Shown: in pieces, positions 1-32,000 of the stretch | How positions within the stretch are numbered: the stretch's first letter is position 1 | How the letters are laid out: every line of letters begins with the position of its first letter | Source of the DNA: Candidatus Helarchaeota ASGARD archaeon Hel_GB_B | GTDB taxonomy: Archaea > Asgardarchaeota > Lokiarchaeia > Helarchaeales > HEL-GB-B | DNA: 32,000 nt | NCBI GenBank assembly: GCA_005191425.1 | Contig: SUPR01000004.1 | Span: 30,001-62,000 of the forward strand | Reading direction: 5' to 3' | The notes under the pieces: model-generated | Seen by the model: the letters and a program-made list of their open reading frames with translations, nothing else | What the model was told of the DNA's origin: nothing | The model's database searches: none | Translations under genes and position numbers: made by a program

Positions 1-1157
1 GAATAATAATCTTTTAAACTAAAACATCTTCTTAAAATAACTCTTAAATTATACCCACCGCCAACATTTGAAGGAATAGCTCCATCAGCGATTGTAAAAA
101 CAAGTGTTCTTAAATGGTCACAAATCGCGTAATGCGCTTCTAATGGGCCCAATAATTTTTCCATTTCATAATAATCAATTCCAATTTCTTTTGCGATCTT
201 TTTTCTAACTAAATTAACATCATTTACTTCATCTACATTTAATAATCCGGATAATATGGTATATTTATTGATGATTCGTTCATCAATTGAAATACCCGTT
301 GACCTTTTCATTTTTTCAAGGACTGGACCGAATGTAGCTTCATAAATCGTTGGAGTCCCTAATGTAAACCAACCTACTCTTTCAATTCCCCAGCCTACAT
401 CAACAACTGTCATGTCCATTTGTTTAAAACTATTATCTGGTAAAATTTCATATTGCATAAACACACTATTAACAATCTCAAGCCCTTTACTAAAAGATTC
501 AAGGCACGGTCCGAAATTTCCTCCCCCAATCCAAATATCCTCTCTAAGTGTAACTTCATTTTCTGGTACCTTCATTTCTTTTGTAATAAATTTAAAGTCT
601 AAATCTATACACCTGTCCATCCAATAGCCATTTGATCCTATATTTCTTAATTTTTCCGAATTAAAACTATGTTGACCTCCCATTATAAAGCTACTGAGAT
701 GTCTTCCAGTCTTCCCTACATTATCAATGTCATTAAATCCTTTCCCTCCAAATCTAATACATGGTTGCGGTACGATTAACGGATTTGCAGGTGGTACCGC
801 GCCTTGTAAAACTGATTTTTGAAATAATGTAATACTTGCAATAGTATAATATAAATCGTCTCTCCAACGCGCAACGACTGGAAATTCATCTATTCGCGTA
901 TGTCCATGTTCCTCAAAAAAATTACACCAATTTTTTATTGTTTCATGAAAATCCCACCCATTTTTTTTCTTCCCCAAAAACTTATATCCTCCTATACACA
1001 ATGTATCACCGCAATTTTTACTATCTGGATCCAATGTCCAATAATAATCTCCACATATTGGACATCTTAACCTAACAAATCCCTTCTCTCTAAATAATTC
1101 TACTTCATATTTATTTTTCCCGAATTTCTTCCGTAAATCTTTTTTATTTAAACTCAT
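1..1157 (-). CDS. alaS: Alanine--tRNA ligase, archaeal type (N-terminal ~385 aa; truncated by the left window edge)
   Basis: Absent from the ORF track because no stop lies in the window. Manual minus-strand translation from ATG at 1157: MSLNKKDLRKKFGKNKYEVELFREKGF..RCPICGDYYWTLDP..CGD..PVVARWRDDLYFTIASI..VPQPCIRF..DIDNVGKTGRH..WIGGGNFGP..VVDVGWGIER..AICDHLRTLVFTIADGAIPSNVGGGYNLRVILRR. These are archaeal AlaRS signatures. Confidence 0.97.
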   Translation of the reverse strand, partial: MSLNKKDLRKKFGKNKYEVELFREKGFVRLRCPICGDYYWTLDPDSKNCGDTLCIGGYKFLGKKKNGWDFHETIKNWCNFFEEHGHTRIDEFPVVARWRDDLYYTIASITLFQKSVLQGAVPPANPLIVPQPCIRFGGKGFNDIDNVGKTGRHLSSFIMGGQHSFNSEKLRNIGSNGYWMDRCIDLDFKFITKEMKVPENEVTLREDIWIGGGNFGPCLESFSKGLEIVNSVFMQYEILPDNSFKQMDMTVVDVGWGIERVGWFTLGTPTIYEATFGPVLEKMKRSTGISIDERIINKYTILSGLLNVDEVNDVNLVRKKIAKEIGIDYYEMEKLLGPLEAHYAICDHLRTLVFTIADGAIPSNVGGGYNLRVILRRCFSLKDYY

Positions 1158-1758
1158 CTGAATAACCAATCATTCTAATAAAATTATCCAAATAAATCCT
1201 AATTTTTATACTTTAAATTTTTGTTTACTCTCTTTTTTCAATAATTCCTTTTTTTATAAGAATAATTCAAAAATATAGGTCATATATAAAATAATATATC
1301 CGTTAAAAAAGAACTATAATTAATTTGAATATTTTATGTTTCATTAAATTATAAAAATAAACAACTAATAACCTATAAAATTAAAATAAATATTGAAAAA
1401 ATAGTTTTAAAACTTTGAAAGAAAAATTAAAGTTTTCTTAAAAAAGAAATTTAAAAAATAAGATTAAACTCAAAAAAGAGTTGTTTTTCTAATAGATTTA
1501 TTGATTCAAGATTAGTACCAATTATTAAAGTGAAACTATTTTTCTTATAAATAATAGAAATATCTTTATTATCTATAGAATAAGCAAGATTTAAAGAGTT
1601 TATGGTTAGATGATATTATATGATATTGAGTATTTAATTATTATATTTATTTCAATTAATTTAATTATTTTTGAAGCTTAACATCTTTTAACTTTTTCTC
1701 GAATTAATTATTAAAGTTTAAAAACTTTTAATACCACAAGATTTAAACTAGCAAACCT

Positions 1759-1790
1759 CTTAATTTCTCACGAACTTAATTTCTCTCGAA
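1759..1790 (+). repeat. 16-bp tandem direct repeat upstream of leuS
   Basis: CTTAATTTCTCACGAA (1759-1774) followed by CTTAATTTCTCTCGAA (1775-1790), one mismatch. Confidence 0.85.
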
Positions 1791-1832
1791 ATACTAGAAA
1801 TTTTATATCAATTACTTTATCTATAATGGTGT

Positions 1833-4637
1833 ATGAATATGGATTCAGAAGAAACAAACACTATTATTTATGATCCAGAGAAAATCGAAAAAAAGTGGCA
1901 AAAGAGATGGGCCGATAATAAAATATTTGAAGTTAAAATAGATTCAAAGAAAAAGAAGTTCTATTGTCTAGAGATGTACCCCTATCCATCATCTACTTTA
2001 CATATTGGTCATCTCCGAAATTATTCAATAGGTGACTGTTTTGCTCGATATAAACGGATGACTGGTTATAATGTATTATATCCAATGGGATATGATAGTT
2101 TCGGTCTTCCCGCGGAAAACGCAGCTATTCAACACGGAATTGATCCTGAAAAATGGACAAATGACAATATAGCTAAAATCAAAAGCCAACAAAAACGGAT
2201 AGGATTAAGTTATGACTGGAAACGAGAGATATATAGTCATGATGAAAATTATTATAAATGGAATCAATGGATCTTTTTAAAAATATTTGAAAAAGGGTTA
2301 GCTTACAGAAGGCGGGCATATGTCAATTGGTGTAATTCATGTAAAACAGTACTTGCTAATGAACAAGTAATTAATGGAGTTTGTTGGCGATGTTCTACCC
2401 CAATAATTCAAAAATTTCTAGACCAGTGGTTTTTTAAGATCCGAAATTATGCTGACGAACTATTATACAAATTGAACGAATTAGATTGGCCTGAAAAAGT
2501 TAAAATAATGCAGAGAAATTGGATAGGTCGTAGCGAAGGGACAGAAATAGAGTTTGAAATTTTAGACACTAAAGAAAAGATCAGAATATTTACTACACGC
2601 GCTGATACTTTGTACGGATGTACTTTCATGGTCTTTGCACCTGAGCATCCACTGGTGGAAGAATGGGTAAAGAATACAGAATATGAAGAGCCATTTAAGA
2701 AATTTTATGAAGAAACAATGCGTGAGGAAAAGTTTAAAAGAACTTCTCTAACTGTTGAAAAAAAAGGTATGTTTATAGGAAAATATGCTGTTAATCCAAT
2801 TAATAACGAAAAAATTCCTGTTTATGTTGGAAATTTTGTAATTTATGAATATGGTGCAGGAGCTATTATGGCTGTACCTGCTCATGATCAGAGAGATTTT
2901 GAATTTGCAAAAAAGTTCGGAATTCCTATCAAGGTAGTTATTCAACCATTTAATTATGACCTTAATGAAGAAAAAATGTCTAGGGCATATGAAGGCGATG
3001 GTTATCTTATTAATTCAAAAGAATTTAATCAAATTGAAAATAGAAAAGCAATTGAGTTAATTTCTGAAAAATTGGAAAAAATGGGAAAAGGTAAAAAAGT
3101 AATTAATTATAAATTAAGAGATTGGCTAATTTCAAGACAAAGATATTGGGGCACTCCTATCCCGATTATATATTGCGAAAAATGCGGAATAGTCCCTGTA
3201 CCTTATGAAGATTTACCTGTTAAATTGCCTAAAGATATAAAATTTACGGGATCAGGCAATCCACTGGAAACTTCCGAGCAATTTATTAAATGTAAATGCC
3301 CAAAATGCGGCAGAAATGCACGAAGAGAAACAGATACTATGGACACATTTGTGGACTCATCTTGGTATTTCTTTAGGTTCTGTGACCCAAAAAATAAAAA
3401 TGAAATTTTTGACCCGAAAATTATTGAATATTTTATGCCAGTAAATCAGTATATCGGTGGAATTGAACATGCTATACTACACTTATTATATGCTCGGTTC
3501 TTTACAAAAATTCTCCGCGATTTAGGCCTCCATAAATACGATGAACCATTTATGAAACTTGTTACTCAAGGTATGGTTAATAAAGAGCATCCATTTTGCG
3601 AACATTGTAATAAATTTCTACATTTTGGCGAATTTAAAGACGGTAAGTGCTTAAGTTGCAACAATTTATATGTTATGAAAAGCGCAAAAATGTCGAAAAG
3701 TCTCGGAAATGTAGTCGACCCAATGGTTTTAATAAAAAAATATGGTGCCGATACTGCACGATTTTTCATTCTCTACTGGGCAAATCCCAGTAAGGAAATG
3801 GAATGGTCAGATAAAGGAGTTGAATCCATATGGAAATACATCAATAAAATTTTTACTTTATTGCTGGAGAAACCTTCACAATTTCATGATAATCAAAATA
3901 TAGATGACCAATTTATTCAATTTCATCTTCATAAAACCATTCGAGATGTATCAAATAATATCGACAATTTACAGCTTCGGGATGCAGCTAATCTTTTAAT
4001 TCAATTTATTGATGAATTTAGAAATTATTCAGCAGGATCAGTAAATAAAATTATTTATAATGAATGTATTGAAAAAATAACTTTATTATTAGCACCTTTT
4101 GTTCCGCATCTTTGCGAGGAAGTCTGGGAACGCACCGGGCATTCAGGTTTTATTAGCTTAGAGAAATGGCCTGAATATAACGCACAATATATCAATGACG
4201 ACATTGAATATAAATGGAATTTGCTTCAAGATCTTATTAATGATATTAAAAAAATTTTGAAAATAATAAAAATTGAAAAAATTAAAAAAATTAAAATTAT
4301 TGTGGCAAAAGAATGGAAATTTTCATTATTTGACCTGATATCCAATGAATTACAATCTGGTACCCAACAAAAGGACTTAATGAAACGAATTATGCAAACT
4401 GAATTTCGTCAATTTGGAAAAACAGTAAATTCTATAGTTTCAAAAATAAAAAAGAACCCAAGAATTCTACCACCAGTTAAGTTAAAACACGATGATGAAT
4501 TTAACTTTTATAATTTAATAAAAGATAGGATCTCAAATAAATTTATAGCTGATGTCGAAATATTAAAAGAAAAAGATGTCTCTGATAAAAAAGCAGATCT
4601 AGCAATTCCTGGTAAACCAGTAATTCTAATTGAATAA
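1833..4637 (+). CDS. leuS: Leucine--tRNA ligase (bacterial-type core with archaeal-type C-terminal domain)
   Basis: LHIGH (HIGH) and KMSKS motifs; editing-domain motifs [10 protein letters not shown] and [15 protein letters not shown]; [11 protein letters not shown]; C-terminus [11 protein letters not shown]. Confidence 0.97.
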
Positions 4638-4798
4638 ATAGTTTTTAATTAATAACCTTTTTAAAATTAATTTAATTAAAAAAATTTTGTTGGTAAACCT
4701 ATTCTATTAAAGAATTTTTTTTGGACTGATATGTTTATCATTATAACTATTTTTGTTTAATTTATCTTGATTTTTAAAGTTTTAAAAATAAAAACAAA

Positions 4799-4981
4799 CC
4801 TGCAGAAGCAACTAATGTCCCTATTTAGAGAAAAAACAGAAGAAGTGATGTTTTTATACTAAAAATTTTAAATTGATTAACCAAATAAGGCGCCTAACCC
4901 TTGTACTTCCTCAGGTTTTTCTTCTTCTTCTTTTTTCTCTTCCTTTTTTTCTTCAGCTTTTGCTTCAGTTGTTTCTGCAGG
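4799..4981. repeat. Nested long-range inverted repeat joining the rpl12 3' coding region to the leuS/rpl12 spacer
   Basis: 4799-4813 CCTGCAGAAGCAACT pairs with 4967-4981 AGTTGTTTCTGCAGG (14/15); 4827-4845 AGAGAAAAAACAGAAGAAG pairs with 4921-4940 CTTCTTCTTCTTTTTTCTCT (18 bp with a small internal loop). Confidence 0.7.
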
Positions 4982-5182
4982 CGTAGCCGTAGCTGTAGGG
5001 GCTGCAAGTACCGCACTTTTTATAGCTTCATCGATATTTACACCTTCTAAAGAAGCGATTACTGCTTTAATTTGAGCTTTATTTATTTGCGCTCCTGCAG
5101 CTGTTAAAATTTTTTCAATTTTATCTTCTGTTATTTCATTTCCAATTTGATGCAAAATTAAAGATGCATATATATACTCCAT
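4877..5182 (-). CDS. rpl12: 50S ribosomal stalk protein P1 (archaeal L12)
   Basis: MEYIYASLILH start, Ala/Thr hinge, Glu/Lys-rich tail ending GLGALFG; GGAGGT Shine-Dalgarno at 5191-5196. Confidence 0.97.
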   Translation of the reverse strand: MEYIYASLILHQIGNEITEDKIEKILTAAGAQINKAQIKAVIASLEGVNIDEAIKSAVLAAPTATATPAETTEAKAEEKKEEKKEEEEKPEEVQGLGALFG

Positions 5183-5200
5183 AATTTTTTACCTCCATTT

Positions 5201-6265
5201 TTAACCAAACATATTACCTAAATTTATAGATGATTCATCATCTTTCTCTTTTTCGGGTTCTGAATCACCGAAAAGGCCCCCTAACCCCGGACTGGTTTCA
5301 TCCTTTTTTGTGGAATCTTTTTCAGATACCTCTTTACTGGATATTTCTGATGAGCTTTTAGATAATGAATCAACTAACTCTTTTGGTAAAGCATCGGGGT
5401 TTATTTTAATAATTTCTTTGGCGATATTTATAGCTTTAACATTTGCTATTGCTAATATTTCATTTATAAAATCTTTTATTATAATTCCTGCTTGAATTAC
5501 TAAACTGCTTGCTTGAGAATAAGCCTTTTGGATAATTGGTATTATAGTATCTGGTGTAGCATACCCAATTTGAACGGCTAGATTATGGCCACACCTTATA
5601 GCAGTGGAAATATTATTTACTATTCCCTCAAAATCAATGTTTAGATCCTCTTTTGTATAAATTTCTCCATCATACGCAGTATACAAATCTAGTCCTAATT
5701 CAATGGGACGAATATCAAGTCTTGATAATACAATAGCAAGCATAGGTGATATTACTTCACCCTTTTTGACCACTATTGCATCTTCTTGAATCCATACAGT
5801 ACCACCTTTAATACGTGTTTTCAACCCTACTTCATTAAGTTCAGTAATTACTGGGCCTGGTGAAAATCCTGTGTCTCCTTTTTCAATTAAAATGTCTATT
5901 GGTGCTATTGTCCCACTTTTAGCAGGTGCCATAGACCGGTTTTTTTCAATTTCTAATTTTAATTTAAAAGGATTTTCTTTTGTATAAACTAAGGCAGTAG
6001 AACCTTCTAGATAATCCTTCAATTTTGAGACATTTTCACGCTGGACTTCATCCAATGCAATTTTTAATAAGTTATTTTTAACAATTTTAATCCCAATCTT
6101 GCCTCTAAGGTTCTTTCTAATTTCTTGTAGCATTTTTGACCCAATTTGGGAAATATGGGCAAATCCAATTACTGGATAGTTCGTCAGAATATCTTTTATT
6201 TCTTCTACTTTTTTTATTTTATATTCCGATATTTGCTTCAATTTTTGTTCCATCATTTTGATCAT
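5201..6265 (-). CDS. rplP0: 50S ribosomal protein uL10 / acidic stalk base P0
   Basis: KIVKNNLLKIAL, TGFSPGPVITEL, stalk spine helices, acidic tail; lies between uL1 and P1. Start may be one of the nearby downstream ATGs. Confidence 0.96.
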   Translation of the reverse strand: MIKMMEQKLKQISEYKIKKVEEIKDILTNYPVIGFAHISQIGSKMLQEIRKNLRGKIGIKIVKNNLLKIALDEVQRENVSKLKDYLEGSTALVYTKENPFKLKLEIEKNRSMAPAKSGTIAPIDILIEKGDTGFSPGPVITELNEVGLKTRIKGGTVWIQEDAIVVKKGEVISPMLAIVLSRLDIRPIELGLDLYTAYDGEIYTKEDLNIDFEGIVNNISTAIRCGHNLAVQIGYATPDTIIPIIQKAYSQASSLVIQAGIIIKDFINEILAIANVKAINIAKEIIKINPDALPKELVDSLSKSSSEISSKEVSEKDSTKKDETSPGLGGLFGDSEPEKEKDDESSINLGNMFG

Positions 6266-6272
6266 GCCCTCA

Positions 6273-6944
6273 TTATATTTTTACTTTAACTGAATGGCCC
6301 ATTGTTGTTTTTATAAAAATGCTTTTAATATTTTTAAGACCTTTTTCAAGATTATTTTCTAAAAATGTAATGACTGCTAAAATATTTTCTGTGATTAGAT
6401 CATCGTCCATATCTTCTTTTCCTACAGGGCAGTTAATTTGGAGTGATTTTCTCATTTTTAATCTAATTGTCTTTTTATATTTTTCTATGAGTGGTTTGAT
6501 ATTTGTGGTAGGTGGGACGATACCCGAACCTTTTGGCGGGCCTAAGGGCATTTTTCCTTGAGGTCCTAGCACAGGTCCCAAGCTTTTTGCTATTATTGGC
6601 ATTACTTCTACACTAGCTATAAAGAAATCGAATTGCTTTGCAATTTTTTTTGCTTCTTTTTTATTCTTTTGTAGTTCTAATAATGCATCCTTGTCTAAAA
6701 CAGTAAGTCCTTCTTGCCTTGCACGTAAAGCAAAATCACCACTCGTTGTACAAACGCAAATCTTAATATCCTTTCCTGGGCCATGTGGCAAGATTATTTC
6801 TGTATTTATCCTATTTTTTGGTTGTTTTAAGTCAATTTCTTTTAGATTAATTGATAAATCTAATGTTTGAACGAAATTTCCTTTATTTCGATTATTTTTT
6901 GCTTCTTTTACAGCTTTTTTGATAATATCTGAATTAACTGGCAA
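6273..6944 (-). CDS. rpl1: 50S ribosomal protein uL1
   Basis: NFVQTLDLSINLK, LGPVLGPQGKMP, KTTMGHSVKV; TTG start at 6944. Confidence 0.96.
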   Translation of the reverse strand: MPVNSDIIKKAVKEAKNNRNKGNFVQTLDLSINLKEIDLKQPKNRINTEIILPHGPGKDIKICVCTTSGDFALRARQEGLTVLDKDALLELQKNKKEAKKIAKQFDFFIASVEVMPIIAKSLGPVLGPQGKMPLGPPKGSGIVPPTTNIKPLIEKYKKTIRLKMRKSLQINCPVGKEDMDDDLITENILAVITFLENNLEKGLKNIKSIFIKTTMGHSVKVKI

Positions 6945-6978
6945 TTATTACATCTCTTTATTTTTTTCAAATAATATT

Positions 6979-7467
6979 TTATTTTATCATTTCATCGTAT
7001 TTATTATCATTAATTTCTTTAATAATTTCTTTTGCTACTTTTCCATCAACCGTTATTCCACAAGATTGACATGTTCCAATAATAGTCTTGACTCTTTTTT
7101 TAAGATCTTTTCCGAATAAAACTTTTTCCTTCATTTTTGCAATTTCTACAATTTTTGAAAATGGAATATTACCTACTAAATCGGTGCCTGCGGCGCCACT
7201 TCCTTTTTCGGTCTCTTTTACTTCTTTAATGATCAAAGCACTTGTCGGTGGCATACCAACTTCGACTTCAAACTCCTTGGTTTCTCTATCTACAGTGATA
7301 TTTACTGGTACTTTTAACCCTTTGTATTCGCTTGTTATTTCATTAATTTTCTGGACCACTTGATATAAATTGACTCCTGTAGAACCTAAAGCAGGCCCAA
7401 TTGGTGGCCCAGCACTTGCTTTACCGCCTTCAACTAATGCCGAAACTTTTACTTTTTGTCCAGCCAT
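6979..7467 (-). CDS. rpl11: 50S ribosomal protein uL11
   Basis: LVEGGKASAGPPIGPALG, VGMPPTSALI, IIGTCQSCGITVDG. Confidence 0.97.
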   Translation of the reverse strand: MAGQKVKVSALVEGGKASAGPPIGPALGSTGVNLYQVVQKINEITSEYKGLKVPVNITVDRETKEFEVEVGMPPTSALIIKEVKETEKGSGAAGTDLVGNIPFSKIVEIAKMKEKVLFGKDLKKRVKTIIGTCQSCGITVDGKVAKEIIKEINDNKYDEMIK

Positions 7468-7711
7468 TGTATATTAACCTGATAATTATGATTATTTTTA
7501 AATTTTTAATTTAACTAAATAATTTTGTTTAAATTTTTAATAGTAATATTTTAACTATTTTATTAGCTAAGTGGGATTAATCATTATATCAAATTTTTTA
7601 AATTTTTTCAAATTATATTCATTTAGAATCTTTTTCAAAATATTAAAATTTAATCAATAATCATAGTTTTTAATTAAAAAAATAAAATTCAGAATTATGG
7701 AGATATTAAAA

Positions 7712-8209
7712 ATGAAAATAGGAATAATATCTGATACGCATGACCATATAATTAATACGAATAAGGCTGTAGATATATTTAATTCACGAGGTGTAGAACT
7801 TGTCATTCATGCTGGCGATATAATTTCTCCCTTTATGGCTCCAAAGTCCTTCAAAAATTTAAAATGCCCGATGAAAATGGTCTATGGGAATAATGACGGC
7901 GATCTTTTATTTTTAAAACAAAAATTTAGTGAAATTGGAGTAGAAATTGAGCGTGAATTTTTAGAACTTGATCTACAAGGTAAGAAGATAATTGCTTTTC
8001 ATACCATAAATCCTACGATACTAAATGCAATGATCAAATCTGGTGTATTCTCTTTAATTATTTATGGACATACTCACGAAAAACAAATTAAAAAAGAAAA
8101 AAATACGCTAATAGTAAATCCAGGAGAATGTTGTGGTTATTTAACTGGTAATCCAACAATAGCAATAGTCGATTTAGATACTTTAACTGGAGAAATTATT
8201 GAAATTTAA
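7712..8209 (+). CDS. Metallophosphoesterase, MJ0936/YfcE family
   Basis: IISDTH, IHAGD, GNND, GHTH and NPG metal-binding motifs. Start placed at the second ATG (7712) behind a GGAG; the track start is 7697. Confidence 0.9.
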   Translation: MKIGIISDTHDHIINTNKAVDIFNSRGVELVIHAGDIISPFMAPKSFKNLKCPMKMVYGNNDGDLLFLKQKFSEIGVEIEREFLELDLQGKKIIAFHTINPTILNAMIKSGVFSLIIYGHTHEKQIKKEKNTLIVNPGECCGYLTGNPTIAIVDLDTLTGEIIEI

Positions 8210-9394
8210 TTACGGTGCGATCAATTTTGCGATGAAAAAGCCTTGACATTGGTGTTCTGTTGGTAGGAATCGTTGACATAATTTCATATCTAATCTTGAA
8301 TTAGATATTATACCCGGACTTCCTATATAAATAGGTTGATTTACTAATTTACACCCAAATTTTTTAATCATATATTCAATGTTCAATTCATTTTCTTCTA
8401 ACGTAAATGTACAAGTGCTATATACTATAGTCCCTCCAGGTCTAATATTTTTAATTGCAGATTGAATAAATTTCTTTTGATACCTTGCAAAATTTTCAAC
8501 ATCTTTTTTTGTAGTAAAGTTGGCAAGCTTTGGCCGTGTACCTAAAGCTGAACATGGCGGGTCAATTAGAATTTTATCCGCTTCATATCCTTCAAGCTTA
8601 GTTGAGTCAATCTTTTTTAATTCGATATTTTTAATACCTAATCTTTTAATATGTTCTTTGATACGATCTAACTTTTTATTCGATCTATCAATAGCAAGAA
8701 TGCGTCCTTTATTTTCCATTAATTGCGATAAATGCGTGGCTTTTCCACCTGGAGCTGCACACAAATCTATAATAAAATCATTTTTTTTAGGGCTTAAAAT
8801 TTTTGATGTAATAATTGCGGGAAGTGATTGGTCGTAAATCAATCCTTTTTGAAAAACTTTAAGGTCTTGAATTGAAATTCCTGAAAAAATAGATTCAATA
8901 TTTTTAGCTATTAATCCATGACCCATTATAGATAAATCATTTGATGATATAATTGATTTTACATTAGCAACTGGGATTAAAAAACCATTAAATTCTGAAA
9001 TGACCGTTAAAACTTCACCTTCACCAAATTTATCATATCTTTTTATTCCAGGTCTAAATAGATTTGCTCCTTGACTGATACTTTCCCCAGTAAATTTATC
9101 AACAAAAATTTTTTTCTTTAATATTTTTATTCTCTTCTTTTTAGGACTTAAATCATAATATATAATTTCAGGAATTTCTATCCCATTAGCTTGAAACTTT
9201 TTAAAATTTAGTCCTTCTTTTTTTAATAAACTTATTAATTCATTTGCATTAATTTTTAAGGTATTTACTCTAACCGTATAAAGGGGACTAGGAACGGTCA
9301 GAGATTGTAATATCTTTAAAGCATTCGTTTTATACAATCTTGAAAGTATATAAAATATATCATAATGAAATTTAGAATAATAAATTTTTTTCAA
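8210..9394 (-). CDS. RsmB/NOP2-family RNA m5C methyltransferase with PUA domain (NSun6-like, probably acting on tRNA)
   Basis: PUA-like GANLFRPGI; DLCAAPGGK, DPPCSALG, YSTCT, GFFIAKL; TTG start. Confidence 0.9.
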   Translation of the reverse strand: MKKIYYSKFHYDIFYILSRLYKTNALKILQSLTVPSPLYTVRVNTLKINANELISLLKKEGLNFKKFQANGIEIPEIIYYDLSPKKKRIKILKKKIFVDKFTGESISQGANLFRPGIKRYDKFGEGEVLTVISEFNGFLIPVANVKSIISSNDLSIMGHGLIAKNIESIFSGISIQDLKVFQKGLIYDQSLPAIITSKILSPKKNDFIIDLCAAPGGKATHLSQLMENKGRILAIDRSNKKLDRIKEHIKRLGIKNIELKKIDSTKLEGYEADKILIDPPCSALGTRPKLANFTTKKDVENFARYQKKFIQSAIKNIRPGGTIVYSTCTFTLEENELNIEYMIKKFGCKLVNQPIYIGSPGIISNSRLDMKLCQRFLPTEHQCQGFFIAKLIAP

Positions 9395-9424
9395 TTTAGC
9401 AGACCAGTTATATATTGTTATTTT

Positions 9425-10123
9425 TTACCAACCATATTCTCCTCTCAAGGGAACGAATGCAACTCCACCCAAACTTTGTTTTTTAATATTTTTTTCATTT
9501 TTAATTACAAGAATAAGTTGTTGAAATCCATAAATTGCTCCCACAGGAATAATAAGTCTTCCACCATTCATGTCAAGTTGCTCTATTAATGGCGGTGGAA
9601 TTTTAGGCCCAGCAGCTGTGACATTAATAGCATTATATGGTGCATATTCTTCAAGTCCAAGTGTACCATCACCTTCAATTATAGTGACTCGATCAGAATA
9701 TCCTGCAGCTTCCAAATTTTTCTTCCCAAATTCTGCCACTGAATGAATTCTCTCAACAGAATAGACATGCCCCAACTTTTCTCCAGAATTCAATTTTTCT
9801 GTGGGCGCTACAATTTCCGCGCAAATAGCAGCATGATAACCACTTCCTGCTCCAATTTCTAACACTTTCGCTCCTAACCTTAAAGCGGGTTCTAAAGCTT
9901 CACACATTATAAAAGCCATATGGGGCGCGGAGATTGTTTGCCCAGAACCGATAGGTAATGGAGAATCAACATAAGCTTTATCTACCAATTCTCTTGGTAA
10001 AAACTTTTCTCTTGGTACTTTAAGAAAAGCTTTAATTACTGTAGGTGAATTTGCATAACCAGTTCGCTGATAATATCTTAATAATTCCTGTTTTCTCTTT
10101 TCTAAATCCAAATTTAACACCAA
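9425..10123 (-). CDS. pcm: Protein-L-isoaspartate O-methyltransferase
   Basis: VPREKF, AYVDSPLPIGSGQTISAPHM, VLEIGAGSGY, GGRLIIPVG, FVPLRG; TTG (10123) or GTG (10120) start. Confidence 0.95.
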   Translation of the reverse strand: MVLNLDLEKRKQELLRYYQRTGYANSPTVIKAFLKVPREKFLPRELVDKAYVDSPLPIGSGQTISAPHMAFIMCEALEPALRLGAKVLEIGAGSGYHAAICAEIVAPTEKLNSGEKLGHVYSVERIHSVAEFGKKNLEAAGYSDRVTIIEGDGTLGLEEYAPYNAINVTAAGPKIPPPLIEQLDMNGGRLIIPVGAIYGFQQLILVIKNEKNIKKQSLGGVAFVPLRGEYGW

Positions 10124-10196
10124 ATTTTAAAACAATTTTAACAGTAAATTTAATTGTATATTATTTGCAAATTTTTTATAAAAGATATGATAAAAT

Positions 10197-10628
10197 ATGG
10201 TAGAAAAAGTTATTGAAGAATTTTTTGTAAAAGGTCATCCAAATATTCTAGGTAAACATAAAACGACCATTGAATTTACTAAAGATAATACCCTTACTAA
10301 AAAAGGTGATTGTATAATTGGAGTTTCCAGCGAAAAAGGACTTAATGATTTTAAAAGTTCATTTAAAAAATTGGCAAAACATAAAAACTCAAGGATAATT
10401 TGTAAATTAATCTTAGATAATTATTCTGAACTAATTGAAGGCAAAGGCGCACCTAATCTAACATTTAATAATAAGGAGGACATTGTGATTAGAAAAAGTA
10501 ATTTCATTTGTGATAGGACTATTATGATTGGTGCAAATAAATCAGCTATTGATATTGACCGTAGATTAATAAAATTATTACAAAACTCGGACACAAGGAT
10601 GAAAGTTGTTTTTGAAGTAAGCTTTTAA
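10197..10628 (+). CDS. DUF371 family archaeal protein
   Basis: GHPNI..KHKTTIEFTKD..LT..GDCIIGV and IVIRKSNFICDRT..I.ANKSA match my recollection of DUF371; overlaps trm5 tail-to-tail by 4 bp. Confidence 0.8.
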   Translation: MVEKVIEEFFVKGHPNILGKHKTTIEFTKDNTLTKKGDCIIGVSSEKGLNDFKSSFKKLAKHKNSRIICKLILDNYSELIEGKGAPNLTFNNKEDIVIRKSNFICDRTIMIGANKSAIDIDRRLIKLLQNSDTRMKVVFEVSF

Positions 10629-11704
10629 ATGATTTTAATATCAAAAGCAAATTGCGATTTTTTAGGTGATATATCTTTAACCTTTTTATAAAAAATAGTT
10701 TCCTTTAATATCCTGTTATTTCTTTTAATTTCATCTGTTATTTTGTTTGTAATATCCGAAATTTTTTGTTCATTTGAAATAAATTGATAATAATTTATAA
10801 TCCCACCATTTTTAGAAATTAATTGGCATGCATCTTTTAAATAATTAAATGATGTTTTTGGTAAATTCATTATTACCCTATCGGCAAAATTTTTAAATTT
10901 AGTAATATTATTACTAACGTTTCCCAATATCAATTTAATAGAATGAACTTTGTTTAGAATTATATTTTTTTCAAAATAATTTATAGCATTAGGATTAATA
11001 TCAAAAGCAATAATTTCTACATCTCTTTTTTTTGCAATTTGTATAGAATAAGTACCTACTCCAGCAAACATATCTATAATTTTTTCATTATTTCTCACTT
11101 GTTTTACAACTCTTAGCCGTTCGGTGCTTAATCTAGGACTAAAATAAACCTTTTTAACATCTAACTCAAATAAACATCCATTTTCTTTATGTATAGTAAT
11201 TGGGTTATCAATCCCACCAATTAATTCTAATTTCCTTATCCTGAATTTCCCTGATACAATACTTTTTTTTGAATAAACTGTTCTTATACTTTTAAATGTT
11301 TTAATAATAGCATTTCCAATTAATTTATCATATTTTTTAATTACTTCTGGAATTTCAATTATAGCTATATTTCCAATAGTATCAAAAGATTTTGGAAGAA
11401 ATTTAATATAATTTGGATCTACTTTTTGTAATAAATAATCTCTAAAATTAGAAACTCTTTTTTTTCTTTTTTTAAAAGAATAATTTGTGATAATGAAATA
11501 AGGATCAATATCTTTAATTTGTTTTTTCTCCCTTGAAGACAAATCTCTAGTAATAGGAATTAAAATTTTATTATTAATTGTTTCAATTTTATATAATTCA
11601 TTAAATAAACCCAAACTTTTAATAACTCTCCTAATATTCTCCCCTTTTTTAATATTTGCTGTTAAACATAAAGAATTATCTAAATCTTCATTCAAGAGTT
11701 TCAA
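10625..11704 (-). CDS. trm5: tRNA (guanine37-N1)-methyltransferase Trm5 (Trm5b-like)
   Basis: SFDTIGNIAII, KVYFSPRLSTER, DMFAGVG, VIMNLP; TTG start. Confidence 0.88.
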   Translation of the reverse strand: MKLLNEDLDNSLCLTANIKKGENIRRVIKSLGLFNELYKIETINNKILIPITRDLSSREKKQIKDIDPYFIITNYSFKKRKKRVSNFRDYLLQKVDPNYIKFLPKSFDTIGNIAIIEIPEVIKKYDKLIGNAIIKTFKSIRTVYSKKSIVSGKFRIRKLELIGGIDNPITIHKENGCLFELDVKKVYFSPRLSTERLRVVKQVRNNEKIIDMFAGVGTYSIQIAKKRDVEIIAFDINPNAINYFEKNIILNKVHSIKLILGNVSNNITKFKNFADRVIMNLPKTSFNYLKDACQLISKNGGIINYYQFISNEQKISDITNKITDEIKRNNRILKETIFYKKVKDISPKKSQFAFDIKII

Positions 11705-11891
11705 CCTGATAAATAACTTTTTGGTTATTAAAATTATTCTAAATCGTCATTAAATTTTTAAGAGGTCAACACAATTAAAAGATATTAATTTGTAATTTTT
11801 TTATAAAATCATAAATTTATAGATAATTTAAATTATATTTTGTCATTACACGAAACAAAGACTTTTAATTTAATTTAGACCGTGAATAAAA

Positions 11892-12131
11892 ATGGGTAGA
11901 AGACGAAAACAGAAAGTACAAAAGCGAGTAAGAAAAACATTACCAAAAGTATTTACATGCCCTGAGTGTGGTAAAGTTACAATAACTATAGAAATTCATA
12001 AAGATAAAAAGATAGCATATTTAAAATGCGGAAATTGCAAATTAGAAGCAAAAATTGAAGCAAACTATCTTTCTGAGCCTGTGGATATCTATGGCGATTT
12101 TTTAGATAAATATTATGAAGAATATGCTTAA
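11892..12131 (+). CDS. elf1: Transcription elongation factor Elf1
   Basis: MGRRRK basic N-terminus, LPKVFTCPECG...CGNC zinc ribbon, EPVDIYGDFLD. Confidence 0.92.
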   Translation: MGRRRKQKVQKRVRKTLPKVFTCPECGKVTITIEIHKDKKIAYLKCGNCKLEAKIEANYLSEPVDIYGDFLDKYYEEYA

Positions 12132-12140
12132 AAAAATACT

Positions 12141-13367
12141 CTAATGTTTTTTAAGACACTCATTTAACTTTTCTCTATAGCTTTCGGCTTTATCTTGCTC
12201 GTTCAATTTCTCACTAATCTTCAAAGCTCTTCTATAATATCTTGCAGCATTTCTGAAATCATTGTTTGAATAGCATTGTCTTGCTAATTTTAAAATATTT
12301 GACCGCTCTAAATTTATTTCTTCAATTGAAAAAAACATTTTTGATGTTTTTTTAACTAAAAACCACTTGTTATAGACAAATAAACCTAAAAGACCACATA
12401 AAAAGACAATTGTTAGAATTAAATAAAATGGCCAGACAATAATGTTATCTTGTAGGGCTAATGCATTAAAAATATTTACCCATAGTCTTAAATTATCACC
12501 AATAGAATACCATTTAACTCCAATAGAAGGATTAATCGAGTCACTAAACATTTCTGTAGCTCCACATGTAATAATTAATGATCTACCTACTTGAAATCGT
12601 AACAACCAATAAGGGGGAGAATATATTTTATGTAAAGAAGAGAAATAATAATAAGACATTGTAGGTCCATAAGCACCATCATATTTTAAATAAGGCGCTG
12701 TTATATTAATGCATGAAGACCTTATAATTACATTTGATATTTTAGAACCCAATATAGAGTTTGAAAATTGAAGATAATTGATTTTTATTAAAGTAGGTTC
12801 TCCATTATAATTTTCTGATTGGTCTTCATCAACTATGTCAGCAGTTGTAAATTCTATTGGAATACTTAAATTTCCTAAAATATTGTTTAAAAGAAATGGC
12901 TTTCCTCTCTTTTGTAAATTGCTTTGATGATAATAATCTGACATGATTAAAAGACATCCACCCTCTTTCGTCCAATTTATTATCGATTCAACTTCAAATA
13001 AGGTAAAAGTAGTGCCATTTCCTGGATTTGGAATTACTAAAATATCATAATTCTTTAATATTGTATAATTTAATTGCGTTCCATTTTTATTTAATTTGAC
13101 AATAAAATTACCCGATTGATTTAGGTAATCTAAGGCACTTACAAAATTACCATTAGAATATGTGAAATATTGATTGTGTGATTCATCAAAAAGAACCATT
13201 AATTTTGAAGAATTTAAAGAATTAGAATGGGGAATAAGTGTAAATATTTGAATTATTAAAAGAATGATTATTATATTGATGCTCATATATTTCTTTGTCA
13301 ATTCTATCACTATTTTAAAATATGATGAATAAATTAATTCAAAATATTTAAAGTTATTTTGATTCAT
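12141..13367 (-). CDS. Predicted single-pass membrane protein: signal/anchor, GIFT (GldG/IFT52)/DUF4350-like ectodomain, TM helix, TPR-like cytoplasmic tail
   Basis: Hydrophobic N-terminus (IIIILLIIQIFTLI); VLFDESHNQYF..YDILVIPNP..FTLFEVESIINWTKEGGCLLIM pattern; TM WPFYLILTIVFLCGLLGLFVY; tail LARQCYSNNDFRNAARYYRRAL. The true start may be ATG 13286. Confidence 0.6.
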   Translation of the reverse strand: MNQNNFKYFELIYSSYFKIVIELTKKYMSINIIIILLIIQIFTLIPHSNSLNSSKLMVLFDESHNQYFTYSNGNFVSALDYLNQSGNFIVKLNKNGTQLNYTILKNYDILVIPNPGNGTTFTLFEVESIINWTKEGGCLLIMSDYYHQSNLQKRGKPFLLNNILGNLSIPIEFTTADIVDEDQSENYNGEPTLIKINYLQFSNSILGSKISNVIIRSSCINITAPYLKYDGAYGPTMSYYYFSSLHKIYSPPYWLLRFQVGRSLIITCGATEMFSDSINPSIGVKWYSIGDNLRLWVNIFNALALQDNIIVWPFYLILTIVFLCGLLGLFVYNKWFLVKKTSKMFFSIEEINLERSNILKLARQCYSNNDFRNAARYYRRALKISEKLNEQDKAESYREKLNECLKKH

Positions 13368-13451
13368 TTAATATTAATTTAACTTTAATTTTTTTCAGTA
13401 AATTAAAAAATATTTTTTACAATAGGTAAAATAATATAAATAACCTATTTG

Positions 13452-16400
13452 ATGGAATTAAATGAAATGTTTGAGGAATTGCAAAAAGAAGTACAACATT
13501 ATTTTGATAATTTAATTAAAGAAGTCAATGAATGTTATAAAATTGCGCAAAAAGCCAGAAGTAGAGGAAAAGACCCTTACGAAGGAGTAGAAATTCCTCC
13601 AGCTGAAGATGTAGCATCTCGAGTTGAGGAATTAATTGGTCCAAAAGGTGTAAAAAACAGAATTCAAGAATTACAAGAAAAAGGACTGGACAACGAAAAA
13701 ATAGCCTTTAAAATAACTAAAGAAATAATTGATAAAAAATTTATAAAAGATATTGACAAGGCTGAACTTGCAAAACTGGCAATCCGCGCAGGTCTTTGCA
13801 TTTTAACTTCCGGAATAACCGCAGCACCAATAGAAGGCTTAGTAGATGTTAAAATCAGGAAAAATAAAGATGGCACTGAATATATTGCAATGTATTTTTC
13901 AGGCCCAATAAGAGCAGCAGGTGGGACTGCAGCAGCTCAAGCTGTCATGTTAGGCGATTATGTCAGAAAACTAATTAAGTTAGATAGATATAAACCAAGT
14001 AATGACGAAATAGAACGTTATTTAGAAGAAATAATTTTGTATAAAAGATTGAGAAATCTCCAATTTCCTATTAAAGCTAAGTCTATTAGGTCAGCTGCTA
14101 AAAACTGTCCAATAGAAATTACTGGAGAACCTACTGAAAAAGAAGAAGTAACAGGTTATAGAAATATATGGCGAATTAATACGAATAAAGTTAGAGGTGG
14201 TGCATGCTTAGTACTTAATGATGGTATTATTGGAAAAGCTCATAAACTTATGAAAATAGTTGAAAAATTTGATTTTAAAGGTTGGGAATGGTTAAAAGAT
14301 TTACAAGAAAAAGAAGAAGAAATGGAATTAAAAGAAGATTCTGATCCTATTAAACCTAAAGACAAATTTATTGCGGGGATTATTGCTGGTCGTCCAATAT
14401 TTTCTCATCCCTCTAGAAAAGAAGGTTTCAGAATTAGATACGGACGTGTTAGAAATACTGGTCTAGCTGCAGTTGGACTAAATAAATACACAATGAAAAT
14501 TACTGGGAATTTTTTAGTTCAAGGAACGCAATTTATTACCGAACGTCCTGGAAAAGCTTCCATTAGTATTGCAGTTGATTCAATAGAAGGCCCAATTGTT
14601 AAAATTTTTGACGGCTCAGTCATAAAAATAGAAAATGAGATCACTTATAAAAAATATATGGATAAAATTCAGAGAATATTATATTTAGGTGATGTCCTTA
14701 TTGGTTTTGGAGAATTCTTGGAAAATAACCACATTTTAATACCTTCAGGCTATACAGAAGAATGGTGGTGCGCCGAATTTAAAGAAGTATTAAAAAAATA
14801 CTATAATAATCAAATTGAGGAACTGTCCACTAAGTTAAAAATAGATTCGGATAGACTTTCTACCTTATTATCAGATCCATTTTATAATTTTCCAAATGAA
14901 ATTGAAGCAATTAAAATATCTGAAATTTTAGGGCTCCCAATTCACCCAAAATATACATTTTTTTGGGAATATATCACAAGAGATGATGTAATTAAACTCC
15001 GAAACTGGTTGCTGACCGCTAAATATATTGATAATAATAATACAAATAAAAATAATAAAATTTCATCAATAAAAAATATGGAATTAGACTTAAAATCTCA
15101 TTCAGAAGAGAAAAAAATCCTAGAAATATTAGGAATTGAACATTTTGTTAAAGGTGACAAAATAATAATTGCCAAATATTCTTACATTATTCAAAAAATT
15201 TTTAATTTAAATGATCCAGAATCAAACTTTGAATTTATTCTACCGACAAAAAAGAATCATTTTGTAGGAAATTTTTTAAAATACAAAATTAGAGCAAAAG
15301 CTCCTTATAGAATAGGAGGAAGAATGGGGCGCCCCGAAAAAGCAGATGAAAGAGTAAAATTCCATACTTTATTCCCCGTAGGTAATGAAGGTGGAAATAG
15401 ACGAGATATAATTAAAGCGGCAGAAAATAAAATAATATCTTTGGAAATTGTAAATAGAAAATGTCCAAAATGTAACCAAGAGACTATTTATTACATTTGC
15501 CCAAAATGTCATATCCGAACAAAAATTATAACAAAATGCACTAATGTGAATTGTGGTAAAGAAGTCAATTCCGATTATTGTCCATATTGTAAAAGTCCTG
15601 TTAAAACTTATGGATATAAAAAAGTCAATTTAGCTCAAATTTTAAAAACAGCAAAATCTAATATAGAGGAAGAAATCCCTGCCTATATTAAAGGTGTTAA
15701 AGGGTTAATGAACAGACACCATATTTTTGAGCCTCTTGAGAAAGCTATCTTGAGAGTAAAATGGAATTTATATATATTTAGAGATGGAACAATTAGGTTT
15801 GATTCGGTCGATGCTCCATTAACTCATTTTACACCTAAAGAAATAGGGCTTTCTCTTGATAAGCTAAAGAAATTGGGATATTCTAGAGATATTTATGGTA
15901 ATAAGATTGAAAATTCAGAACAAATAATCGAATTAAAACCTCAAGATATAATAATTCCATATAATGGTGCGGATTTTTTAGTAAAAGTAGCTAACTTCAT
16001 AGATGAATTATTAATAAAATTCTATCATCTAAATCCATACTATAATATTGATACAATTGGTGATCTCATTGGGCAAATAGTAATTGGGTTAGCTCCTCAT
16101 ACATCAGCGGGCATAATTGGAAGAATTATCGGTTTTACTAAAAGTAAAATTTGCTATGCACATCCTTATTGGCATGCTGCAAAAAGAAGAAATTGCTTTC
16201 CTGGAGATACTACTATATTAATTAACATAAATGGAGTTCCTAAAAAAGTCTCCTTATATAAATTATATCATGAATTATTTGATAATGAAATTTTCTCCAA
16301 TTCTGTTTTCTCAAAAAATTTACCTAAAAAGGATATTAAAGTTTATTCTTTTGATTTAGAGAGTAAAAAAATAGTATTGACTGAAATTATTGATGTAATA

Positions 16401-17516
16401 AAAAGTCCGGCGCCAGAGCACCTAATTGAAATAATTTTAGAGGATAATCGGGCATTTATTACAACTTATGACCACCCAATCATCGTCTATGCTAATGGAA
16501 AATTTATCGAGAAAAAAGCGCTCGAAATTAACTTAAGAGATAAATTTTTAGTTTATAATAAAAATTATTTTGGGAGCACTGAAAATCTAACCTATAATTC
16601 TTTAAATACTAATGAATTAGAATTTTTAGAAGTTCGGGAGAAAAAGGTGATTAAATCTAATTTTTCATTTGTATATTCATTAAATGCTAAAAAGTATCAT
16701 ACAATATTTGTTAATGATAATATTATGACTCATCAATGTGATGGCGATGAGGACTCTATTATATTATTATTAGATGCTCTTTTAAATTTCTCAAGGTTAT
16801 ACCTTCCTACTACAAGAGGGGGAATGATGGATGCTCCTCTTGTTATTTCGATTATTCTACGTCCAAAAGAAGTTGACAAAGAAGTATTCAATTTGGAAAC
16901 AATTGAGCATTTTCCACTTGAATTTTACGAAGCCACATTAAACTATACCCCACCTAAACAATTATTAGATAAAATTGAGATAATCAATGATAGGCTTGGA
17001 AAACCTGAAGAATATTTTAACATTCATTATACTATACCAAATTCAACGATAAGTTCTAGTCCTACTGTTACAGCTTATAAAAAATACGAAAAAATAAAAG
17101 ATAAAGTCAATGCGCAATTAAGTCTTGGAATTAAAATAGATGCTGTTGATGTCGTAGATGAAGTAAATAGACTATTAAATACACATTTTATACCTGATAT
17201 AATTGGAAATATGAGGGCATTTACAACTCAGCAAATTAGGTGTCCTCGATGTAATTTAAAATTCAGACGAATACCGTTATCAGGAGTATGTCCTCAATGT
17301 AATAACAAATTAATTTTTACTGTTCATGAAGGAGGAATCGTAAAATATCTAGAAATAGCTAAAGAATTAGCTAATAAATTTAAATTAAATGATTATATTA
17401 AACAAAGACTGGAACTTATTGAGAATGATATTAATTCTTTATTTAAAAATCGAAAAAAATCCGTTTTAATTACTAAGTTTTTTAATAATAAAGCTAATAA
17501 TAATAAAAAATCATAA
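13452..17516 (+). CDS. polC: DNA polymerase D large subunit DP2, intein-containing
   Basis: YFSGPIRAAGGTA, RIRYGRVRNTGLA, GGRMGRPEKA, FRDGTIRFD, HAAKRRN|CDGDED, several Cys4 zinc fingers. ATG at 13452 (track start is TTG 13449). Confidence 0.97.
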   Translation: MELNEMFEELQKEVQHYFDNLIKEVNECYKIAQKARSRGKDPYEGVEIPPAEDVASRVEELIGPKGVKNRIQELQEKGLDNEKIAFKITKEIIDKKFIKDIDKAELAKLAIRAGLCILTSGITAAPIEGLVDVKIRKNKDGTEYIAMYFSGPIRAAGGTAAAQAVMLGDYVRKLIKLDRYKPSNDEIERYLEEIILYKRLRNLQFPIKAKSIRSAAKNCPIEITGEPTEKEEVTGYRNIWRINTNKVRGGACLVLNDGIIGKAHKLMKIVEKFDFKGWEWLKDLQEKEEEMELKEDSDPIKPKDKFIAGIIAGRPIFSHPSRKEGFRIRYGRVRNTGLAAVGLNKYTMKITGNFLVQGTQFITERPGKASISIAVDSIEGPIVKIFDGSVIKIENEITYKKYMDKIQRILYLGDVLIGFGEFLENNHILIPSGYTEEWWCAEFKEVLKKYYNNQIEELSTKLKIDSDRLSTLLSDPFYNFPNEIEAIKISEILGLPIHPKYTFFWEYITRDDVIKLRNWLLTAKYIDNNNTNKNNKISSIKNMELDLKSHSEEKKILEILGIEHFVKGDKIIIAKYSYIIQKIFNLNDPESNFEFILPTKKNHFVGNFLKYKIRAKAPYRIGGRMGRPEKADERVKFHTLFPVGNEGGNRRDIIKAAENKIISLEIVNRKCPKCNQETIYYICPKCHIRTKIITKCTNVNCGKEVNSDYCPYCKSPVKTYGYKKVNLAQILKTAKSNIEEEIPAYIKGVKGLMNRHHIFEPLEKAILRVKWNLYIFRDGTIRFDSVDAPLTHFTPKEIGLSLDKLKKLGYSRDIYGNKIENSEQIIELKPQDIIIPYNGADFLVKVANFIDELLIKFYHLNPYYNIDTIGDLIGQIVIGLAPHTSAGIIGRIIGFTKSKICYAHPYWHAAKRRNCFPGDTTILININGVPKKVSLYKLYHELFDNEIFSNSVFSKNLPKKDIKVYSFDLESKKIVLTEIIDVIKSPAPEHLIEIILEDNRAFITTYDHPIIVYANGKFIEKKALEINLRDKFLVYNKNYFGSTENLTYNSLNTNELEFLEVREKKVIKSNFSFVYSLNAKKYHTIFVNDNIMTHQCDGDEDSIILLLDALLNFSRLYLPTTRGGMMDAPLVISIILRPKEVDKEVFNLETIEHFPLEFYEATLNYTPPKQLLDKIEIINDRLGKPEEYFNIHYTIPNSTISSSPTVTAYKKYEKIKDKVNAQLSLGIKIDAVDVVDEVNRLLNTHFIPDIIGNMRAFTTQQIRCPRCNLKFRRIPLSGVCPQCNNKLIFTVHEGGIVKYLEIAKELANKFKLNDYIKQRLELIENDINSLFKNRKKSVLITKFFNNKANNNKKS
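16194..16736 (+). mobile_element. Mini-intein (181 aa, Cys1...His-Gln, Cys+1) in DP2, with no homing endonuclease
   Basis: In-frame insert splitting the conserved HAAKRRN/CDGDED; block A CFPGDT, block B TTYDHP, C-terminus VYSLNAKKYH...MTHQ followed by C; no LAGLIDADG motif. Confidence 0.95.
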
Positions 17517-17531
17517 TGCATTAATTCCTAT

Positions 17532-18386
17532 TCAGAGTTTGAAATCAGGATTTAATAGGACTTTTATTAAATCTATATCGTAAATCATTCCCAATAATTT
17601 ATCATTTACGTTCATCACTGGTAATTGGTCTAGAAGGAATTTTCCCATTTTATTAGCGCAGTCATGAATTGTACTTAATTCATTAACAACTTGAATTTGT
17701 CCTTTCTTGACCATGACATCTTTTACTTGTTTATCAGGTAATTGTAATTCTTTTTTAGTGATTAATAATGTATCTGCAGTCCCCCAGCTCCACTCATAAT
17801 CTTCTGTTGCAGATAAAGAACTTGCATATTCCTCTACAATTACTTCGCTTTCTTTCATTAATTCCTCATAGCTTAAAATCCCTGATAAATTACCAGAATC
17901 ATCTATACATGGAATTACTGTAATATTTGAAATTTGCATTATATATAATGCTACTTGTAATGGTGTTCCGTCCCAAATAGAAATAGTCCCTGTTTTTACA
18001 AAAGGCTTAATTGGATCTTTAAAATTTTTCTTGGCCAAAATTTTTTTAATAATTAGGTGAACTGTTAAAAGTCCTACTATTTGTTCCCCATCTAAAACTA
18101 CAATAATTCTATTTTTAGTATCAGTAATTAATTTTATTGCTTCTTTAATATCAGTATCTTGTTGGATTGTTATTGGATTTCTATTCATTAATATTGCAAG
18201 GTCTTCTTCATCTGGATTTTTAATTAATTCTATTGGTGAAACTGTTCCTAGTAATTTTTCCGTATCTTTCTTTAAAATAGGGATTAATTTCAAATTATAC
18301 TTTTTAATTAATTCAAGAGCAGAATCCCTACTTCCAGGTACATAAAGCTTTTGAAATTCAGTCCTCATTATATCCTTAACAAGCAA
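17532..18386 (-). CDS. CBS-domain protein (two Bateman pairs)
   Basis: LVKDIM, LMNRNPITI, VKDVMVK, LPVMNVNDKLLGMI; TTG start with GAGGT at 18394-18398. Confidence 0.88.
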   Translation of the reverse strand: MLVKDIMRTEFQKLYVPGSRDSALELIKKYNLKLIPILKKDTEKLLGTVSPIELIKNPDEEDLAILMNRNPITIQQDTDIKEAIKLITDTKNRIIVVLDGEQIVGLLTVHLIIKKILAKKNFKDPIKPFVKTGTISIWDGTPLQVALYIMQISNITVIPCIDDSGNLSGILSYEELMKESEVIVEEYASSLSATEDYEWSWGTADTLLITKKELQLPDKQVKDVMVKKGQIQVVNELSTIHDCANKMGKFLLDQLPVMNVNDKLLGMIYDIDLIKVLLNPDFKL

Positions 18387-18603
18387 ACTTCTGACCTCAT
18401 TAACAGTTTTACAAGTAAATAATATTTTAAATTTATATTTTTTTTAAATTTAAACTAAATTTTGGATTGTATTAAAATAAAAATCTCTCAATATTTACTT
18501 TTATTAAATATATAATATAAAAACCTTTTTTAATTGAGATTTTACCACTAATTAAAGATTCTATTAAACAACTTTTTAAAATAGATACATAATTTTTGAT
18601 AAA

Positions 18604-18906
18604 TTACTTAAATTCACACGAACAAGGTTTATTTTTACATTTTGGACAAACCTGATTATATTTTTTTATTGAACTTTCTTGTAAATCTATACCAATAATA
18701 TTAGCTAATGAGCATAACCATGCAAAAACATCTGCAAATTCCTCACTTATATTACTAAAGTCTTTATTAATATCTATCTTATTTATTGCTCTTGAAAGCT
18801 CCCCAACTTCTTCTACCAACCACATAAATGTTTTACTAATTCCTCTTTTTTTGTCTCGTTCGAAATACAAATCATACATTAACTTTTGAAAATCTTTTAT
18901 TTTAAT
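18604..18906 (-). CDS. MazG-like nucleotide pyrophosphohydrolase
   Basis: WLVEEVGELSRA, EEFADVFAWLCSLAN, C-terminal CPKC...CSC. Start extended from ATG 18879 to a putative ATT at 18906 (see findings); product call is firm, start is not. Confidence 0.85.
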   Translation of the reverse strand: MKIKDFQKLMYDLYFERDKKRGISKTFMWLVEEVGELSRAINKIDINKDFSNISEEFADVFAWLCSLANIIGIDLQESSIKKYNQVCPKCKNKPCSCEFK

Positions 18907-18912
18907 TATAAT

Positions 18913-18917
18913 TCACC
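18913..18917 (-). promoter_or_regulatory. GGTGA Shine-Dalgarno-like site for the MazG-like gene
   Basis: GGTGA lies 6 nt upstream of in-frame ATT at 18906; spacing is 7 nt for sec61b and vps22. Confidence 0.6.
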
Positions 18918-19016
18918 CTAAATATTACTAAATTAAGACTTGTTTTGAATATTTAATAAAAAACTTTAATAAATTTATTTAATTATTATTAGTATAGAAT
19001 ATTTGGTGAAATAATT

Positions 19017-19202
19017 ATGTCAAAAAAGAAAGGAAGACGCGCACAGAGACGTCAGTCAGAGGGCCCAATGCCTTTTGCAGGTGCAGGGCTTATTAGATTT
19101 TTTCAAGATGAGAGTACTGGTATTAAAGTAGGCCCTGTAACAACTCTAATAATATCTTTGATTTTGCTGATCGGCGTTGGCGTTGCACATGTTTTTCTAT
19201 AG
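19017..19202 (+). CDS. sec61b: Preprotein translocase subunit Sec61-beta (archaeal SecG)
   Basis: Basic N-terminus, AGLIRFFQDES.GIKVGP, single C-terminal TM helix; GGTGA at 19005-19009. Confidence 0.92.
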   Translation: MSKKKGRRAQRRQSEGPMPFAGAGLIRFFQDESTGIKVGPVTTLIISLILLIGVGVAHVFL

Positions 19203-19252
19203 GATATTTTAATACCTAAATTTTTCAGGAATTATTAAATAAAAAAATTAAA

Positions 19253-19870
19253 TTATTCTTCAAGAGATTTTTTCAATTCGTCAATTTGTTCCTGTAATTG
19301 TTTCTTTTTAGTAGAAACAGGTTCCGTTGAAGGGACTTCAGGGATAATACCCGCCGTTTCTAGCTGGTCTTCCATTTCTAATCTATTTAATTCTCGTTCC
19401 ACATCTAAATCTTCCAATTCATCTCCACCGATTGCCGTTTCAAAAATATCGCCAACTCTTTCTATCTCAGCAATACTTTCTTCTGTTTCTAGACTAATTT
19501 CCAGAGCTCTATCAGATGAAACAATTTTTCTCGCTGCTTGTAATTCTTTACTAGCTAATTCCATCGCAGAAGTAAGCGTCTGGATATCAGCAGCTTCTTC
19601 AAGCGCTATAATACGGTCTTCTAATCTATTTGTAAAAGCAGTATAACGATTAGCCATCTTTTGAAATTTTGACCACCGCGCTAAATATTGTTTTGCAGAT
19701 TTTTTATTTCCGGCTTTTAAGAATTGCCTTGCCCGTCTATGGCTATCCGCGGCTCTTTTTACAAAAACTTTTTGTCTTAATTCTAATTTATTGATTGATG
19801 CTCTTAACTCTGCTATAGCATCCTCTTTCTTAGGCTTTTTACCCGGGAATAATTTTTTAAAAACACTCAT
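19253..19870 (-). CDS. ESCRT-III, Snf7/Vps20/32/60 class (ESCRT-IIIB)
   Basis: MSVFKKLF amphipathic N-terminus, basic helical hairpin (EDAIAELR..GNKKSAKQYL), acidic C-half, MIM2-like IPEVPS. Confidence 0.9.
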   Translation of the reverse strand: MSVFKKLFPGKKPKKEDAIAELRASINKLELRQKVFVKRAADSHRRARQFLKAGNKKSAKQYLARWSKFQKMANRYTAFTNRLEDRIIALEEAADIQTLTSAMELASKELQAARKIVSSDRALEISLETEESIAEIERVGDIFETAIGGDELEDLDVERELNRLEMEDQLETAGIIPEVPSTEPVSTKKKQLQEQIDELKKSLEE

Positions 19871-20026
19871 AATTATTGACCATAATTGTTGTTATTATTC
19901 TATAAGCTTTTTTTTAATTAATAACTTTGGCATTATCAATTTTCAATTTAAAGAATTAATTCCTTTTAAACAACTATTAATTCATAAAGTAATAAAAATA
20001 TTCGTAAGGATGTTTACAATTTAATA

Positions 20027-20050
20027 TTATTAGTCGGGTTATTAGTCGGG
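20027..20050 (+). repeat. Perfect 12-bp tandem repeat upstream of ESCRT-IIIB
   Basis: TTATTAGTCGGG twice (20027-20038, 20039-20050). Confidence 0.9.
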
Positions 20051-20168
20051 TATAAAAGGAAAAATTGAATTCTAAGAATTTTAAATTTTAATGTTTTTGT
20101 TATTTTGATTTATTCCTTAGGATATTATTAATTTTTGACCTTATAATCTTTTATATAATATATTTTTT

Positions 20169-22940
20169 TTAAATTTCAATCATTGAGGCATTGATAATTT
20201 CATTCATTAATTCTTTTAATTCGTCTAGTTTATTATTATCTGTTGATACGCCTATAAGTGTTGCTATATTATTTGTTTTTGATTTTGTTGCTGTGAGGGC
20301 AATTTTACAGTCTTCTTTTTCAAACAATATAACCGGTATCTCTACTTGAATATTTATATTATTACAAATCCAATTTTTGTTTTTCAGAAATTTATAAGCT
20401 TTTTTAAGGAATTCATTTGGGTTTTCTTTAATTTCTTTTGAAATATCTGTGGAAAATGTTTGTTCTTTGAAATTAAATAAGTATTGATAAAATTTGTAAG
20501 TAATGAACCTCTTATTATATGCCATTAATGCTGGAATAGGTAGATTAATTTCAATGTTTTGAATTTGGTCAATTTTATTTTCTTCATTAATTTCAAGTTC
20601 TGTTCCTAATATTGTTTTTTCAATTTCGGAATCTGAAATTGAGCTATCTTCCATTTCAGCATTAAAATCTATAAATTTAGATGTTTCTCCACCAACAACT
20701 TTAGGTAATTCTTCGTTATCTTTTTGATTATTTTCTGTTGTATTTAGACTTTTTTCTTTTTCCAGAGTTTCAACTGGTATTACTGGCTGATCCATTGCAT
20801 CTATGATATCTGGGAGTGATTCACGTCCTGCATGCTGACTGCACCTTGGTCTTACATGTAAAACAAAACATCTTGAAGTACTTATTGATTCATCAGCAAT
20901 TAAACCACTACCCACAGCCATACTCCTAAAAAAGCTAGATTTTTCTACATCTTTAGGTATATCTCCTGGGATCCGCGTAACTAGTGCATTGATGTCGGTC
21001 TTATAAGTTAATAAGTGTGATAGAAGAATATCTAATTGTGATAAAATTTGTGAGTTAGTAGCAGCTGGCTGTTGGGTAACTAAAACAAGACCGCATCCTG
21101 GTTTTCTCCCCAATTTTGCATATTGAATTAATGGTTCTGATGCAGCTGTTTTTCCACTTGAAGGTATTAAAAGATGAGCTTCATCAATTAATAACCATGT
21201 TACTGGAATTTCATTTATTCCAGTCTCAACTTTTACAGATCTATCAACTTTTGCTGCATCTAATCTCCTTGAAATCCTTAATCTCTCTTTTAAAATTTTT
21301 CGTGCTAAAATTCCTATTATTAAAGATCTTAGCCCCTCTTCTAAAAAACTAACATCAATTACAGAAATTTGGTTAGGTACTGAAAGATCACTTAATTTAG
21401 TACCTGTATTTGAAAATATACCCCAATCTCTTGCTATTTCAAGTCGCGAAATAACAGCTCTTCTAGTCCTCACATCAAAACCTTGTGATTTTGAAGTTAA
21501 CATTCGAGATTCATTTATACAATCTATTAGATCAGCTAAAGTAAAATAATCTCCCATTCTAGGGACTGGAATTCCAAATTCGTCAATATATCCTTCTCTT
21601 ACTTGGTTTATTGCTTTTTCAATTAGAATTCCTCTCGGACTAAATCTATCAATTCCAAATGTATAACACCAATCATCTGCAGTTAATTCACTTGGTAAAA
21701 GAGAAAAAGCCTCATCACGGGTAGCTTCAGAACATGAATTGTAAAAACCTAATGGAACAAAAATTTTCACTTTTTCTGCAAATGACTTTGGTTCTAAACC
21801 CCATTTTTTTAATACATCTACCTCTTTACTTGTCCAATTTCCAAATTTCATACTCCAAAAAATTCCCATTGGATCGACAATTATAGTCCCAATTCCTATA
21901 TTTGTCTTGGCCAATTCCTCGGCTATAACTCCCATTGTATATGATTTCCCAGAACCTCGGTGACCACAAATGAAAATAACATGTGGTTTTACACAATCTA
22001 AATATATATCTCTCCCAAAATGACCTAAACTCTGTTCTGGTTTTTCACAAACTTTACCAATATATAATAGACCTCGATTTCCAATTTTTTTATGAAAACT
22101 TCTAGACCTCCCCAAAATTCCCACGTTTTTTTCTTCATCAATTAAAATTTCAAGTTCCTCGCTTATTATAGGTGTATAATCACCAAATAAATCATGTTTC
22201 CAGTTTTCAATTTCACCAATTGCATAGGCTGTGGCTATATACAAATCTTTAGCTGTCTTTAATTCTGAAATCATGTTGTCTAATATATATCTTCTCAAAT
22301 CAAGAGAAGTAGGATAATACTCTTTTTCATACCCTGATATTTCCCAAATAAAATAATCTAATGAATCATCCTTGGACAAATCATCAAACGGTTCAACAAG
22401 CGTATATGCAGGCGCTAAGTAATCTGGATTTCGAGTCAAAAGATACAATAGAATATAAAACTTAAAATCATTGATTGATTCTAACTTTTCTTCAATGATC
22501 TCTAAAATCTTATTTTTGTATCTTTCATCTATTGTCCTTTTATATACAAAATACAAAATTTGAAAATTAATAAATTTTAATTCGTCAAGGTTTATATTAA
22601 TAACATCTTCTTGGAATTCTTTAACATAATTACTAACTTCTTTTAAATTCTTTAATTCTACAAGTCTATAATATAACAAAATCAAATTAATACTATTTTC
22701 ATCTAAATTTTTTCTATCTATAGTTTGTAAGTCATTTCTAGGCCCCTTTGAAAAAATGTTTTTCTCAATTCTTGAAAAAATATCTTCACCATATTTTTCA
22801 TCGATAGCTAATTTATATAAATTAATATATGCCAGTGAAAGTAGTATCCTTTCATTAATATCGTCTGGATCAGGCTCATAATTCCATAATTGATTGGTAA
22901 TTTTTTGAATTATTGTATAATTTAACACTTTATCACACAT
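20169..22940 (-). CDS. HerA/FtsK-superfamily (DUF87-type) ATPase with extra N- and C-terminal domains
   Basis: Walker A GHRGSGKS (21942-21965), IIVDPMGIF, Walker B WLLIDEAH, GRKPGCGLVLVTQQP, VRPRCSQHAG; ~270-aa N-terminal and ~220-aa C-terminal additions. Confidence 0.88.
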   Translation of the reverse strand: MCDKVLNYTIIQKITNQLWNYEPDPDDINERILLSLAYINLYKLAIDEKYGEDIFSRIEKNIFSKGPRNDLQTIDRKNLDENSINLILLYYRLVELKNLKEVSNYVKEFQEDVININLDELKFINFQILYFVYKRTIDERYKNKILEIIEEKLESINDFKFYILLYLLTRNPDYLAPAYTLVEPFDDLSKDDSLDYFIWEISGYEKEYYPTSLDLRRYILDNMISELKTAKDLYIATAYAIGEIENWKHDLFGDYTPIISEELEILIDEEKNVGILGRSRSFHKKIGNRGLLYIGKVCEKPEQSLGHFGRDIYLDCVKPHVIFICGHRGSGKSYTMGVIAEELAKTNIGIGTIIVDPMGIFWSMKFGNWTSKEVDVLKKWGLEPKSFAEKVKIFVPLGFYNSCSEATRDEAFSLLPSELTADDWCYTFGIDRFSPRGILIEKAINQVREGYIDEFGIPVPRMGDYFTLADLIDCINESRMLTSKSQGFDVRTRRAVISRLEIARDWGIFSNTGTKLSDLSVPNQISVIDVSFLEEGLRSLIIGILARKILKERLRISRRLDAAKVDRSVKVETGINEIPVTWLLIDEAHLLIPSSGKTAASEPLIQYAKLGRKPGCGLVLVTQQPAATNSQILSQLDILLSHLLTYKTDINALVTRIPGDIPKDVEKSSFFRSMAVGSGLIADESISTSRCFVLHVRPRCSQHAGRESLPDIIDAMDQPVIPVETLEKEKSLNTTENNQKDNEELPKVVGGETSKFIDFNAEMEDSSISDSEIEKTILGTELEINEENKIDQIQNIEINLPIPALMAYNKRFITYKFYQYLFNFKEQTFSTDISKEIKENPNEFLKKAYKFLKNKNWICNNINIQVEIPVILFEKEDCKIALTATKSKTNNIATLIGVSTDNNKLDELKELMNEIINASMIEI

Positions 22941-23283
22941 TCTTATTTTTTTAACATTAATTTCTTATTATAATATTAATTATCATAATCATATTATAAA
23001 ATTTAATTTTTAATAAATTCTCTTTAAAAAAAATTTAGATTTCCCAAAATAAAAAATTTCGTATTTTTTTAAATAATTATTATGGTAAACTTGATTAATT
23101 GACTGATTCTCTGGTTAATTTAATAACAATTGAAAATATTTTTGAAAAATTGTGTTCACTGTTTTTAATTAAAGTTGTTTATTGTATTAAAAATTTCATT
23201 ATTATTTAAATTCTTTTTATTTATATCGATTAATTCTAAATTGAGTAAAAAAAGGTCATAAACAAGGTACATAAATTTTAAAA

Positions 23284-23886
23284 CTATTTTTCCTCTTTTA
23301 GTCTTTTAATTTCCTTTTCAAGTTCAGCTATTCTTGATGGTGTTGATGGTAATGCCATACCTGTTTCTACTGAAATTTCTTGGTCAATTTCTGCCAAAAC
23401 TTTATTGGTTTCTTGGGGTGAAACTTCTGTCTTTACGGTAATATTTTGAATTCCATCTTGTGCCATGTCTTGGGCTATATCGAACCCTTCAATTTGAGAA
23501 TCAATTTGGTCTATAATCTGTGTAACATTCTGGATATTAACTGATGAACGTAGTCCATTTAATGCTCTATGGATTCCGCTCAAGATTTTAGCCGTTTCAG
23601 CAGTTGCTTGGGTCTGTTTTAATTTCATTAATAAACCCATGATATGTAGACGATAAGTATCAACTCCTAATGCCCATTTTTGAAACCTTACCGTATTTTC
23701 TGCATATAATTTAGCAGCTGCATCGTTTCCTTGTTCTCTATATTTTCTTGCCCTTGCTCTATTCTGAAGACTTTCCTTTTCCAATGTTTTCCTTTGATAA
23801 TCTAATTTCCTACAAAATACATCAATCTTAAATATCAAATTCTTAAGATTATTTCCTTTTAACCAGTTAATGAATTTTGACGCCAT
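23284..23886 (-). CDS. ESCRT-III, Vps2/24/46 (Did2/CHMP1-like) class (ESCRT-IIIA)
   Basis: QGNDAAAKLYAENTVR resembles recalled CHMP1 KGNMEVARIHAENAIR; C-terminal MIM1-like helix IAELEKEIKRLK. Confidence 0.9.
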   Translation of the reverse strand: MASKFINWLKGNNLKNLIFKIDVFCRKLDYQRKTLEKESLQNRARARKYREQGNDAAAKLYAENTVRFQKWALGVDTYRLHIMGLLMKLKQTQATAETAKILSGIHRALNGLRSSVNIQNVTQIIDQIDSQIEGFDIAQDMAQDGIQNITVKTEVSPQETNKVLAEIDQEISVETGMALPSTPSRIAELEKEIKRLKEEK

Positions 23887-24559
23887 TTTTTAAACCAGAA
23901 TTAATATTTTCACTAACTATTATTAATAATTAATCATTAATAAAAAAACCTTTGGTATTATCTACATTATTATTTATATTTTTTATTTAGACCAATAATC
24001 GATAAAAAATATTATTACCTATAAATTTTCTCGAAATTTATTGTGAATTTAGTTCTAATCAATATTTAGTTTTAATCAATATTTCAATAAGAAAAATTTA
24101 AAACATTTTTTCCATCCTTTTTTAGAAAACATAATAATTAAATAACTATTATAAATATTTAATCTGTTTAAATTAGCAATTTATAGTAATCTTATTGTTT
24201 AAATACAATTTTAACCATAAAAATAATAATTTTAAAAGAAATATTATTCATAATTTTTCGATAAAAAATAAAATTTGATTAATAATTAATTTAATAGTTG
24301 TCTTATTAAAGGTAGATTTGAGCAATTTATAAAGGCTTTTATATTTTTTAATTAAATTTGTATTACGGACAAATTATTTATTGATAACGCTTATTTGCAG
24401 TATTTATGAATTAGAAAAATACTTTTAATTTATAGAGTTAGTAATTTAGTTAATGATAAAACTTGATAAGGTTTATTATTTTAAATTAATTCTATTAAAT
24501 AGTAGGAATCAAAATAAATCAAACTTAATTGATAAATTCAAAATAATTGGTGCCTTTAA

Positions 24560-25744
24560 ATGAGTAAGATATTATTTCAGAAAGCAATGGAAATAGCAAA
24601 AAATGCGATTGCTTTAGACGAAGAAGGTAATTATGATACAGCGATTAAAAGGTATTTAGAATCTGCAGATATATTAATGCGATATATTCAATTATCAACG
24701 AATCCCGAAATGAAACGTATTTGTTATGAACGAGCTCAGGAATATATTAGACGTGCAAGTGAGTTAAGAGAGGCGACTCCTTCTCGGCGTCGAAAGGTAT
24801 CAAGACCAAGAGGTAAAAGAAAAGATGGAAAGGCCCCTAAAAGTTCTGAGCCCTTAACTGAAGAAGAAGAAAAATTAAGAGATGCTATTTCTGAAACAAT
24901 TGTTGTTGAAAAGCCAAATATAAAATTATCAGAAGTAGCTAACTTAGAAACTGCAAAACAGGCATTAAGAGAATCTATTATATTACCCATTTTAAGGCCA
25001 GATCTTTTTAAAGGTGGAAGACAACCTTGGAAGGGGATATTATTATATGGCCCGCCCGGATGTGGTAAGACTTATTTGTCCAAAGCAATTGCCACTGAAT
25101 GCGATGCGACTTTTTTGAATGCTGATGCCGCATCTTTAGTATCAAAGTGGCTTGGTGAATCTGAGCGTCTGATAAAAGAATTATTCTCATTGGCAAGAGA
25201 GGAAGCGCCATCTATTGTTTTTATTGATGAGGTTGATAGTATTGCCACTGCACGAGGCGCTAAAGAAATGGGCGGTGAGAGACGAATAAAAACGCAGTTA
25301 TTAATTGAAATGGACGGGATGAAAGCAAAAAAAGATGAACGGATAATAATTCTAGGTGCAACAAATAGACCATGGGATCTTGATGCAGCATTTAGAAGAA
25401 GATTTGAAAAGAAAATATATATTGGTCTTCCAGACGTTAAAGCTAGGGAACTAATGTTTAAGTTAAATACTAGAGAAGTTGAAATTGCACCAGACATAGA
25501 TTTTAGTGAATTTGCAAAATTAACTGAAGGTTATACCGGGTCTGATATTTCACTCTTATGTCGTGAAGCTGTAATGATGCCTATCAGGGAAATCGATTTA
25601 ACCCAAGATATTACTCGTATTGACAAAGTCCGACCAGTATCAAGAGATGATTTTATTGCAGCAATGGAAAAAATCAAACCAGTTGTTTCTCCCGAAGAAT
25701 TAAAACAATACGATGAATGGACACAAAATTATGGAATGGAATGA
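24560..25744 (+). CDS. vps4: Vps4 AAA+ ATPase (MIT domain + AAA domain)
   Basis: N-terminal MIT (AMEIAKNAIALDEEGNYDTAIKRY), GPPGCGKT, FIDEVD, ATNRPWDLDAAFRRRF. Confidence 0.95.
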   Translation: MSKILFQKAMEIAKNAIALDEEGNYDTAIKRYLESADILMRYIQLSTNPEMKRICYERAQEYIRRASELREATPSRRRKVSRPRGKRKDGKAPKSSEPLTEEEEKLRDAISETIVVEKPNIKLSEVANLETAKQALRESIILPILRPDLFKGGRQPWKGILLYGPPGCGKTYLSKAIATECDATFLNADAASLVSKWLGESERLIKELFSLAREEAPSIVFIDEVDSIATARGAKEMGGERRIKTQLLIEMDGMKAKKDERIIILGATNRPWDLDAAFRRRFEKKIYIGLPDVKARELMFKLNTREVEIAPDIDFSEFAKLTEGYTGSDISLLCREAVMMPIREIDLTQDITRIDKVRPVSRDDFIAAMEKIKPVVSPEELKQYDEWTQNYGME

Positions 25745-26573
25745 ACTTAATATGGAAGAAGGTATAAAAAAGAAAAAAGAACAAGAAGAGGAAAAAGGTG
25801 AAGAAAAATCAGTTGAAGACCTAGAAAATGAATTAAAAAAACTACAACAAAAAATAAATGCAAGCACTGGAATTGCTAAGCGAAAATTAGCTAAAAAAAT
25901 AGAAAATAATTCAAAAATATCTGAACATAAGAGTGTTAACCTCAGTACAAATATGATATCTTTGTCTGAAACGGAAATAAAGAAAGAAGATGAACGAGGA
26001 ACTCAAATTAAAAAATTATGGGAAATTTATAAATGGGCTGATAACCATGAAAAATTTCCTTGGATGTATTTTATACCTGACAAAAAGTCTAGCGGAGATA
26101 ATTGGAAAGAAAACTTCGAAGCATGGAAAAATGATTGGGTAAAATTCACTATTGATTGGGCACGTGTCTATATATTTCATATTCTTGATATGTATGAAAT
26201 AGTTAAAGAAAAACCATATATTTTTCTTAATGAACGAGAAAAAGCAATCAATATTATTTTTAAAAATCTTGTTGATATGAAACGAGGAAAAAATAAATTA
26301 GCCCAATGGATTGGTAAAGATAAAAACAAGATCCGAATATATTGGAGAAGTCTAGATGAATGGGCTAATTTGTTATATGAATGGGCAATTAATGGTGGAG
26401 GAGATATTTTTACATTAATCGATTTAAAAAAAGCAGGTGAAGAGATTCCTGGATTCGATACATTACCAGATGAGGATATAAGAGAAATAATCAATATTCT
26501 AGTTAGGCAAAAAAAAGCCAGATGGATTGACAAACAATTAATTAGAGTAAAAATATTGGTTAAAGGACTTTAA
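25713..26573 (+). CDS. vps25: ESCRT-II subunit Vps25 with N-terminal extension
   Basis: FPWMYFIP (compare recalled human WPWQYRFPP), tandem winged helices, IYWRSLDEWANLLYEWA. Start could be 25713, 25731 or 25752; the first two overlap the vps4 3' end. Confidence 0.88.
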   Translation: MNGHKIMEWNELNMEEGIKKKKEQEEEKGEEKSVEDLENELKKLQQKINASTGIAKRKLAKKIENNSKISEHKSVNLSTNMISLSETEIKKEDERGTQIKKLWEIYKWADNHEKFPWMYFIPDKKSSGDNWKENFEAWKNDWVKFTIDWARVYIFHILDMYEIVKEKPYIFLNEREKAINIIFKNLVDMKRGKNKLAQWIGKDKNKIRIYWRSLDEWANLLYEWAINGGGDIFTLIDLKKAGEEIPGFDTLPDEDIREIINILVRQKKARWIDKQLIRVKILVKGL

Positions 26574-26586
26574 TTATTTGTATGAA

Positions 26587-27309
26587 TTAGCCACCAAGAC
26601 CTGGAAAATAATATCTTTTACCAGTAGCATAAGATAAATCAACCTTGGCTATATTATTATCTATTAAAGTTTGCAAAACTCTTTCAATGCGATCTTGGGT
26701 CCAATTTGTATTCATTAAGATCTCTTCTAATGTTATATAACCTTTTTTTGATGCCAAATTTAATATTATACTTTGATCTGGCGTTAATTCTACTGGAATA
26801 AATTCTACAATTTTTATTCCAGAATCTAATTTTTTAATTCCTGGAATGATGTCTGCATTTTCGAGTATATTTATTGCTTTAATTACATCCAAGGCAGATA
26901 CCACATCATTTGGTCTCCCTTCATTGATCATCAACACTACTTCTGCAAGAGTCATTATTCCACCGGTCTCAAGTATTTTCTTTTTAGCCATATTTAAAAT
27001 TTGGACACTTAATTGATTATAAAATTGTCCTTTCCCCGTGATTTTTTCTATCATATTTGGTTTGACTTTAAATTTTTCACTAGGTATTTCTGACATACCT
27101 ATTTCTAGCCTAATTTTCTTTAATTTTTCTTGATATTCTGGGTTTTCTACAATTAAATCTCCATATTTATTTTCAAATTCTTCTATTTGTTTTCTTAATT
27201 CTTTAACTGAATTCAACATTAATTCCAATTCTTTAACCATATATTCAGGTGATTTTTTTTTGATTTTGGCCCTTAATTCAATATCTTTTTCAATCTCCCG
27301 TAAACCCAA
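26587..27309 (-). CDS. vps22: ESCRT-II subunit Vps22/36 (EAP30 family, Vps22/SNF8-like)
   Basis: FYNQLSVQI, GGIMTLAEV, PVELTPDQSIILNLA..KGYITLEEI, YYFPGL; TTG start with AGGTGA at 27317-27322. Confidence 0.92.
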   Translation of the reverse strand: MGLREIEKDIELRAKIKKKSPEYMVKELELMLNSVKELRKQIEEFENKYGDLIVENPEYQEKLKKIRLEIGMSEIPSEKFKVKPNMIEKITGKGQFYNQLSVQILNMAKKKILETGGIMTLAEVVLMINEGRPNDVVSALDVIKAINILENADIIPGIKKLDSGIKIVEFIPVELTPDQSIILNLASKKGYITLEEILMNTNWTQDRIERVLQTLIDNNIAKVDLSYATGKRYYFPGLGG

Positions 27310-27369
27310 TATAGAATCACCTAATTTTATTTAATACTACTTTTATCATATTGTAATTTTAATATAGAA

Positions 27370-28329
27370 TTAGAGGTCTTGAAGGCGCCTCTTAAAGTCT
27401 TGGGCCCATCTAACCACATCAAATTCCAATTCACTATTTTCATCAGAATCCAGTATTTCATTCGGATTTTTTACTGATAATTTTTCTCTCCATTGATTGG
27501 CTGCTTTATATACCCAGTAATCCTTTCCAAAACCTGGAAATTTTTCTATAATTAATAAAATATCATCTAATATAGGCATGATTGAACTAACTTTTGCCAT
27601 ATCTAATTTTGTATAATCTGAAATTGTAATAAAATGTGCCACAAGATCCGAACTCATTGTAGCTATCTTAGCTTTAGAAACACTTGCAATTTCAAGCGGT
27701 GAAATTTCAACAATTGATTTCTCGGAAAACCTTAATTTTTGAGTCGCAAAAGGAAATCGTTCCGCAATTTTTTCTCTCTTTAAGAATTCTTCCATATTAT
27801 AATCTATTTCTTTTAATTCTAACTGAGCTTTAAATGCATCTCTCATTAAAGACCGTAATTGCCTTTTATAAGTGGGCGGGTCTAATTTTCCCTCTTCAAA
27901 ATTCTTAATTACACTGTTCAATGTGGCAATACACGAATAAAATTCAGCTTCTATTTTTAGTCGGTCGTCTTCAGTAATCTTTTTTCTAATTTTTATTTTT
28001 GATTTATCCAATTTTGAAGTTTTCTGGGCAGTTTTTCGCGTTTTTTCTATATTTTTTGGCTCTAGATCTATTTTCTTTTGTACTTTATTTATTGAATTAT
28101 TTTGGCCTTTTTTTTCCTCCTTTACAAATTGCTTTTCTTCCAGATTTTTATTATCTACTTCTTTTGTTTTAACTTTATCTTTTATTATTTCTTTTGTAGT
28201 TACTGTTTTTCGTGCCAATTCCGATTGTAATAATGCTAATTCTTCTTCCAACTCTTCTATGGTCTTATCGTCTGCTAATTTATCTTCTTCTATCTTCCTT
28301 TTCTCTAATAAACTCATATCAGCAACCAT
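27370..28329 (-). CDS. vps28: ESCRT-I subunit Vps28 with N-terminal extension
   Basis: Core hairpin EFYSCIATLNSV..Y..QLRSL and C-terminal four-helix bundle VAHFITISD..IMPILDDI..ANQWREKL..LEFDV. Confidence 0.88.
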   Translation of the reverse strand: MVADMSLLEKRKIEEDKLADDKTIEELEEELALLQSELARKTVTTKEIIKDKVKTKEVDNKNLEEKQFVKEEKKGQNNSINKVQKKIDLEPKNIEKTRKTAQKTSKLDKSKIKIRKKITEDDRLKIEAEFYSCIATLNSVIKNFEEGKLDPPTYKRQLRSLMRDAFKAQLELKEIDYNMEEFLKREKIAERFPFATQKLRFSEKSIVEISPLEIASVSKAKIATMSSDLVAHFITISDYTKLDMAKVSSIMPILDDILLIIEKFPGFGKDYWVYKAANQWREKLSVKNPNEILDSDENSELEFDVVRWAQDFKRRLQDL

Positions 28330-28413
28330 TAAATCTATTTATCTCTAAATTAATAATATAATAATCTAAGTTAAAAAATATTTTAAAATTAAAAAAATTT
28401 CTTGAAAAAATTT

Positions 28414-29190
28414 TTAACTCGATTTAAGCTCTTCAAGTTTCTTATTTATCAAATATAGATTTTTTGTATATTTTTTATATAATCTAGAATATTCTCCTGA
28501 ACCTATCTCTGCATTATCAAATTTTTCCTCAAGCGTCTGAAGAAGATCTTCTATTGCTATTTTTTCACTTTCCAAATCGATAATTTGTTTTTTAATTGGA
28601 TCTGAAGGTAATAATATGCTTTCTAAATTACTTGTACCCTCATCTGGGACATTATGGACGTCCAGTTGCCCTCTTAAATGTGCAACAACTTCATCTCTTT
28701 GAGTTAATCCATCTCTCAGTGAATTAATTTCAGATTCAAGTCTCTTCACTTCTCTCTCTAATTTTTCCTCTTTACTTGATGGAATATATGAAACTGGTTC
28801 ATGTTCTGGTTCTTTTTTTGCTTGAAGATTCCTATTTAAAAGGGAGGCTAATTTTGGGGGTACACGTGCATATAACCCTTTTATTGAATTAATTACTTGA
28901 TAAACATGATAATCTGGTCTCCAATATGTTAAAATTCGAAGATGAACTTGACCATTCTCATCAACTTTTGGATGTTCTGTTGGGGTTATCATTTTTACTG
29001 TAGGTGGCTTTTTAGGAAAAGCGTCAGGTATTCTTATTTCCAACTCGAAATTTGTATTTTTATATTCACCTCTACCCGGAATACTACCCCTCCAAATTTT
29101 TAAATTACCACCTACTGGCTCAAATTCTTTCGCGCGTTTATATAATAATTCTGCTTCTTTTGCCAATATAAAGTCAAGCTGTTCTGACAT
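28414..29190 (-). CDS. vps23: ESCRT-I subunit Vps23/37 (UEV domain, coiled coil, steadiness box)
   Basis: E2-fold N-terminus without catalytic Cys (HPKVDENGQVHL); coiled coil; steadiness box LESEKIAIEDLLQTLEEKF..EI...EY.RLY. Confidence 0.9.
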   Translation of the reverse strand: MSEQLDFILAKEAELLYKRAKEFEPVGGNLKIWRGSIPGRGEYKNTNFELEIRIPDAFPKKPPTVKMITPTEHPKVDENGQVHLRILTYWRPDYHVYQVINSIKGLYARVPPKLASLLNRNLQAKKEPEHEPVSYIPSSKEEKLEREVKRLESEINSLRDGLTQRDEVVAHLRGQLDVHNVPDEGTSNLESILLPSDPIKKQIIDLESEKIAIEDLLQTLEEKFDNAEIGSGEYSRLYKKYTKNLYLINKKLEELKSS

Positions 29191-29300
29191 GTAATCACAT
29201 CTTTTTACATTACTATTATACTATATATTTTGAATTTTGACTCTAATATTAGTTAGAAATTTTTAACTTATTATCATTACTATTTTTTTAAATTATTAAA

Positions 29301-29330
29301 TCGGACTTTTCCGACCATTATGACCATTAT
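29301..29330. repeat. Short inverted repeat plus 9-bp tandem repeat upstream of vps23
   Basis: TCGGA-N4-TCCGA (29301-29314) overlapping GACCATTAT twice (29313-29330). Confidence 0.7.
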
Positions 29331-29935
29331 ATAATTTTTAACTTAAATTTAAATTATTATTCTATTGAAAATATAAAGGAAATTTGTTTCATTTACTTAT
29401 TTTAAAGATTTTTTTAAAATTACATTAATAATATAATTTTATTATTTCTAATAAACATTTTTAGAATTCTAAATTTTAAAAATTCTTATATTCCATTTAA
29501 ATAAATTTAACTCCACTCTTGCTTGAAAATCTTTTTGTAATTTATCAATATTTCATTAATAATTTACACATATATATTTTTTATTGCCAATTTTTTTAGT
29601 TAAATATTATTAGAAATAAATTGAGCATTCTAACCTTAATAATGTAAAGTTAAACAAACAAAATCCAAAATATTTAAGATATTAATTTTTTAATTTTCTA
29701 TTTTTTCTTAATAATTTCAATCAACTAATTTCAATTTTAAAATTTTGTTTGGTAAATTACTTTAATTAATAAATTAACAATTAAAAATTAGATTTTTCCT
29801 ATTAAGTTATAATTTTCAAACAGGAAACTTTTTCAAATGTTATATTCAAATATTGAAGTCATTGATGTGTGTGGATTAATCGCATTTATATTAAACTAAA
29901 ATTTTTAAGGACGAAGTCTACTTTATCATAAATGG

Positions 29936-30364
29936 TTAATGAGAGGGTGATTTTGGTTTTACTATTTTCTTTAGTACTGAATATATTTTTGCTTCTAAAT
30001 TATTTTCAAGTGTTATAATGGTCTGATTTAAATTTTTAATTGAATTTTCTAAAATATCAAATTTTTTTTGATTTTCTTTAATAGATTTTTCAATTTTATC
30101 TTGAATTGATGACACTCCCTCTTTTAAAGCGGAAAATGAAATCGTCTCTTCAGCTAATAATTTTTTTAAACTTTTCAGTTCTCTTTCTACCGATTCCATC
30201 ATTTTCAAAACCTCATTATTAATGTCTGATCTATTTTTTGCCATTTCTTCATTCAAAATATTTAGGCCCTTGACTATTTCTTTAACTGCATCAATTGTAG
30301 GAACTGGCCCAACAGGTGTATCTAATGCGTCAATTTCAATCTCAATTTTTTCATTTTCAGACAA
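29936..30364 (-). CDS. Hypothetical coiled-coil protein within the ubiquitin-ESCRT locus
   Basis: 142-aa ORF with TTG start; N-terminal IEIEIDALDTPVGPVPTIDAV then heptad-rich helix; co-oriented with vps23/vps28/vps22. Confidence 0.75.
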   Translation of the reverse strand: MSENEKIEIEIDALDTPVGPVPTIDAVKEIVKGLNILNEEMAKNRSDINNEVLKMMESVERELKSLKKLLAEETISFSALKEGVSSIQDKIEKSIKENQKKFDILENSIKNLNQTIITLENNLEAKIYSVLKKIVKPKSPSH

Positions 30365-30540
30365 TTTTTTAACTCATCCTTTAGATAAACTTTTCTACCC
30401 GTAATCTTAATTCTATTAATGAATAATTAATTTATTTTAATATTTAAATTGTTTTTATTAATCAACAAAATTTTTAATCTTTTATTATTTATTCATATTG
30501 ATTTCTTAATATATTTTATTCAATAACAAAAAGAATTAAA

Positions 30541-30771
30541 ATGGACGTTCGTTTTATAGACAAAATTAAGATAATTGGAGAGTGGAATTGGGAAAAATTA
30601 TCACGTTGTATTGTGTGTAATTTGCCTATAGAAAATAATGAACCTGCCCTCATGTGTCCATATTGTAGAAATTGGGCACACAAAGACCATCTACTCGAAT
30701 GGATAAAAATAAAAGGTAGATGCCCTTTTTGTAAGCGCCGACTAAACCGCAGTGATTTGATTGAAAAATAA
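30541..30771 (+). CDS. Small RING-finger protein, probable E3 ligase
   Basis: CIVC-x12-CPYC-x4-H-x2-H..W..CPFC (C4H2C2) with the RING Trp; next to ubiquitin and E2. Confidence 0.85.
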   Translation: MDVRFIDKIKIIGEWNWEKLSRCIVCNLPIENNEPALMCPYCRNWAHKDHLLEWIKIKGRCPFCKRRLNRSDLIEK

Positions 30772-30799
30772 TAAATAACTATAAATAATGATTAAAAAG

Positions 30800-31048
30800 T
30801 TAATTTTTCGGGGAACCCCCTTCGGTCCGTGCAATTAAATAAAGTTTATCGTAATCATTTATCCCAACATCTGCTAAGCTCTGGTTTTCATTCCTAATTT
30901 CAGTACCTCTAAATGCTAATACAAAAATCGATGTAGGAATACGTTTTCTTTGTGAAATTTCTCGCTTTAAATCAACAATTCTCGTATTTGGAGGTACTTG
31001 AATTTCCATTACATCTCCACCAATAGCACTAACAATCCTAATAATCAT
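30800..31048 (-). CDS. Ubiquitin-like modifier precursor (GG followed by SPKN)
   Basis: Beta-grasp pattern, LAFRG, C-terminus LYLIARTEGG-SPKN. Confidence 0.9.
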   Translation of the reverse strand: MIIRIVSAIGGDVMEIQVPPNTRIVDLKREISQRKRIPTSIFVLAFRGTEIRNENQSLADVGINDYDKLYLIARTEGGSPKN

Positions 31049-31255
31049 ATTTATACACTTTCTATCTAATTTATTAATAAACCATATTAATTCTTAATTA
31101 TCTTTTAATAATTACTAATTTTATAGTTTTGGATATTATTTTTTCTATTTATTAAATTGGTCAAAATTTCATTTAATTTTTAAAAATAGAGTATATTAAT
31201 TTGGCGTCATTACATTTTAATTAACAAAATAATTTTGCATTAAATTCATGTTTCT

Positions 31256-31708
31256 CTATAAATTATCCCATCGAGCATATTTCTCCAAATAATATTTTAC
31301 TTCTTCTTCATATCTTTTATGATTTGTTTTCATCTGATTTGCTGCTTCTGAATTTAAAGGAGAATTTGGATTTGGAAAATTTAACAAGTTTCTTAATGCT
31401 TCAATTAGCCCTGCAATAGACATAGTCGGCGTCCAATCTTTTCCCATTGCTCCAACACATACTCTTTTTTTGTATATATTTGGATGCCAAATTGGCGTTA
31501 ACCACTTTACTCTAGGTGATTCATAAGGAAATTTGCGAGTAACAGTTATTTGAATCTTAAAAACGCCTCCCTCATACATACCTGTGCCTAAGATAAACCC
31601 TTCCCACATTGTTAAATCTCCACCTATTGGCTTAAAACTGGGTTCCTCTTCCTCTAATATCTTAGCTTCATAAGCTAATCTTGCATAAAAGTCTTCATCG
31701 CTTAACAT
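31256..31708 (-). CDS. Ubiquitin-conjugating enzyme E2, catalytic residues intact
   Basis: YEGGVFKI, FPYESPRV, WHPNI, catalytic Cys in RVCV, WTPTMSI, PNPNSPLNSEAA. Confidence 0.94.
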   Translation of the reverse strand: MLSDEDFYARLAYEAKILEEEEPSFKPIGGDLTMWEGFILGTGMYEGGVFKIQITVTRKFPYESPRVKWLTPIWHPNIYKKRVCVGAMGKDWTPTMSIAGLIEALRNLLNFPNPNSPLNSEAANQMKTNHKRYEEEVKYYLEKYARWDNL

Positions 31709-32000
31709 ACTTGATTCCGTTATTTGATTTTTTTCTTAATTCTTAATTATAAATTATTTAATTAAATAATTCAATCCATAATTAATAGGATTATAATTTT
31801 TCAATCATTCTTGTAATAATTTTTTAATACATGTTTTTTAAATTTTCAACTTATTATCTTTTCTCGTAATATCTTTTGAATTTTATTATAGAATTGTCAT
31901 ATCTAAAGAGTTGAGATTCTATTTTAAACTATGATAATCTTTAGGCTATTAATACTATATGTTTCCTTTGTGATCTGATTTTAAATTATATAATATTTTT

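Follow-up and report, generated by a model that had tools for sequence, protein, structure and literature searches.

HerA and FtsK proteins, where characterised, are pumps for double-stranded DNA, and the HerA/FtsK superfamily also takes in ATPases of protein secretion, for example EssC/EccC and VirB4. The ubiquitin-ESCRT gene cluster of Asgard archaea has been described as a set of genes for ubiquitin, E2, UEV-Vps23, Vps28, Vps22/36, Vps25, Vps4, ESCRT-IIIA and ESCRT-IIIB (Hatano et al., 2022, PMC9192718; Makarova et al., 2024, PMC11188069). No HerA, FtsK, DUF87 or P-loop component is named in the text of either paper, and in the synteny figure of Hatano et al. colour is reserved for genes that have a ubiquitin or ESCRT domain (PMC9192718). 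We found no published account of an ATPase between ESCRT-III genes.

Here we describe such an arrangement in Hel_GB_B, a Helarchaeales-type genome, in a window of 32,000 nucleotides, which is the whole stretch of DNA analysed. Open reading frames and Pfam matches bear out the initial annotation of this DNA, which had ESCRT-IIIA, a DUF87 ATPase and ESCRT-IIIB running in the same direction inside a ubiquitin-ESCRT locus, and the lengths that it gave for the two gaps are exact (Table 1). The locus has the full ubiquitin/ESCRT-I/II/III/Vps4 complement, and its remaining genes are those of the published Asgard cluster (Hatano et al., 2022; Makarova et al., 2024). A whole-genome search returned these two Snf7 genes only, and we saw no CedA-like membrane neighbour in the window.

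Table 1. Features of the ESCRT locus and of its DUF87 ATPase (positions within the window; aa, residues of the protein).
Feature	Position	Strand	Basis
ESCRT-IIIB (Vps20/32/60-like), 205 aa	19253..19870	(-)	Pfam Snf7, E 1.2e-17
Intergenic gap ESCRT-IIIB/ATPase, 298 bp, AT-rich	19871..20168	(-)	sequence read
DUF87 ATPase, 923 aa	20169..22940	(-)	Pfam DUF87 + HerA_C
ATPase C-terminal alpha+beta domain, aa 786-923, TBP-like/helix-grip fold	20172..20585	(-)	pLDDT >90
ATPase disordered acidic linker, aa 712-785	20586..20807	(-)	pLDDT <65 in model of aa 712-923; pI 4.05
ATPase core of HerA/FtsK superfamily, aa 255-711	20808..22178	(-)	Pfam DUF87 + HerA_C
Walker B (D586, E587)	21174-21194	(-)	motif
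Walker A (G326-T335)	21942-21965	(-)	motif
ATPase N-terminal domain, aa 1-252, acidic 12-helix alpha/alpha toroid	22185..22940	(-)	AlphaFold2 model, pLDDT 89
Intergenic gap ATPase/ESCRT-IIIA, 343 bp, very AT-rich, T-tract right after ESCRT-IIIA stop codon	22941..23283	(-)	sequence read
ESCRT-IIIA (Vps2/24/46-like), 200 aa	23284..23886	(-)	Pfam Snf7, E 4.1e-18
Vps4 (MIT + AAA + Vps4_C), divergent from ESCRT-IIIA	24560..25744	(+)	Pfam
Vps25-like ESCRT-II subunit	25713..26573	(+)	Pfam ESCRT-II, E 1.2e-12
Vps22/36-like (EAP30) ESCRT-II subunit	26587..27309	(-)	Pfam EAP30, E 2.8e-23
Vps28-like ESCRT-I subunit	27370..28329	(-)	Pfam VPS28, E 3.4e-16
UEV/E2-like + Vps23 core (ESCRT-I)	28414..29190	(-)	Pfam UQ_con, UEV, Vps23_core
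Ubiquitin-like protein	30800..31048	(-)	Pfam ubiquitin, E 7.2e-9
E2 ubiquitin-conjugating enzyme	31256..31708	(-)	Pfam UQ_con, E 5.3e-31

The ATPase has three parts: an acidic alpha/alpha toroid at the N-terminus, a core of HerA/FtsK type, and a C-terminal domain that a disordered acidic linker joins to the core. Within the core, Pfam placed DUF87 at residues 312-549 (E 3.6e-13; 50.6 bits against a cut-off of 23.2) and HerA_C at residues 572-644 (28.7 bits against 22). Walker A and Walker B are both present, as annotated, and together with a GRK...TQQP motif are 94-100% conserved in 62 full-length homologues; by its sequence, the catalytic core is conserved and looks active. Structural matches for the two accessory domains belong to the ‘common arrangement’ type (Z 8-11): for the N-terminal domain (pI 4.6) the top matches were all (alpha/alpha)6 barrels—GH76/GH88, thioester domains and LanC-like proteins—with Z ~11 and rmsd ~4 Å over ~230 residues, while the C-terminal domain matched phosphoglucomutase domain 4 (Z 10.3), Bet v1/START, KA1 and, with Z 7.5-8.5, the adaptin appendage platform. 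In the AlphaFold DB, the C-terminal domain also matched a ‘TrmB C-terminal domain’ protein (E 4e-7) and DUF3568 (E 1.4e-4). We recognised no ESCRT-III-binding or DNA-binding fold in either accessory domain, and neither the AlphaFold2 model of the N-terminal domain nor its structural matches are MIT-like.

Archaeal HerA, known from HerA-NurA(-Mre11-Rad50) systems (e.g. PDB 4d2i, 9x1l), has in common with the ATPase the DUF87 and HerA_C regions, Walker A and B and a GRK...TQ(Q/R)P motif, and the ATPase is presumably a hexameric ring. The Pfam matches could thus suggest a canonical HerA, a helicase of DNA-end resection displaced from its own operon. However, archaeal HerA spans only ~500-560 residues and begins with a barrel, whereas the ATPase begins with the toroid, carries N- and C-terminal domains of its own, has no NurA partner and resembles solved HerA structures only at E 4e-7 to 5e-4 over ~140 residues. 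Its scores fall far below the cut-offs of the NCBIfam HerA equivalog NF040819 (46.7 bits against 970) and of NF040937 (37.5 against 800). A long branch (length 3.1, SH-aLRT 99%) separates its family from the two canonical HerA proteins of the same genome, which has, on contigs other than that of the ATPase, a complete nurA-herA-mre11-rad50 operon (on C98) and a second nurA-herA pair. No nurA, mre11 or rad50 gene was found in the window, so the setting is an unusual one for a HerA, as the initial annotation had pointed out, and there is no NurA at any orthologous locus examined. Displacement of a canonical HerA is refuted for practical purposes.

The same annotation had assigned the protein to the ‘HerA/FtsK family’, which holds at the level of the superfamily only, as it is no more an FtsK than a canonical HerA. 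FtsK/SpoIIIE offers a working analogy, that of a ring-shaped DNA pump at a membrane-constriction machine, but the ATPase lacks a membrane anchor (its highest 19-residue Kyte-Doolittle window scores 1.42), the FtsK_SpoIIIE motor-domain match in Pfam and the winged-helix gamma domain, having instead a soluble toroid at one end and a TBP-like alpha+beta domain at the other, and its proposed partner is ESCRT-III, not FtsZ. Vps4/CdvC, the ESCRT-IV ATPase, is likewise encoded with ESCRT-III; it belongs to the AAA+ class, however, whereas our protein is of the HerA/FtsK class, has no MIT or AAA match in Pfam along its 923 residues, begins with twelve helices arranged as a toroid and is found alongside a retained Vps4. 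A Vps4-type identity was rejected on these grounds.

HerA proteins also occur in anti-phage systems, and a HerA of the Sir2-HerA, DUF4297-HerA or MADS type, belonging to a defence island or mobile element, might by chance have been inserted into the ESCRT locus. PADLOC gave weak matches for mad8 (E 1e-18) and HerA models, but the NCBIfam anti-phage HerA model NF042943, whose cut-off is 800 bits, gave only 22.5, the ATPase is flanked by ESCRT genes with no effector or other defence gene adjoining, and the position of the ATPase is conserved over deep divergence. The GC content of the ATPase region is typical for the window, which we count against a mobile insertion. We consider a defence or mobile-element origin very unlikely.

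Relatives of the core are found in an uncharacterised archaeal DUF87 family (Methanofastidiosia, Theionarchaea, Thermoplasmata, DPANN), whose members are often fused to DUF835, SAP or TrmB. The cores of these euryarchaeal and DPANN relatives are 45-49% identical to that of the ATPase over ~460 residues, and cores across the ESCRT-linked clade are 41-61% identical. In the tree the ESCRT-linked ATPases are interleaved with this widespread family, and their monophyly is only not rejected (AU p = 0.19). The relatives lack the alpha/alpha toroid and mostly the C-terminal domain, and none of 67 loci encoding these more distant proteins, which served as a negative control, has Snf7 or an MIT-bearing Vps4 nearby.

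A profile of the N-terminal domain, searched against 400 Asgard genomes, recovered the ATPase architecture in 32 genomes from nine families. An ESCRT-III gene lies within 3 kb (≤3 kb) of the ATPase in 24 of these 32 carriers, drawn from eight of the nine GTDB families, with co-directional genes arranged as Snf7A-ATPase-(X)-Snf7B or as part of that series. ESCRT-IIIA is directly upstream in families f1, f2, f20, f21, f26, f32 and f33 and ESCRT-IIIB downstream in f1, f2, f18, f20, f21, f32 and f33, while Vps4 adjoins the ATPase in several lineages. Outside the family of Hel_GB_B itself, the ATPases are 40-47% identical overall to the window protein. Three further members with the C-terminal domain carry non-Asgard labels (bins assigned to Bathyarchaeota and Nitrososphaeria, plus a JGI metagenome); their N-terminal domain is missing or shortened, and their surroundings are Vps4/Snf7/Vps25-like/EAP30 loci, with one member placed in the same gene string. 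The linkage is therefore not confined to Hel_GB_B, and adjacency of ATPase and ESCRT-III genes is far beyond chance when the 24 of 32 carriers are set against the control loci. Conserved co-directional adjacency, absent in paralogues, points to the ATPase as a component of the archaeal ESCRT-III gene module, and we judge it probable, on comparative genomic grounds, that the protein is a genuine functional partner of ESCRT-III.

Gene order might also reflect shared timing of expression alone, with an ATPase that works on the chromosome, in segregation, resolution or repair. Members of the family outside the ESCRT-linked clade do have unrelated neighbourhoods, some f18 genomes keep the ATPase and its X partner with no Snf7 gene nearby, and at least two f18 genomes show no Snf7 near the ATPase even though their contigs are long. 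Both gaps around the ATPase in Hel_GB_B are long, AT-rich and furnished with T-tracts, and would allow separate transcription of the ATPase and ESCRT-III genes. Elsewhere, by contrast, the gap between ESCRT-IIIA and the ATPase is ~5-110 bp in most lineages, against 343 bp here, and gaps in Jordarchaeia-type operons are 5-50 bp. Adjacency moreover persists through the eight Asgard families and recurs beyond Asgard in ESCRT loci of a different arrangement, and it is tracked by the clade-specific N- and C-terminal domains. We therefore regard mere co-regulation as unlikely.

Even among Asgard archaea the ATPase is far from universal. It is absent from 368 of the 400 genomes searched, and within the class of Hel_GB_B the two other large families have none (0/135 and 0/14). 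In one genome of the same order (G003), ESCRT-IIIA and ESCRT-IIIB are adjacent with no ATPase between them, indicating loss within the order. Such a distribution marks the ATPase as dispensable for core ESCRT function. Vps4 is kept in every ATPase-bearing genome checked, in Jordarchaeia-type and f18 genomes as an orthologue elsewhere in the genome (49-56% identity), and FtsZ is encoded in 5/5 checked, so the ATPase is an add-on and not a replacement.

The initial annotation had proposed a second motor of the ESCRT system; comparative genomics gives good support to its membership of the ESCRT-III module, whereas the passage of DNA or protein through a membrane neck is something we infer. Our preferred reading is of a dedicated accessory motor, a P-loop translocase from the HerA/FtsK superfamily that forms a ring and is recruited to ESCRT-III, where it would thread a polymer, most likely DNA; taken as a whole it is tentative, its chances falling a little short of even. 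Clade-specific accessory parts would bring the ATPase to ESCRT-III assemblies. Foremost among the candidates is the C-terminal domain, TBP/adaptin-platform-like and attached by a flexible acidic tether, because this is the sole accessory part common to all ESCRT-linked members and because similar TBP-fold or adaptin-appendage-like domains, DUF3568 among them, are found repeatedly in ESCRT loci of archaea (PMC11188069); in Asgard archaea the N-terminal toroid may also act as a recruiter. Once there, and with weaker grounds, ATP would drive the polymer through the pore. Double-stranded DNA is favoured because paralogous branches of the core family are fused to SAP, TrmB, MarR and other winged-helix domains (Pfam), and some paralogues are followed by a TrmB-like gene; that DNA is the substrate is nonetheless possible rather than probable. 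On this proposal, DNA would be cleared from, or loaded through, a neck under constriction by ESCRT-IIIB and ESCRT-IIIA while Vps4 remodels the filament, making the ATPase a soluble counterpart, by analogy, of FtsK at the bacterial septum. Retention of FtsZ in all genomes checked weakens the version of this reading that concerns cell division; a septum-clearing role is not required, given that retention and the published argument that Asgard ESCRT is likelier to serve sorting and vesicles than division (PMC11188069).

The ring might instead act on protein, threading or remodelling ESCRT-III subunits or cargo as a second machine of disassembly or loading beside Vps4. The place of its gene between two ESCRT-III genes, and beside Vps4 in several lineages, would suit such a role, as would the existence of protein-secreting members of the superfamily, accessory domains that are acidic or neutral in place of DNA-binding folds, and a C-terminal domain that resembles, at Z ~8, the adaptin platform, which binds peptides, and the KA1 domain, which binds membranes. 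Yet with Vps4 retained in every genome checked, there is no obvious need for a second machine of disassembly, the fusions on paralogous branches are to DNA-binding domains, and the C-terminal tails of ESCRT-IIIA are alike in genomes with and without the ATPase, showing no ATPase-specific feature. A protein-directed motor thus seems improbable to us. Given its place between the two ESCRT-III genes in Hel_GB_B and in many other Asgard archaea, the ATPase is probably a so-far unrecognised partner of the machinery that eukaryotes inherited.

Open-reading-frame calls and Pfam searches agree with the initial annotation of this stretch (GC ~28%), which had accurately described a 923-aa DUF87/HerA-type ATPase gene lying between two Snf7 genes (ESCRT-IIIA and ESCRT-IIIB), separated from them by gaps of 343 bp and 298 bp, respectively, in an ESCRT setting. 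The host is a 3.5-Mb metagenome-assembled genome, whose closest protein relatives bear the label ‘Candidatus Helarchaeota’ and in which no Snf7 genes were found besides these two. The data sets listed as containing this stretch are all DNA metagenomes, from vents and sediments, with no RNA set among them. Coordinates are collected in the table. Among the neighbours, the Vps4 and Vps25 reading frames share 32 nt, an overlap suggesting that these ESCRT-IV and ESCRT-II genes may be translationally coupled. Genes for a MazG-like pyrophosphohydrolase and a CBS-domain protein come after ESCRT-IIIB, and the MazG/CBS/PolD block is kept across the order (genomes G002, G004, G005 and G006). The PolD large subunit contains an intein (N-terminal splicing region at residues 916–1013), and tblastn matches to relatives’ PolD break at the same place.

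Features of the window and of selected loci (L-handles) in other Asgard genomes (G-handles)
Feature	Sequence	Coordinates	Strand
ESCRT-IIIA	Window	23284–23886	-
923-aa ATPase ORF	Window	20169–22940	-
ESCRT-IIIB	Window	19253–19870	-
Vps4, Vps25	Window, upstream of ESCRT-IIIA/ATPase/ESCRT-IIIB		+
Vps4/Vps25 ORF overlap	Window	25713–25744	
Vps22/36 (EAP30), Vps28, UEV-Vps23, conserved coiled-coil protein, ubiquitin, E2	Window		-
PolD large subunit	Window	13449–17516	+
MazG-like pyrophosphohydrolase, CBS-domain protein	Window	17532–18879	-
Abutting ESCRT-IIIA and ESCRT-IIIB, G003	L198	7605–8848	
Compact 491-aa HerA-like ATPase, G005	L197	8167–9642	
Split ESCRT-IIIA, G006	L024	966–1614	
All-helical 303–373-aa protein	L027	10071–11108	
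All-helical 303–373-aa protein	L029	9633–10667	
All-helical 303–373-aa protein	L030	9924–10835	

The ATPase carries the Pfam domains DUF87 (residues 312–549) and HerA_C (residues 572–644), scores 37–47 bits against NCBIfam HerA equivalogs with cut-offs of 800–970 and finds its best solved-structure matches among HerA proteins (E 4e-7 at best). Because contigs C98 and C139 of the same genome carry canonical sets (nurA-herA-mre11-rad50 and a nurA-herA pair, respectively), it is a third, divergent paralogue, not the repair helicase. A canonical HerA is effectively excluded by scores so far below the equivalogs, by the genome’s own nurA-herA elsewhere and by a long separating branch in the tree; a defence-island HerA is also effectively excluded.

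Alignment of 62 full-length homologues revealed a three-part layout: an N-terminal domain of ~250 aa (15–33% identity beyond close relatives), a 460-aa ATPase core (41–61%) and a linker plus C-terminal domain of ~135 aa (11–29%). Walker A, Walker B and a GRK...TQQP motif are conserved in 94–100% of these homologues, and no membrane segment was found in the ATPase sequence. The protein is a HerA/FtsK-superfamily ATPase, active-looking and equipped with two clade-specific domains.

An AlphaFold2 model of the N-terminal domain, which is acidic (pI 4.6), contains 12 helices (pLDDT 89) and matches (alpha/alpha)6-toroid proteins only—GH76/GH88, thioester domains and LanC-like proteins—with Z ~11 and rmsd ~4 Å over ~230 residues; the toroid assignment from this model is one of fold, not homology. 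An MIT-like domain is ruled out by the same model. Residues 712–923 were modelled as an acidic disordered linker followed by a confident alpha+beta domain of the TBP/helix-grip type, for which the best structural match was phosphoglucomutase domain 4 (Z 10.3), with Bet v1/START, KA1 and the adaptin appendage platform at Z 7.5–9.3; in the AlphaFold DB it matched a ‘TrmB C-terminal domain’ protein (E 4e-7) and DUF3568 (E 1.4e-4). Homology with the TrmB-like gene that comes after a Methanofastidiosia relative was rejected when hhalign found nothing. As archaeal ESCRT loci repeatedly include TBP-fold/adaptin-appendage-like domains (Makarova et al., 2024; PMC11188069), a coupling role for the C-terminal domain is plausible. 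For residues 712–923 paired with ESCRT-IIIA, ESCRT-IIIB or the MIT domain of Vps4, complex prediction returned a score of 0.00 with no answer, which counts neither for nor against an interaction.

The linkage first noticed in this genome extends beyond it. The gene order ESCRT-IIIA-ATPase-ESCRT-IIIB recurs in genomes G001, G002, G004 and G006 of the same taxonomic order (two families; 42–77% identity), with gaps of ~50–110 bp in family f2 (f-handles denote GTDB families of Asgard archaea). A contig search with the single 923-aa protein as query matched the sister genome only; a profile of the N-terminal domain, run over 400 genomes of the phylum, detected 32 genomes from nine families, including 12/12 in f18, 6/6 in f21, 3/3 in f26 and 2/5 in f20; the large families f4 (0/135), f13 (0/31) and f5 (0/14) had no hit. 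The gene seems to be absent from cultured Asgard strains, none having turned up in the class’s two large families. All 32 neighbourhoods were annotated with profiles built for this analysis. The order is Snf7A-ATPase-Snf7B in f1, f2, f20, f32 and f33; Snf7A-ATPase-345-aa protein-Snf7B in f21 (labelled Jordarchaeia/Freyarchaeota); Vps25-Vps4 divergent from Snf7A-ATPase-345-aa protein in f26; and ATPase-303-aa protein-Snf7B in f18 (Heimdallarchaeota in the submitters’ labelling). Gene calls on public contigs match these patterns, often with gaps of 5–50 bp. A Snf7 gene lies within 3 kb of the ATPase in 24 of the 32 genomes, which, being related, represent an independent count of about eight families and not 24 genomes; in four genomes the contig ends before Snf7 presence can be judged, and in another four (three f18, one f8) the available sequence holds no Snf7 near the ATPase. 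An apparent ESCRT-IIIA-ATPase fusion in G004 (a 1169-aa open frame) proved to be an artefact of the contig’s N run. In G006, ESCRT-IIIA is interrupted by an in-frame stop codon (TAA) that leaves fragments of 112 and 120 aa, the sign of either a pseudogene or an error in the assembly.

A profile of the C-terminal domain also recovered 11 cluster representatives without an N-terminal-domain match (one a truncated Jordarchaeia protein), and all three examined sit in an ESCRT locus. Under submitters’ own taxonomic labels, as for all bins here, a Bathyarchaeota bin encodes the ATPase with Vps4(MIT), Snf7, a second Snf7-like protein, a Vps25-like protein, SPFH and EAP30, and a Nitrososphaeria bin has ATPase-Vps4(MIT); on a JGI contig, Vps4 is divergent from a single string Snf7-Snf7-like-Vps25-like-ATPase. 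Loci L093, L094 and L199, from bins so labelled, bring together Vps4, Snf7, Vps25-like, EAP30, SPFH, a Ser/Thr kinase and an FHA protein with a shorter ATPase of core and C-terminal domain. Among control loci—three euryarchaeal/DPANN and 64 metagenomic, the latter more distant core relatives, the only kind returned by the metagenome search—none had Snf7 or an MIT-bearing Vps4 nearby. Linkage of the ATPase to ESCRT-III and Vps4 genes is tight and repeated, and paralogues are without it. We infer that the ATPase probably works with the ESCRT-III assembly, to which its C-terminal and/or N-terminal domain would recruit it; that it is merely a co-regulated neighbour of the ESCRT genes seems unlikely. 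No motif special to ATPase-bearing genomes was seen in the ESCRT-IIIA tails.

Two members of family f3 depart from this arrangement. ESCRT-IIIA and ESCRT-IIIB abut in G003 with no ATPase between them, an arrangement that reflects loss (or never gain) of the ATPase within the order. G005 has at that position a compact 491-aa HerA-like ATPase with Walker A and B intact, flanked by two ESCRT-IIIA copies and ESCRT-IIIB in a syntenic Vps25-Vps4...MazG-CBS-PolD block; it joins canonical HerA on a long branch, apart from the window’s family, and may be either a non-orthologous replacement or a case of extreme divergence.

In a FastTree phylogeny of 239 ATPase cores, every bearer of the N- and/or C-terminal domain fell inside one 119-row clade (99% support) and most inside a weakly supported 78-row subclade, with C-terminal-only members nested among those with both domains. 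An IQ-TREE analysis (C20 PMSF, 74 rows) placed a long branch with 99% support between canonical HerA and the whole family; ESCRT-linked lineages formed a polytomy with euryarchaeal and DPANN groups. Since grouping the 31 domain-bearing rows as one clade was not rejected by an AU test (p = 0.19), the architecture may have arisen only once.

Other neighbours recur. An all-helical conserved protein of 303–373 aa (P0258–P0260) comes after the ATPase in f21, f26 and f18; searches of Pfam, PADLOC and Atlas returned no match for this family, nor did the 345-aa query find a homologue in the window’s genome. In several unrelated lineages, some of them without ESCRT genes, a Cdc48/VAT-type double-AAA ATPase of ~730–740 aa is encoded within a few kb of the DUF87 ATPase (L030, L074 and L081–L083 in f18; L032/L087 in f20; L090 and L106 outside Asgard). 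A ~490–530-aa protein picked up by the UEV-Vps23 profile is convergent on ESCRT-IIIB in Jordarchaeia-type (f20, f21) and f33 loci (L026–L028, L031, L032, L063–L068, L072–L073, L087).

Replacement of Vps4 by the ATPase in Jordarchaeia-type operons without a nearby Vps4 was rejected: these genomes, like those of f18, keep a Vps4 orthologue elsewhere, so the ATPase is an addition to Vps4, not a substitute. A tie to FtsZ absence was likewise ruled out, since FtsZ was present in all five ATPase-bearing genomes checked, in keeping with the view that division is not the primary task of Asgard ESCRT (Makarova et al., 2024; PMC11188069). Other branches of the core family carry SAP, TrmB, MarR or further winged-helix fusions, which point to DNA as the family’s substrate; for this ATPase, DNA is a tentative assignment and protein an improbable one.

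A full-text literature search found no description of a DUF87/HerA/FtsK ATPase with ESCRT-III/Snf7 or Asgard ESCRT, and the main text of the principal comparative papers mentions no such component (Hatano et al., 2022, PMC9192718; Makarova et al., 2024, PMC11188069).

It is rather doubtful that ESCRT-III membrane scission is tied to a dedicated DNA pump in some Asgard archaea and a handful of non-Asgard archaea; if true, the necks made by ESCRT would serve to transport nucleic acid or to clear it away, as in DNA loading into vesicles or protrusions, cell-to-cell transfer or abscission-like chromosome clearing. We know of no such coupling in any eukaryotic or crenarchaeal ESCRT system. The scission machine is regarded as complete with ESCRT-III and Vps4, and the eukaryotic pathway is taken to have its prototype in Asgard ESCRT loci. 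The presence of a further, unrelated ring motor between the two ESCRT-III genes of many lineages points either to a task beyond the eukaryotic model, for instance acting on DNA or a different polymer at the neck, or to an ancestral component since lost. It also offers the first functional way into a very large family of archaeal HerA-like ATPases, so far uncharacterised, and makes the question directly testable with recombinant proteins.

Follow-up and report, generated by a model that had tools for sequence, protein, structure and literature searches.

How are the ESCRT-I, ESCRT-II, ESCRT-III and Vps4 components of Asgard archaea connected, when Vps36, Vps37 and Mvb12 are not available to connect them? 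This wiring bears on how the eukaryotic endomembrane system arose, and one ESCRT locus of Candidatus Helarchaeota ASGARD archaeon Hel_GB_B (order Helarchaeales) raises it in a specific form, because an initial annotation of its sequence had pointed out an 18-residue match, with 8 identities and 5 conservative pairs, between the N-termini of Vps25, an ESCRT-II subunit, and Vps28, an ESCRT-I subunit. Here, "the window" means the whole stretch of DNA analysed, 32,000 nt of contig SUPR01000004.1 (positions 30,001–62,000). Both the coordinates and the counts of the match proved exact; the question is what one kind of helix does on subunits of two ESCRT complexes.

The ESCRT locus

The Pfam assignments at the locus are ESCRT-II/Vps25, VPS28, EAP30, UEV plus Vps23_core, Snf7 and MIT-AAA Vps4, and the features discussed below are collected in Table 1. 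The Vps25 core scores 48.6 bits (cut-off 27) with the ESCRT-II model PF05871 (tandem winged-helix) over residues 126–230, and Vps28 scores 60 bits (cut-off 24.5) with the VPS28 model PF03997, which describes an N-terminal helical hairpin and a C-terminal four-helix bundle, over profile positions 2–187 of 188. An upstream ATG of vps25 at 25713, which gives a 32-nt overlap with the end of vps4, is the start in database orthologues; the true start of vps28 is likely to be the second ATG at 28317 (MSLLEKRK), judging from orthologues that begin with MSLLEKRK or MSLMEKRK. The vps22/36-like gene encodes the single ESCRT-II core subunit in the locus and has no GLUE/NZF region according to Pfam. The 142-aa coiled-coil protein (135–142 aa among orthologues) becomes a candidate common partner, because it was found at all four of the Helarchaeales ESCRT loci examined. 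An Rfam scan over the window gave no matches.

Table 1. Features of the ESCRT locus, with positions counted from the first letter of the window
Feature	Position	Strand	Description and basis
ESCRT-IIIA (CHMP1/2/3-like) gene	23284–23886	−	Closest PDB matches CHMP1B/1A/2A/3
ESCRT-IIIA C-terminal MIM1-like tail	23287–23337	−	SRIAELEKEIKRLKEEK; conserved across Asgard; heptad pattern as in module, likeness not significant
vps4	24560–25744	+	MIT domain at 24560–24799 (Pfam MIT PF04212, E 4.9e-14, residues 7–71); candidate partner of module
vps25 (ESCRT-II subunit)	25752–26573	+	273 aa from ATG at 25752; Pfam PF05871, E 1.3e-12; orthologues
Vps25 N-terminal module	25788–25919	+	44 aa in alignment A7; capped acidic heptad helix EKSVEDLENELKKLQQKI, then conserved T, K and hydrophobic positions; AF2 helix, profile matches
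Vps25 linker, module to winged-helix core	25920–26015	+	Low-complexity, variable; identity, pLDDT
vps22/36-like gene (EAP30)	26587–27309	−	Pfam PF04157, E 2.8e-23 over whole 240 aa
vps28 (ESCRT-I subunit)	27370–28329	−	319 aa; NTD and CTD both present; Pfam PF03997, E 3.4e-16
Vps28 linker	27982–28152	−	K-rich, hypervariable; identity among orthologues, pLDDT, alignment A5
Vps28 N-terminal module	28153–28284	−	44 aa in alignment A7; DKTIEELEEELALLQSEL, then ARKTVTTKEIIKDKV; AF2 helix, profile matches
UEV-Vps23 (ESCRT-I)	28414–29190	−	UEV domain, stalk helix, steadiness box; Pfam UQ_con/UEV/Vps23_core
142-aa coiled-coil protein	29936–30364	−	Weak coiled-coil Pfam matches alone; orthologues

A common N-terminal module

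The matching segments, residues 18–35 of Vps25 (25803–25856, plus strand; EKSVEDLENELKKLQQKI) and residues 21–38 of Vps28 (28216–28269, minus strand; DKTIEELEEELALLQSEL), form the centre of a longer N-terminal module, which aligns without gaps over about 40 residues and has the pattern [ED]K[ST][IV]x[ED][LI]ExE[LIA]xK[LI]QxK[IV]xxx[ST]xx[VI]Kxx[LIF]. Alignment A7, in which 14 sequences are aligned without gaps over 44 columns, has conserved K7, L12, E13, E15, S/T27 and K31 and a conserved hydrophobic position 34. The module starts with a helix cap, [ST]-x-x-E, and goes on as an uninterrupted amphipathic heptad helix, acidic in its first half (ELExE) and rich in lysine in its second. Hydrophobic residues at columns 9, 12, 16, 19, 23, 30, 34 and 38 follow a 3-4-3-4 spacing, and the module has hydrophobic a/d positions over at least 3–4 heptads, as is characteristic of helices that form coiled coils, so that it is a candidate for oligomerisation.

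The AF2 models of both proteins show a single helix of about 33 residues and, behind it, a low-confidence linker. The helix of Vps28 covers residues 20–54 with pLDDT of about 80, and pLDDT then lies at about 33 (32–37) over residues 50–110; Vps25 has the same layout at lower confidence, with a helix at residues 21–53 (modest pLDDT, 53–65) and pLDDT below 50 at residues 40–76. The linker that tethers the module to the folded core has 25–130 residues, is hypervariable and is predicted to be disordered. The initial annotation had described a K/E-rich run before the helix and a low-complexity linker after it in both proteins; these are seen in the sequence, and the AF2 layout agrees.

Profile comparisons indicate that the two modules are homologous. 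When an HMM was made only from Vps28 N-termini of other genomes, Vps25 of this genome ranked second among 5245 frames, behind Vps28 itself (18.2 bits, E 1.4e-4; next best 7.6 bits). Conversely, the only matches of a full-length Vps25-only profile in three genomes of another Helarchaeales family (f2, below) were the N-termini of Vps28-NTD proteins (E 1.4e-5 to 4.8e-3). Evidently the module passed by copying between two genes of one locus, one for ESCRT-I and the other for ESCRT-II. We relied on such leave-out tests and dropped the counts of a regular expression, [IV].[ED]LE.E[LIVA]..[LI], which gave five matches in 1.1 Maa of frames, three of them Vps25, Vps28 and the ESCRT-IIIA tail; the pattern was defined post hoc, and the counts are circular because it was written from the matched sequences themselves.

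In relatives that lack the extension, the first core helix of Vps28 reads K-S-L-E-E-L-E-A-D-L-Y; its likeness to the module was seen by eye only, and we do not claim an origin by duplication.

Conservation and distribution

Alignment of Vps25 and Vps28 N-termini in relatives showed that the extensions are conserved in all three Helarchaeales families (f1, f2 and f3). Among Vps28 orthologues of f1, the family of this genome, mean identity is 79% in the module, equal to that in the core, and 27% in the linker; the mean pairwise identities for Vps25 are 55% in the module, 33% in the linker and 78% in the core, and the Vps25 linker is about 80 aa longer in a same-genus orthologue. Later start codons might have left the extensions untranslated, but they are clearly translated, because the module is conserved at the protein level across the three families and the linker is not. 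On this comparative evidence the module appears to be selectively maintained in Vps25 and Vps28, and because the extensions are both conserved in relatives and translated, the view of the initial annotation that the N-terminal helices are functional interaction elements is supported.

The sample consists of seven genomes and about ten metagenomic proteins, and its members, as relatives, are non-independent. In the seven Helarchaeales genomes the eight bearers of the module score 35–53 bits and all other proteins at most 19.8 bits. A motif-profile search of 400 Asgard genomes did not find the module in other Asgard lineages, where the matches, of 17–25 bits only, were generic coiled coils and ESCRT-III tails. 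Against 1.84 billion proteins (E ≤ 1e-3), the module profile recovered only Vps25, Vps28, short Vps28-NTD proteins and one repetitive coiled coil, and no further protein family with the module was found in the order-wide, phylum-wide and 1.84-billion-protein searches. Other profile matches, namely the Zn-ribbon coiled-coil protein of family f19, the ~350-aa coiled-coil protein of genus g7 and SMC-like proteins, were rejected as generic coiled coils. As far as these searches reach, the module is specific to Vps25 and Vps28, including the Vps28-NTD proteins, and to the order Helarchaeales.

The families differ in which subunit bears the module. In f1, the Vps25 and Vps28 bearers occur together. 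The f2 loci have Vps4, a module-bearing Vps28-NTD protein, which is short, missed by the Pfam VPS28 search and recovered by protein query only, and UEV-Vps23; neither a Vps25 core nor Vps22 was found in the f2 genomes. The f3 loci have Vps4 and a module-bearing Vps25, and no Vps28 was found in the f3 genomes; in genome G003, UEV-Vps23 was also not detectable. Divergent genes could be missed in f2 and f3, because these absences are based on profile searches of MAGs that are 82–94% complete. Vps4 was present in every Helarchaeales genome examined.

A tethered assembly handle as the favored explanation

The explanation that we favor, and which in our judgement falls just short of probable, is that the tethered heptad helix serves as a common assembly handle that pairs with helices of its own kind or with a partner common to its bearers. 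Subunits of ESCRT-I and ESCRT-II would thus receive one and the same handle, a "helix on a leash," which would most likely form a short coiled coil. Copies of the module may pair with each other, clustering Vps28 and/or Vps25 and, where both exist, mixing ESCRT-I with ESCRT-II; or the module may form a coiled coil with one partner found throughout the order, such as the 135–142-aa coiled-coil protein, ESCRT-III or Vps4. Such a handle would be independent of the presence of the other bearer, because f2 keeps the module on Vps28-NTD and f3 keeps it on Vps25, each with the other bearer not found. The conserved a/d/e/g face of the module fits a coiled coil and a groove-docking helix equally well.

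Other explanations

A helix that docks in a groove is the basis of the strongest alternative, which we nevertheless consider unlikely: the module may be a MIM1-like MIT-interacting motif, through which the Vps4 MIT domain docks on ESCRT-I/II subunits as it does on the ESCRT-IIIA tail, and recruits or recycles them. MIM1 helices lie in the groove that helices 2 and 3 of the Vps4 MIT domain form. The initial annotation had likened the module to this MIM1-like tail, and at the level of pattern, that is, of heptad register, the likeness holds: the module shares I-x-x-L-E-x-E-[IL]-x-K-L with the ESCRT-IIIA tails encoded in its own genomes (SRIAELEKEIKRLK in this one, GKISELEDEIKKLK in genome G005, TRIQKLEEEIRKIK in genome G002), and three of the five matches of the post hoc expression mentioned above were the two modules and the tail. 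Like the MIM1 of Vps2/24/46-class ESCRT-III (for the Asgard version, Lu et al., 2020, PMC7240154), the module combines a short amphipathic Leu/Ile helix with a flexible tether, and its register L-x-x-x-[LI]-x-x-L recurs in the ESCRT-IIIA tail encoded here, a helix that is likewise flexibly tethered. The constant presence of Vps4 in the Helarchaeales genomes examined also suits MIT docking. The likeness does not extend to profile similarity. With an HMM of six ESCRT-IIIA tails, the Vps25 N-terminus ranked 51st–68th and the Vps28 N-terminus 108th–238th in this genome, and in the reverse searches with module profiles the tail ranked 13th–97th; since neither direction gave a signal beyond the coiled-coil background, we rejected homology between the module and the ESCRT-IIIA tail as evidence, and the sequence can no longer be cited in favor of the MIT/MIM1 idea.

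Position and length also separate the two. MIM1 lies at the C-terminus of Vps2/24/46-class ESCRT-III, whereas the module is at the N-terminus of ESCRT-I/II subunits, which are non-ESCRT-III proteins; conservation covers about 40 residues against about 12–15 in MIM1, extending about 20 residues beyond a core of MIM1 length (T27, K31 and hydrophobic 34). The module departs from the MIM1 consensus (D/E)xxLxxRLxxL(K/R), although the hydrophobic positions, three Leu/Ile residues, fit. Neither basic residue of the consensus (R at 7, K/R at 12) is retained: an invariant Glu occupies position 7, likewise in Asgard tails, and position 12, which is invariantly basic in the tails, varies among modules (Q/K/N/V/S). 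A bearer gene always adjoins vps4, but this adjacency is not specific evidence, because vps25–vps4 adjacency is general in Asgard archaea (PMC10936438). A complex prediction of the Vps4 MIT domain (residues 1–80, 7-row alignment) with the Vps25 N-terminus (residues 1–57, 9-row alignment) scored 0.15 against a mark of 0.32, which counts neither for nor against binding.

Decidedly unlikely, in our view, is that the module acts in cis, as an acidic/basic hairpin that folds back on its own complex in a regulatory, steadiness-box-like manner, or that its lysine-rich half binds membrane like the basic N-terminal helix of eukaryotic Vps22. A steadiness-box-like hairpin consists of two antiparallel helices and becomes part of the ESCRT-I headpiece. 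The acidic and basic halves are parted by a conserved S/T-rich segment (ASSG, RKTV and QQTQ in alignment A7), and some of the extra N-terminal subdomains of Asgard Vps25 are SB-like, as reported by Makarova et al. (PMC10936438). The AF2 model is one continuous helix and not a hairpin, yet the S/T/G-rich columns 25–28 of alignment A7 could form a turn. The best-conserved residues of the module are acidic (E13 and E15), a misfit with membrane binding, and lysine is abundant throughout this AT-rich proteome, the linkers included.

The initial annotation had also proposed a specific pairing of the Vps25 and Vps28 helices, bridging ESCRT-I to ESCRT-II in place of the missing Vps36 GLUE/NZF contact. 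In its favor are the joint occurrence of both bearers in this genome and its family, the homology of the two heptad helices and the single Vps22/36-like protein with no GLUE/NZF region. The proposal has been weakened, however, by the strong conservation of the module in f2, in which the searches recovered no Vps25 core, and in f3, in which they recovered no Vps28, and by a published link between Asgard ESCRT-I and ESCRT-II through Vps22, detected by yeast two-hybrid and made without such helices (PMC9192718); the acidic first half present in both helices also disfavors a parallel hetero-pair. We therefore regard such a bridge as very improbable in general, and an obligate Vps25–Vps28 bridge as unlikely because f2 and f3 keep the module with the other bearer not found.

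Finally, the view that generic LExELxxL coiled-coil heptads happen to look alike here, and share neither origin nor function, is effectively refuted: generic Asgard coiled-coil proteins do reach 17–25 bits against the motif profile, and LEREVKRL occurs in Vps23, a caveat of the initial annotation itself, but the cross-family profile matches are unique genome-wide in four genomes, the ungapped match covers about 40 residues, the module is always N-terminal, and the search of 1.84 billion proteins recovered Vps25/Vps28 proteins plus one repetitive coiled coil.

Relation to known systems and significance

A common assembly handle, as favored above, may be compared with accessory elements of eukaryotic ESCRTs. 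The stalk and headpiece of eukaryotic ESCRT-I (the Vps23/Vps37/Mvb12 coiled coil and steadiness-box hairpins) likewise use heptad helices to assemble ESCRT subunits, whereas the module is set off from its core by a long disordered linker and is found also on an ESCRT-II subunit. To our knowledge, Vps37 and Mvb12 are absent from Asgard archaea, and therefore other helices must take over this assembly role. Eukaryotic ESCRT-II has extra targeting elements, the N-terminal helix H0 of Vps22 and the GLUE domain of Vps36. The module resembles these in being an N-terminal accessory element that would add an ESCRT-II contact; H0, however, is basic, membrane-binding and located on Vps22, whereas the best-conserved residues of the module are acidic and the module is not on Vps22. 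In archaea, the nearest parallel is the set of extra N-terminal subdomains of Asgard Vps25 (cog.003176; Makarova et al., 2024, PMC10936438), which are similarly lineage-specific helical additions before the two winged-helix domains; the module differs from them in being a single tethered helix that is homologous on Vps28 and stand-alone Vps28-NTD proteins and is found in Helarchaeales only. The searchable text of that paper does not describe a shared module, and we found no description of a module shared by Vps25 and Vps28 in the literature. A preprint (bioRxiv 10.1101/2023.07.25.550441) already describes the expression and assay of Helarchaeal Vps28, Vps23, ubiquitin and E1/E2/E3.

The module points to a lineage-specific connection that is invisible to the published Asgard interaction maps (Loki, Thor, Odin and Heimdall). 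If it is merely a self-associating coil, it would be a modest lineage-specific embellishment. A bolder reading, to which we give a low probability, is that the module is a universal Helarchaeales adaptor that plugs whichever upstream ESCRT subunit bears it directly into the Vps4 MIT domain or ESCRT-III. If true, this would explain how ESCRT-II and the C-terminal domain of Vps28 could be dispensable in one family, and Vps28, or even ESCRT-I as a whole, in another, while a ubiquitin-to-scission pathway was kept working in each, and the Helarchaeales would then offer a natural experiment in minimal ESCRT wiring among relatives of the eukaryotic ancestor.

The ubiquitin-ESCRT locus in the window

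Seven species genomes are all that represent the order Helarchaeales, and they fall into three families: f1 (this genome and G001), f2 (G002, G004 and G006) and f3 (G003 and G005). Pfam searches show that the window carries an Asgard ubiquitin-ESCRT locus. The HerA/FtsK-like ATPase between ESCRT-III genes is a conserved locus member in the three families, with 907 aa in G002 (5634-8357 of its locus L103) and 491 aa in G005 (14167-15642 of its locus L101). Ubiquitin has a four-residue pro-peptide, SPKN, beyond the di-glycine, and an identical extension is known from a Helarchaeia contig (bioRxiv 10.1101/2023.07.25.550441), which supports assigning the genome to Helarchaeia. Two AT-rich gaps, one of ~670 bp flanked by the divergent ESCRT-IIIA and vps4 genes and one of ~745 bp from vps23 to the coiled-coil gene, contain no ORF >36 aa and no Rfam match, and are probably promoter regions. 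A second EAP30/Vps22-like gene of this genome (C108:14385-15014; 43.6 bits) lies outside the window, off the main ESCRT locus.

Features of the ubiquitin-ESCRT locus (window coordinates)
Feature	Position	Strand	Source
ESCRT-III (Snf7), Vps20/32/60-like	19253-19870	-	Pfam
HerA/FtsK-like ATPase, 923 aa, between two ESCRT-III genes	20169-22940	-	
ESCRT-III (Snf7), CHMP1/2/3 (Vps2/24/46) class	23284-23886	-	Pfam
AT-rich gap	23887-24559		
Vps4 (MIT-AAA)	24560-25744	+	Pfam
Vps25	25752-26573	+	Pfam
Vps22/36-like EAP30 protein, single copy in locus	26587-27309	-	Pfam
Vps28	27370-28329	-	Pfam
UEV-Vps23	28414-29190	-	Pfam
AT-rich gap	29191-29935		
Ubiquitin, product ending ...TEGG-SPKN	30800-31048	-	
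Coiled-coil protein (142 aa)			
Small RING-like protein			
E2			

A helical module common to Vps25 and Vps28

The initial annotation had aligned N-terminal peptides of Vps25 (25803-25856) and Vps28 (28216-28269), and both these coordinates and its count of 8/18 identities plus 5 conservative pairs proved exact. The likeness reaches past the 18 residues: 14 sequences align over 44 columns with zero gaps, seven of them Vps25 (this genome, G001, G003, G005 and three metagenomic relatives) and seven Vps28 (this genome, three relatives and three f2 genomes). The module opens with an [ST]-x-x-E helix cap; L12, E13 and E15 are invariant, K7 and K31 near-invariant, column 27 is S/T, and columns 9, 12, 16, 19, 23, 30, 34 and 38 are hydrophobic.

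An HMM built solely from the Vps28 N-termini of other genomes was compared with every frame of 80 aa or more in this genome (5245 frames): the top match was Vps28, followed by Vps25 (18.2 bits, E 1.4e-4), and the third had 7.6 bits. When the HMM was made from just the three f2 proteins, Vps25 already came out on top. A full-length Vps25 profile containing zero Vps28 sequences found, in six-frame searches of the three f2 genomes, one place each, the N-terminus of a short protein with only the Vps28 N-terminal domain (E 1.4e-5, 2.7e-4 and 4.8e-3; at most 88 profile positions covered). In the reverse direction, a Vps25 HMM gave a weaker signal for Vps28, which ranked 9th with default settings and 3rd once composition correction was turned off. 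An exhaustive search of 1.84 billion representative proteins with the 44-residue module profile gave ten matches at E<=1e-3: nine Vps25, full-length Vps28 or Vps28-NTD proteins (the last of 133-153 aa) and one repetitive coiled coil. Judged by these sequence comparisons, the likeness exceeds chance, on which four tests agree, and the module is a real, statistically solid feature.

The module is inside the proteins with either start, 28329 or, as orthologues have, 28317 for Vps28, and 25752 or 25713 for Vps25. The in-frame upstream ATG of the latter (25713-25751) adds 13 residues, with an overlap of 32 nt at the end of vps4; it is the annotated start of database orthologues (MNGLRVLEWNE...), and conservation of the stretch may only reflect the overlapping vps4 reading frame. 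Among f1 orthologues, mean identity of Vps28 is 79% in the module and 80% in the folded core, whereas the linker has 27%; the values for Vps25 are 55%, 78% and 33%, and a same-genus Vps25 keeps the helix with a linker ~80 residues longer. The N-terminal extensions are therefore conserved in relatives, translated and kept by selection, so that the doubts raised on these points in the initial annotation do not apply. AF2 models give a helix from the cap residue onward in Vps28 (20-54, pLDDT about 80) and Vps25 (21-53, pLDDT 53-65), with pLDDT 30-40 between helix and core in both. At the extreme N-terminus, an ESCRT-I and an ESCRT-II subunit share a homologous amphipathic helix of ~33 residues that is conserved and restricted to this lineage, with a long disordered tether behind it.

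Distribution in Helarchaeales and other Asgard archaea

Every genome has Vps4, ESCRT-III of both classes, the ubiquitin enzymes and a coiled-coil protein of 135-142 aa. In f1, Vps25 and Vps28 with the module occur together in the locus. The f2 and f3 genomes are MAGs of 82-94% completeness, and their missing bearers are to be read as not found, not as proven absences. The G002 locus (L103, G002:C243:30000-49059) runs ESCRT-III, HerA-like, ESCRT-III, Vps4, Vps28-NTD with the module, UEV-Vps23, coiled-coil protein, RING, Ub, E2 and E1; its Vps28-NTD has 156 aa (136-156 aa in f2) and no C-terminal domain. Vps25 and Vps22 were not found in this locus, nor was the Vps25 core found by Pfam and profile searches in any of the f2 MAGs, where EAP30 matches were weak only. 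In the f3 loci (L101, G005:C10:96000-115900; L102, G003:C112:10000-29900) Vps4 is followed by Vps25 with the module; Vps28 was not found there, nor UEV-Vps23 in the G003 MAG with a G005 query. This pattern is consistent in 5/5 f2 and f3 genomes. ESCRT-I/II gene content thus varies as a mosaic among the Helarchaeales families, and the EAP30-like genes of G005 sit elsewhere in its genome, off the ESCRT locus.

In 400 Asgard genomes, the module profile found nothing >25 bits outside the order, weaker matches being generic coiled coils or ESCRT-III tails. The best of these (~24 bits), a conserved ~230-aa Zn-ribbon and coiled-coil protein containing GDRSIAELEKEIKPLQKKIKALK (L078-L094; family f19, genus g54, of another Asgard class), is probably a generic coiled coil. 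Vps28 of other Lokiarchaeia begins directly with the core helix. Extension-less Vps28 proteins (P0014-P0023; L008, L011 and L025) start this helix with K-S-[IL]-x-x-L-E-x-[ED]-L, like the module start, which may hint at an origin by duplication of the first core helix. In other Lokiarchaeia (L006, L017-L024, L030), proteins of ~790-800 aa end in a match to the VPS28 model that covers just its C-terminal half, and they fit the multidomain Vps28-C proteins of Makarova et al. 2024.

Possible roles of the module

We infer that the module is an interaction handle. A coiled-coil handle, pairing with like helices or with an ever-present partner, is the class of explanation we tentatively favor, at a little under even chances. 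The ~33-residue helix would then form a short coiled coil, which its length of four to five heptads, its acidic first and basic second half and its conserved a/d/e/g face fit. Like helices could pair antiparallel or as mixed oligomers, gathering subunits into clusters that, in f1, would contain both ESCRT-I and ESCRT-II; alternatively, the helix could pair with some coiled-coil partner that every genome has.

Binding to the MIT domain is unlikely. The initial annotation had likened the module to the ESCRT-IIIA tail, SRIAELEKEIKRLKEEK in the window, a conserved Asgard feature (variants GKISELEDEIKKLK, GRISKLEEEIRKLK and TRIQKLEEEIRKIK within the order, KKVSELEKEIKKLK in another class) corresponding to the Leu/Ile-rich MIM1-like helix of Lu et al. 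(PMC7240154). The heptad register is indeed in common, but statistically nothing more: with a tail HMM the Vps25 and Vps28 N-termini rank 51st to 238th in this genome, and with module HMMs the tail ranks 13th to 97th. Module conservation also runs ~20 residues beyond a MIM1-sized core, and by the criteria tested the module is not a MIM1 family member. The window has one CHMP1/2/3-class ESCRT-III; G005 has two tandem paralogues (L101 12713-13330 and 13347-13964), both with MIM1-like tails (EKMIELEKEIKKLKEEKL and GKISELEDEIKKLKQGKD).

A cis-regulatory hairpin, or a membrane or other role, is somewhat less probable still. We consider it quite improbable that the module is an exclusive Vps25-Vps28 bridge standing in for Vps36, as had been proposed: it is maintained in f2 and f3, where the other bearer was not found, which argues against an obligate helix pair. 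In yeast two-hybrid assays of Asgard lineages without the module, ESCRT-I is linked to ESCRT-II through Vps22, and Vps25 contacts ESCRT-IIIB (PMC9192718); a stand-in for Vps36 is therefore not strictly needed. Chance likeness is hardly credible.

Relation to known work

Makarova et al. (PMC10936438) describe that the Vps28 SB-like and C-terminal domains can be on separate genes, Hatano et al. that residues 1-58 of Odinarchaeal Vps25 were cut away for crystals, and the above-cited preprint (bioRxiv 10.1101/2023.07.25.550441) a measured Helarchaeal Vps28-Vps23 interaction. Neither the searchable texts of these papers nor a targeted literature search gave a description of the module common to Vps25 and Vps28, which appears undescribed so far. 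The genes are ordinary Vps25 and Vps28 family members, and the module is a new, lineage-specific feature on them. Its significance is moderate, as it belongs to one small order only, and would gain weight if it is true that the module links the pathway in those Helarchaeal families that have only ESCRT-I or only Vps25.
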